This document shows, piece after piece, positions 1 through 64,000 of a DNA stretch of 64,000 nucleotides. The stretch covers positions 1,364,001 through 1,428,000 of the forward strand of contig NIVC01000031.1 of NCBI GenBank assembly GCA_002269645.1, read 5' to 3'. A model generated the notes under the pieces. That model was not told the DNA's origin, made no database searches, and worked only from the letters and a program-made list of their open reading frames with translations. The DNA is from Macrostomum lignano. Taxonomy: Eukaryota. Made by a program: the position numbers and the translations under genes. The first letter of the stretch is position 1. Each line of letters begins with the position of its first letter.

Positions 1-1199
1 ACTGATATTGGCAAATATACCTCCATTATGCATTATTTAAATTAAAGTCTACACTTCAGCCTTCAGGTTAAAATTTAGATGTGAAACTTAGCATCAACCC
101 TTAATAAAATTGTATAGGTTTATAGGCCTACCAGGACTAGTAGTAAGGATAATTGATTGAGTAAGATGCAATTATTTGTTTTTGTAAGTTATATTATACT
201 ATGATATTGTTTAATAGGCCTATGTATATATTTAATGCTATAGTGTTGTGTTTTAGCTAATTATGTTTAGGGCTAGATTTAATCTTCTAAAAATATTTAA
301 TTCAATAAAAATAAGTAGGCCTATATTAAAATATATATGAGACAGTGCCTGAATTAATAGCCTATTTTTATATGCACAAATAATACTCTATGTTTTCGTT
401 ATGTTTTCTTAAAAATGCACGTAGTTGAACTTACACAAAAAGGGAAGTTATTATTACTTTTTTTAAATGTTGTTATTCCCAAAAATATTATCTTTTGTTT
501 AAACTGTAACAAATTTCTAGTATAAATAGACACGCTGAGCTATGGCCAGGAAGGTGCAGCGTATGTGCCAGAATAACATCTATCAAAATTTTTGTTGTGC
601 TCCATGTGCGCTGAGAAAAAAAAAATTATTTATGCGCCATGCGTCGAGAAAAATACACTTGAAAAAGCACCATCAAGTATTAATAAGTATCTAAATTGAA
701 TCAATACCAATGGAAGTTCAAGCAGTTCAATCATGGCTTCTATTTGCAAAATATAAGCAAAAAAGTGCAACAAAAGCCGCGAAAGGCGCAAACTTGTTAA
801 GTTAAAAGCTACAATTAATAAAATTTGAAATAGAAACAACATTGGAAATAACAACTATTGTATCGACTATCGTTTATCAATTGATTGATTGATTGATTGA
901 CATTTAATATACGTTTTTTTATTATTCATTATTATATTGTCACGCACACTGACGTACCTTGTGCACTATGCGCCAAGCCATGCATTGATGCGCCAAGCCC
1001 ATGTGCGCAGCGCAGTGAAGTGTGCGCCGTGCGCCGGCAAATTGCTGATTTGTGCCGGAAAATTCCGAGGATTCTATCATCTTCTTGGCTATGGGCGCTA
1101 AGTAGGCTTGAAAAGTATACTGTTTGCTGCCTCTTGGTTTTTAATAAGCAAACTTAGTTTGTTCTAAATATTAAAATCGCTTAAAGACTTAATCATTTC

Positions 1200-1553
1200 T
1201 TAGAGTATAAGAACCTCAATTAAGAGTATCAGAAACCGCTAAAAGCAAGAATCACCTCAGGGCAATAATTGTAAAGTTGCCTCAAGGCAGGAGGACTGCT
1301 TTATAGCAAGAAAAGATCGCCTCAGGGTGGGGTAAACCGCATAAAGCTGTGACCCTCTGATCCTGGGAATGTCAGGACTGAGAGACTAAGAATTAGACAG
1401 TGCCAATAGACCGCTCAGGCTAAAAGTACAAAAGTAGATAAGTAGACACTACCAATAAAAGTACATGCGCTACCAGTGGAAAGGCAATTAATAGGGCCTA
1501 ACCAGTAGGATTGCTAAAGAGAAATAGGTCTATGACAACTTTGGTGGCAGCGA
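1200..1553 (+). mobile_element. LTR retrotransposon relic (LTR 3' end plus tRNA-Leu-type primer-binding site); left boundary uncertain
   Basis: AATAAA near 1454, then ...CTATGACA (LTR-like CA end at 1537), then TGGTGGCAGCG at 1542-1552, which is complementary to the conserved ...CGCTGCCA-CCA end of tRNA-Leu. No internal ORF follows. Confidence 0.45.
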
Positions 1554-1630
1554 GTAAGGCTAAACAAAAGAATAATTAAGAGCACTAGGACATATATTAT
1601 ATATTATTAGCTTAGCTTTAATATGTATAT

Positions 1631-1845
1631 ATAACTTTGGCCAATCAGTTTTTACCTCTGTTAAAACCAATATTAAAGGTTAAAAAATTGTATGACCTTC
1701 ATATGCCAAGAAATCCCAATGTAGATATTGCCTTTTAAACTATGTAGGGTAAATAGGTCTAAGTCATCATATAGAATCATGCGTATGTCTATACACATTT
1801 TAACATTGGTTTTAATGTAAATAAAAACTGATTGGCCAAAGTTAT
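1631..1845. mobile_element. MITE-like element with terminal inverted repeats
   Basis: ATAACTTTGGCCAATCAGTTTTTA (1631-1654) is the reverse complement of TAAAAACTGATTGGCCAAAGTTAT (1822-1845). The match extends inward (TTAAAACCAAT / ATTGGTTTTAA). No clear TSD. Confidence 0.6.
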
Positions 1846-2049
1846 TTTTATCTTAATATAGCTTTATTATTGTAGTATATTCTGCACTTATTTTGCCCTT
1901 TCTCCTTTGTCTTTGTCTAGGTTAGTGGACTTGTTGAACTTTAGGTAGATAAAGTAATTTCAGTTTTGATAGGATTATAATTTTGTTTTTATAAGGTTTT
2001 TTGATAGTGCTGATTTCAAATTTGAGCTTCATTTTTTATAGCTTAAAGC

Positions 2050-2540
2050 CAACCACCAGGGCATGGAAAATGGGAGGTTTTAAGGGGGAGAAAATCTTCA
2101 TAGAGAATGATTTTATGTACCTAAACTTCAATAGAGGCATAAAAGTCTATTGAAGATTAGGTAGATAAATTTGGAGACTGAGGGGAGAGGGCAAGTCTTG
2201 GGGATATGGGAGGAGCTAACAACCACCAACAATAGGGCATGGGGAATTTGCAGTTTTTGAATAGATAGAATCTTCTCATTAAGATAGATTTTATGTACTA
2301 AAACCTTAATAGAAGCATGGGGGTCTATTGAAGATTAGGTAAATAAATTTCAAACCCAAAGGGGTCTGATAGGGGAGATGGCTGACAACTACCAACTATC
2401 AAAGCATGGGGAATGAAAGGTTTTAAGGTAGGTAAAATTTTCATAGAGATTGTTTTTATATACCTAAGTTTCAATAAAGGCATGTGGGTTTATTGTAGAT
2501 TAGGTAGATAAATTTAGAGACTAAGGGGGTCCAAGGGAGA
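2050..2540. repeat. Degenerate tandem repeat, about 3 copies of a roughly 170-bp unit
   Basis: The blocks GGGCATGG, ATTTTATGTAC and TATTGAAGATTAGGTAGATAAATTT recur three times with divergence. Confidence 0.6.
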
Positions 2541-3184
2541 ATTGTAATGAAGCTTAAATAAAAAATTCAGCAAGTTATCAAACACCTCCATGGAGAAAAA
2601 TTATAATCCTATCAAACTAATTAATATCAGCAGCTATAGTACCTTGAGAATGGAGAAGACAATGTAGATTAGTAAAAATGAGCATAGGTAAACAAGTAAA
2701 GAATGTGCAGCTAGTCACAACCATGAGAGAACAACAAACCAAAAGCGGGAGGTGAGAGGTGGCTGGCAAACTGTGAGTCAGCATTTTTAAAAACACAAAT
2801 AAGATGTGGCATTCTTGCTGCACTATAACAAACTAAGTAAAGAAAAATTAGAATCAACACTTTTTTATTGGGGTTGAAATTCTAACCTTCTAAATGTTTT
2901 TTTAAATGAATTCAGTAAATTGTAAAAAATATTTACGTTTGAAAGTCACGATTCTAAAAAAGTTTGTTTCAAACATACAATTCTCTGAAACTACTTGCAT
3001 CAAATAATCACTAATTATAAAGAGGATTAAAAATCTAGCTCTTGTTAACTCTGAAAGTAATTTTTGCAGTTTTTTGCTTTATTATCATTTTGGACAGCCT
3101 CTAAGACTCTGGCAAAAGTTTCAGAAAAATCAGAAAATTAGAAGTATTTTACATAACTTAAGTTCAAAAAGTCCAGGTTGGCCA

Positions 3185-3493
3185 CCCGCATAGCAATATT
3201 ACGTATCCAATAGAAAGTGGGATGTCTCCAATACGTAACTTTTTTGGTTGCAGGAACATCCTTGATACATATCCAATTTTTATGATCCTCTAAAGAAGCT
3301 TTTTTTCTACAAAAAATGGTGGAATAAATAATCAATAAAATTTCAAGCATTACCTGTTCACCATTTTTGTAGAAACAAGCTTCTTAAGAGGATCATAAAA
3401 ATTGAATATGTATCAAGGATGTTCCTGCAACCAAAAAAGTTACATATTGGAGACATCCCAAATTCTATTGGATACGTAATTTTGCTATGCGGG
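3185..3493. repeat. Long imperfect inverted repeat (foldback): arms about 140 bp, spacer about 35 bp
   Basis: 3185-3323 (CCCGCATAGCAA...CTACAAAAAATGGTGGA) is the reverse complement of 3358-3493 (TCACCATTTTTGTAG...TTGCTATGCGGG). Confidence 0.85.
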
Positions 3494-3883
3494 CCACCTA
3501 GTGACTAGTTCTGTCTAGCTTGGGATAGCATTCTAGCTCTTTGGCTTGATCTTTTTTTCTCTTTTTCTTTTTTGCATGTGACCTGATTGTTTAATTATGT
3601 TATGAAAATAACTTTGGCCAAGTGTCTCACTTTATCCAAGACTCTTATTCTAGCTCTCTGCCCATTTTTCTATTTTGTAGTAATTTTGCTATGCGGGCCA
3701 CCTAGTGACTAGTTCTGTCTAGCTTGGGATAGCATTCTAGCTCTTTAGCTTGATCTTTTTTTCTCTTTTTCTTTTTTGCATGTGACCTGATTGTTTAATT
3801 ATGTTATGAAAATAACTTTGGCCAAGTGTCTCACTTTATCCAAGACTCTTATTCTAGCTCTCTGCCCATTTTTCTATTTTGTA
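3476..3883. repeat. Near-perfect 204-bp tandem duplication
   Basis: 3476-3679 and 3680-3883 both begin GTAATTTTGCTATGCGGGCCACC and are almost identical. Confidence 0.9.
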
Positions 3884-4575
3884 GTTGCATTATGGTAAAC
3901 TATGAAATTAAAACTAAAAAAAGTGGATAGGGCCTAGGCATAGAGAAAGCTTGTCAAAGATTAGAGAATATAGATATACTAGGTTTAGACAATTATAAAG
4001 ATTAGAGATTTAGCAGTTTAAAGAACTAAAAAGCAAGCAGCAGAATAAGCAAGCTCAACCCAAGTTTCGATTCAAATGATTGACCAAACTGGTAAATGCT
4101 ATTGTTATTATTTTAAGACTTCTCTTTAAAATTGTTTAAGCACAAAACTGTGCAATCAAGGTATATATATTAGATTAGGTTTAATAGGCTTTGTCTAGAT
4201 CCTCTAGAATATGTTTAGTCTGATAGTTCATATTTTTCAGGGGTTTAAATTTAAATTTAAATTAAGTGTCCATCATTTTTGTTCCTAGTAGCAAAAGAGC
4301 TAAATTTCCCATGGCAAAAATCTGTGAAAGTTTATAATTTTAATCAGCATTTTGGCATGTTAAACTTGTGTTGCATTAAGCAACCTCTTAGAAATCTCAG
4401 AGCCATATTTGTTATCAAATGAACTTTTTTAGGGGGTGCAAAGTTAAATTTAAAGTTAAAGTTTTTCTTTTGCCATAACTATATCTTTGGAAAATAATAA
4501 TAATGTCAATGCATGCTTGCAAGTGCAGCTAATTACCAAAAAATCAAATCCTCCTAAAAAAGTGCACACCAGAAT

Positions 4576-6408
4576 ATGGCAGACGAATTAAAAAACAAAG
4601 GCAATTCTGCCCTCTCCGCTGGCAACATTGACGAAGCCATCAGCTGCTACACTGAGGCTATAAAACTCGACCCAAGCAATCACGTGCTGTTCAGCAATCG
4701 TTCCGCAGCTTATTGCAAAGCTGAACGCTACACCGAAGCTCTCGCTGACGCTGACGAGTGCGTGAAGCTGGCGCCCAACTGGACTAAAGGCTACACTCGA
4801 AAGGGCGCCGCTCTTGAGTTTCTTGGCAGATTTGACGAAGCTGTTGGAGTGTACGAGGACGCGCTGCAAAAGGAGCCAAACAATGCCCAGCTAAAGGCGG
4901 CAATGGAGAATGCCTATTCCCAAGCTGGGAATAAAGCATTCTTTAATCCCTTTGCCGATCCAAAACTGATGGATCGAATTCAGAAGTCGCCTAAACTGCG
5001 GTCTTATTTAAGCGATCCGGATTTCCGACTCAAGCTGCAGATGATGCAGCAGGACCCGTCTAAGCTGGGGCAGTTTATTCAGGATCCCAGGTGTGTGTGC
5101 TGCTGTTTAAAATTCTAGTAAAGATACTCTAGTAATCTAAAATTAAGGTTTTAGAGGCACCTTTAAGTTTTAAGTGTAATTAAAATCAGAGGGTAATATT
5201 TCACAAACCCCCAAGGTGAGATTCTAGGAATCCTCAAGGTGAGATTCTAGGAATCCTCAAGGTAAGATTCTAGGAATCCCAAGATGAGATTCTTGGAATC
5301 TCCAGGGTGAGATTCTAAAAATCCACGAAGGTGAGACCCTAGGAGTCTCCAAGGTGATATTCTAGGAATCCCATAGTGATATTCTAGGAATCCCATAGTG
5401 AGATTCTAGGAATTTCATAGTGATATTCTAGGAATCCCATAGTGAGATTCTAGGAATCCCCATAGTGAGATTCTAGGAATCCCATAGTGATATTCTAGGA
5501 ATCCCATAGTGAGATTCTAGGAATCCCATAGTGAGATTCTAGGAATTTCATAGTGATATTCTAGGAATCCCATAGTGAGATTCTAGGAATCCCATAGTGA
5601 GATTCTAGGAATTTCATAGTGATATTCTAGGAATCCCATAGTGAGATTCTAGGAATCCCATAGTGAGATTCTAGGAATCCCATAGTGAGATTCTAGGAAT
5701 TTCATAGTGATATTCTAGGAATCCCATAGTGATATTCTAGGAATCCCATAGTGAGATTCTAGGAATTTCATAGTGATATTCTAGGAATCCCATAGTGAGA
5801 TTCTAGGAATCCCCATAGTGAGATTCTAGGAATCCGCAGGGTGAGATTCTAAAAATCCACGAACTCGAGACCCTAAGAGTCCCCAAGGTGAGATTCTAAA
5901 ACTCTACAAAATAAGATTCTTGGAGTCCCCAAGGTGCGATTCTAAGAATACAAAAAAATAAGATTCTAGGAATCCACAGGGTGAGATTTTAGAAATATTT
6001 TCAAGTGAGAGTCTAAGATTTAAACACAATATTGGAAGTTTAAGAACTCGCTTCGGTAGGTGCCGGTTTAAGTGACGTTCAATCGGTTACTTTTACCTGC
6101 TTGCTCATTATGTCTGTACACCAATGCAGAGTGATGGCCTGCGTCAGCGAGCTTCTCGGCGTCAATCTGGACGACGCAATGAACGGCGCCGGCGGCGACG
6201 CCCAAGACGACAAAATGGAGACGGATGCGGCTGCCTCGCCTCCGCCGCCGCCCAAAGAGGAGCCCAAGCCGTCTGCTTCTGCGGATCAGAGTCTGACAGA
6301 GGAGGAGAAGAAGGTAAAGCATTGCTTCACGGTACTAGCTAGAATTCATTAGATTCTGTCGTCAAGGCTCTTTCTGTCTAGCTAGTTAGTTAATTAGTTT
6401 AGTTAGTC

Positions 6409-6445
<37 letters not shown>

Positions 6446-6453
6446 TTTTGTTT

Positions 6454-6503
<50 letters not shown>

Positions 6504-6525
6504 CAGTTAGTTAGTTAGTTAGTTG

Positions 6526-6559
<34 letters not shown>

Positions 6560-6709
6560 CAGTTAGTTGTTTAGTTAGTTAGTTAGTTAGTTGTTTAGTT
6601 AGTTAGTTAGTTAGTTAGTTAGTTGTTTAGTTAGTTAGTTAGTTAGTTAGTTGGTTAGTTAGTTAGTTAGTTAGTTGGTTAGTTAGTTAGTCAGTTATTT
6701 TGTTTGTTT

Positions 6710-6767
<58 letters not shown>

Positions 6768-6785
6768 CAGTTATTTTGTTTGTTT

Positions 6786-6845
<60 letters not shown>

Positions 6846-7116
6846 AGTTAGTCAGTTAGTTAGTTTAGTTAGTTTAGTTAGTTAGTTAGTTAGTTAGTTT
6901 AGTTAGTTAGTTAGTTAGTTTAGTTAGTTAGTTAGTTTAGTCAGTTAGTCAGTTAATCAGTTAATTAGTTAGTTAGTTAGTTAGTTAGTCAGTTAATCAG
7001 TTAATCAGTTAATCAGTTAATCAGTTAGTTAGTTAATCAGTTAATCAGTTAATTATTTAGTTAGTTAGTTAGTTAGTCAGTTAGTTAGTCAGTTAGTCAG
7101 TTAATCAGTTAATTAT

Positions 7117-7157
<41 letters not shown>

Positions 7158-9238
7158 CAGTTAGTTAGTTAGTTAGTTAGTTAGTCAGTTAGTTAGTCAG
7201 TTAATTAGTTAGTTAGTTAGTTAATTAGTTAGTTAGTCAGTTAGTTAGTTAGTCGGTTAGTTAGTTAGTCAGTTAGTTAGTCAGGTAGTTAGTCAGGTAG
7301 TTAGTCAGGTAGTTAGTCAGGTAGATAGTTAGTCAGGTAGTTAGTCAGGTAGTTAGTCAGGTAGATAGTTAGTCAGGTAGTTAGTCAGGTAGATAGTTAG
7401 TCAGGTAGTTAGTCAGGTAGATAGTTAGTCAGGTAGTTAGTCAGGTAGATAGTTAGTCAGGTAGTTAGTCAGGTAGATAGTTAGTGAGGTAGTTAGTCAG
7501 GTAGTTAGTCAGGTAGTTAGTCAGGTAGATAGTTAGTCAGGTAGTTAGTCAGGTAGTTAGTCAGTCGGTCAGTTGCGCTCGCATTGATGGCCCTAAAGCT
7601 AAATTTAATACTGCCAACCCCCCCATCTCTGACCCGCAGGCGAACGCGCTCAAAGAGCAGGGCAACTCAGCTTACAAAGCGAAGCAGTTCGACCAGGCCA
7701 TCGAGCTGTACAAGCAGGCCATGGAGCTGGCCCCTACCAACGTGTCCCTGTACACCAACACAGCCGCTGTGAGGTTCGAACAGCAACGCTACGAAGATTG
7801 CATAGCCGAATGCCAGAAAGGCATTGAGATCGGCCGGGAGAACAATGCAGATTTTAAACTGATCGCCAAAGCTCTGGCCCGCATTGCTAATGCCTACGTT
7901 AAGCTGGGAAATTTACGCGAGGCGAAACGCTATTTCGATAAGTCGCTGAGCGAACACCGAGCTCCCGATGTGATCAAGCGAGCCCAAGAGATTGAAAGAC
8001 AATTGAAACAACTGGAGGAGCAAGCTTATATCAATCCCGAGCTAGCGGAAGAAGAGAAAGCCAAAGGTAACGAGCAGTTCTCCAATGGCAAATTTCCTGA
8101 CGCGATTCGGCACTACAGCGAAGCGATCCGACGGAACCCGGACGATCCCAGGCTGTACAGCAACCGAGCCGCCTGCTACACCAAGCTGATGGAGTTCAAC
8201 ATGGCTTTGAAAGATTGCGACACCTGTATTAAGAAGGATCCCAAGTTTATTAAAGGCTACCTACGCAAGGGTGCCTGTCTGATGGCGATGAAAGAGAATG
8301 TCAAAGCTGCCGAGGCCTACAGGTGAGGCAAAGTAGCGTTTTAGGGGGTCAGGATGCTTCTGTGAAGGTAAAAATTGGGAAAATAACTAGATTAGCCAGA
8401 CTGACTTAAAATTGACTAGAGATGTACATGTAGAGCAGGCAAGAAATTTGGTGAGATTATATAAATATGGGTGAGATTAGGTAGGAATGGGTGATGTTAG
8501 ATAGATATGCGTGGATTTGATAGGAATGGGTTAGATTAGATAGAAATGGGTGAGATTTGATAGATATAGGTGAAATTTGATAGATATAGGTGAAATTTGA
8601 TAGATCAGTTAAGCTCACCCAAATAGGTGAAATTTGATAAGATATAGGTGAAATTTGATAGATATAGGTGAGATTTGATATATATGGGTGAGATTTGATA
8701 GAATTGGGTTAGATTTTATAGGAATGGGTTAGATTTTATCGAAATGTGTGATCTTAGATATGGCTGATATTAGATAAAAATTTGGTAATTAAAAAAAGAA
8801 TTAAGAGATTAGATAGAGATAAGATTAGATTAGGAGATCAGATTAGAAATAGACCAGATGCACAGGGGTCAGATTAGACACGGATAGACTAGATGGAATC
8901 ATTGGAGACAGAAGACAAACAGTCCAGAGAAGACACCCTAGCTATCCACCATGCCAAATCCACGCCACAGGAAAGCTCTAGAGATAGACGAGAACTGCCA
9001 GGAGGCTAAAGAAGGCTACATGCAAGCGGAGCTGGGCACCAACGATGAGCAGCGGCGTCAGGCGGCCCTGAACGATCCGGAGGTGCAGGACATCTTAAGC
9101 GACCCGGCCATGCAGATGATCCTAGGCCAGATGCAGAAAGATCCCAAAGCTGTGGCTGAACATTTGCAGAATCCGCAGGTGCGCACTAAATTGCAGAAAT
9201 TAATCGACGCTGGCATAGTCGGTCTGCATCGAGGCTAA
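4576..9238 (+). CDS. STIP1: Stress-induced phosphoprotein 1 / Hop (Hsp70-Hsp90 organizing protein), 549 aa; exons 4576-5090, 6130-6313, 7640-8322, 8971-9238
   Basis: TPR1 (ADELKNKGN...FSNRSAAY), DP1 (DPR|VM), TPR2A (ALKEQGNSAYK), TPR2B (EEEKAKGNEQF) and DP2 (DPEVQDILSDPAMQMIL). All four exons join at GT-AG sites in frame, 1650 nt in total. Confidence 0.97.
5210..5830. repeat. 22-bp minisatellite in STIP1 intron 1
   Basis: Unit GTGAGATTCTAGGAATCCCATA with GTGATATT and GAATTTCATA variants, roughly 25 copies. Confidence 0.95.
6383..7565. repeat. (TTAG)n microsatellite grading into (GTCAGGTAGTTA)n, STIP1 intron 2
   Basis: About 1.2 kb of TTAG/TCAG/GTAG units read directly. Confidence 0.97.
8440..8760. 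repeat. Degenerate roughly 20-bp repeat in STIP1 intron 3
   Basis: Units such as GGTGAAATTTGATAGATATA and GGGTGAGATTTGATAG recur. Confidence 0.75.
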
Positions 9239-10249
9239 TTAAACCCGTTTATTCACTTGACACACAATGCTATTCGTACTTCTTTAAGTGTCGTCTTTAA
9301 CCAAGAGACCAAGCGAACGAAATAAGTCAGAAAAATTGCGAATAAATAATTTTACTGTTTGAAGAATATAAAGTTTCTAATAATATTCAGGACTGGCTAC
9401 TTACCAGCTTTGGTTAGTAGTAGCATACGCGCGTTTTATTAGTTAGTATATTCCAGAACCGGGCTTGACAATAAAAATCATATTTGTCACATTCTTAACA
9501 ACAGCGCTGTTATTTTTTGCATTGCGTTTCTGCCCCGCTACTTTGCTCATATAAGTAGTATATCCTGTGAATTAGTAGTGCAAAGCGTCCTAAATAAGAA
9601 AAAAAAACTCAAAGAAACAATTCATATTTCCCCGCTTTTCAATTTACTATACATGCTGCTACTTACAGTAGGTTTAACGCACTTGTATAAGTAAGAAGTC
9701 AACTTTTTAATTCAACTCTATCCTGGTGTTTTTTCATCTAAATTTATGTTTAATAAATACGCAAAAAAATGGTTTGTCATCAATGTTGTCCTCAATTAAA
9801 GAGTAAAAAAAGACAGCTTTTCCATTATAATCAAAGCTTTTTCAATGTATTGAACAAATGTTGCTAAATTCTTGCAGGTGTACGTTTCATTTTAAATAAC
9901 CAACAGAAAAATAAAAGAATTGACTAAAGCCAATGCGCCCTTGTCGTCTGCTCTTATTATTCAAGATCGGTCGATATTAAAACAGTGAAATCTTTTGACT
10001 AATTTTTTCAGCTTTTTATTTTTTTTTTATTTAATTAGATATCCTTACTAAGCTAATTTCTTTCAAATGATGCTACTAATGAGTAGAAACAATAGTATTT
10101 TATTTAAATCAAAATTATTGAAAAGTACGAGTATTATACTATTCGAATAGGTCATGGAAACAAAAAAATTTACCACAAATTTTATTTTCCTATATTAGTT
10201 TTTAACTGAAACTATTAGAAATCCCAAGTTTTAATTTCAAATTAAAAAG

Positions 10250-10318
10250 ACTCGGATCGCCCAAGATTCGAACCCCTGTCCTTTGCGATGCAAAGCAGAC
10301 TCTATAGCCAATAGGCCA
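10250..10318 (-). mobile_element. tRNA-derived SINE head or tRNA pseudogene relic
   Basis: Minus strand reads TGGCCTATTGG (A-box-like)...GCTTTGCATC...GGTTCGAATC (B box). No intact acceptor stem. Confidence 0.5.
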
Positions 10319-10355
10319 TAAATATAACTCAAACTCGCCCCCGCAGCCAATCACA

Positions 10356-13144
10356 ATGTCCGGCGTGAAGGTTGTTATCTGCGGCGGCGGGAACGGTGCC
10401 CACGTGGCCGCGGGTTTGGCTGCGTTGAATGGCGCCGATGTGCGAATGATGTCCACCTTCAGTGACGAGGCCGAGCGTATTAGCGCCGCTCTGGCTGCTA
10501 ATAACGGCTTACTGAGGGTGACTTACACCGATGCCGGAACTACTAAGGAGTTGGACGCTAAGCTGAGCGTTGTTACTAAAGACCCGGCTGTGGCTGGGAA
10601 GTGAGTATTGTGGGCCCCAATTCTTTTGAGATGACGCAGGCATCTGGAATATTTTTTTATCGAAGACTTGACCATCCATATATCCATTGACCTATTTACT
10701 GACCCTTCATATATCCATTGACCCATTGCCTGTCCCAGCACATATCAATTGACCCATTGCCTGACCCAGCACATATCAATTGACCCATTGCCTGACCCAG
10801 CACATATCAATTGACCCATTGCTCCGCAGAGACGTGGACTTGATCCTCCTGGTAGTACCAGCCTTCGCCCACGCCGGCTACCTTCGCGCCCTGCTGCCCA
10901 ACATCACGCCCGGCACGGTGATCTGCGGCATGCCCGGATCTCCCGGCTTCCCATTCGAAGTTGACGGCATCCTTGGCCCGGAATTGAGCGCCCAGGTGAC
11001 CCTCATGGACTGGGCGACCCTGCCCTGGGCCTGTCGCCTGCTGGAGTTTGGCCGACACGTTGAAGTGCTTGGCACCAAGGAGTCAATGCGGGGCTCCGTG
11101 CGCCTGGGCACTGTGCCCAGCCGTGTGGATCCGGTGCCCTGCCTACAGGTCAGTGCTACTCCATTGTTCACTGGGTCAGTTGGTAGGTCAATCATATGGG
11201 TCAGTTGGTATGGGTCAATCATATGGGTCAGTTGGTATGGGTCAGTTGGTAGGTCAATCATATGGGTCAGTTGGTATGGGTCAGTTGGTAGGTCAATCAT
11301 ATGGGTCAGTTGGTATGGGTCAGTTGGTAGGTCAATCATATGGGTCAGTTGGTAGGTCAATCATATGTGTCAGTTGGTAGGTCAATCATATGTGTCAGTT
11401 GGTAGGTCAATCATATGGGTCAGTTGGTATGGGTCAGTTGGTAGGTCAATCATATGGATCAGTTGGTAGGTCAATCATATGGGTCAGTTGGTATGGGTCA
11501 ATCATATGGGTCAGTTGGTAGGTCAATCATATGGGTCAGTTGGTAGGTCAATCATATGGGTCAGTTGGTAGGTCAATCATATGGGTCAGTTGGTAGGTCA
11601 ATCGTATGGGTCAGTTGGTAGGTCAATCATATGGGTCAGTTGGTAGGTCAATCGTATGGGTCAGTTGGTAGGTCAATCATATGGGTCAGTTGGTAGGTCA
11701 ATCATATGGGTCAGTTGGTAGGTCAATCATATGGGTCAGTTGGTAGGTCAATCATATGGGTCAGTTGGTAGGTCAATCATATGGGTCAGTTGGTAGGTCA
11801 ATCATATGGGTCAGTTGGTAGGTCAATCATATGGGTCAGTTGGTAGGTCAATCATATGGGTCAGTTGGTAGGTCAATCATATGGGTCAGTTGGTAGGTCA
11901 ATCATATGGGTCAGTTGGTATGGGCCAATCATAGGTCAGTTGGTAGGTCAATATTGGTATCCATGGCTATCTACCCCCTGTCCCGCAGTCTCTACTCGGT
12001 CAGAGGCCGGTGCTGAACGCGTCGGGCCACATTTTGGGCATCACGCTGGGCTCGGTGAATCAGATTGTACATCTAGCCGTGATGTACGGCCAGTGGTACA
12101 ATTGGGACGGCAAAGGATTGCCGGAGTCGCCGCTGTTTTATCAGGGCATCAACGAGGAGACCGGCAGTCTGTTGAACTCGATGAGTGCCGAGATCTGCGC
12201 TCTGGCCAAGAAGATCAGCGATACCCAGGTAGGAATATCTGTCAGTTTAGTTATTTGCGGAATTATTTTTCTATACAAATAGGGGTGATTAATAAATTAG
12301 AAAATCAATACATATCGGCTGTAATAATTTTAAGGAAGAAAGATTTTTCCATACATATCGGATTTGTAGTCTCTAGCAAGATTTCGATAGATAATAACTG
12401 TAATAATTTTGAAGAACCATTTTCGATACATATCGGCTCGCTAGATTTTTACAGGTTTTACATATGTCAAAATTATTTGGCAAATCGATACTTTACGATA
12501 CATATCGTCATAATTATCACGGATTTGTCGCAGAAAAAACTAGCTGTTAATCTAAAAACTCAAGATTTAATGAGGTGAAGCAACAATTTAAAGATTTTTT
12601 ATACTTGATTAAATTTCGTTAAAACTATTCCAATTTACTGTAAGTAGCTTTGATAGCTTTTTTCGTTATTTTCATTAAACGAAAGCATAATGCTTGATGC
12701 GTAATTTGTACTAAAAAATTACAGGGCGTCGATCTGAAATCCGTGCTGCATATCTACGATTGGTACATGGACTGCTACGGCAAGGACATCTCGGACAAGT
12801 CCACACTAGCCACGTCCATGCGAACCAACGCCAGTTATCGCGGTCTGCGACATCCGACAGTGGTTGGCGAAGATGGACTGCACAGGCCCAACTATGGCTA
12901 TCGCTACATGACCGAGGATGTACCGTTCGGCCTGGTCATCACCAAAGGCATCGCCGAGATCTTCCAGCTGCCCACGCCTAATATTGACCGAGTGCTGGCC
13001 TGGTCGCAGAAACAGATGGGCAAGGAGTTCGTCCGGGAGTCGGCCGGAGGTCGGGTTTGCGGCAGCGACATCGGCATGACCAGAGCGCCACAGAGGTACG
13101 GACTGACAACTGTGGAACAGGTGCTGGGAGTGCCGAAGCAGTGA
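10356..13144 (+). CDS. Opine dehydrogenase (octopine/tauropine/strombine dehydrogenase family, NAD-dependent), 407 aa; exons 10356-10600, 10830-11148, 11989-12228, 12725-13144
   Basis: Rossmann motif VVICGGGNGAH, then VPAFAH, TLPWACR, EVLGTK, WDGKGLPESPLFYQGI, YRYMTEDVPFG and TRAPQRYG, all characteristic of molluscan-type octopine dehydrogenases. Exons join in frame (1224 nt). Substrate specificity cannot be assigned. Confidence 0.93.
10665..10822. repeat. About 31-bp tandem repeat in opine dehydrogenase intron 1
   Basis: Unit CAGCACATATCAATTGACCCATTGCCTGACC, three good copies plus degenerate ones. Confidence 0.85.
11172..11955. repeat. 25-bp minisatellite in opine dehydrogenase intron 2
   Basis: Unit GGTCAATCATATGGGTCAGTTGGTA, about 30 copies. 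Confidence 0.95.
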
Positions 13145-13239
13145 TGAGCCGAGTCGCTAAAGCTGGTGACTATTTTCGACTGGTATTATTAGAGTGAAAC
13201 CTATGTATGGCGTGACAATTTTACTGGGTGACAAATCTA

Positions 13240-13620
13240 TGTAGTGACACTGAGAGTAACTTTCACAGTGATACTGAGAGTGACTTTTATAGAGTGACAC
13301 TGAGAGCGACTCTTAGTGTCAGTGACTTTTACGGAGTGACACTGAGAGTGATTTTTACGGAGTGACACTGAGAGTGACTTTTACGGAGTGAGCGACACAG
13401 AGTGACTTTTATAGAGTGACACTGTGAGTGACTTTTACGGAGTGACACTGAGAGTGACTTACAGTGACACTGAGAGTGACTTCTGCGGAGTGACACTGAG
13501 AAATACTTCTACGGAGTGACCACTCTATTGAGTGACACTTAGTGACAGCGTAAAATTTCGTGATTTTTTCAAGGAGTGACATTGAGAGTGACCATTCTAT
13601 GGAGTGAAACTTGATTGAAG
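13240..13620. repeat. 26-bp minisatellite downstream of the opine dehydrogenase stop
   Basis: Unit GAGTGACACTGAGAGTGACTTTTACG, degenerate at the edges. Confidence 0.85.
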
Positions 13621-16184
13621 GGATTTTTAAAGGATTGACCGATCTCATTGATTCGATTAATTTTATCTTTATCATTTTTTACTAAAAATGTATCGAGTGA
13701 ATTTTTAGGCTTGATTAACTTTTATAGCAACATTTGATGGTTGAAGCATTAAAAGTTTTTTATGGAATTTTTATCGGGTTTGTTGGTTTTTTGTAGCAGC
13801 CATGCCATTTATTGGCCAGTATTAGCTAGATAGCTTTCATTTTAAGTTTTAATCGCTTAATGTAGAGCTTAGGTATCTAGTAGTCTCTGTTCTTACCTGC
13901 CACTGCCAGTTGAATAGATCAATTAATCCATTGCTTTATTTAGTCGCTAAAATTAGAATTTTCCTTTTGCTGTTTATCCAAAATATTTTTTCGTTCTTCC
14001 CTTTCTCTAAATTTAAAAACAATTTTAAGCTACTTTAAGTAACTGATAGTATTTTACTGCCAAATTCTAACTGCTTATATATAAAGTTTTGTTCGCGTCG
14101 CTGATGATTAATTGAATATTTTCTAATTGCTTCTTTTAAATATCGTGTCTTAATTCACACCTATATAGATTTCATCAATGTACTTTAGCTATCCTGTTTA
14201 TGACTGAGTGCCTGTCGTTTTTATTTTTTAAGCATCCACTACTGCCACTGCTGCTGTGCCCTTCTCGGCTCCGATTTTATCCCAAAACGCACCTTTATTT
14301 AATTTGCTGCTTCATATTTTTCCTACATGAATTCAATTTTGTAGATTAGCTAGCTATATAAAATTTCGAGATTTAATGCATCAATAATAATAATTACTTT
14401 TTACCACGATTTTTTGCTTAGCTAAAAATAACAGACTTCCCTATAGCAAAAATCTCAAAAAATATTATTAAGAATTTTTAGGTCTTTCTTTGCATTTACT
14501 ATGAAAATTATACCACAGGCACGCAGACAAACTACTGACTTCATGACAGTAGTATAAACAGTTTTGTACATAACCCTTGGCAATCTAGATGCATGCATGC
14601 AACGTATTTTTCGAAACATATCGGCGAACAGGCTAACGTTTTATTAGCAAATTTCAAGACTGTACGTTTGAAATTCAAAACTACAGTTATTAATAGCATT
14701 AAGTGATAAAAATAACTGAACGAAAAGTAATAACACACAACTGACTGAGATAAAGTGCCAGACGCGCCCGAAATTTCCATTAATTTTTTATCACTGCACT
14801 GGAAATCAACTGTTTCGGAAAATAATACCAGTTACACGCGCATAAGCTACTTAAGTTGACAGTAGCATGTTGTTATATTTATAACGGAAAGTTCTTTAGC
14901 GTACAGTAAGTGTTGAGGCCTGCAGTTAGTTACTAAAAGTAATATATCAGGATAACGTATTGCCAATACAGTTGGGAACATAAAAGGACACAACAAGAAG
15001 AAAAACAATTGCATCCATCACAACGCATTGAATTCGATTGTGCTAAAAAACAGACATAGAAAGCTATTATTACACACAGAAAAGCCGACTCCTTACTTTT
15101 GGCACACAAGAAGACTATATATTAATATTTATACTACTGCAAGTAATAGCATATGCAAACAAATAGATACCAAGCAAGAAAATCTTCAACCTATTAACTT
15201 CTGTTAAAGCATTTTATCTATGCAGGCAAAAGAAGTAATCTGCAGTACATGAACGTATAATGTGACGAATTACATCACTGTAAGATAACTGAATAGTGGT
15301 TGAGGACAGCCGGAAATTGAAGCGCACCACAATGCTGCTTATTCTGCATCTCAGACTGTAGAAAAAATAAATAAACTAATTATGGAAATTGTGAAACCAA
15401 TAACACAAATTTTAATTTACTACCTTTCAAAAGACCTCAGATTTCACATTTACCACACTTAACACACCTCAGATCCCGAACTTACCGCACATAAGACCCC
15501 GTACTTGCCACACCTTAGATCCCACACATCGCACACCTGAACTCGTAGTAACCATACCTCAGTTCATGCAACGACACGAGTAAAAATATTTATCAGATTG
15601 TACACAACATTAAGAGAAAAATTTAAGAGACATTAATTAACAAAAAAGATGACATTAAACTGCAAAATCAGAATGCAAGACAAATTGAACGCGCTGGCGC
15701 AAATTCACCGAATGGAAATGAAAAAAAGTGTTAATTTTTTAAAAACGTGTCGCTTTTTAATTGACATTCAAAAGCTTAAATACTACTACTAATATTTTGA
15801 GCAGGCAGTAGTATGTTTTACGCAGGTGCACTAATAAAAGCGAAATAAATTTTGTTACCGCACAGGTATGAGCGCAGAGGACTTAAAGACAGTACGCGCT
15901 TTTACAGTGTAATAATAAACATATTTCTATTGCTAGAAAATCAGAATTGATCAATAGATCAACAATTAATATCAATTAAATTATCTCTTAAAAGCGTCTC
16001 TAAAAAGTACACACTCTCTGTGGTGCCTGTAAATTGCCAGCATCAGCTGTACAGAAGCTATAAGCCTGTGAATACCTGGCCATTGAAATAAAATCCTTGT
16101 GGTTCCGAATAAAATGGGAATAAAGAGTTTACTAATTTTATCTATTGACACGCTTGTGATTGGAAATAATATAGGATACTTTGG

Positions 16185-16850
16185 AATTCAGTGATATGGA
16201 TTGGGATTTGAGTGTTTTGGATTGGGATTTCAGTGTTATGCATTGGGATTTGAGTGTTTTGGATTGGCATTTCAGTGTTATGGATTGGGATTTGAGTGTT
16301 TTGGATTGGGATTTCAGTGCTATATATTGGGATTTGAGTGTTATGGATTGGGATTTCAGTGTTATGCATTGGGATCTGAGTGTTATGGATTGGGATTTCA
16401 GTGTTATGCATTGGCATTTGAGTGTTATGGATTGGGATTTCACTGTTACAGATTGGGATTTCACTGTTATAGATTAGGATTTTACTGTTATAGATTGGTA
16501 TTTCACTGTTATGGATTGGGATTTCACTGTTACAGATTGGGATTTCACTGTTATAGATTAGGATTTCACTGTTACAGATTAGGATTTCACTGTTACAGAT
16601 TGGGATTTCACTGTTACAGATTGGGATTTCACTGTTATAGATTAGGATTTCACTGTTACAGATTGGGATTTCACTGTTATAGATTAGGATTTCACTGTTA
16701 CAGATTGGGATTTCACTGTTATGTTATCGATTGGGAATTCAGTGTTATGCATTGGGATTTGAGTGTTATGGTTTGGGATTTCACTGTTACAGATTGGGAT
16801 TTCACTGTTATGGATTGGGAATTCAGTGTTACGTATTGGGATTTCAGGAC
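16185..16850. repeat. 21-bp minisatellite downstream of the ERO1 stop
   Basis: Unit TGGGATTTCACTGTTACAGAT and variants. It produces the 7-aa-periodic spurious ORFs in the track. Confidence 0.95.
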
Positions 16851-16911
16851 TGGGACGCCAGTAGATATATAGTTGAAACTTAACCGTCAACTAGCCAAAG
16901 CTCACAGCAAA

Positions 16912-19900
16912 TCACAGATCAACCCGAAACCCCCTGCCACTCGCAGCCCATCCGTTGCTGCTGAGCAGGCCTTTGAACTCTTCAAGCGAGTAGATGCTCT
17001 CAGACAGGCGGCCCAACGCGTTGAACAGAGTCACAATCTCGTGCCTGCGCAGGTACTGCGGCAGGTTGGGGCTGAACAGCACCTTGAGCGCGGTGCCCAA
17101 CCCGGCAGTCTGCACCTTGCCCCACAGCCGGCACTTGTCGCATCCAACGCAGTCCATAATCCGGGTGATGTTGAAGAACTTCTCCCTGATCTCCGATTTC
17201 AATCGGATCTTGTCGCGTTCGCGAAACAGCTGCGACTCGTCAAAATGATCCGGGAACTGTTCGACCTGGTCGAGAATGTCGCTCACTAGCTGGGCCACTT
17301 CAGCGTCATCAGACTCGCTGCCAGTGAAGAACTTGGCCCTCCTCAGCACCGGAGCAGCTTTAGCCAGAGCTCTCAGCTCGGCTAGGAATGTGAAATGCAG
17401 ATTCTTCAGCCTGACCGGGCCCTGGGGCTCGAACTCCGGATGGAATCGAACTAGGAATTCGGTAACATTCGGACCCCAGTTCTGGGTGCCCATCAGGCGG
17501 TCCTGAGGCCCGAGCAGCAGGTACTTGTGCGACAGGTGCGTGTTGATGCTGGTGTGCAGGCCTGAGATCAATCGGTGATAGACTCGGATCTCCAGGCACT
17601 GGCTCTGGGCTGTTAGTTTGAAAGGGGTGCGAATGCAAGTCTGCCTGAGTAACAAGCTTATGTGTATAACAAAATATACCAGACAGTTTAGCAATTAAGA
17701 ACAACGGATCACCAAACATTATTGCTGATTATTCGCGAAAGTTTATCAAGAAAATGTTCACCTACCCATGAATCTCCCTCATCTACCCCATAAACCTTCC
17801 TAATCTACCCAAGAAACTCACTAATCTACCCAAGAAACTCACTAATCTACCCAAGAAACTCACTAATCTACTGAAGAAACTCCAATCTAACCAAGAAACT
17901 CTAATCTACCCATGAATCTCCCTCATCCAACAAATAATCTCCTTCATCCATTAAAGAATCTCCCTCATCCACCAAATAATCTCCCTCCACCACCAAAGAA
18001 ACTCACTCATCTACCCATGATCTCCCTCATCTACCCCATGAATCTCCCTCATCTACCCCATGAATCTCCCTCATCTACCCCATGAATCTCCCTTATCTAC
18101 CCATGATTCTCCCTTATCTACTCCATAAAACCCCCTCATCCACCAAAGAATCTCCCTCATCTGTTGATCCCATTAGTATCCCTCATCTACCCATGAATAT
18201 CCCTCATCTATCCCTGAATCCCTGATTCCCATCAGATCCTCTGAAGTGAAAACTCAATACCATGTACCATGCTTCGACCTGTACTTGAACAAAGACGGAA
18301 CTAATTTTGTAAAAATAAGCATAATCATTTTTGTGATCAGCAATACCACTAAGGACTAACGATCATTTGAGAATAATTTCAGCGATTGTAAATTGAAACA
18401 AATAAACTGCTAAGAGTTTCTAAATTTTTATAAGAATCACCGCTAATAATTACCAGCTGTCAAAGGTACTATAAGCGTACTATAGCATTTCTTACTTACT
18501 TGAAGATATTGCATACTCTAACTCATAATTATTATTAAGAATAAAACCCAATCCAAGTTTTTTCCTAAGCATTTATATAGCAGACTTTATTTATGGCGTC
18601 ACACACCTGTTAGCGTTTATATAAATAAATGCTTTGTATTAATCGAAATATTAAAACAGTATTTTAACTTCAATTCCTTACTCATTTTCAGTGGTCTCAA
18701 AAGCTGATTAACTGAAATTGAATTAAACAAATTTTCAAAAAAAATTTTGAAATAATTCAGGATCCGGAACTTACTACTCCTTAGAAAAGCAGTTAACCCC
18801 AGAAGACAAAAAATCAATTAACCGAAACACACTCACACAACTCGGCAACAAAACTATTGGAAAACAATTATAAAAAACACGAATGGAATGTAGCTCATAG
18901 TTTCGGGTGAGGGGGGGGGTTGTAATTATAAACATATGCGCATATTTTGGTTTGGATCCAAACTGCATTTACCGTCGGCGTCCCCAGCCAGTCCTGCAAC
19001 AACACGGCGCAACCGGAATAGCATAAAATAGTCAAATATTAGTTGAAAATTCAGAGCAGTGCAATAACTGCCGTACTCATAAATTATTGCATAGGTGGTG
19101 CTTGTTCACGCGAATTGTAGGGATCAATACACACACATTGATACAACTGGGACTGGGAGGTTGGGATCTGGAAAGAGAATTTGATTAAAAAATAGGGAAG
19201 AAAAACTGGCAAGAGAATGTTAAGGGGACAAGGAGTGAGGAGAGAAAAAAGGAGTGGCTATTAGTATAACAGCGGAGGAGGGGGTAAAGCTGGGGGGAGG
19301 GTAAAGCGGGGAGAGGGTAAAGCTGGGGAGAGGGTAAAGCGGGGGAGAAGGTAAAGCTGGGGAGAGGGTAAAGCGGGGGAGAGGGTAAAGCTGGGGAGAG
19401 AGGGTAAAGCGGGGGAGAGGGTAAAGCGGGGGAGAGGGTAAAGCGGGCGAGAGGGTAAAGCGGGCGAGAGGGTAAAGCGGGGGAGGATAAAGCAGAGGAA
19501 GCTAGCATACTTTAAAGTGGGTTGGGGAGGGTGAGAAAAGAGTAGAGAATTGAAAAGCCTCACACAGGTGAGCAAACAAGTTCAACAGCAAACAAATGCG
19601 TTATCAGAGCACCATTTACAATAAACTAACCAACAGTTCTCATCTGCGCTCCGCCGGGCAGCAGGGCGCTAGCCGGATCATTGAAACAATTCTCCTCATA
19701 GATGCTGCGCCAGATTTTGTGAGCAGCCTCGCCCCTGTAACCGGTGTACCGCTCCGGATTGCGCAGCAGATCAACGTACTGCGAAGAATTGCCGATATCG
19801 TCATCCCACTCGCAGAATTGCAACAAAGAATCGTCGTGATCTGACCATTTGACAAATGCTGCCTGACTGGTTGGCGACAGAGTCTCATCCAGCTCGCCCA

Positions 19901-22900
19901 GGTTGCTGTCTGACCCAGCGGGCACCTGGTCGCCAGCTGACTGCGAGCTGTGGCAGTTAGCGGCATCATCAGACATGGATTTGACATCCCGCATCCCAGG
20001 CGGTACTTCGTCATTCTGACAGCCATCAACGTGACAATGTCGCATAGCGCAGAGCCAGTTGGCCTCCCAAAACGGACATTTGGCTTTTAAATTGACGCGA
20101 ACGTAACGAAAATAATTGCGTTTTAATAGGGCTTGTAGGCGAGGATAGAGAATGCGATTGTTGAATTCTGCTACGGATTTCAGCTCGCATGCGCAATCGT
20201 CCACGGGGCCGTTTAGCTGCATTGGGGAATTGCGGGAAGTTATAATCTCCATTTTATATAAATATAAATTATATTCATACAATTGTCAATATATAGGGTA
20301 ATAGTAGGAACATGAATTACAAAACTAATATCTAGACTCTAATGGCGCTGAAATCTAGCCTTCAATGGGGCTGAAATCTAGCCTCCAATGGCGCTCAAGT
20401 CTATCCTCCAACGGCGAAAAAATCTAGCCTTCAATGGAGCTACAATCTAGCCTCCAATGGCGCTGAAATCTAGCCTCCAATGGGGCTGAAATCTAGCCTC
20501 CAATGGCGCAATGGCGCTGAAATCTAGTCTCCAATGGGGCTGTAATCTAGCCTCCAATGGGGCTGTAATCTAGCCTCCAATGGGGCTGAAATCTAGCCTC
20601 CAATGGCGCTGAAATCTAGCCTCTAATGTCGCTGTAATCAAGCCTCTAATGGCGCTGAAATCTAGCCTCCAATGGCGCTGAAATCTAGCCTCCAATGTCG
20701 CTGTAATCTAGCCTCTATTGTCGCTGTAATCTAGCCTCTAATGGCGCTGAAATCTAGCCTCCAATGGCGCTGAAATCTAGCCTCTTATGGCACTAAAATC
20801 TACTCTCCAATGGCGCTAAAAATCTAGCCTCTAATGGCACTAAAATCTAGCCTCCAATGGCACTAAAATTTAGCTTATGGAATTATCTTTTACTGTATCA
20901 TATAGTAAGAAAATAAAGAATCATAGCAACAGTTTAAGCTGTCACCCATTAACATTTATTTATTGCGTAAGAATTGCTAAGACAACATTTATCTTAACCT
21001 TAACACCTATTAACGCTAGTACACATGCATATGGCATTAAAAATCATATGAAAATCATATCAATAAAACTATCAACACAACTATCAAATATCTGTTGCTT
21101 GAATCTACAATCTTGGGGACGTATGAATTCCAAGTTACCATATTGCCTATGTTACCTAGTTTATTTATAGCATACTTATACATATATAGTTTTATAATAA
21201 TTTTATAGTTTTATAATACTGTAGTGAGCCGCTAGTTTATGGTTAGGCGTCGCCCTTGTCAACTGTTCCCTCGCCTTCGCCCTGGGTTGCTGTCTGCCGC
21301 TGGTCAGCTTCCCACCCCCTTTTGTCTGCCTGTCCCCTTTGTTGCCCGGTTGCGTCTCTGTTCTCAGCCCTCAGCCTCTCGGCTGTGGGCTGTCTCTGTT
21401 TCGTTTCCGTCCTGTTTTCCCTGTCTTATGAGCCAGTCACATGACAGCTCTTGCGTTCTTCGAGTCCCAAAGTGCAGTAAAACATGTTTACTGCACTCGT
21501 TGGCCCTGTTTACTGGGTGAGTCACATGCTTTCAGTCTCCTCCCTTCTCTAGGGAGAGGAGTGACTCATGTTGCTAAAGATAGCAACTGAGTCACAGCTA
21601 TGTGCACTCTGCCGGGGGACCCTCAAGTGACGTCAGTTCTAAAAATAGAACGAGTCACGAGGTCTTCCGCACGCTTGTACCCTGCCTAAGACTCTCAAGT
21701 GACGTCAGTTCTAAAAATAGAATGAGTCACGAGGTCTTGTGCGTGGGTGTTTCCTGGCTATAAATAGGAGGCCTCTCCCCCTTGTTTCCGTCAAGGAGTT
21801 GTCTTCCCGAGACTGCAAGTTAAGAGCTTCCAGTTTTCTGCAATCCTGAGTTCCCAGTTTTTAAGTCTAAGGCTGAGTGTCAGCCCTTCTGTGTGCGTTA
21901 AGTTCTCTTTTAATTGGTCTGTCTGAGACTCTACTAAAGCACACCCCAAGCCTTCGAGAGGCTAACTCAGCCCTCCATGTACCAACCAAGCCCGGCAGGT
22001 GCTGCTGACGAGATGCCTTGTACGTTGAACTGCAAATCTGCACCTGGGGCTGAGTTCGTTGACTTTGTTATTTTGTTCCGACGGGAAGCTCACCTCATCA
22101 AAGGCCAAGACCTGAAAGAACTGGTGGCAGCACTACCTACGCTACTAAGAGTTTAGAAGGCTTCCGAGTGAGAAGACGGAGAGCCCAAGTCACTGCGCTG
22201 GACAGCAGGACAAACACAGGTACAACAATACCTAAAAATACTTATAACACCCACAAAATGTAAAAACCTTTAATAATTAAGTTTTAATTAATAGTTAAGA
22301 AAGCTTTAAATTTCACAAAAATTTTAGTACAAATTGGAAATCTCTTGAGCAAACTTGGTGCATTTGGTACTAAATTGGATAGTTAGATAAATATATTAAT
22401 CAACAATAATTATAGGAATTTTATTGATTTCCTTAAAATATAATTATTTGCATTTTTAGAAGTTTTGTTGTTTTAAATACAATAACTTTTAATATACCTT
22501 TTAGACTTCGGATTTGTCAAAAGTGAGTTCAAATTTGTCAGCATTTGCAAAACTGTATAGCACTTAAGGGGAAGAAAATGAGTGTCTATGGTAAATTTTT
22601 AGAAAGTGACTTCAACTTTGTCTAAGTAAGTGAAATTTGTCTGTGCAAATACAGCCTGATCAGAAAAAGTGTTTGCTTTGTCCATGGTAAGAAAAGAAGT
22701 TGTCTATGGTAAATTTAAGTAAGAAAGTAGGTGATTTTTGTCTGGAAAAGTAGCCCAATGTCTTGAAATCTTCATTTCATGCTTTGATTGTTGTCAGAGA
22801 TGCCCTACATGAGAATTTTGTCTGTGGATCACTCTGGACTCGTGCGATGTTTTCAACAAGGATGAGACTAAAGACAACTTGCAATTGAACTGGATATCAA

Positions 22901-24513
22901 GAGGACAACTGCCAGTGATATCATCAGGAAATATGTTGATGAGGGTAAGATCAATCTTAACGCACATGGCGGTGTAGTGACTGTGAGACCAAAGTTTTCT
23001 GAGGAGATGCTCGGGTGTTGACGAGGTATGTGGAAGAGAAGCCGACTGTGACCCTCAAAGAAATGCAGCAAAAGCTTGTTGCAGATTTTCCTGCTGCTCC
23101 TGCTGTATACAATGCAGGCAATCAGTTGTCAGCTTGATGGGACTTTGTGCATTACATTGGCTGTTTCTTGTCATGTAGCATCTCTGACAACAATCAAAGC
23201 ATGAAATGAAGATTTCAAGAAATTGGGCTACTTTTCCACAGACAAAATTCACTCTATTGAAAGTACTAATGCTAAACTTTTTTCACATTAATGGAAAAAT
23301 TAGAGCAAATTAGAGTTTGCTTGTTTTATTGTACTTTATAAGGTATATTTATAGAGTTTCTAAGTTGATAATACAGTTTACTAAATTATATTTGTTTTAC
23401 TCTACCTGTTTCTAGTATTTTTCCAATTTTTTAATATAATAACTATAGCTATAGGAATCTATGGAATGTGACAACAACTAGGCCTCTACCATATTTCTGT
23501 AGTCGTAGCCATAAGAGCAACTAGTTATCATAGGCATATCTGTAGCTGCTGTAGGCATCTATTTACCATATTTACTATAGGATCCCATAGCCATAGCTAC
23601 AGCTATAGTGGAACACTATTTTGAACTTTATTTTTAAGATAGGCCTATAATACTATAGCCTTAAGTACTGGCATAGGACATAAGAAATAAAATTGTTTTG
23701 GAACATAGTATATAAGGAAAAAAAACCAGAGGGATTTATTTTGGCATATACGATTACCTTCTTGACAATGATTTTTATTGAAAATTAAATTTGTAATAAA
23801 ACTATAAAATAGGCCCTACTATCGAGATCGAGGTACAAGACTTAGTAAAAGTAGTACATGAAAATTTGCATTGTAAAAACAATATAGGCCTAGTAAAATA
23901 TATAATTATTTGCCTAATTGTAATATATAAATATTCTATCCTTTGGCTTTATATTAAGTGCAAATAAACAAAGTTAAAGCTCATACATGCGCAACAGTCG
24001 GCCGAGTCGGCCGATCCGGCCGACTGATTTGGCAGCCAACCAAGGAAGTCGCAAAAAATGCCCACCCAAAAAATACCCACGCAGTAGTACTAAGTAGCTG
24101 ACGAGGCATTTTTGCCTGATAAGACACTCATAGTTACTCCCGCCGTTTACCCAAAGTTGCGTTAATTTTGCTTTAGGGTTTTTTTACATATAAGTCGCAT
24201 TTTTGGCCAAAAACTACGTCGCATTTTTGTTAAAACTAAGTCGCACGGCCGACCGAATTTTGGACGTTGCGCATGTATGTTAAAGCTAATGCTAGTTTCT
24301 TTCTAATATTATACATTATACAGTAATATGATTAAGTTCTAGATTAAGTGATTAGGTCTAAGTTTAATAAACAGAAAAAATACAGCAGACATTTTTGCTT
24401 ACCAATTTAAAACATTCTAGCGGATTATTTACATCAATACAATCGCAGTCTGTGCACAAAGTAAGCAGAGAAATAGCAGACACGATTATTAAAACACTAA
24501 ATTTCATTAGCAT
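16912..24513 (-). CDS. ERO1: ER oxidoreductin 1 (ERO1), 471 aa; exons 24513-24403, 20216-19631, 18993-18973 (21-nt microexon), 17609-16912
   Basis: Signal peptide (MLMKFSVLIIVSAISLLTLC), CFKL|LNGPVDDCAC, YFRYVRVNLKAKCPFW, shuttle cysteines CAMRHC, DLLRNPERYTGY, RLISGLHTSI, and active site RIMDCVGCDKCRLWGK. Phases 0/1/1 give 1416 nt in frame. The first exon, start codon and microexon are less certain than the two large exons. Confidence 0.92.
17760..18215. repeat. Degenerate C/A-rich 21-23-bp repeat in the last ERO1 intron
   Basis: Units CTAATCTACCCAAGAAACTCA and CATCTACCCCATGAATCTCCCT. Confidence 0.8.
19270..19490. repeat. G-rich 17-bp minisatellite in ERO1 intron 2
   Basis: Unit GGGGGAGAGGGTAAAGC, about 13 copies. 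Confidence 0.9.
20335..20870. repeat. 23-bp minisatellite in ERO1 intron 1
   Basis: Unit GGCGCTGAAATCTAGCCTCCAAT, about 23 copies. Confidence 0.93.
21220..22227 (+). mobile_element. Solo LTR (1008 bp) with 4-bp TSD, Gypsy-like, in ERO1 intron 1
   Basis: Begins TGTAG, ends ...TACAACA, flanked by ATAC (21216-21219 and 22228-22231). TATA box GGCTATAAATA near 21757. Duplicated U3-like block CTCAAGTGACGTCAGTTCTAAAAATAGAA. Confidence 0.75.
22730..23255 (+). pseudogene. Tc1/IS630-like transposase N-terminal (HTH) relic between roughly 85-bp inverted repeats
   Basis: Interrupted translation QLAIELDIKRTTASDIIRKYVDEG...TRYVEEKPTVTLKEMQQKLVADFP. The segment 22730-22818 is the reverse complement of 23165-23255. 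Confidence 0.65.
23255..23560. repeat. Dispersed AT-rich repeat; a diverged inverted copy lies at about 54050-54330
   Basis: For example TTGAAAGTACTAATGCTAAACTTTTTTCACATTAAT matches the reverse complement of ATTAATGTGAAAAAGTTCAACATTAGTACTTTCA, and CTACCATATTTCTGTAGTC matches the reverse complement of GACTACAGAAATATGGTAG. Confidence 0.7.
23982..24279. mobile_element. hAT-type MITE (298 bp) in ERO1 intron 1
   Basis: 14-bp perfect TIR CATACATGCGCAAC / GTTGCGCATGTATG and 8-bp TSD TTAAAGCT (23974-23981, 24280-24287). Confidence 0.9.
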
Positions 24514-27500
24514 ACGACTTTTGATGCAAACGAAACCTTCTGTAAGAATAGTCATCAGTAACATTGTACTGAACGTCGCGCACTGGTTAAGGTAGGGCCA
24601 GGGGTCAGTTGCTGACAGTCAACAACAATGATACCATCAACTTTTTTTAATTTATTATTAAAGGAAGATGCTGTTTTCAGACTATTATTTTCTAGATGCA
24701 CACATAGCTGTAACAGTGTTGAAGTTTCTCAATTCAATATGTAGTCAAGCTTTTATAATCGAGACGTTTGTCGGTCGTCCTGTGTAATTTTCACTTGATG
24801 AATCAACTTCTTGATGATTTCGAAATTTCAAACTTGTGTGACGATTCTTTTACAGTTTTAAATTTTTGTTTCATAGAATGAGGTAAAGATAAAACAAAGT
24901 TAGTCAACTTTTTCTATTGAGCTAAAATTTCACAAAATATTTTACCTATTTTTTATTTAAGCAACTTCTATACATGTGAGATCAACGTCAAATGCAGCCG
25001 CCACGTAGACGGCATTATCAGCACGTTCAAAATTGTCAACCTTGGAGTATATTTCGAGGAGTTGCATCACATGTATATTAGCATACATGTTCATGTATGT
25101 TGACTACAGGATCGACCATAAATGCAGTTGACTACAGTGTACATCAGTCTTACTGTACAATGTGTAAATATATGGGATTTGCAGTATATGACATCAGCAT
25201 GTATGTAGAAACGCGTGAGACAGTGCATTGCGCCAATCCCAGTACATGTAGGTGACCTGCAGTCCCGATCCAATGGGGTCCCAGGGGGCCAGGCCGGGTT
25301 AGCGGAATGGGCGCGAAGCCTCCCGACCTGCTGTATCCGAATTGCCTAGAACGCTTGTGATGAGGACGCACTTTTTTCCAAATCCCGGCCGCGCTAGCAC
25401 ATTGCATGGCTCTAAAACTTATTACTAGCCTACTAACAGTGGGCAATGGGCATTTTTATTCTTTTTCTGCGAATGGTCATAGAATCTATACTAGATATAA
25501 TGCTTGGTCATACTAGTAGTCATAATAACATAGGCGCAGCTTTTTGGGTCATAAATCATCGCTTTCGAAGCTGGTCTGACAGCCACCTGCGCCTCACTCA
25601 GTGTTGAGGCGGGCGCCAGATGGTCTGAGAGGATGCGGGCGGTAGCTTTTTTCTCATCATTTTGACAGGCCATCAAGATTTATGAGGTCAGAGCCTATTG
25701 TTCGTGTTCACTCAAGCGTGTGACAGCTTTGACAGCTATGCGTTTTACCCCTAAAAGTAATTTGGGATTAGCGATTAGTGATTTCTCTTCATTATCTTCA
25801 CTTTCTATTTAATAAGAGCTTTCTAATGTATATTTCATTAATTTTTCATTATTCATCAATTTTTGTCAACTCTACGCGAAAAGTCATAAATCATTTTGTT
25901 GCGATTTTGATTGATTTATGGCCGCACCGCATCTGTCATGTTTTTACCACCCCGAGGGAACTGATAGGATCTACCGGTCACGTGATTCTGGGTAGCAACC
26001 AGCTTAGACAATCAGAAAATTCGACGCTAATTTTAACAAATCGGCTCAGCCAATCAGAATTGACGTGTTCCATTATAACAAACTGCGGTCCAGTTGGCGG
26101 CTATTTAAACCTGTGTTTTTGGCCCGCCTGGACCAACTCCTCCTGGGACATAGCCTAGATTGAGACGTCCCGGAGCGCGACCGTCGTTTCTTGATCCCCG
26201 GATTGCGACCTCCCCCCTCATCATCAAGGACGAATTCCCCCGGTCATCAGCAAACATTAAATTAGTTAAGAGCATCACCTGCTACTATCTGCGAAGACCG
26301 TGACATCAGCACCATCCCGGGTCTACAGCTGCGAAGCACTAAGCCGATTCGGTCACTGTGGATTACCTGGTCTCCGGCTGTTGAGTTTCTGATTGGTTGG
26401 GTGAGAGGCTATAGCTGCCTAGACTTGCTTGATTGGGTGATTCCTTATCTGTCCCCTGTTTCAGTAGCTGGATTAGGCGCACACTTTTGCTCTTTTTGTT
26501 CAGTAGTGCTGTTGCTGAGGCAGAAGTCATTCAATGATACTTTTAGTAGTCTAAAACTCTAATTCAATCTGAAGTGTGAAGTGATCTGAGGAGAAGGTTA
26601 AATCTGACAGTTATTTTTATCGGTTTTATTTCTTTGTTCGCCGATGGCTCAGATGAATAGCTAAGCTAGTAGGCGCCGGTCACAGTGTACCAATGGCAAG
26701 GCAGTTCTCAGTCGATCAATCTATCAAATCAGTTAGCGAAATTGCCAATAGTGCAGAATCGGCTCCAGAGATGTACTCTGTGCACTCTATGTTAGACAAG
26801 CGGCTCGGGTGATGAATCATGCGGTCTCTGATGTTCGAGTTAGCCTATCATCAGCGCTAGGAGAGGCTGTTTGGCGCGTTAGCTACCCCATAGTCTCGCC
26901 ACTGCAAGAATCCCCTGCACAAGTCCCCTCTGTACCTGCATGGCCAATGCGATTTAGTCCCAGCAGTGTCCCTTATCATCGGCTATGACTTCGAGATTGA
27001 CAGCAAAAAGGCACTAGTTGGCAAGTAAGTGCAAAGCCCCCTTTCTAGTCGGAAGCCCGATTTCGAGAGTCCCGGTATGGTGAGCCAGAACGCACGGGCT
27101 GGTGGCAGCGAGCTAGCTAATCTGCGGATTAACTAATTTCTACCTTCAAATTCTCCCTGCTTGTCTCTCGCTGTCCCTCTCTTAGCTATAGGACCTAGAC
27201 TGCTCGCCACACGATCAAGCTACCATGGGGCTGACCATCTGACAGGAGTGGGGGGCCAGGACTCTAATTGATTTATTTCTGAGACCTGAGGCCCGAAGGC
27301 TTCCCCACAAGGGGGCCGAAAGGTCGAAACCCATCACTTGCAAGTTAATTACAATACATGTAAAGTCAAAGTAATTGTGATGGTTTGAATCAGCTCTCAC
27401 ATGTACATGTAAGTTGGAATTCTGCAGTATATGGGCCTTCACTCCAGTGGAAATTCAACGAGTAACACCGGGTAATAAACACTGATTGCGAGTTTTTCTA

Positions 27501-27989
27501 ATTTTGCTGATCTACATCAAAAACAAAATTGAAAACGCAAATACTAATTGTCGATTGAATCACTCGCTTAACATGTAGCTCGCAAATTATTCTTTATTGT
27601 TTTGTTATTAGTCACAAAATCAACCGCTATTGCGTCTACGAGCTACGGTACATGCATGTACATGTACATAACAATTGTGCGCAAGTTAAGATGCAGAGGG
27701 CAAATTTTTATTGCAAGTTATAGTACTTTAAATGATTAGTTGGGCGAATAATAATATAATTGCTGAGGTTATACACGTAATGATATTGCGCAATTTTGAT
27801 AAATTATAGCCATCATAAGAATATATCAAATCCTAAACAAAAGACGACAATCTAAATTCGGTGCATTAAGGTGAATCAATAAAAAATACATTATAAATCA
27901 ATGATTGATCAACTGAGCAATGCTAACCGACTTGACGAATATACAGCTTAAGAAACATACACTTCCTGGAGCACTAATTAACTGTACAC

Positions 27990-28270
27990 ACACAGTATGA
28001 GGAGAGAAAAGAAGGGAGAGAAGAGAGCAGATCGAGAGCTAAGAAAGAGAGGGGGAAGGGAGAGAAAGAAGGGAGACCAGACAGAAGAGAGAGGAAAGAG
28101 AAAATGATCGAGACGGAAGAGAGCACAGAGGGGAGAGAATAGGAAGAATCTCAAGAGGGGGCCCAGAGAGAGAGAGAGAGAGAGTAGAGAGAGAGAAGAG
28201 AGGTCACGGCGTGTTTAAAAAAATTTGAATGTGGGCTACCGGTTTCGAGCCTCTGGGCTCTTCGTCAGGC

Positions 28271-28334
<64 letters not shown>

Positions 28335-28350
28335 GAGAGAGAGGAGATAG
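27990..28350. repeat. GA-rich low-complexity region with (GA)n microsatellite
   Basis: Purine-only runs; long (GA)n at 28274-28335. Confidence 0.9.
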
Positions 28351-28508
28351 AGAGATTGAAAGAGTTGAGTAGAAAAGCAATTTAATTACTTTTCCGACCC
28401 CTGGATAAGAATAAATTGTTTGCAAAAATCACAGGCTATAAATTATATCCGTACGTTAAGTTTTGTGAATGACAAAAAGTACAGTTAACGATGGAGTTGC
28501 ATTTAGTC

Positions 28509-29190
28509 TCAATTCCGACGCAGATACACTTCTTTATTCAGCGTAGAAATCAAGCACGGTATTTGGCGGCCATTTGTTAGTTTTTGGACTTCGTCAATCA
28601 CTCTCGCCGTTAAGTCTAGAAGCCCTGCTCTGCGCGATCGGTCGGCGAGACAGACTTTGAGCACGGACTGGACAAACGGGCTACCAAGTTGCGAGTGCCG
28701 TTCAGACAAGCCACCCTCGGCTGTGCTGTAAAAGTACAGGCAGTCCTCCGGACTTACGATTTCAACAGCAACCTCCGGCTGCTGTGTGGCTGAAACTTGC
28801 CTGCACGATTGTACTAAAAACAGCTTAGGTTTGTTTTTGAGACCTTCCAGTTGTCGAAATCTTCTAAAGAGGTCGATCTCAAGGTTAAGATAAAAACCAT
28901 CTGACGATTCAATGTGGCCTAGATAACCGTGAGACATGACAAGCAATAGAAACACGTCGCACTCTTGAAGCTCTCTATCTTCAAAGCCGATAGACAGCAT
29001 AGACAACCTTCTGGCATTTTTCATTGTCTGAGGACTGTGAAAGCCAAGTTTAAGAAGCATATCAACCACCTTCGTGTCGTCGAGTTGTGCTCCGCCTCTC
29101 GTGGATGCGTCTGAGCCATACCCAAATCTAACATTGTTAATGACAATTGCTAAGCGTCGGTGATTGTCTGTTCTGATTTCATATCGGGGC
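28509..29190 (-). other. Caspase (peptidase C14A) domain of the fusion gene
   Basis: LAIVINN, RGGAQLD, LGF, VMSHG (His codon 28929-28931), KPKLFLVQSCRQ (Cys codon 28803-28805), YSTAEG..SER...GSPFV and QIP..ISTL.K.VYL. Confidence 0.92.
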
Positions 29191-29535
29191 GGTTCAATCG
29201 GAGATGGAGGATCGCCCTGGTTGCCCTCGCCTGAGCCGGATCCACTGCCACTTTCACCGCCGGCGTTCTGCTCGGAATTGTTGCCAGTTGCGCCGCTTCC
29301 GTTCTCATCACCACTGCCTTCTGGTGGCTGCGACGGAGGTTCGGAGATCGATGCGTCCGCGGCAAACTTTCGAATGCTTGGGAAAAAATCAACAGAAGTT
29401 TATTTCAAAGGGTTTGATTTTCGTCAGGTAGTATGTAAGTGTTTGTTTATAGTATTATTATTTGTATACTTACGAACATTGTATTATAAGAAAACAAAAT
29501 GAGACAAACCATCAACAATCAGAGAGAGAGAAAGG

Positions 29536-29576
<41 letters not shown>

Positions 29577-32500
29577 ATTCAAACCATCAACAATCAGGTT
29601 AAGGTTGATAGGTTCAGACTGGAAGCCAGTTGGAAAGCACCCAGTGGAATACAGTTTGTCGATAACCAGACAGTGAAAGTCTTCTGATATGTCGTTATGC
29701 GTGAGAAACTTACCACGTTCTAATATAATCAGCGCACTCTTGATGACCAAAAAACTCGGCAGATTGCAGTGCAGTACGCTCGTACTCGTCCACAGCCTGC
29801 CAGTCTTCAAGGTGTTTTAGAAATGGTGTGAGCTTTACTATCACACTCTTGTGACCTCGTCTGGCTGCCCAAATTAGTGGCGTTGCTATGCCAGAGAGTG
29901 AACCGAAACTAGAAGTTTCTGCATTGTCGCTTCCTATGCCAGGAGCTGCACTGGCGCCATTTTGAAGCAGTAAGTCCACAATATTCACTCGACCACACCG
30001 GCACGCATGCGTCAGTGCGGTGCTGCGGACCAGATCCTGCAAGTTGAGGTAAATATATAGGAATAATAACTACTAAACTAGCCTAACAAATAACTCTACC
30101 TTTATCAACTTATATTTACCATTTTGTTTAGATCAATGGAAGGCTGTTTAGCCATTAAATCCACCACTCGATCATGGCCTTCAACTACGGCTAGCATCAG
30201 AGGTGTTAGGCCGCTGTTATCCACTCGATTGATAATTGATGAAGGTGAGGATGCAGTGGCTTGAAGCAGCTGCGCAAAAATTTCGAGCCGTCCACGTTTA
30301 CAAGCCCACCACAGGGCAGTTCGACCGAAGACATCAACAGGCTGGTCAGACACAATTGAAGTGGCTGCAGCACCCGACAGCAGAGCTTCAAGACATGCGA
30401 CGCTGTTTCGCTTGACAGCTATCGTTAGCAGGGTTTCGTCGAACGGCTCGAACTGGCGTTGATGGGCCAGCGGTTCGTTGTGACCGGCGAGTCGTTGGCA
30501 GCGAAGCAGTAGGTACTCTTCGGACCAGTCGTTTGGATACCTGCGAAAATTCGAATGAAGGAGCTCAATTAGTTTTTTTTCAAATTAGTATAATTTTTGT
30601 TGGTTTCGAGAGTGGCTGATAAGTATACTCAACAACAGCTAAATTGCCCCTTACTCAATGCAAAGTGTTAGAAAGCATGTGAAAGAATTATGAGCATTCA
30701 AAAGGGCCGTCACTCGTTACGTCACCCTATGATAAGGAACCGGTTGTCGAACTCTTGGGCCAAACCAGTATAACAAATGTTCAGCGTTCTGAGAGGCATT
30801 CTGCTAAATTCTTTTCTTTATGAAATCCAAATCATGCTCGATGAAGTTCATCTTGGGAGGACTTCACGGTCCAGTTAAGATGGGGTACCTTCAAACTCTA
30901 CCTAAATCGAAAAAGACATTGTTTAACTTCCTGTGCCACGTGACAGCATGAGTTACATGAACATGGGGTTAAGACAAGGGGATTATTTCTTGCTGACGAC
31001 TATAGCTACAGAGTGGCGAATCAGATATCCATAATGTTTCCGACTTTCGTACCGAAGTGTGCAATACCTGGATCGGTTCGCGCATGTACATATACAGTAT
31101 GTGATTTTTTTTACTTATACATGTAAATGTAGCACAAAACTAAATGTGGCTATTAACACGAACTCACTCAATTCGGTTCTCATCGGCAACTTCAATTGCA
31201 ACTCGCGCTCCGTCTTCAAAAATCGCAGATTTGCCAATGCAGAAGTCCGTATGCTGTTTATAGTTGCTGTAGTGAGCCAAAGCTAGCAATTCAAGATAGT
31301 CGAAATCCGTCTGCATAGCCGCAAACCAGCTGTCCAACCTGTGATTGGAAACAATTTCGGCTTGCAGACTCCAGCACAGGCAGCGGAAATTCACATAAAG
31401 ATGTGTAGAGACCTTATTTGTCCTTTGAAACGAGAATAAGGATTGAGTGAATGTCGGAAGATAATGAAACTTGGGCTCTTCGTCAAACGGCAAACAGAAT
31501 TGGTAGTGTTGATTCTCAAAGTTTTCGATTCTATTTTCTTCCAACCATCTTGTCCATCGGATTAACACTCTCTCAGCCTCCTTGAACTTGTTCGCTCTCA
31601 AGGAAAGCATCACATTCAGACAGGTGCTAACACAGACGCACGATTCTGGCAAAGTTGACACGCAACGCATCAGCTTCTCTTCGCTACCGAAGTCTTCCTT
31701 CGATTCTAACAGCTTCAAGCATTGAAAAACAAAGTTGAAAATTTTTACTGGATGCTCGAAATTCGGTAGGTTGCCTGTCGGGATGATCATCTCTGACGGG
31801 CGCATTAGAGGCAGCAGAGTGAAGAGATTACAGCGAAATTCAGCCGGTCGAACGCACTCGACAATCATGCTAACAACTGCTTCGATTTCCCCAACGAATT
31901 CTTGAAGTAGCTGCCTAACCTTTTCTTTGGTGCGCTGAAAGTCGCCTCCAAGACCGGCATTTCGGAATTGAAGCATCACATCCGGTATGAAGAAGTGCGG
32001 CATGCAGATGTCCGATGAAGCATTAGAATCAAAGAACTGCAGCATCAAACTGAGCGACTCTTGTAGTAGCTGGATCAAGTGCGTAGGCTGCCAGCATTCG
32101 ATATTGAGCCTGTGCTTCTCCATCATGTGAAATAGCAGCGTCTTCGCGTGATAGCTGCTCAAGCCAGTAGTTGAGAATCGATTTGGCAGCAGTTCTACAA
32201 AAATGAATTTGATCAAGACGAATAGCTGGCCCTGAACTGTGCACAGGGACTGCATAATTTTCCTTTCCTGATTGCTAAAGCTGATCTGTAGCTCTCTAGT
32301 TGAGCTGGTTGCAATCGTTCTGATCAGGTGCACAGGCTCCGCGCTTGCTGCCGGCAGGAGCAAGCGGACTCGATCCGCACGATAGCAGCTACAACAGCGG
32401 AAGGCGTGACATGTTGTCTGTTGCGGCCGGGTGCTGCAGCCTTTTGTTACGATGGGAACTTGGCCTGAAAATTAATGGTGGGTGGTAATATGATGGAAAA

Positions 32501-35500
32501 ACATAGAAACTGGAATCTCGGCTTGAGTCTGCTTGTGAAATTAACGCACATAAGGGCTAATCCCCAATTAATTCGGCACTATGAAATGTACAAGTTCCTG
32601 ATAATTAGAAAGTCAGGGCCGCTGTACACTGCTATGCGCATGACTGCGTACGTATCCGCGCGCTTGTGTGCCTGCTCAGGGGAGTCGGTGGAATGGGCAG
32701 CAATGCCTTTGTGTTGCTTTGCTTTATTTATGACACGTATGAGAACAGCAACCAGTTTAATAAATATTTCTCCATTATTTTTTTGACCCGATTTCCGCAA
32801 GCAATGATGAGTTTTGCACTGTCCATATGGTGCCAATGGTGCTATCTTTAACCCCACAGGAGCGGAATTCCTATTTAGTAATTTTGTGATAGAATTCTGT
32901 GTGAATGCTTGCAGGCATGAGTGCGTGCCTGTGTACATTGTCCATGCGCGCGCTGGCGTAATGCGGGCAGTATTGCCTTACCGATGATTGTGGGACCATG
33001 CGTTGCGCTAGGGTGGCCACTAACTTCCTGCGAGTGTTCATTTTTGATAGCTCGTAATAGGGTCCTCTAGGTCCAATACAATTTGGAAGGCAGTCCCCGC
33101 TCCCCGCCAAAGTATTTAGCTCAGCTAGTATAATGGTTAATACCAGGATGTGTTCTACGAAAATTTGCCCAATACATGTAGCTAGCTCGTACTAACCTAT
33201 GCGCGATTGCAAATGAATGCGACCGTTCTTCACCGCTTCCAGCTGCTGCTCTTCATCGTCAGCAAACTCGCACTGGCAGTCGTCAGCCAAGTGAAATATT
33301 TTCTTCTTACCTCCGACTAAAACAGTCCAGTTAATGTCATTTGTGCCTAAACGGTCACGCTTAGCCGCTGCATCAGTTGGTGTTTTCAGTGCCAAATTTC
33401 CGTAGCCCCAGCCCTCGATGCAGCTGCCAATGAGTAGCCTGTGCTCAAGCGACTGCTCCTGTGCTGCCGCTTCCAGATTAGAGGCAAGCGCTTGCTGCTT
33501 GATCGCGGCTGACTTGGTGAATCCAGCCTGGTTAAGCCGCTGGTGCAGGTCAAGGCTCAGTTCTTCTGGCGTCGAACTTCTGAAGGGTTTTTTTATTGAG
33601 AAAATTTTTTCAAAGGCAAGTGTCGTGGAGAGATCCCCGTAAAGAGTCGCCTCCAACAAAATTTCGAGTTTAAGACAGCTCAGGTATAAGCTCGTTTCTT
33701 ACTCATCTTCCGTGGCAGTTTCAACAAACGCTTCCGTCAAACTCGAGCTAAAATGCAAATGATCGCTTTTTAAATTGGAATTAATAATAAGTTATAAAAA
33801 TGAATTAGAATGTCACCTCTCTAAATTGCGATAGTCTAACAAGCGTAACACTTCTCGTTGTCCAGCCATTTCAGCCATCTGCGCACACGTTAAGCCCTGG
33901 CGGTCTCGGTGATGGACGTTGGAGCCACTGTCAATCAAAGTCTTGGCGATCTTCTCGTTGCCAGACAGAAACGCTCGAGCCAAAGCAGTTCGACCCAGGT
34001 TGTCTGCGGCCTGCACTGATGCTCCGCTTTCTAGCAGGCTTTTTACAATCTCGTGACGATCCTCATCAGTAGCTAGCATCAGTGCGGTACTGCCTTTTTC
34101 GTCTCTCTGATCCACCTGGTTGAGATGGGGTACAATCAAAACGGCCAGGGCTGAGTAGCCGAATGAGATGCACTCTTCAAACAGTTGGATTCTGTGTAGC
34201 TGCTTCATGTCGTCCAGTAGTCTTGTAATCGTTTGCTCACTCTCGGCAGCAATGGCGCAGTTGGAGAGACCTCGCAACTGCCATTCAGACGGTTGGAGTT
34301 TACCAGCGCGGCTATCGAAATCAAAGACGCTCAACACGCTGGCTTTCGGTGGTAGTTGCTGCATCAACAGGTTGAAACTGCCACTTAAAGCTGCAGCTTT
34401 TATAGCATCAGAACGGCACAGCTCGGCAATGTCTCTGCTAGAGGTCAACTTCACCATCTCGGCAACATTTGCCAAGCCGGTGACGGCTGAAAGCTTCACC
34501 AGCTCGACAGTGCACAAATCGCGAAATTCTATATTACGAATCATCGATAAGGCATTAACAGCAGCTTCAGTATTTTCGGCATGAACAGCGCTTACAGAAA
34601 CATCATAGAAGCCTCGTTCTCGATTGTCCTGCTCCGATATCAGTTGCAGAACACTCAGTGCAACAGCCCACTCTTGAGCTGTTGAAGCTAGCTTAGCCAC
34701 CTCAGTAATGCAAGTAAGCTGGACTTCATACTTGCAAAGTTCGAGTACGAATTTATCTGCCTCTGCCCACAGCTGAGCATTTGCGGCGCCGACTGCCAAT
34801 TCCTTGAAGCAGCGATCTTTAACGTCCTGGTCACGAATTTTCTGCCCGAAACGATTAGCCTCGATCCATTTTTTAGCAGCACAACAAGTTAGTGCAATAT
34901 TCGAATAACACTGGTCTCTCAAACAACCGTCAGTAATTTGCTTTGCTAAATTATCGGCATCTTCCCAGTCTTCCCAGGTAGCGGACATAGTGGCAGTATC
35001 ACTATAGCAATAGTTTTTAGTTGCGCAATCAGAAATTTTGCCTGCGACTTCCTCGGCAACGTCGTATCGACGCCTGCCCAAGGCAAGTTTAGCTAACTCT
35101 CTCAGGCAGCTGTTGCGCAATTCCGAGGAGCGTTGAATTTCGCCACACAATCGGACGGCTTGCCCCCAATTGGCCATGGATGCGGCGCATATGGCAGCCT
35201 CTTCGCAGCACCGATCCTGCACGCTAGCATCCGAGACTAAGTTCAGTAGACTTTTATGCGTCTCCCAGTCCTCAAGGCTGGCCGCGGTTCGACTCAGTTC
35301 AATACAGCACGAATCCTTCCGCTTTGAATTGTCGATAATTTGCACGAGTTTTAAGACTTCCTCCGCGTGTTTAAGCTCATTGTCAGTCGTCGCTATGCAA
35401 GCGCAACAGTCGTCTTTGAGTCGCTGATCGGTAATCGTACTGACCAACGGAGTAATTGAATTCCACTGGTCAACTGCTGTGCACAAGCGAGCGGCCTCGC

Positions 35501-36815
35501 TGAGGCACCTGTCTTTGACGGTTTTATCAGCAATCGATTGTGCAATGGTGTTTGCGGCGTCAATATCTTTATTCTTAACTCGGGTGCACGTGACGTCGTA
35601 TCGACAGTCGTCCTGTATAGAAACGTCAGTAATTTCATTGACTAGCTGAACAAACGCTTTGAATTCATGTTTGCTTCCGGCAGCTTTAGCCAGCTCTTTG
35701 AAGCAGCTGTTTCTTCTGCTTATGTCAGCAAGGCCGCCGAGAAATTCGACAGCTACAGACCAGGCCTCTTTCTGGCCAGCCTGCTTAGCAATGCAGATTC
35801 GGCATTCGTCTTGCACTTTCTGGTCTTTGATGAAGCGGACAGCTGCACCAGCGTTATCCCAGCGTTCCCAAGCGGCTGCCAGGACGGCACAGTCGCTGCA
35901 GCTCTGGTCCACCGCTGCTTTGGACATGGTTGGTACTAGCTCATTAGCAAGTGGCTGAAACTGATCCTTGACAACGGCTGTCTCAAGCACCTTCAAGCAG
36001 ACTGAATCTCGAGTCGACTGCTCGACTATGCTAGCAGCCAGGCTAGCGGCGATCTGCCATCTGCCAGATTCAGCTGCCCTCGGAGCCAATTCGGAGCTGC
36101 AATCCTCCTTGATTTTTTGTTCTTCGATGCCAACGAAAAGGCGCTCGACCATTTCCCAGTGACCGGAGACGGAGAGGAAACCAGCGACTTCGCGACTGCA
36201 TCGGTCGCGAGATTCTGGATTTTGAATTTTAGCTACTAGCCTAGCAGCAAGCTCGGCGCGTCCCTCTCCTGATGTAATTGTAGCGTCACAGGCAGCAGCA
36301 GCCGCAGTGGCCGATTTGTGCAAGCAATCGTCTTGCATATTTTGATCGGCGATAATGCAGGTGAACATATCCGCCACATCACCGTTACAAGCGCTAGCCG
36401 CAAACTTGGCCAAGTCGCTGCAGACAGTCTGGCGAAGGCGCTCGTTCATCACTTGAAGCACTAAATTCTCGGCTTCTCGCCAGTCCTGCCACATGGCCGC
36501 GCACTTTGCAGCCTCTGCAGCACAAATTTCTCTAACTTTAGAGTCTTCGATAGCATGCAGAAGCTGTTGAACCAGCCGCCAGTGTCGATTAGAAGCGAAC
36601 AATAGTACCGCCTCCGAGCACCATCGGTTTCGATCAGGAGACAGTTTGAGCAGCTCAGCTAGTAACTGGGGCTGCATGTCTACGCCATACTCAGCAGAGA
36701 ATTCGCGGCAGCTCAAATCAACATTGCCACTTTTTAAACGCCCGGCTAAATCTGAAGCCTGGGAGTCCGGAGTCCGCTGACGATTTTCATCGACTTGGGA
36801 GTTTTGATTGCCCAT
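28509..36815 (-). CDS. Predicted 2111-aa multidomain protein: helical-repeat solenoid, ankyrin, cGAS-like (Mab-21) NTase fold, ankyrin, caspase; exons 36815-33817, 33747-33703, 33579-33197, 32464-31168, 30540-30120, 30036-29714, 29376-28509
   Basis: All six introns are GT-AG with matching phases (2,2,1,2,0,2). Exon total is 6336 nt with no internal stop. The phase-0 junction rebuilds an ankyrin repeat (IDLNKM|DLVRSTALTHAC). The last exon adds the caspase N-terminal motifs (YEIRTDNHRRLAIVINNVRF...RGGAQLD) in frame with the listed 186-aa ORF. Each domain call is stronger than the single-transcript model. Confidence 0.8.
29714..30540 (-). other. Second ankyrin-repeat block of the fusion gene (about 5-6 repeats, exons 5-6)
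   Basis: ETLLTIAVKRN, GRTALWWACKRG, GLTPLMLAVVEGH, STALTHACRCG, ATPLIWAARRGH, ERTALQSAEFFGH. Confidence 0.9.
31168..33579 (-). other. cGAS-like/Mab-21 nucleotidyltransferase-fold domain plus helical extension (exons 3-4)
   Basis: N-lobe LLIGSCIEG...NDIN. C-lobe LQISFSNQERKI, LSSYHAKTLLFHMME, W...LIQLLQESL..ML and CMPHFFIPD, matching the Mab-21 C-terminal signature pattern. Confidence 0.85.
33817..36815 (-). other. N-terminal 33-aa helical repeat solenoid (about 23 units) plus about 3 ankyrin repeats (exon 1)
   Basis: Consensus I-x-D-x3-[RK]-D-x-C-x3-[LA]A-x2-AA-x4-W-x2-A is visible in the translation. C-terminal GSTALMLA, GRTALARA and GLTCAQMA ankyrin motifs. Confidence 0.85.
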
Positions 36816-37959
36816 TTTATCGAGCCCCGTGGTACAAGTACAACTCTAAAAGTTGTCAACGAGTGTACATGTACTAATTGCACTTATCAAGGAGCATGCA
36901 TGATGTTTCAAAATTCAACTCGCAGCTTGATCGCTGTGATCTGTGGGTGTTAATCAACATCTGTCTATCAGTAAAATTTGGAATTGTTTGAGTAGACCAC
37001 AATGGAACACCAGATACTTACCTAAATGTGAGTAATGTAGGCTGCGAGACCTGATTATAAATAATACAACAAATTCCGAAAACAGAATTGCATGTATAGG
37101 CCAAACTTGCTTTATGCTAAGATTCCATGCAGTTTCTATGAATTTATTTAACATGTACACTGTACACGTTCGTTTATAAGTTTTCATGTAAATAAGGCGA
37201 TTTATTTATACTTTGTATATAACAACCATACCCAAAGGCGAACCTGCAAGGGACTTTGGAATCTGGATTTCAGCTGGTATCTAAATAGTGAAAATGCAAC
37301 TTTTTCACTTCAAATCCAAAATTTAAACGGATGCTTGACAGATACACTCTTCATGCGTGACAGAGCGTGTGCATGCAGTTTTCAGTCCGGAAATTTCCTA
37401 CAATACATGTATAACATAAACAACACACGTGTCCGGAGATCGTATGTGTAGATTGTTGTTTTATCATTTACTGTATTACAGAACAATTGCTGCACCTGTA
37501 CATGTACTGTAGGTCGACTTGCGCTCTTACATGTACATGTAGTTTCCTTGTGCTGCCAGAGTGCTGGATAGACGGATACTGACAATCTTCATCATTTAAG
37601 TTTATCGCAGAAAAATCAAAATTTAAAAGAAAACTTGCTTATAGTCTATTATTAAAATTCTTGCAATGTGCTGTGTACATGCTACATGTATGATGCTCGT
37701 TGTTTACAAACATCAGGATCTGGGAGGTCACGATTGCAAAAACCTCAGGATCTGGGACTCTGGGAGGCTGCGGATGACCAAAAGCTCAAGATGTACATGT
37801 ATAGGACCGGGAAACCGGATAGCAAACAACCTCAGAATGTACATGTAGGACCAAGAACCATTGATATACTGTAACTGTTATATACAGTGGTCCTTGTGTA
37901 TGGTAAATTGATGGCAAACAACCACAGGATAAAATAATAATAATTGATGACACCTGCCC

Positions 37960-38237
37960 TAATAGGCAGATGTGCAACCGACAGCTCAGTCGCAGCTATT
38001 GCGCGGCGCACCTGAAGGCTGCGTACGGCTGTTCAGTCCAAGGACTGGGGGGGGTCGCCACACACTCCCTCAATTGCCCCAGCTAATGCTCGTAGGGCCG
38101 GCCCATTTTACAGCTGGGTGAACTGAAGCAATGCAGAACTAAGTGTCTTGCTCGAGGACACAAATTGTCGCGAGTGAGTCAAGAATCGAACCATCGACCT
38201 TCAAGTCGTGAGGTCTACGCTCTGACCACTAGGCCAC
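37960..38237 (-). mobile_element. tRNA-derived CORE-SINE
   Basis: Minus strand: A box TGGCCTAGTGG (38226-38236), B box GGTTCGATTC (38183-38192), then TGTGTCCTCGAGCAAGACACTTAGTTCTGCATTGCTTCAGTTCACCCAGCTGTAAAATGGG, which aligns by eye to the MIR CORE consensus. Confidence 0.82.
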
Positions 38238-38253
38238 AACAGGATGTAGGACT

Positions 38254-38502
38254 GGGGTGCTTTCACAAGTTCGAAATTTCACAACGTCGAAAAGTAAATT
38301 ATTTCACAAGGTCGAAACTTCACAACATCGAAAACTTAAATAGCAGCCACTTTCACAAGGTCGAAACTCCATAAGCTCGAAATTTCACAACGTCGAAAAC
38401 TTAAAATAACAAGAACTATGCATTAGTTTTCGATGTTGTGAAATTTCGACCTTGTGAAAGGTGCTTTCGACGTTGTGAAATTTCGAATTTGTGAACCCCC
38501 CC
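38254..38502. mobile_element. MITE with 8-bp TSD (hAT- or Merlin-like)
   Basis: Inverted ends TTCACAAGTTCGAAATTTCACAACGTCGAAA / TTTCGACGTTGTGAAATTTCGAATTTGTGAA, GG..CC termini, TSD GTAGGACT (38246-38253, 38503-38510). Confidence 0.8.
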
Positions 38503-39689
38503 GTAGGACTAAGACTGTATGGGACTAGGACTAGGACAGGATCAAGGATCTATGATGTAGGGAAACTGATTAAAAACAACCTCAGGATTTAGGAGACTGC
38601 ACACAGCTCGGTACTCGCCAAAAATTATTACGTACTGTAGCTGACTACTTTAAGTAGCCATACTTTCGCGATTTTATCCTAATCACTTGAAAAAGGAATA
38701 GTTTTGTCTGTATCTTTTCTGATCCATACCGCAAATTTCTTAAAGAGAATATCAAATCCTGCAACAAGAGACTTCGAGTATTTGGGATTTTAAATTTAAC
38801 AAAATTAAATTACAAGAACGAGTATATTTATTGAATTTACACAGCTGTTAACAGAGAACCTAATTAGAGCTCCCTAGAGTGAGACTCTTATGCCAATCAA
38901 TTTGTTTGACACACGACTTGGAATAAGTACTGTAATTGGATAAAAGTACAAGGATCGCTTGATTAAGTATAGCATAGATGTATATATAGGTAATACTAGC
39001 ATTTTATGTGTACTATTCAATAGGGCAATACATGTAAATAATTGTCGATCAACATTTTGTATACACTCTGCTGTTTTCGGTGGCAAACAAATAAAACCAA
39101 CTGACTGACTGATAGCTTTGGAAACTACACGCAAGAGATGAAGCACATGCAGCTGTGGGAATGCACTCACAGAACGGAGTGGGTCTATTAAAAAATTATG
39201 CAAGCGGGGACCCCGTATACCCTAAATGTATACCCTAAATACTCTGTCCTTTAGCTATTAGTCGTGCAAAGTTCCTTTCTGTGTAAAAGACAACTCTCCA
39301 ATACCATAATTAATATGAAAAAAATGACGCAAAGCAGCAAATAATGATGCAAGAAAAGCGCACAAATATACAAAGTACATCAAACGACATAGACAGAGTC
39401 AAACAGGGAGATAATGAGAAGACTTGTCTGATGAGGAAAGACGAAATTACAAACATGCCATAATGAATCTGGGTTTGCTTAGATTTTGAAACATTAATAA
39501 AACTCTTACTCGTACTTAAGTGTCTAGTGCTAGTGCATGGATGGTCTGTAAGCAAAATGGTACGGAATTATTCCAAGTCAAACAGGAAGAAACTTTCTTA
39601 ACTTTGTTTCTGATTTTTAACCGGTGAACTAAGCATTAATATGCTACGTTATAGCTCGTAAATCCTAAGAAAAACAGCCAGTGAGTAAC

Positions 39690-41513
39690 TCAAAGGAAGT
39701 CGCCACTCAGATTGGAGCCGCTAGGGGCAGCAGCTGCACCCATAGCAGCGGAAGACGCCCCTCCGGAGAACTGCATCGCGTGCATGGAGCTGCGACTGCC
39801 GTGCAAATTGCTGCCAACGCTGGACGCCATCGAAACGCCGTTACCGTTGCAGGTTACCATGGCCACGTGGCGAGCGGCTCCAATTCCGTTACTGTACTGC
39901 TGCTGTAGCCTCGAATCGTGCCGTATATGCGCAGCAGGGGAGTTGCTGTACTTGCGCGGTGGCAACGGAGGCGGCGGTCCCTGACGCGGACGGTACTGCT
40001 GCTGCTGCGGCTGCTGCTGCTGCTGCTGCTGCTGCTGGGGCTGCTGCTGTTGCGTCATCTGATGAGGTTGCTGGTAAAGCTGCTGCTGCTGCGGTACCTC
40101 TTGTTGTTGACGACGCTTCTCTCGACCAGCCTCAAGCAAGTCGTCGCAGCTGGTGGCACGGAACGGGCGCGGCGCGGCGGGCACCCCCATGCACTCGGCT
40201 AGGCGAATTCGTGGAGGATTTACAAGTACGAGGCCGCTGTCGTTAGACGAATTGGACTTGCTGTGCTGCTGAAACTGCTGCTGCTGTTGCAGTTTCTGCT
40301 GCTGTTGGAAGTGTGAATGCGCCGGCATGCGCCCAGTTCTCACATAGAAGTAAATATCCTCTACTTCGTCTAGAAGATCGTCAACTTCAAGTGGTTGTTG
40401 TTCCTGCTGTTGAGCCAGTGGTAACACCTGCTGGTCTCCTGGCTGCAGCAAGCATCGCTCCTGAGGCGCCAATTGATTTGTCGCATCGCCAAGATGTCGA
40501 ATTAGATAACGCAGCGCTTCAAATGGATGATAGGACTGTAGAAACTGAGTCACTCTGGTGGAGTGCCGCTCCAACAGCTGAACGTGATGACCGAGCTCTG
40601 ATTCGCCAACTCGAAACGCGTGCTGGTTGAGCATTTCCGGCGTTACCACGAAGAAGCGTTCCGGATTCGATAGCGACGCCAGGAACAGTAGGTCGCCGCG
40701 ATTACACGAAGTCAGACGCAGACTGTGTCGATCGGAGAACGACAACCAGGGCAGAGGAGGCCCGAAAACTGGCCTAACACTGAGTGGGAACTGGAACTTG
40801 CTCAACAAAGACTGCAGCGTGTGTACACCTGAGATGTTTTCAGCTCCCGCCACCGGACTCACAGCGCACTTGTCCTCTAAGTTAAGGAAGACCAGATGAC
40901 CGTTTGTATCGGAGCATTTTACAAGTGGCAGCTCCTTGACTTTCCGATGCTTCTGCACGCGAAATTTGCCACTCTCAATATAGTTGAGCACTGTGCCGGA
41001 TTTAAGCAGACCAGTGCTTTCAGCGCTCAGGTCAAAGTTGCCATTGCCGGCTTTGTTCTTTGCGAATAGGCATTTCTGGTCTTTGCGTAGAAAGACCGAT
41101 TGCGGCTTGTGGCGAGCCACGTCCTTTACGCTGGTCCAGTAGGGAATGGAGCCACCACTCTCGTTGAGAACTTCGAACCAGCCGGTTGAGTAGTCGGTGA
41201 GAATCACTCTAATGCTTTTTTCGTTGCCGCTAGTACTTGAAGACGATGCCGACTGTTTGCTCAACGCGTGATGAGGCATCGATGGCGTTGACTTGGTCTT
41301 GCTCCAGCTGCCTGCCACTAGTTTGCAGTTCCGAACCGCTTTAAGCATGAGCACCTCTTGATTATTCAAGGCGCAGGTGCATTGCTCGCGAAGGCAACGT
41401 ATGCTGATGAGGATGCTGCGATTCGATTCAGCAAGCTCATAGCAGTCGAGCAACTCTTGAAGGCTCTGGGTGTCCCGGCGCCACAGCAGCGAGAATAGGT
41501 TGAGCTCGGACAT
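39690..41513 (-). CDS. CABIT-domain protein (Themis/GAREM/Serrano-like) with Gln/Pro-rich tail, 607 aa, single coding exon
   Basis: ILTDYSTGWFEVL, LKSGTVL, CAVSPV and HTLQSLLSKFQFPLSVRPVFG resemble CABIT motifs. C-terminal poly-Gln and PPPLPPRK (SH3-ligand-like). The long open frame has coding-like composition. Confidence 0.7.
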   Translation of the reverse strand: MSELNLFSLLWRRDTQSLQELLDCYELAESNRSILISIRCLREQCTCALNNQEVLMLKAVRNCKLVAGSWSKTKSTPSMPHHALSKQSASSSSTSGNEKSIRVILTDYSTGWFEVLNESGGSIPYWTSVKDVARHKPQSVFLRKDQKCLFAKNKAGNGNFDLSAESTGLLKSGTVLNYIESGKFRVQKHRKVKELPLVKCSDTNGHLVFLNLEDKCAVSPVAGAENISGVHTLQSLLSKFQFPLSVRPVFGPPLPWLSFSDRHSLRLTSCNRGDLLFLASLSNPERFFVVTPEMLNQHAFRVGESELGHHVQLLERHSTRVTQFLQSYHPFEALRYLIRHLGDATNQLAPQERCLLQPGDQQVLPLAQQQEQQPLEVDDLLDEVEDIYFYVRTGRMPAHSHFQQQQKLQQQQQFQQHSKSNSSNDSGLVLVNPPRIRLAECMGVPAAPRPFRATSCDDLLEAGREKRRQQQEVPQQQQLYQQPHQMTQQQQPQQQQQQQQQPQQQQYRPRQGPPPPLPPRKYSNSPAAHIRHDSRLQQQYSNGIGAARHVAMVTCNGNGVSMASSVGSNLHGSRSSMHAMQFSGGASSAAMGAAAAPSGSNLSGDFL

Positions 41514-43019
41514 GATGTAGGCTAGTAATCTTCACCGTAAAAGGCTTTTAGAGCTTGTTCTGTTAGAATGATGCCTGACAGTGACGCATGCGATCTGCAA
41601 CTGACATCGGCTTAGTCAGTTTGGGTATTGCTTCAAGCTTGCTCGGAGATGCACGCTCGTATCTTAAAATTGAAGCAGATATTTAAAGTTCTGACAGAAT
41701 ATTCACTGCGTTTGATATTAGTATTGCTTGCTTGTCTTTTTATACTGCCGTCTCAGGGGCGGGGCCTACGTTTGCCTGCGGCTCAATATGGGGCCGATTA
41801 ATAAAGTGCTTTTTTCAGGAGCTCTGTCGTTCTTTCTCTCTTTCTGGCTTCTTCCTATAACCGGCTGGATTGGACAGGAAAGGGGCGAGTGCTGGCGCAT
41901 ATACAGTGAGAACAGTGAGAACCGCAAGCCATACAGAAACAAGCAAGAGCTGCACTGCAAGATAAACGGAGCCCCCCCTGGCGTGCAGCTTCTAAATTCG
42001 ACTGGAGAGGGGCTAGAAAGAGAGAGACGAAAGACGAAAGAAACCCACACCTCAAGTAAATCTTCTGGGGCCAGAAACTCGAGATTCCGGCCCGCTCTCG
42101 AGTCCCACCCACAGCCTCACTGCGAAATCTTCATCTCAATCTCAATAGAACTTGTGCTCCGGGGCAGTTTCTCAGAACCCACACCCATGCCAACTCGGAA
42201 AAACAATGAGCCTCAAACAATGCAGCAGACTGAGAGCAGTGGGGTTGGGTGGAAATTTCAATAGAAAAGAAAGCATTGGCGACAGTCCCGAAAACTAAAG
42301 GAGGGAATTGTAGAGCAGAACCTGACCAAATACGGTGTAGCTCACTTTGAAAGCAGCAAAAGATGTAGAAGAAAGATATCGACAAGAAAAGCATAGCTTT
42401 ACCTTTTTAAGCTAACAACTCTATATATCTTTTCATCAAAGCACATGGCCAGTTTTTCCAAGCACAGCTCGAAAATTGAGTACATTGCTAGAAAATTTTC
42501 TTTTATATAGTTCTAATGCTGGTCACGTCACATCTAACGCAAGTCGACTCTGTATAACTGAGAACTTAAAGCAATAGAGACGGGTGTGAGTTATAAAATC
42601 TAAAACCCCCGTGCTACCCTAACATAAGTTCTATACTCGCACTCGAGAACACGAGTTCGGGCCGAAGACATGATTACCGACCGCTCCAAGTGAACTGGAG
42701 CAGCCAGCCTACCTGTCTGCCTTTCGAGCCACAGCTTAGGGCATGCAGTGCATGCACTCAGGTGCAAGAGACTTGCTCAAAAAAGATGTTTCGTAAAATT
42801 TTCTATACCTTTTAGCCCTCGTAGGTTCAGACTATAATAATACAATCCAATTAAGGAAACCTGTATTCATGCCTGTGCGCCGAGTCTTAGGACCCACGTG
42901 ACGCAGAGCTTTATTTGATTTTACAATAAAATTAAAAATAGACCTGGCAAAGCAGTATGCTGGCTGCTGCGACGCTTGTTTATGCCAGTTTATAAGACGA
43001 CACGAAACAAAGTGGAAAG

Positions 43020-44500
43020 GAGGGCGTAGAGGAGAGTGAAGAGTAGAAAAGAGATCAGAGAGAAGGGTGGAGTGGGAGGAGGAGGGGAGACAGCGGAGGA
43101 GGGGAGAGGGCAGAGAGGAGAGGAGGGGGCAGAGAAGAGGGGAGAGGAGAGGAGAGGAGGAGAGGGCAGAGAGAAGGAAAGAGGAGAGGAGAGGAGGAGA
43201 GGGCAGAGAGGAGAGGAGACGGCAGAGAGGAGGGGAGAGGAGAGGAGAGGAGGAGAGGGTAGAGAGGAGAGGAGAGGGCAGAGAGGAGAGGAGAGGGCAA
43301 AGAGGAGAGGAGAGGGCAGAGAGGAAATGAGAGGGCAGAGAGGAGGGGAGAGGGCAGAGAGCAGAGGGCAGAGAGGAAATGAGAGGGCAGAGAGGAGAGG
43401 AGAGGTCAGAGGAAGGGAGATGCCAGAGAGGAGAGAGAGGAGGGGGCAGAGAGGAGGGGAGAGGAGAGTAGAGGAGGAGAGGGCAGAGAGGAGAGGAGAG
43501 GAGAGGAGGAGGGGGCAGAGAGGAGGGGAGAGGAGAGGAGAGGAGGAGAGGGCAGAGAGGAGAGGAGAGGAGAGGAGGAGGGGGCAGAGAGGAGGGGAGA
43601 GGAGAGTAGAGGAGGAGGGGGCAGAGAGGAGAGGAGAGGGCAGAGAGGAAATGAGAGGGCAGAGAGGAGGGGAGAGGGCAGAGAGCAGAGGGCAGAGAGG
43701 AAATGAGAGGGCAGAGAGGAGAGGAGAGGTCAGAGGAAGGGAGATGCCAGAGAGGAGAGAGAGGAGGGGGCAGAGAGGAGGGGAGAGGAGAGTAGAGGAG
43801 GAGAGGGCAGAGAGGAGAGGAGAGGAGAGGAGGAGGGGGCAGAGAGGAGGGGAGAGGAGAGTAGAGGAGGAGAGGGCAGAGAGGAGAGGAGAGGAGGGAG
43901 GAGGGGGCAGAGAGGAGGGGAGAGGAGAGTAGAGGAGGAGGGGGCAGAGAGGAGAGGAGAGGGCAGAGAGGAAATGAGAGGGCAGAGAGGAGGGGAGAGG
44001 GCAGAGAGCAGAGGGCAGAGAGGAAATGAGAGGGCAGAGAGGAGGGGAGAGGGCAGAGAGGAGGGGAGAGGGCAGAGAGGAGGGGAGAGGGCAGAGAGGA
44101 GAGGAGAGGTCAGAGGAAGGGAGATGCCAGAGAGGAGAGAGAGGAGGGGGCAGAGAGGAGGGGAGAGGAGAGTAGAGGAGGAGAGGGCAGAGAGGAGGGG
44201 AGAGGGCAGAGAGGAGGGGAGAGGGCAGAGAGGAGAGGAGAGGTCAGAGGAAGGGAGATGCCAGAGAGGAGAGAGAGGAGGGGGCAGAGAGGAGGGGAGA
44301 GGAGAGTAGAGGAGGAGAGGGCAGAGAGGAGAGGAGAGGTCAGAGGAAGGGAGATGCCAGAGAGGAGAGGAGGGGGAGAGAGGAGAGGAGAGTAGAGGAG
44401 GAGAGGGCAGAGAGGAGAGGAGAGGAGAGGAGGAGGGGGCAGAGAGGAGAGGAGAGGAAAGGACGGAGAGAAGAGGAGAGGAAAGGACGGAGAGAAGAGG
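43020..44500. repeat. About 1.5-kb polypurine (GAGAG/GGAGG/GGGCA) low-complexity array with higher-order duplications
   Basis: Almost entirely purine on the + strand. Blocks such as GAGGAAATGAGAGGGCAGAGAGG and GGTCAGAGGAAGGGAGATGCC recur. Confidence 0.95.
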
Positions 44501-45114
44501 GAAAATCCATTTGATTGGAAACGTTGGGTAGTTTTTCTAATTGACTTTTCTCACAATGAGCGAGCATGAGGAGAAACGAAAAGCTCGAATTAGGAAGGCG
44601 AACAAGAAAGTTTTTTTGTGCTCACCAATTGGGACAGTCAGATGCCAGATGTGAAATTGTGTTTCAAGGAAAAAAGTGTCCTCAGCAGCTCAACTCAGCC
44701 TCTCGGCCTCAGGCTCTAGCAGTGTTGGCATTTGCCGTGCTTCAGAGTTGAGAGTCGCATGAACCAAATGAATGAAGCCTGAATCGAATTACCTCAATGG
44801 CAAATATCGACTGCCAGGGACTCAGGAAGTTGGGAAGAGAGAGACAGAGCTCAATAGATGGACCTCATGGAGTCAGGGGTTTATTTTGACCCGAAAAAAA
44901 GCTTTAACCAAACGAAACATAAGATTCTTTTTCTACACTGTTTCCAAATTCACTTCTTCCTTCCGTGGTTGGCCTAAGAATAAGAATTCGCGAATGGGGG
45001 TCTAAAAAACCAATAGTAACCTAATTACTGGACCGGCTTGCTTTGGGCCGCTTTTTACTCCTAGATACGGGATGTTATTCAGGGTAGCAGCGCTCACTGA
45101 TTAAGAATCAGGGA

Positions 45115-46080
45115 GGGTAAGGGTAGCGGTACTCACTGAAGGATCAGGGAGGGTAGCGGGATGCTCATTGCTCACAGAAGGATCAGGGAGGGTAGCGGCG
45201 ATGCTCATTGCTCACAGAAGGATCAGGGAGGGTAGGGGCGATGCTCATTGCTCACAGAAGGATCAGGGAGGGTAGGGGCGATGCTCATTGCTCACAGAAG
45301 GATCAGGGAGGGTAGGGGCGATGCTCATTGCTCACAGAAGGATCAGGGAGGGTAGCGGCGATTCTCATTGCTCACTGAAGGATCAGGGAGGGTAGCGGCG
45401 ATGCTCACAGAAGGATCAGGGAGGGTAAAGAGTTGTGGTGCTCACTGAAGGATCAGGGAGGGTAACGGCGATGCTCACAGAAGGATCAGCCGATCAGGGA
45501 GGGTAGCGGCGATGCTCACAGAAGGATCAGCCGATCAGGGAGGGTAGCGGCGATGCTCACAGAAGGATCAGGGAGGGTACGGGCGATGCTCACAAAAGGA
45601 TCAGGGAGGGTAAAGGGTTATGGTACTCACTGAAGGATCAGGGAGGGTAGCGGCGATGCTCATTGCTCACAGAAGGATCAGGGAGGGTAGCGGCGATGCT
45701 CATTGCTCACAGAAGGATCAGGGAGGGTAGCGGCGATGCTCATTGCTCACAGAAGGATCAGGGAGGGTAGCGGCGATGCTCATTGCTCACAGAAGGATCA
45801 GGGAGGGTAGCGGCGATGCTCATTGCTCACAGAAGGATCAGGGAGGGTAGCGGCGATGCTCACAGAAGGATCAGGGAGGGTAAAGGGTTGTGGTGCTCAC
45901 TGAAGGATCAGAGAGGGTAACGGCGATGCTCACAGAAGGATCAGCCGATCAGGGAGGGTAGCGGCGATGCTCACAGAAGGATCAGCCGATCAGGGAGGGT
46001 AGCGGCGATGCTCACAGAAGGATCAGGGAGGGTAGCGGCACTCACTGAAGGATAAGGGAGGGTAGCAGCACTCACTGAAG
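45115..46080. repeat. 40-bp minisatellite
   Basis: Unit GATGCTCATTGCTCACAGAAGGATCAGGGAGGGTAGCGGC with deletion variants. Confidence 0.93.
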
Positions 46081-47539
46081 CCTAAAGGAACCGAGCCTAG
46101 GGCAAAAAATGTTCTACAAATGAATAACAATTACACTTACCTAGCAGTAAAATCAGTTCAAGAAATGAACTGTATTTATTTTATTGCAAGACTCAAAGCT
46201 GTCGGACGTAGCAAACAGAAAATCAAATAACTCGGTGTAATTATAGTTAGTCGTTAGTGAACGATGAGGACAAAGAACCATAAGGGGGACCGGGGTTGCA
46301 AGAAAACACACTCTTCCTCTTCTTTAATCCCAAATTCTCTTTGTCTGGAAATGACTGGAGAACTATGTGTAAGGATATCAAATATTCCTTAATCTAGACT
46401 AAGACTAGATAGATCATTTCAGATTTGGTTATATAGATTCTAAATAAACTGGACTGGAGAGCAATAAAATTCAATCCGCCTATCTATCAATATACTTAAT
46501 ATATTGAACTTCCTATTTTTTAGCTGCAATTTGAGTTTGGTTGGTGGTTGGTTTGGTTCGCTTCGTAGTGACTAGTGTGTCAAAGACAAGTCGAGGAAGA
46601 TCGCTTAATGGTAATGGCTTGGGTAGGTAGGGTATCTGAACTGAGGGGGGATTGGTTTGTCGTCTGTTTAGGGTTGGTGAAATGAACGGGACTTAGGGGT
46701 CGGGAGGGGTGGTTGGCTGTGTACACTTTGAGAGCTGAGCGGATTGGGCCTATGCGAGGGAATTACGGAACAGTCAAGTCAGACCGACAGACAAGGGGGA
46801 GGGACGCGAGGGTGGAAAAGAGGAGAAAGAGGGGCGATTTTGGTGCGTGAGTCACGCCGCCACCTCTTCTTAGCTGAACTGAATTGCCCCTGGTTTTTTT
46901 AAAAGAAGGGGGGTGGTTTTCCCAACGCTGCCGCCTCTCTTTGTGCTTTGTGTGCAGCGCATAATGATAACCCCGCGTCCCCGCCTCGTAATCTATTTTC
47001 ACTCCTACTCCTACGCATATAAGATAAGATAAGATCAAACTGATTCTATTTTTAATTGGTTTAGAAGCGATTAAACTATATGTTGTTAAAAGTTAAACCA
47101 ATTATTTTTTATTGGAAATATTTAGTGCAAACGAGGTCATAAAAAGCTATAAAAAATTAAGGGTCTTGATACTTTGATACTTGATACTTGATACTTACGT
47201 CTCGTTACGTCGTAAGCAATCATAAGTTATTGATAATTTAATTGCTTAGGCGGGATTTAATATTCACAGTCTCAGAGGCACTCCACCATGCACTCCAATT
47301 TTACACTGTCTCGCGGACTGAGAACCTACATGTAGATGTTTATCCAAAAAGTTTGATTGCAATATCGATAAATTAAGCACAATGAATACCATCGTAAATG
47401 CAAATCTAAAACCTTCCTAAAAGTTAAAGTTTCATTCGCCAATGCACTTTTACGAGTCGTATTTGTCCTGCAAGTTCGACAAGTTTTTTTAATAAAGCCT
47501 GCACTGGACTGCCAGAAGGAGATTAAGAAATTTGAGTCA

Positions 47540-48230
47540 GGGACCAGGGGCGCAGCCAGGATTATTTATACTCAGCAACATTAAAAAGTCGCCACCCCCT
47601 TTGCCCCCCAGTGAGCAGACAGTGTATTTCGACCAGCGTCTATCACCTGGCCAACCATTAAAAATGCTTGAAAAATCCAATCTTTGCCCTCCGCTCTTCC
47701 CAATCCCTCATCACCCAGCCCAACTCTGCGTCAAGTTGCGCAAGTTGCGTCACTCAAAAGTCAATACTGAGCTGGAATTTACTGCGCACTCTCAAAGGTG
47801 GCGACTTTTTAATGTTGTTGAGTATAGTAGGGGGTGTCATCGTGAGGAAGAGAAGACCAAAGGGCGCCAGCACCAAGGGGCGCTAGCACTAAGGGGCGCC
47901 AGCACCAAGGGGCGCCAGCACCAAGGGGCGCCAGCACCAAGGGGCGCCAGCACCAAGGGGTGCCAGCACCAAGGGGCGCCAGCACCAAGGGGCGCCAGCA
48001 CCAAGGGGCGCCAGCACCAAGGGGCGCCAGCACCAAGGGGCGCCAGCACCAAGGGGCGCCAGCACCAAGGGGCGCCAGCACCAAGGGGCGCCAGCAGCAG
48101 GGGGCGCCAGCACCAAGGGGCGCCAGCACCAAGGGGCGCCAGCACCAAGGGGCGCCAGCACCAAGGGGCGCCAGCACCAAGGGGCGCCAGCACCAAGGGG
48201 CGCCAGCACCAAGGGGCGCCAGCAGTAGTT
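47540..48230. repeat. Composite element: 30-bp inverted repeat pair plus 16-bp GC-rich minisatellite
   Basis: TATACTCAGCAACATTAAAAAGTCGCCACC (about 47567-47597) versus GGTGGCGACTTTTTAATGTTGTTGAGTATA (about 47797-47826). Unit GCACCAAGGGGCGCCA in about 22 copies at 47865-48225. Confidence 0.8.
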
Positions 48231-48844
48231 GTTGAGAAGCTGGGAACAAAAAAGGCACCGAATCCACTCAGAAAATGTTCGATCGTATAAAAAACTGCTG
48301 AAGTTAATTTACATAGTGTATAGTTGAGAAAAACTATTTTATGCACAATACATGAATATAAAATGCTAGGTATAGAACCGCATACTCGTACACTTGCATC
48401 AATTATAATTCCATCCATTGTGGGGCAGCACAGAAATTGAGGGTTCTGCACTTCTCTAGAGCAAGTATAGTGCTGTATAGCCACTAGCCATATAAGCGAG
48501 TATGATAATAGATTGGAGTCAACTCCCAAGCCTCCGCGAAGGCTAACTAGCAGCACCACTCTGCTGCAGGACTGACTGACTGATTTTGACAGCAGCAGGG
48601 CCTGAGCCAAATCTATTAAGTTGAGAGATTGTTGTTGGCGTACAGCAACGAGAGAGGGAGAGAAGACGAGGAGTTAGGTGATGGGGGGAGGCCGAGGGGA
48701 TATTTGAGAAGCAGCTTTTAGTCCGTTGAGGATTTTATGAGTTATTATATAATAAAATATTCAATAACTCTCGCATAATATAAGATTATAACCAATATGT
48801 ACTTATACCGACACTTGTAAGTGTGCATTAATAATTCATGTCAA

Positions 48845-49910
48845 GAGGGGTGAGATTCTGCAGAAAAACTGACTGAAGATTATAAAAAATGAGATTCTCA
48901 TCTGACTGCAACCTCTCAGAGGGTGAGATTCTCAGCTGACTGCAACCTCTCAGAGTGTGAGATTCTCAGCTGACTGCAATCTCTCAGAGGGTGAGATTCT
49001 CATCTGACTGCAACCTCTCAGAGTGTGAGATTCTCAGCTGACTGCAACCTCTCAGAGGGTGAGATTCTCAGCTGACTGCAACCTCTCAGAGGGTGAGATT
49101 CTCATCTGACTGCAACCTCTCAAAGGGTGAGATTCTCAGCTGACTGTAATCTCTCAGAGTGTGAGATTCTCATCTGACTGTAATCTCTCAGAGGGTGAGA
49201 TTCTCATCTGACTGTAATCTCTCAGAGGGTGAGATTCTCATCTGACTGTAATCTCTCAGAGGGTGAGATTCTCAGCTGACTGTAATCTCTCAGAAGGTGA
49301 GATTCTCAGCTGACTGTAATCTCTCAGAGTGTGAGATTCTCATCTGACTGTAATCTCTCAGAGGGTGAGATTCTCATCTGACTGTAATCTCTCAGAGGGT
49401 GAGATTCTCAGCTGACTGTGAGAGTGTGGGATCTCAGCTGACTGCAGTCTCTCAAAAGTGTGAGATTCTCAGCTGACTGTAATATCTCAGAGGGTGGAGA
49501 TTCTCAGCTGACTGTGAGAGTGTGAGATTATCAGCTCAGAGTGTGGGATCTCAGCTGACTGCAATCTCTCAGAGTGTGAGATTCTCAGCTGACTGTAATC
49601 TCTCAGGTGAGATTCTCAGCTGACTGTAATCTCTCAGAGTGTGAGATTCTCATCTGACTGTAATCTCTCAGAGGGTGAGATTCTCATCTGACTGTAATCT
49701 CTCAGAGGGTGAGATTCTCAGCTGACTGTGAGAGTGTGGGATCTCAGCTGACTGCAGTCTCTCAAAAGTGTGAGATTCTCAGCTGACTGTAATATCTCAG
49801 AGGGTGGAGATTCTCAGCTGACTGTGAGAGTGTGAGATTATCAGCTCAGAGTGTGGGATCTCAGCTGACTGCAGTCTCTCAAAAGTTTGAGATTCTTAGC
49901 TGACTGCAGT
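48845..49910. repeat. 33-34-bp minisatellite
   Basis: Unit GTGAGATTCTCATCTGACTGTAATCTCTCAGAGG with a higher-order duplication in the distal half. Confidence 0.93.
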
Positions 49911-50344
49911 CTGTCAAAGTAATATTTCTGTCAAAGTAATATATGAGACAACAAACAAAATGGAGCACCTACTGCATCCAGGGGTTTCTCTTTCTAATTA
50001 AACCATCAGTGTATCACGTTTGTAATCCTTTGGCAACGCAATAAGAGGGAATGTTACAAAGAGAAACAAGTAAACTGAGTTTCTTTGAGCTGTGGTTATA
50101 ATATATATTGTACATATGTATACTAGCAATGCTTATCGGTGTCATTGAACACCAATATGTACTCGTATATATCCAGGCATTACCAAAGTGTGGCTAGAGT
50201 ATCGCACAAGTGGGGGATGTGCGAGGTTTGACTCAATTTGAAGGATGCAGAAGCAAAGAAAGCAAACTGGGCATTGATTATGGAATAATAAACACAACCC
50301 TTGAACCTTCCCGAGACTCTCCATAACCCGCTCTGACCTTAACC

Positions 50345-50905
50345 ACAGCCCTCCCTGACACTCTCCTAACAATCCTCCCTGACACTCTCCTAACAATCCT
50401 CCCTGACACTCTCCTAACAATCCTCCCTGACACTCTCCTAACAATCCTCCCTGACACTCTCCTAACAATCCTCCCTGACACTCTCCTAACAATCCTCCCT
50501 GACACTCTCCTAACAATCCTCCCTGACACTCTCCTAACAATCCTCCCTGACACTCTCCTAACAATCCTCCCTGACACTCTCCTAACAATCCTCCCTGACA
50601 CTCTCCTAACAATCCTCCCTGACACTCTCCTAACAATCCTCCCTGACACTCTTCACAACCCTCCCTGACACTCTCCTAACAATCCTCCCTGACACTCTCC
50701 TAACAATCCTCCCTGACACTCTCCTAACAATCCTCCCTGACACTCTCCTAACAATCCTCCCTGACACTCTCCTAACAATCCTCCCTGACACTCTCCTAAC
50801 AATCCTCCCTGACACTCTTCACAACCCTCCCTGACACTCTTCACAACCCTCCCTGACACTCTTTACAACCCCCTCTGACTCTTCCCACAACCCTCCGTGA
50901 CACTC
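50345..50905. repeat. 24-bp minisatellite
   Basis: Unit CTCCCTGACACTCTCCTAACAATC, about 22 copies. It is the source of the 8-aa-periodic spurious ORFs. Confidence 0.95.
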
Positions 50906-51600
50906 TTCCTTTACTACAATATAGTCCTTAAGTGAACAAGATAGCTGTTTTAATTAACTAACCAATCAATCACACAACAAGCATATTACAAATTGAAATA
51001 AAATTAGCATAATTGACCAGAACGCACAAGAAAGCAGCTATAAATTTCCATCAAATAGGAGCCAACAGAATCAGCATTGCGGTTCCTTATAAGCATCGAA
51101 TATATTTTTAATCTATACATGTACTTAATATATTATATATTTAATTGCAACAGATAGTTAAGATGTGCACAAAAAGTTCAAATGAAAACAAACTGATTGT
51201 TTTGCTAAGCAGATAATAGGAAAGTAATCAGGACAATGAAAAGTATTATGCTGTCTAAAATTTTCCTACGACCTACATATAGAAATCACAACAAATATAA
51301 TTAAGCGTGCATCTAAACAATAGTGAGTTAATGAGTTTTATTTAACCTATATTTCCAGAATGACTAGATAAGTGAATAATTGTCTGCTTCACTATTATAT
51401 TAATAATATTTATGACTGATATCAACAGCGAATGCCCACGAAATAAGACAGCAAAGCAACAAAAATATATAGAGTGAAGCCAATTGAACACGCGTGTCCA
51501 TATTTGACTACTGATATCGGACTATATAAGTAGAAATATAGAAATTTTACAACATTTTTCTGCAAAGCTAGGAAAAATGTGGTAAATCAGTTTTTGATAA

Positions 51601-54600
51601 TCAACACAACCCACCGTCAAACTCTTCAGCGTCCTCGGCGCCAGCACCAGCAGCCTCTGCGGCCGCGCCACCGGCAGCTGACGGTTTCTGGCGCGCCTCC
51701 GGCAATCGAATCGATCTAGCTAATTTAGCGAATTCATTGTCCATGTAGCGGAACACGGGATTCTGCAGGGCCTGACGCCCCCGATCGCCGTCCATCTGCT
51801 CGCAGGCCTCCAGCAGAGTCTGCAGGGGGCCGCAGTCGTCGCCAGTTTGGAACGAGCTGACGTGCACGGAATCGTTGAACGCTTTCCTAGCTGCTACTAG
51901 ATCTCCGCGGCCGAGCTCCACCACCACTAGGGCTAGCACAGCTTTGGACAGGGTGTCCGGGTTCGAATCCCGGCCAGCTTGTCCGACCCGCCGTCTGGCC
52001 ACGTCGGCTGCAGCGTCCAGCTTGCCAGCGCGGATCAGCATTCGACAGGCGTGGCCGAGGCACTGGGCAGCCTGACCTACTTTGTCCTCGATGTCGGCCG
52101 CGTCAGCTGAGTCGCTGTACAGCCTGGCCGAGGCTTCGGGCAGCGGCTCCTCCAGCATCCTGCGGATTCGAGTTGTCAATCATTAACTCACTTAATTCAT
52201 TGTGACACAGTGTGGATTGCTAATCTATCCAGCTCATTGTGACACAGTGTGGATTGCTAATCTATCCAGTTCATTGTGACACAGTGTGGATTGCTAATCT
52301 ATCCAGCTCATTGTGACACAGTGTGGATTGCTAATCTATCCAGTTCATTGTGACACAGTGTGGATTGCTAATCTATCCAATTCATTGTGACACAGTGTGG
52401 ATTGCTAATCTATCCAATTCATTGTGACACAGTGTGGATTGCTAATCTATCCAGTTCATTGTGACACAGTGTGGATTGCTAATCTATCCAATTCATTGTG
52501 ACACAGTGTGGATTGCTAATCTATCCAATTCATTGTGACACAGTGTGGATTGCTAATCTATCCAGTTCATTGTGACACAGTGTGGATTGCTAATCTATCC
52601 AATTCATTGTGACACAGTGTGGATTGCTAATCTATCCAGTTCATTGTGACACAGTGTGGATTGCTAATCTATCCAATTCATTGTGACACAGTGTGGATTG
52701 CTAATCTATCCAGTTCATTGTGACACAGTGTGGATTGCTAATCTATCCAATTCATTGTGACACAGTGTGGATTGCTAATCTATCCAGTTCATTGTGACAC
52801 AGTGTGGATTGCTAATCTATCCAATTCATTGTGACACAGTGTGGATTGCTAATCTATCCAATTTACTGTGACACAGTGTGGATTGCTAATCTATCCAATT
52901 AATTGTGACTGTGGATTGCTAATCTATTCAATTCCAAGAAATTTATTTTGCAAATCAGTAAAAGAAATGACTCAAGACCAGGACTCACTTAGCCCCCTTC
53001 TCCAGCATGAGCGAGGCGCTATCCGGGTTCCCATTCTCGCGCAGCATCCTACCAGCTTTAGCCAGCCATTCCGCAGCCTCTTCATAGTTCTTGACCTCCT
53101 TAGCCAGAAGAGCGGCCGTCTCCAGGTGCTTAGCCGCGTGGAACAGGTTCTTCAAATGGTTGGCAGTGATGTCGGCAGTTTTAACCAGCATCTGTTGGGA
53201 CCGTTTGAATTCGCGAGCGGCACGGAAGGCGGCGGCAGCTTTGGCATACTCGTCAGCAGCTGAGTCGTAATCTGGACTGCGGCGCATCTTGAGCAGTCCA
53301 GTCTTCAGGCTGGGTGTAATGGCGTCATATGTTGGCATGCTTACTAACTGGCGAATATAAAGTTTTTGACATTATGTATAGCAATGTATTCTTACTAGCT
53401 TGACTTCGATGACCATAATAGTTTTGAATTTTAATTATATACAGAACTAGATAAAAAATTCTGGGTTCTGTATTCAAAGTAGCCAATATATTTTTAAGAA
53501 AATAAACACTATTTATAAAGGAAAATTTTGCCTATCCTATTTCTACTCTTTATACTCAATGAGACTTAATAAAGATATAGTTTAAAACTATAACAAGTTT
53601 GATTATAAAAATAGGCTAATTTTGGAGAATTGAAGGCAATAAACTATAAATTATTTTGGAGCAAAAAAATTATGCTAGCATTTTATGACATGTAAATAAA
53701 CTTTAGCTGTAACAAACTTTCTCCCATATTTATATCAATAAATATGATAGCCACAATATAAAAACACATGGACACTGTCAAGTGCACAATTGTATATGTA
53801 GGTGTACAAATTTATAGGATTATAATAGGAACAAATTTAGAAAGTTAACATAACTTTTTTCCATGTTTTGCTCTTTGAGCAGTAGAAGTTGGCTTTTATA
53901 TAATTTGAATTTGGTGATTTAAGAATTGGAACCATATTTAAACATACATGTGCAACCCCCTGATTTATACTGGTCATGTAACTTACTTTTTGACCAAAAA
54001 TGAGATTTACCTATGAAAGAAACCCTAGATATGGTACAATAGACCTGCCAATGGCAACTATAAATATGCCTACGGTAGATATCTGCTTTTATAGCTATGA
54101 CTACAGAAATATGGTAGCTGCTGTCATATTCCATAGATTCTTATAGCCCTAGTTATTAATTAAAAAAACTATTAGAAACAAGTAGAGTAAAACAAAGATA
54201 CTTGGTAAGCTGTATTATAGACTTAGAAACATAGATTATACTTAATAAAATATAATAATACATTAGCAAAGTCTAACTTTTATTAATGTGAAAAAGTTCA
54301 ACATTAGTACTTTCAGTAGTGATTAAGTATTGTTACTCTTTGTAAAAAGATGAAATACAATCTTACAAAGGCAATTGATGGTTTGTTTTATTTTCTATCT
54401 TAAGTTATTTAAGCACCAGGTTATCTTTTTGATTCAAAATATTTTGATTCCCTGACTGTTAAAACTATGGCTATGGGAACAATGAGAATATAGTAATATT
54501 GGGGTCTCTATGGCTATGGAATATGGAGAATTGGAATAAGCAATAGTTTTGCTTATGGCTATAGCAATGGCATATGGACCCTCCTTATGGTGAAACACTA

Positions 54601-57600
54601 ACCATTTTTAGTTTTAACAAGTATAATTTAGGCCTATAGGTCTAAAGTTATAGACCTAAATGTCAATAATATAGTATTGAGTATTAGTCATTTAAAAGCT
54701 AGGCCTATCAAAAACTACATAGTTTAACAAATAATATATAGACTTAGAGGTTGAGATAAGAGGAATTGATAAGAAAAAGCTTCCATTTCTATACAAGTCT
54801 TTACCCTTCTCTTAGCCTTTCCTTGAATCAGGAAAATCCTTGAATGAGCCTTCCTTTCAAAGCAATAAGAAATAGGTTTACCTTGTGACCACCTTGGACC
54901 TTGGTCCATCACCAACCTAATTAACATATTAAAATAAATTTATATTTAGGCTTTCTTTATGAAATTAAATTATGTTTTTCTTTTTCTTGGCTTAAATTAC
55001 AATACCAAATTTCAAAAAACTAGAAAATGAAAGGTATCCTTTTGGCATAAAATGTTACAAAGCAAAACATGGCATAGTATAAAAATTCTATAGACTATAT
55101 ACACTATAATAATATTTTTATTTAAATCACATTAAAATAATCATGGCAGGATTGACACTACAGTATATCAATGATATAAACACTATTGAATGAATATTTT
55201 GAGCTATTTTCAAGTTTTTATTTAAAAGATTAAAAAATAATTTGTATATAAAAACAAATTTATGATGGCAGTTGTTTTTGTTATGGTGACCGTATAAATA
55301 TTGACATGGTTATTTTTACAGTTAACAGTTAAAACAAATACCATCTAAATGAAGTAATGAAGTATGAAGTATGAAAGTAATGAAGTAATGAATTCTAGAC
55401 AAAAATTAGCCTTGGCATACATGCCTGGCATAAGAATTAATACAGGGTGCGGACAATAAATTGGCAGTAGTTTTAACCATAGACAACTTTGCTCTTATAT
55501 AACCCGTGGGCACTAAACTTTACACAGGTATTCTTAGTGCAACTAAAATTTACAGCTATATGAGTCAGATCTTATTACACTAGCAATGTCAAAGGAATAT
55601 GACACAATAGTTACTATCATACCAGGACTGCATGCCGGAAGGTCAGCTAGAGAGATTGTGCAATTCCACAACATCCTTGAGTGCATTGTGTATCAAATTG
55701 CGAAGCAGTTTTGAGAAGCAGATAATGCTAAAGAAGCTCTAGCAACTCAGCACAAAGTGCATGCTCCATGTTCAGACAAGATGAAGACACTAGCATTCAT
55801 TGAAAGGCTGCAAGGACTGATCAATCAAGGTTCTTCGCAGTCCATGTGGCAGCTGGCCCAAATGCTAGAAGACCTGCGCTACCATTCTTACTCACTGAAG
55901 GTTCACCAGCTCCTTACTCTGTAGCAGAAAGACAGGCATGTTGCCCACTGCCAGTTGTTGCTATCATTGTTGAAGCATAAAGAGGCTAGCCACATTTACT
56001 TTTTTAGCAATGAGAAAGTCTTTGTTCTGGATGCCAAATTCAACAAACACAATGACATGCCAGCATGTTGAAGACATTCCAGTTGTGATACAGTCAAAGT
56101 ACCCAGCATCTATGATGGTGCAATTAGTCTTCTCAAATGAGGGTGATGCAATGCCACTGCCCTTCTTTGATCAGGCCCTATAGGAAAAAGTTGTAAAACC
56201 ACAGATGCCTCCGGTGCACTTTTGAAATTTTTCTAAAGTGCAATGCACACACTGCCCTTTCCTGCTGGCTGCTGCTCTAGCAAATACATATACATGGAAA
56301 GGGCTTGGGTAGGTGCCTGTGCTGTACAATCTGCCTCACCTGCGGATGGTATGCATATTTCTGTTTTAAAGCCTTGGCTGTATTGACTGCCGCCCATTTG
56401 CGCGGCGTGGTCTAATACGTCTATGGAAGGGCCTATAGACTCATAACTTAAAAAGCTTAGAGAAGTTCCGAAATTTCAATTTCATTTTCGAAAATTTGAA
56501 TTTTTAAAGAGCAAATTTCAATTTTGAAAAAAAATTAGAAGTTAAAATTTTGAGTGTCTAAAAAAGTTGTTAAAAATAAACTAATTTCTGCTACATATAC
56601 ATGTATTTCATTTTGCATAAGCAGTAAATTGAAAGTAAAAAAGTGAGTGTTACTCATACTTAACTTTGTTTTTCTAAATTTTGATTTTGGAAAATTTCAA
56701 TTTTGCTTTTGGAGAGTTAGCAAATTTTGATTTTGACGAAATGGAACATCTCTAATAATCTTAAAGCACGGTAAAATAGTTTGACTCTTTTCTAAAGTGA
56801 GCGTCCGTGGGTTTTCAACATTTATTCCAATAGGGTGATAAATCACAATTGAATGATCAATGGTAATTGAATTGCGTCACATTGTTACAAATTACAAAAT
56901 TTTGATAATTAGTTTTTTATGCCAAAAGATCATCTGTAGTTGTTTATTACAAATTACAAAATTTTGATAATTAGTTTTTTATTTGCATGGTTATTAAAGC
57001 AATCAACTTTACCTCAATCTTTTGGCATGTTTCCTTGACTAGAAATAAACATTGATCATGGTTTTAATTGAAACAAAAATTTATATAGGTTTTTCCCATA
57101 TATATTTATTGTTTCTTTCTGCCAACAGTTTAGGAAAACAACAAACAATGGACTCAATGGTACTTTTCTCTGTGTGATCTCTAGAGTCACATACTCAAAA
57201 TTCAGGCGAGGATCTTTCCTCTTCAATCAGTATATTTTATAAGTTAACAGACTGTATGCGAGCAAGGAGGAATAGGGAAAGGTAGAATGGGATGGCCTAA
57301 TAGAAGCCATTGGCCAGAGGAGATTCATGTATCACGCAAGGGTTGCATGGCTGGGCTTCTTGCTTGCCGATCATCAAGGCTATTTTTAGACATGCAGATC
57401 TTATGCATCTGGGGAGTTGCTGCCAAGGCTAGATGCTTGTTCATGCATCATGCGCATGTCGGCTGATTTCTCCCATCTTCTTGCTAATGGCGGTTTTGTT
57501 TCATTTCACCAGGATGGAATTTTTGTACAAAATCCTGGACACCTTCCGCGCACCCTAACTGAAACTTGCACACTTGCCCATGCATTTCTAGCAAAATTGC

Positions 57601-58459
57601 GCAACTTTAAAAAGCTTATGTGCGTGCAGCTTTATATTCTAAGAAATCTTATATAATTTCATTTAAATTTTGAATATTGCACTTGTTACAGAAAAACAAA
57701 GTTATTGCAAATTTAAAAACAAAGCTACTGGGAACAAGATTAAACTAAAAAAGAATAATATCATTTATTTTTTAAGATTTGTTTAAACTTTAATATAACG
57801 TAAAAAAGTTGCTAAGAAATTCAAGTGGCAAAAAAATCGCACATTCATGGGTAAAAAACTTGTGCAAAAAAATTATGTGCAACTTTTTGTTCCAAACTTG
57901 TCATGCAAAGATTCTATCCTAGTCATTTTATAATGACTGTAGCTTATTTCAAGTATTTGAATACAATTGAGAATTTAAATCAACTACATTTTATTATATT
58001 TTATTATTTATAAAAAGTAAAACAAAGTTTAAAATCAAGAAATTGTGCTGTAATGCAAAGCTTATAATAAAGTTTTAATTATAATAATACAAATGGAAAC
58101 ATTAATAATTTTTTTAAAATGAAAAATGTTAGTACAAACTGCCCTGCAACCCCTCTCAGTCTAGGCATTATGCCTGGTGTGCACCAAGCCTGACATAAAT
58201 GATGAAATTTCATCAGTTTTCTTCCGGCATAACTCTAAGCATGAAATGGACTATGGTAACAGTTTTGCTATTTTTATGGTTACATTATAGCTAGGCCCAG
58301 ATAATGTCTTATGCGTTAACCATAAAAATATCCATTTTGTTATTTATACAGTCACCGTAACAATAACAACTGCCATTTATGATTCACACAATGTTATAAC
58401 ACCTACCTGTCCTCAGCAGCTTTAATGTGCTGCTCAGCTTCAGCGATTTTTGAAGACAT
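51601..58459 (-). CDS. NAPG: Gamma-soluble NSF attachment protein (gamma-SNAP), 310 aa; exons 58459-58407, 53309-52989, 52159-51601
   Basis: MSSKIAEAEQHIKAAEDS|LKTGLLK...PDYDSAADEYAKAA, LFHAAK, ENGNPDSASLMLEKGAK|MLE, FRYMDNEFAKL and C-terminal EEFDGGLC. Phases 2/2, 933 nt. Confidence 0.95.
52195..52925. repeat. 37-bp minisatellite in NAPG intron 2
   Basis: Unit TCATTGTGACACAGTGTGGATTGCTAATCTATCCAGT, about 19 highly similar copies. Confidence 0.96.
55443..56172 (+). pseudogene. Degraded mariner-like (maT/DD37D-type) transposon in NAPG intron 1
   Basis: Begins TA|CAGGGTG. Interrupted ORF from 55586: GLHAGRSAREIVQF...EDLRYHSYSLKVHQLLT...FFSNEKVFVLDAKFNKHND...QSKYPASMMV...SNEGDAMP, with stops and deletions. 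No right TIR found. Confidence 0.8.
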
Positions 58460-59672
58460 TGTAAGAGTTAAAAAAATTATAAGGAAAAAAGATCAGATAG
58501 ATGCAGAGGTTCACGCAAACTTAAACTTAGGCCTAGTCACGTCAAAAATAACAATAAGATGAAGCAATTCCAATTCCAACTATACAAATGCAAATTTAGT
58601 TCACAGAATCACAGAATCTTTCTCTTTACAAATCGGCATTCTACGAAAATGTATATTTAAAGCATAATATATTGATAATAAATTTTATAAGTTTTATATT
58701 GCAAATAATGATTTTTAATTATTAACTTAATTTGATGTTAAAAAGTCCAGAATCAATTGCATTTAAAAATAAAAAAATATTGACTGCGTATCTAAACTTT
58801 GTTATAGCGGTTGTTGCGATGGTGTTGCTGTGCTGGTTCGGTTGAGTTTGATTTCTAAGTGGTATTTTATTTCTCGCAATTGATTCAAACGGTTAACCAT
58901 TGTGTGGCGACAATCTCATGATAGGAAATATTTTTATGGAACACTTTGTAATCATATTATATATAATTTTTTATAATAGCTACTTTCAGTTAATACGTCT
59001 TTGCTATTTGTTGTGTTTAAACTGATTTTTGGTAAAGATTCATAGATGGTGTCTAGAGAAGTGTCTTGGATCCTTAAACTAAGTGAATGATGACGCAACT
59101 GCTTTGATTATTATTTATTTATTTTAATGACAGAAGTTTAATATTTGATGGTTCATTCTTTTCTTCTTGGTTCGCATTTGCATAGCACTAGTACTCTTTC
59201 TACGTACGTTCAATACAGCTTTTAGATTTTAACCTCTAAATACAGAGAAATATTTTGGATGTTTGCAAATACTCATGTAACAAAGAGTACGAATATAGTT
59301 TTCTTATCAGCAATTTTCGGACTTATATAAATCTCCTAATAGGAGATAGGAGAAATATAAAACATGTTTTGGCTTAGCTATATGACGTTTACGCCAAATT
59401 TCCAGATGCTTGTGCATTTTCAACTTTATCTGTTTATACGAATTGTAGCTTTAGTTTTTGAGAAGTTTATTGTAAAATAACACATTTTTATTCTTTAGGC
59501 TTTTTTCTTTGCTAGGTAATTTGCATTTGCATAATTAACAATTATGGACTGTTTTTAGGGACAAGAGAGAATTTCTAATTAAGATGAGAAGCTAGTTCTA
59601 TTTGCTCAAGCTAATACATACTATGTTTTTAATACTAATAACTAATTTTCATAACCAATTTCAGTCACTGCC

Positions 59673-62600
59673 ATGTCAGTGACCAATGAGTTTCAACCGG
59701 ACACGGGCGGAAACGCCAACAATTCAGGCAACGGCACCGACCTGCTTGCCACCCGAACCATGCTAGACGCTGGCAAAGCCAGCTTCCCTGGCGCCAAGAG
59801 TCAGCTGCGCATGATGAAGCCCACCAAAGCGCAGCAGAGGACACAGGCGGCCCCGTCCAGCAACTACCTGGAGCCTCTGGTGAGTAAAGTGTTGCACCGG
59901 TGCCTTACCTACGTAAATTAGCATCCTCAATTTATACTGACAACTGTCTCAACGCTAAATTTTTCAGGCCACGCTGAAGCACCGGCAGCACATCAGCCAC
60001 CCGGATTATATCCGGCAGAAGGCCAAGGACAAGCTTCAAGAGGAGGGCCAATGGCGCGACGGCCCAGATCCGAAAAAGTTGCGTCGCTCCGGCGTCCTGG
60101 AGCCGCTGACCGACGAAACGCGCGCCGGCTTGCCGGAGCTGCCCGAGCCGCTCAAGGAGCGCCAGGAGAGCCTGAGCCGGCCGCAGAGCGCCGCTGCCGC
60201 TGCCGCCGCTGCGGAGGTCGGCGGTTCGATCTCTCCGGATGGAGGAGACGAACGAAAGGCGTCGGCTCAGGGCCGAGTTCACGCCGCATCGGCCAGCGTC
60301 AGCCGAACGAAGGTCGAAGTTGGTGAGCGAACCGGGTTGCTTGTAACTGTTCTACGTCGCTTTGCTCAAACTGGTAATTGCCTTCAACCATGCGAGATAT
60401 TCTGTGCAATAGTAAAATATCGCATTTGAATTGCTTTCAGAACCATAAAGTGTATCAGCTTAATTGCTTGAAGCCAAAGGTAACATCAATAAAGTCGTGA
60501 AGGATAGAACCAAAGTCACAAGCTCGGGAAACATTCAATTTTCCGTCACATTTTTTATTCTTCAAAGTCCGAATTGATCACAAGCAATCATACTTTGATG
60601 GTTTTTGTTGTATTGTTTTATTATTTCAAAGTTTGAATGCGTCAAATATCACAGCTTTCATATTTTTGTTGAATGAATGAGCTGATAGATTAGATCTTTC
60701 AACAACTTTATATCATTCGACATAATCCAGATGCTGCCCAATTCTATGGCGAAACCGACATAATGAAGGTGATCAACGTTCTGAGAGCCAATCCGAAGAT
60801 CAAATTCTTTTATTTGAATCCGGCCGTGCCAGTCACTAACGTCGGTTTCAATTCGTACAAGTTGAAGTAAGTAGCAATTTAGACAACGTGTAGCTTGGGG
60901 AAATGGAGACCGAGTAACTTAGCGTTAGAACATCCGATTTTTGGTGGGTCGTACACAGAAATTAACGATTCTTACTCCTATTGTGTGGGTGCTAAGGGGC
61001 AGACAGAACGAGAAAAAACTGTTTGCATCCTCGCTAGCTGCGTATCGACTGTCGCTAATAGCAACAACCGCTTGGTTTCCCGCGCAGAGTTGTCGACTAC
61101 AACAAAATGGACCAGAGCGATTATGCCACTCTCAGCATCGAAGGCGGCTTTGTGCGCATGCGAGAGGGCGACACCGACATTGAGTACCTGCCGCTGGATC
61201 GGTTCATCTACGAGTATAGCATCGTCGGCGAGATCGTGAAGCGCCGAACATTCTTCGACTTTAAGAAGTGGAAAGCCTTCATGACGTGGAAGAAGACTGT
61301 TAATTGGTTAAAAATCGATCGAGCCAAGAAAGGCCTGGAGGAGAATCTGTTCATTATCAATCGGTCACTGCGACCGGCAATTCTCAACGTTCGCGAGATG
61401 TGCTACCGAATCAGCGACATGGGCCTATGCAAGATAGACAAGGGTCGCACTTACAGACTGCCGGATTTCAAAACTGCCCAACAGGAGCAGCTAGATGAAG
61501 TGTCGAAACGACTGAAAGAATTCCGCGACTTGGTCAAGGAGGTTGTTCGAACTGCTTGTCGAACCGCTCTGCTGGAGGCAGGATTCACACCCGATGACTA
61601 CTTTGTTGACGAAGCCCTGATGGAGCCGCCAGGAACTGCCAGCAGTTACATGATGCAGAGCTACGACATGGACATCTACGCGGAGGAAAGTCCTGATAAG
61701 ATGACCTACACGGAGCAGGCTAATAAGCGCAACCATTGCCAGCGCCTGTCCTGCTTCATCCGTCTGGCCGACTACCTGATTGTGAACACGATGCACGTGC
61801 TAGCCGTCAATTCCGTGACCACAATGCTTAACTACCTGCAGGAGCAGTTGGCCAACACGCCGTCGCTCGAGGAGATTCAATCCTACAATCGGCAGGAGGA
61901 CGAAGACGATGACGATGAGGCCGAGGAGAAAGCGGCTGCGAAGGCTGCTGCGGCTGAAGCTTCGGCTCCGACTGACCCGGCGCAGCAACCCGGGCCGCCA
62001 GAAGAGCGCCCAAAATCTGGCACAGCTGCTGCCCCAGCTGAGGAGCCGGTGGCAAAAGTCCCACCGCTATTCATTACAGAATTCGTGCTTGACCTTTCTC
62101 AAATCGACTTTGCGCCGTCGAACAAAGACTTCGTTGACGAGATCAGCGTCATAGTTGACGCATTCAAAGATGTAGTGCTCAATGTGCAGAATCTTGTTCC
62201 AGACGCTTACTTCGACGCGTTCACTCGACCAATCATCAACAACAAGTTCGAGGAAAAGACGTGCGGAGATGGTCCCAGCCTGCACGTAAGTTTTCCCAGT
62301 CCTCAGGTTCAAAATTGCCTTACAATTAACTTGAATATCAACCTTAAATTAAAAAACTTTAGGCCATGTTCGAAGACGACAGACACCTGTCCGCCATTAC
62401 TCAGCAAATCCGGGACAGCCTGGATGCCGCATTCAACGCCGCCAATCAGTACTCGAACACGTTCGAGCCGTTCAGAAAGTTCTACCAAGAGAACGAGGCC
62501 ACGGACTTGGAGTCGTTCAAGCAGCTCAAATTGGTATGTTCGATTGAAAAGTTAGCTTCAGTCTAGTTTAATATTGACCGCCTACTAACAATAGTCTAAT

Positions 62601-64000
62601 TACTTAAAATACTTTTTAAGCCCCTGCTTTGAACAAAATAATTATTAATCAATGACTTTTAGTGCAATTACTAACTGTAAACCTGAAAATCTCGATTTCA
62701 AACTAACAAACTAACAATGCTCTCAACACAGCTTTTAACGAAGGATTTATCGGACCGCAGAAAATGCGCAGAGGTGACGAATTTTTCGAGCTACTTTACC
62801 TTAACAGTATATTTGCTACTGCTGTTCTTTGATGGAGAATTTTTGTTATTTATTTTCATTTTAGCAATTTTTTTCCTAAAGACTTTAAAAACTCTTTGAG
62901 AGCACATCCTTTTTCAAAATCGTTCAAATTTGAACGTGCAAAGTTTTTTTGAACTTTTACACATAATGTTTGAGAAACACACTCATCTTGCCTTGTTAAA
63001 GCTGTTAGGAAGCTCTGCACAAGAAAGCAAAACAATTCGCACTTTTAACTTGTTATTAGATTGCGTTTATCAGCGCTGAACTGAACTTTCTTGATTGGAT
63101 CATAGTTGATTAATCATAATCGGTTTTTCAGACGTGGAGTTCTTCCACGAGGCTCTGAAGCGGTACAATCGGCAGGAGCGCATGGCCACGGGCATCGTGG
63201 AGGAGCGCCCCATCGGAATGCTGCTGGTGAACGGAGCAAACATGAAGTCGCTGCTGATTCCATCGCCTCAGCGCTGCCTAGAAGCTATACACGATCTGCT
63301 GCCAAGGCTGGCTCGAGGCGAGGTTGATCGTCTGGTCAAGGAGAGCCAAGACGCTGAGTACAAGCTGCTCCAGGAGCCGAAGGACACCACCGACTATGTG
63401 GACCTGCTGACATTCCTGGACGAGATTCAACAGCGAATTGAACCATTAGAGAATGAGGCCGAGGTGGTTAAGGAGATGTACGAACTGGTTGACCACTTTA
63501 AAGTTCCTGTGCCGCCAGAGGATCAAGCAGTTTTCCAGACTCTGTTCCCCTCCATCGACAAGGCCAAGAACGCCATCGACAAAGCGCTGGCCGAGCGGGA
63601 GGCCAATGTGGACAAGTTTGTATCGTGCATGGAGCGCGACATTGCCGAGATCAATAAGGAGGTTCGCGAAGTGAAGCAGGAAGCTCAAAACCCAATGATC
63701 CTGGACGTAACCAGCGAGAAGGACAAGGTGATGAAAGAGGTGGCTAAGCTGCTCACAAGAATGGAGGAGCTTCGCAAGCGAGCCTACCAGTACAAGGCAT
63801 ACCAGAAGAACTTCAAGGTTGAACAGACTAAGTTTGACGAGTTGGAAGAGGTCCTCGCCGAGCTGAAGCTCAAGGAAATGCTCTGGAACTCCATTGACGA
63901 ATGGGACAAGTACCTTGATCAGTGGAAGGCTGCTCCCTTCATGGAGCTCGATGTCGAAGACTTAAGCAACACAACGATGAAATACATGAAGGCGGTGCAG
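59673..64000 (+). CDS. DNAH6: Axonemal dynein heavy chain, DNAH6-like, 5' part (continues beyond window); exons 59673-59879, 59968-60322, 60731-60866, 61088-62285, 62363-62533, 63132-end
   Basis: FKKWKAFMTWKK, LFIINRSLRPAIL, RLSCFIRLADYL, DAYFDAFTRPIINNKFEEKTCGDGPSL, IPSPQRCLE and LWNSIDEWD are typical of the DNAH6 stem. Exons 1-5 join in frame; the exon 5/6 junction is off by one base (see findings). Confidence 0.85.

Follow-up and report, generated by a model that had tools for sequence, protein, structure and literature searches.

Bacterial CBASS systems with Peptidase_C14 or CHAT effectors bring a cGAS/DncV-like NTase and a caspase-fold protease together in one defence unit. In such systems the NTase is active, the two activities reside in separate proteins, and a diffusible nucleotide provides the link between them. 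Among animal cGAS-like receptors (cGLRs), fusions termed cGLR-ANK, cGLR-TPR and cGLR-death-domain, as well as tandem cGLRs, have already been described (Li et al. 2023). That study also catalogued the Macrostomum lignano family considered here as cGLRs with ankyrin fusions, and cloned five of its members. The defining cGLR motif consists of [QT]GS, a spacer of X8-20, [DE]h[DE] and a third acid, and mutating it is reported to abolish synthesis in those cGLRs for which this was tried. Separately, platyhelminth caspases with ankyrin prodomains (ANK caspases) were initially recognised in Schistosoma (Lee et al. 2014, as cited in PMC11463336), and they have been proposed to be initiators that are recruited via ankyrin-mediated interactions (PMC11463336). 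The same survey reports lophotrochozoan caspases with other unusual prodomains, i.e., Z-DNA/RNA-binding in Platynereis, PARP in Lingula and a kinase in M. lignano, and the kinase-prodomain caspase is the only one for which M. lignano is noted (PMC11463336).

We analyzed a gene within a window of 64,000 nucleotides of the M. lignano genome (contig NIVC01000031.1, assembly GCA_002269645.1). A sequence-only reading had proposed that five separately listed open reading frames and some unlisted exon sequence join through six introns to encode a fusion of a repeat solenoid, ankyrin repeats, a cGAS-like module, further ankyrin repeats and a caspase. The features of the gene are as follows, in coordinates of the window.

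28509..36815, reverse strand: whole gene, 7 coding exons (GenBank match and unique open splice solution)
36815-33817, 33747-33703, 33579-33197, 32464-31168, 30540-30120, 30036-29714 and 29376-28509, reverse strand: exons
33816-33748, 33702-33580, 33196-32465, 31167-30541, 30119-30037 and 29713-29377, reverse strand: introns, all GT-AG
36797..36815, reverse strand: start codon in the context ataaaATGG, N-terminus MGNQNS (from the sequence)
34341..36647, reverse strand: repeat array, aa 57-825, about 23 tandem 33-residue helical repeats
33837..34208, reverse strand: first ankyrin block, aa ~870-993 (Pfam and paralog alignment)
31836..33704, reverse strand: Mab-21/cGAS-fold (cGLR-like) module, aa 1015-1352, interrupted by introns 2 and 3
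30465..31835, reverse strand: helical extension after the Mab-21 C-lobe, aa 1353-1600 (paralog alignment)
29737..30428, reverse strand: second ankyrin block, aa ~1613-1815, in exons 5 and 6
29175..29357, reverse strand: low-complexity linker rich in Gly/Ser/Asn/Glu, aa ~1830-1890 (from the sequence)
28524..29159, reverse strand: caspase (Peptidase_C14), aa 1896-2107 (Pfam E 2.8e-27, profile positions 1-233 of 233)

This is a single transcribed gene of M. lignano that encodes one chain, with the order of domains that the sequence-only reading gave. In splice modelling, only one combination of introns (69, 123, 732, 627, 83 and 337 nt) leaves the frame open, and the resulting coding sequence of 6336 nt yields a product of 2111 aa. 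The six-intron model proposed earlier is thereby confirmed, as the product matches the GenBank entry 'hypothetical protein BOX15_Mlig026614g1 [Macrostomum lignano]' with 100% identity over 100% coverage. The junctions 33817/33747, 31168/30540 and 29714/29376, which had been singled out for checking, are each canonical GT...AG. Exon lengths are 2999, 45, 383, 1297, 421, 323 and 868 nt; among the internal exons, only the 45-nt micro-exon has a length divisible by three, and the frame would be lost if any of the others were skipped. RNA-seq and transcript assemblies were the only basis of the Mlig026614g1 annotation. It is important to consider that its exon linkage was obtained from transcripts assembled from short reads, and that the species has spliced-leader trans-splicing and polycistronic precursors. 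The N-terminus, MGNQNS, presumably matches the N-myristoylation consensus (Gly2 and Ser6, PROSITE-type), and the product is predicted to be cytosolic and possibly myristoylated.

From its N-terminus, the protein consists of 33-aa repeats, an ankyrin block, the Mab-21/cGAS fold, a helical extension, a second ankyrin block, a Gly/Ser linker and the caspase. The solenoid of the sequence-only reading resolves into the tandem 33-aa units, defined by autocorrelation peaks at 33, 66 and 99. Each unit has a conserved Cys and a Trp or other aromatic residue; the array matches no Pfam family, and the same repeats occur elsewhere in the cGLR expansion of M. lignano (P0008, P0010, P0014, P0023, P0092 and P0094). 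A Pfam search of the 2111-aa product finds two ankyrin blocks. The first lies directly upstream of the NTase-like module and is kept in paralogs. In the second, a single repeat is split by intron 5 (phase 0, M1715|D1716), so that a splice junction indeed rebuilds an ankyrin repeat. The helical extension, also without a Pfam match, is mostly helical, family-specific and conserved in paralogs. The linker separates the second ankyrin block from the caspase, and the paralog described below has an equivalent linker rich in G/S/A. In agreement with the initial impression, Pfam detects no CARD, DED, Death or NACHT domain in the product.

The central module belongs to the Mab-21/cGAS fold family. Although its Pfam match to Mab-21_C lies just over the cutoff, profile matches to cGAS structures (E 7e-6), an AF2 model (pLDDT 87.9, pTM 0.90), Foldseek and hhalign all bear out the original assignment. 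The best 50 Foldseek matches are all MAB21L1, cGAS or cGLR structures, with TM up to 0.58, and canonical Mab-21 proteins are matched by hhalign at 100% probability (E 2.4e-42, 307 columns). The fold comprises a complete bilobed cGAS/Mab-21 cage. Because this module has a near-neutral pI (6.65) and the repeat-array region is acidic (pI 5.1), charge gives no pointer to a nucleic-acid ligand.

The NTase active site, by comparison with the cGLR motif, is degenerate. G1066-S1067 is kept, while the position of the acid pair reads D1096-I-N1098 (codons 33338-33330), i.e., DxN instead of DxD, and T1159 (codon 32417-32415) stands in place of the third Asp. The module thus departs from the motif in having IGS, a 28-residue spacer, DIN and Thr, whereas an intact GSDDD is present in 73 of the 85 family modules scored. 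In the AF2 model, D82 and N84 (module numbering) lie at the start of a predicted beta-strand (83-89), a placement that we take to correspond to that of E225/D227 of cGAS, likewise at the start of a strand. Judging from these residues, the module should be read as a pseudo-enzyme; rather than being a synthase of the cGAMP type, it probably serves as a pseudo-cGLR scaffold or sensor and switches the caspase on through induced proximity. Another possible reason for the loss of the NTase acids is that the module is decaying under relaxed constraint and has not taken on a new scaffold role. Given the degenerate site, the analogy to nucleotide signalling by CBASS or cGAS, which the sequence-only reading had raised, is not directly transferable.

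The caspase domain, in contrast to the NTase site, is apparently intact, and is predicted to be catalytically competent and Asp-specific. Caspase-3 structures align with it over their full length (E 8e-15), and this alignment indicates that the catalytic His and Cys and the Asp-pocket arginines are retained: R1916 (STRGG), H1972 (MSHG), C2014 (QSCRQ) and R2049 (SERHSQLGSPF) correspond to caspase-3 R64, H121, C163 and R207, respectively. The active-site motif is QSCRQ, versus QACRG. As had been anticipated, the last exon supplies the N-terminal strand of the caspase (RLAIVINN...TRGG), which is missing from the listed 186-aa open reading frame.

An annotation chimera does not account for the fusion, as a second caspase-fused lineage in M. 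lignano shows. This lineage, Mlig018330g1/Mlig012150g1 (paralog P0157), lies on a different contig and has 34% identity to our protein (E 5e-180). Residues 912-2110 of the protein align collinearly with residues 230-1443 of the paralog, from the first ankyrin block to the C-terminus of the caspase. The paralog's gene also has 7 exons; its introns 3-6 coincide with those of our gene in both aligned codon and phase, and its remaining two introns flank a 54-nt micro-exon equivalent to the 45-nt one here. The earlier claim of one gene and one chain is therefore corroborated by a divergent relative. The paralog exists as two near-identical copies, with dN/dS of 0.35 between them, and its NTase site reads GS/D-x-N/S, as compared to GS/D-x-N/T in our gene. 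The central module originated inside the cGLR radiation of M. lignano, and the gene is one of a large group of cGAS-like receptors that expanded specifically in M. lignano; in the databases searched, the family is known from this single species. Effector-like domains of other kinds (RING, P-loop kinase and SPRY) are found in sister members, and this swapping, as seen in their sequences, suggests a modular receptor family.

We therefore favor, with a probability of roughly 0.6, the explanation that the repeat array, both ankyrin blocks and the pseudo-cGLR with its extension form a very large prodomain that drives the caspase by induced proximity. This prodomain is joined covalently, through the flexible Gly/Ser linker, to a caspase predicted to be competent and Asp-specific. 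The gene most likely originated when a repeat-Ank-cGLR gene fused with a downstream ankyrin-prodomain caspase gene, and the NTase catalytic acids would have been lost during or after the fusion, in both caspase-bearing lineages. In the mechanism that we consider most likely, the repeat array, the catalytically dead Mab-21 cage, or both, would bind a ligand or partner, causing the sensor part to dimerise or oligomerise, much as cGAS and OAS-type proteins do on binding ligand. Such oligomers would bring caspase domains together, leading to activation by induced proximity, as for an initiator caspase, and the active protease would then cleave downstream substrates, resulting in cell death or immune signalling. 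Neither a nucleotide second messenger nor STING, a CARD/DED adaptor or a NACHT platform would be required. It should be emphasized that ligand binding, oligomerisation, protease activity and the immune or cell-death role are all steps that we infer. If they are right, the protein may detect something and then trigger protein cutting without a diffusible messenger.

The gene might instead encode nothing more than the M. lignano counterpart of the flatworm ANK initiator caspases, developmental or apoptotic in role, with an overgrown prodomain serving as a protein-protein docking platform for housekeeping apoptosis (e.g., neoblast or germline turnover), with the upstream cGLR-like and repeat regions taking no part in non-self sensing. 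ANK caspases are a described flatworm clade of presumed initiators (PMC11463336), the NTase site is dead, and the genes adjoining the locus are of housekeeping types (STI1/HOP, ERO1, SNAP-like and CABIT), hence there is no immune cluster. However, the prodomain comes from a rapidly expanded, modular family with dozens of paralogs and swapped effectors, which is a typical pattern of immune receptors, and no ANK caspases were found in free-living flatworms (PMC11463336); we consider this explanation unlikely. A slightly more doubtful proposal is that the pseudo-cGLR is a receptor for a small nucleotide, possibly made by intact M. lignano paralogs, and that binding activates the caspase. The model for this idea would be the second-messenger-activated proteases of bacterial defence. 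MAB21L1 binds CTP and MiD51 binds ADP, each without catalysis, and the solved structures closest to the module include MiD51 and CTP-bound MAB21L1; in addition, many catalytically intact paralogs are present in the same genome, and the module retains one acid and the GS loop. The idea is nonetheless purely analogical, and proximity induced through the repeats takes fewer assumptions.

That the module is an active cGLR, making or turning over a nucleotide that controls the fused caspase in cis in a CBASS-like manner, appears quite improbable. The complete cage, the retained GS loop and first acid (D1096), and the existence of close paralogs with complete sites, candidate enzymes according to Li et al. 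2023, are in its favor. However, two of the three metal-binding acids are substituted (N1098 and T1159), the spacer from GS to the acids exceeds that of the motif, the only other caspase-fused lineage has the same losses, and changes to the motif eliminate synthesis, as noted above. Least probable of all is an annotation or assembly artefact, in which adjacent genes, one of the cGLR family and one an Ank-caspase, were fused through a polycistronic precursor while the mature mRNAs are separate. Multi-gene precursors make up about 7% of the assembled transcripts of M. lignano, in which trans-splicing is common. Yet the frame is open across six introns with exons that are not multiples of three, and the annotation pipeline, which cuts at detected trans-splice sites, kept one gene here. 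Moreover, exons 5 and 7 contain no in-frame ATG ahead of the ankyrin or caspase domains, so these are not translatable as separate conventional genes, and the paralog elsewhere has the same architecture, intron positions and phases across the supposed junction.

Returning to the favored explanation of a pseudo-cGLR prodomain, its parts are familiar from the cGLRs of Li et al. 2023, from flatworm ANK caspases and from a public hypothetical protein, so they are less new than the sequence-only reading assumed. For the combination of a cGLR fold, ankyrin repeats and a caspase, we found no published description in the literature searched. The lophotrochozoan caspases mentioned at the outset, known from sequence only, likewise replace CARD/DED with a sensor-like module outside the death fold; none of their prodomains has a Mab-21/cGLR fold, and this gene is absent from that survey (PMC11463336). 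Unlike CBASS, the protein has a single chain and a degenerate NTase site, and there is no evidence that the resemblance of this fusion to the CBASS pairing reflects common descent. MAB21L1/2 and MiD49/MiD51, which include two of the closest solved structures (MAB21L1 and MiD51), similarly keep the Mab-21 cage with incomplete NTase catalytic residues, and act as scaffolds or adaptors, some still binding nucleotides. However, they are stand-alone developmental or mitochondrial-fission proteins without a fused protease or repeat arrays, and the central module is not orthologous to them. In domain layout, flatworm ANK caspases are similar in having ankyrin repeats directly N-terminal to the caspase and in lacking CARD/DED; they are reported from parasitic flatworms only and described as absent from free-living ones (PMC11463336), and the prodomain here is about 1890 aa and adds the pseudo-cGLR and the 33-aa repeat array. 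The terms caspase and peptidase do not occur in those rows of the supplementary domain tables of Li et al. 2023 that we searched, and the protein would fall outside the curated cGLR set of that study because of its active-site motif (DxN, Thr and a 28-residue spacer). Animal cGLRs do have the same bilobed fold of NTase core plus helix bundle as our central module, and the five cloned M. lignano proteins have in common with it the upstream ankyrin block, the helical extension and the signatures GFT..RA..Q, GS.aEGWG, RVS.sF.E., GLK.YHAKTL and CMPHFF. What distinguishes this protein from the cGLRs described is that it bears a C-terminal ankyrin-caspase unit.

The three splice junctions that the sequence-only reading had quoted are canonical GT...AG junctions on the minus strand. 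We enumerated every GT...AG pair of the six intron lengths it proposed and then tested the combinations for an open frame. Exactly one combination can be read without interruption, starting with an ATG at 36815 and ending with a stop codon at 28509. The resulting coding sequence of 6336 nt encodes the 2111-aa protein BOX15_Mlig026614g1.

Features of BOX15_Mlig026614g1 (window coordinates; aa, residues of the protein)
33816-33748, minus strand: intron 1
33702-33580, minus strand: intron 2
33196-32465, minus strand: intron 3
31167-30541, minus strand: intron 4
30119-30037, minus strand: intron 5
29713-29377, minus strand: intron 6
Exons 1 to 7, minus strand: 2999, 45, 383, 1297, 421, 323 and 868 nt
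34341-36647, minus strand, aa 57-825: 33-aa repeats, about 23 tandem units, autocorrelation peaks at 33, 66 and 99
aa ~870-993: ankyrin block 1
aa 1015-1352: Mab-21/cGAS-fold module
~33290-33200 and 32440-32380, minus strand: His/Cys cluster
aa 1353-1600: family-specific helical extension
aa ~1613-1815: ankyrin block 2
aa 1896-2107: caspase domain (Pfam PF00656, E 2.8e-27, profile positions 1-233 of 233)

No exon length other than the 45 nt of the micro-exon is divisible by three, so the exons depend on one another for the reading frame. The first in-frame Met of exon 5 lies within the ankyrin block and that of exon 7 lies past the first caspase strand; therefore, there is no conventional separate start for an Ank-caspase or caspase gene. 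If the 69-nt intron 1 (33748-33816, minus strand) is retained, its bases 2-4 form an in-frame TGA, which accounts for the 1000-aa ORF that mechanical ORF calling had listed. This shorter product comprises the repeats and first ankyrin block only. Skipping the 45-nt exon 2 does not shift the frame. Judging from the sequence, both intron 1 retention and exon 2 skipping are plausible regulatory isoforms.

From end to end, the 2111-aa product matches the GenBank entry "hypothetical protein BOX15_Mlig026614g1" from the free-living flatworm Macrostomum lignano at 100% identity. The M. lignano annotation was built on transcript evidence only, i.e., StringTie/TACO assemblies of RNA-seq data and a de novo transcriptome, with assemblies split wherever experiments had located trans-splice or poly(A) sites and with ORF calling by TransDecoder (PMC5730564). 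The gene model derived from sequence alone is the same one that the RNA data had yielded. A search with the full-length protein returned only the self-match and unrelated ankyrin proteins, with ankyrin matches dominant.

On NIVC01000031.1 (GCA_002269645.1), the gene is flanked by a CABIT-domain gene (a single exon, 607 aa) and ERO1. The neighbours look like housekeeping genes: STI1/HOP exons (TPR and DP domains), ERO1 (two exons), the CABIT gene and a weak SNAP-like exon (PF14938 at 23.6 bits, under the 25-bit cutoff).

Exons of neighbouring genes
4576-5118 and 7721-8326, plus strand
16912-17694, 19626-20282, 39690-41513 and 51601-52179, minus strand

No cluster of related immune genes surrounds the gene among these neighbours, and the 64-kb window contains no paralogs or tandem copies of it. 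The window is dense in minisatellite arrays with periods of 8-40 nt and lengths of 0.3-1.4 kb (e.g., 6379-7565, 11236-11952, 16183-16847, 43074-44501, 45103-46064 and 52194-52934). One of these, a (GAGGA)n-like array at 43.1-44.5 kb, is strongly purine-skewed and accounts for a spike in GC/AT skew. A (CT)n tract lies in the gene's 3' flank (28160-28350).

The protein begins with MGNQNSQ (36797-36815, minus strand), in which Gly2 and Ser6 match the PROSITE-type N-myristoylation consensus; this suggests possible membrane anchoring. Each of the 33-aa units that follow has a conserved Cys, an Ala-rich stretch and a Trp or other aromatic residue. The repeat region is acidic (pI 5.1) and contains 5.3% Cys, and the same repeats precede the ankyrin-cGLR unit (cGLR, cGAS-like receptor) in several other family members. 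They have no significant match in Pfam, NCBIfam or PDB sequences. Their 33-residue period is that of ankyrin repeats, and their best match is to designed ankyrin proteins, in register (GHWEMVERLF versus GHKEIVKLLL). However, this match is not significant (E 0.68), and therefore we do not call the repeats ankyrin. One possibility is a Cys-containing ankyrin derivative that has diverged very far; another is a helical repeat of a new class.

At the other end of the protein, the caspase domain aligns end to end with residues 45-275 of human caspase-3 (E 8e-15). The catalytic His-Cys dyad is kept, as H1972 in MSHG and C2014 in QSCRQ, corresponding to caspase-3 H121 and C163. Caspase-3 R64, Q161 and R207 form the pocket that confers P1-Asp specificity, and their counterparts R1916, Q2012 and R2049 are also kept, in similar contexts where compared (STRGG versus TSRSG in caspase-3; SERHSQLGSPF versus SWRNSKDGSWF). 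The domain thus appears complete, with the dyad and a predicted Asp-specific pocket both in place. A word-indexed protein search with the caspase domain alone returned no match. The caspase domain is preceded by ankyrin block 2 and a flexible Gly/Ser/Asn-rich linker, with no CARD, DED or Death match, which is the layout of an ankyrin-prodomain (ANK) caspase. The reported absence of CARD, DED, Death and NACHT domains holds in Pfam: neither these nor PYD or NB-ARC matched when the full protein was searched with a threshold of E<=1, or its N-terminal and central parts with E<=10.

The central module had been described as a cGAS-like NTase, and its fold is borne out by profile and structural comparisons. 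The match to Pfam Mab-21_C, at 24.7-26.7 bits, lies just over the cutoff of 24.1, and a family profile matches the sequences of solved structures of cGAS (E 7e-6) and Sp-cGLR1 (E 0.0045). Aligning a 27-sequence family alignment with 18 canonical Pfam Mab-21 and Mab-21_C proteins using hhalign gave 100% probability (E 2.4e-42) over 307 columns covering both lobes, from the spine helix and GS loop on to the C-lobe. An AlphaFold2 (AF2) model of aa 1015-1352 made with the 27-sequence alignment has pLDDT 87.9 and pTM 0.90. In a Foldseek search of the PDB with this model, the top 50 matches are exclusively MAB21L1, cGAS and Sp-cGLR1, aligned full-length, with TM up to 0.58 and E about 5e-7; 88 matches have E<=1e-3. 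An earlier model of the 612-aa central region from a 5-sequence alignment had pLDDT 53, with the NTase core below 40, and matched the C-lobe only; the 27-sequence alignment remedied this. Aa 1015-1352 therefore has predicted structural homology to cGLR/CD-NTase enzymes. In the closest paralogs, the N-lobe contains a His/Cys cluster (FHL..xC.C, then C..RP...C.A..CC, aa ~1111-1170), and H113, C118, C154 and C169 are invariant in alignment A1. This cluster could be a zinc site, placed differently from the zinc thumb of cGAS.

While fold and family stand, the catalytic site does not. cGLRs are defined by the motif h[QT]GS X8-20 [DE]h[DE]h X50-90 h[DE]h, without which, as stated by Li et al. 2023, no second messenger is made, and BOX15_Mlig026614g1 departs from it. 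Its site reads LIGS (G1066-S1067), a 28-residue spacer, D1096-I-N1098-W, 60 residues and Q-T1159-T, so that Ile precedes GS, an 8-residue insertion lengthens the GS-to-acid spacer to 28, and the site is degenerate at DxN and Thr. A typical M. lignano module has MTGS, 20 residues, DIDW, about 60 residues and QDT; most family modules in this species conform to the published motif (Li et al. 2023), and among the 85 that can be aligned at all five key positions, 73 have G-S-D-D-D. D1096 and N1098 open a predicted strand in the AF2 model (83-89, INWTVLV). This position, and the pattern of acid-h-acid leading into a hydrophobic strand, are those of the NTase catalytic pair, as in cGAS. The central module has a pI of 6.65 (family range 5.8-9.4) and is thus not basic, giving no hint of nucleic-acid binding. 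The sequence predicts that the module does not synthesize a nucleotide second messenger. Because it is a cGLR by descent and fold and yet lacks the catalytic motif, it is best named a pseudo-cGLR.

When the central module was used for an exhaustive profile search, 660 relatives emerged, including 87 at E<=1e-30, and all of the close relatives sampled are from M. lignano. The family is so far confined to this one species, which is known for rampant lineage-specific expansions. The usual architecture is [33-aa repeats]-Ank-cGLR-extension, to which individual members add other domains. One (P0010) has WSC, 33-aa repeats, Ank, cGLR and RING; another (P0088) has an AAA_33/zeta-toxin-type P-loop kinase, Ank and cGLR; three members of the latter's 90% cluster (P0171-P0173) are "SPRY domain-containing" by UniProt name; and tandem double cGLR modules occur in two more (P0005 and P0013). 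Chimeric models are possible among these accessory-domain proteins; P0067, for example, carries a homeodomain. Domain shuffling in a large lineage-specific expansion is as expected of an immune-receptor family, although we regard this as context and not proof.

The same C-terminal unit occurs in one further lineage, represented by the twin copies P0157 (BOX15_Mlig018330g1, 1444 aa) and P0015 (BOX15_Mlig012150g1, 1099 aa), whose domain order is Mab-21-like module, ankyrin and Peptidase_C14. P0157 aligns with BOX15_Mlig026614g1 as one collinear block (230-1443 versus 912-2110, 34% identity, E 5e-180) spanning ankyrin 1, the NTase-like module, the helical extension, ankyrin 2, a Gly/Ser-rich linker and the caspase. 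In this sole other caspase-bearing lineage, the NTase site is degenerate at the same places, with D-M-N and a Ser for the third acid. The P0157 gene also has seven exons, and introns 3 to 6 fall at the same aligned codon and in the same phase in both genes.

Shared introns (BOX15_Mlig026614g1 versus P0157)
Intron 3: codon 1143 versus codon 450, phase 1
Intron 4: codon 1575 versus codon 921, phase 2
Intron 5: codons 1715/1716 versus 1051/1052, phase 0
Intron 6: codon 1823 versus codon 1146, phase 2

Introns 1 and 2, each in phase 2, bracket a micro-exon of 45 nt here and 54 nt in P0157. Since this skeleton is shared at 34% identity, the fused architecture is old relative to the divergence from P0157. 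Between the near-identical P0157 and P0015 copies, dN/dS is 0.35 (0.27 in the linker and caspase, 0.37 in the NTase-like part), a value that reflects only 54 substitutions and describes the sister lineage, not BOX15_Mlig026614g1 itself. Upstream of the annotated start of P0015, positions 4506-5168 of its locus have 74% identity to the N-terminal region of P0157 (tblastn); the 1099-aa model is probably N-terminally truncated, or its 5' part is diverging.

A cGLR-family gene with an appended ANK caspase gives exactly the observed domain order. The simplest origin would therefore be fusion of such a gene with a downstream ANK-caspase gene, joined at what is now the phase-2 intron 4, and the NTase acids would have been lost following the fusion. 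In a neighbor-joining distance tree, the two caspase-fused lineages belong to the same subclade, near its base, but are not resolved as sisters. A single fusion event is thus only the simplest reading, adopted because of the shared introns and the shared D-to-N change. Separately, a Mercenaria mercenaria protein (XP_053407825.1, P0123, 1025 aa) has a Mab-21 NTase, Mab-21_C and a C-terminal Trypsin_2 domain (aa 772-968; 26.3 bits, just under the Pfam cutoff of 27.6), and its NTase site is intact (GS / D-T-D / D). Fusion of a cGLR to a protease would then have occurred independently a second time, in a different phylum and with an intact NTase site.

Our preferred reading, to which we give a probability of roughly 0.6, is that a sensing prodomain switches on the fused caspase without a nucleotide messenger; our confidence in the details is far lower. 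In this scheme, the N-terminal part of about 1890 aa would serve as a sensing and oligomerising prodomain. A ligand or partner would bind the repeat array, the dead Mab-21 cage or both, and so assemble at least two chains, whose caspase domains would in turn dimerise and become activated as in initiator caspases, cutting substrates without a diffusible nucleotide, STING or a death-fold adaptor, possibly at the membrane if MGNQNS is myristoylated. A more specific version is tentative, and we consider it possible but less probable than its negation: a one-chain immune sensor-executioner, i.e., a cGAS-like receptor that abandoned nucleotide signalling and directly activates its attached initiator caspase upon ligand recognition through the Mab-21 cage, the 33-aa array or both.

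Other explanations were weighed against the same evidence. It is rather unlikely that the protein is a developmental or apoptotic ANK caspase whose prodomain serves for docking without any non-self sensing, a role with which its ANK-caspase layout is compatible; the prodomain here includes a module from the expanded cGLR family. MAB21L1 and MiD51 are Mab-21-type cages that still bind nucleotide and, by analogy, the dead cage might bind one, perhaps produced by the intact paralogs, making the protein a second-messenger receptor; we consider this unlikely. That the NTase is active after all, with its GS and D1096 still present, is quite improbable given N1098, T1159 and the parallel losses in the other caspase-bearing lineage.

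The gene model itself might be an annotation chimera, as M. lignano uses spliced-leader trans-splicing and polycistronic precursors and its annotation is supported by short reads (PMC5730564). This is very unlikely, because the intron-exon skeleton is shared right through the supposed junctions at 34% identity. A pseudogene was also considered and rejected: the 6.3-kb ORF is unbroken and the caspase residues are kept, a 34%-identical paralog shares the architecture and intron positions, and the copies of that paralog have the dN/dS of 0.35.

Much of this has precedents. Descriptions of cGLRs already covered M. lignano members, fusions to ankyrin, TPR and death domains, and tandem forms, and five M. 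lignano proteins of this gene's family were cloned (Li et al. 2023). The portion of that study's domain tables available to us contains no Mab-21/cGLR-caspase fusion, and in the literature, where the locus tag was also sought, we found no account of a protein combining a Mab-21/cGLR fold with a caspase. BOX15_Mlig026614g1 became public in 2017 under the label "hypothetical protein"; the sole name given to its paralog is "Caspase family p20 domain-containing protein". Catalytically inactive Mab-21 proteins, e.g., MAB21L1 and MiD51, are known.

ANK caspases are a described clade of parasitic flatworms, monophyletic and sister to DED caspases, and other lophotrochozoan caspases have further odd prodomains (PMC11463336). 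The same survey found ANK caspases absent from free-living flatworms and names only a kinase-prodomain caspase for M. lignano, so it missed BOX15_Mlig026614g1 and its paralog (PMC11463336). Ankyrin repeats immediately precede a caspase domain in at least two gene lineages of M. lignano, which, at the level of domain architecture, corrects the statement that free-living flatworms have no ankyrin-prodomain caspases (PMC11463336).

The architecture is real, conserved in two lineages and unreported, and its NTase is dead; its function is entirely inferred. M. lignano is transgenic-tractable and amenable to RNAi, so the sensor-caspase idea is directly testable, and the intact and degenerate paralogs provide a natural contrast that could reveal non-catalytic roles of cGLR folds. 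cGLRs are almost always regarded as stand-alone enzymes that signal to STING by diffusible nucleotides, caspases are regarded as needing death-fold adaptors or NACHT/NB-ARC platforms, and flatworms are reported to have lost extrinsic apoptosis components and most cGLRs. A dead cGLR hard-wired to a competent caspase would show that the Mab-21 cage can be re-used purely for immune recognition or oligomerisation, that a pattern-recognition fold can be linked straight to the activation of a caspase, and that flatworms invented replacements for the components they lost. We rate the joining of a pseudo-cGLR to an ANK caspase as a new pairing of known kinds, not as categorically new. If the sensor-executioner reading is true, the protein would constitute a pathogen-triggered cell-death pathway independent of STING, death folds and NACHT, and an independently evolved animal parallel to the bacterial defence pairs of an NTase and a caspase-like protein.
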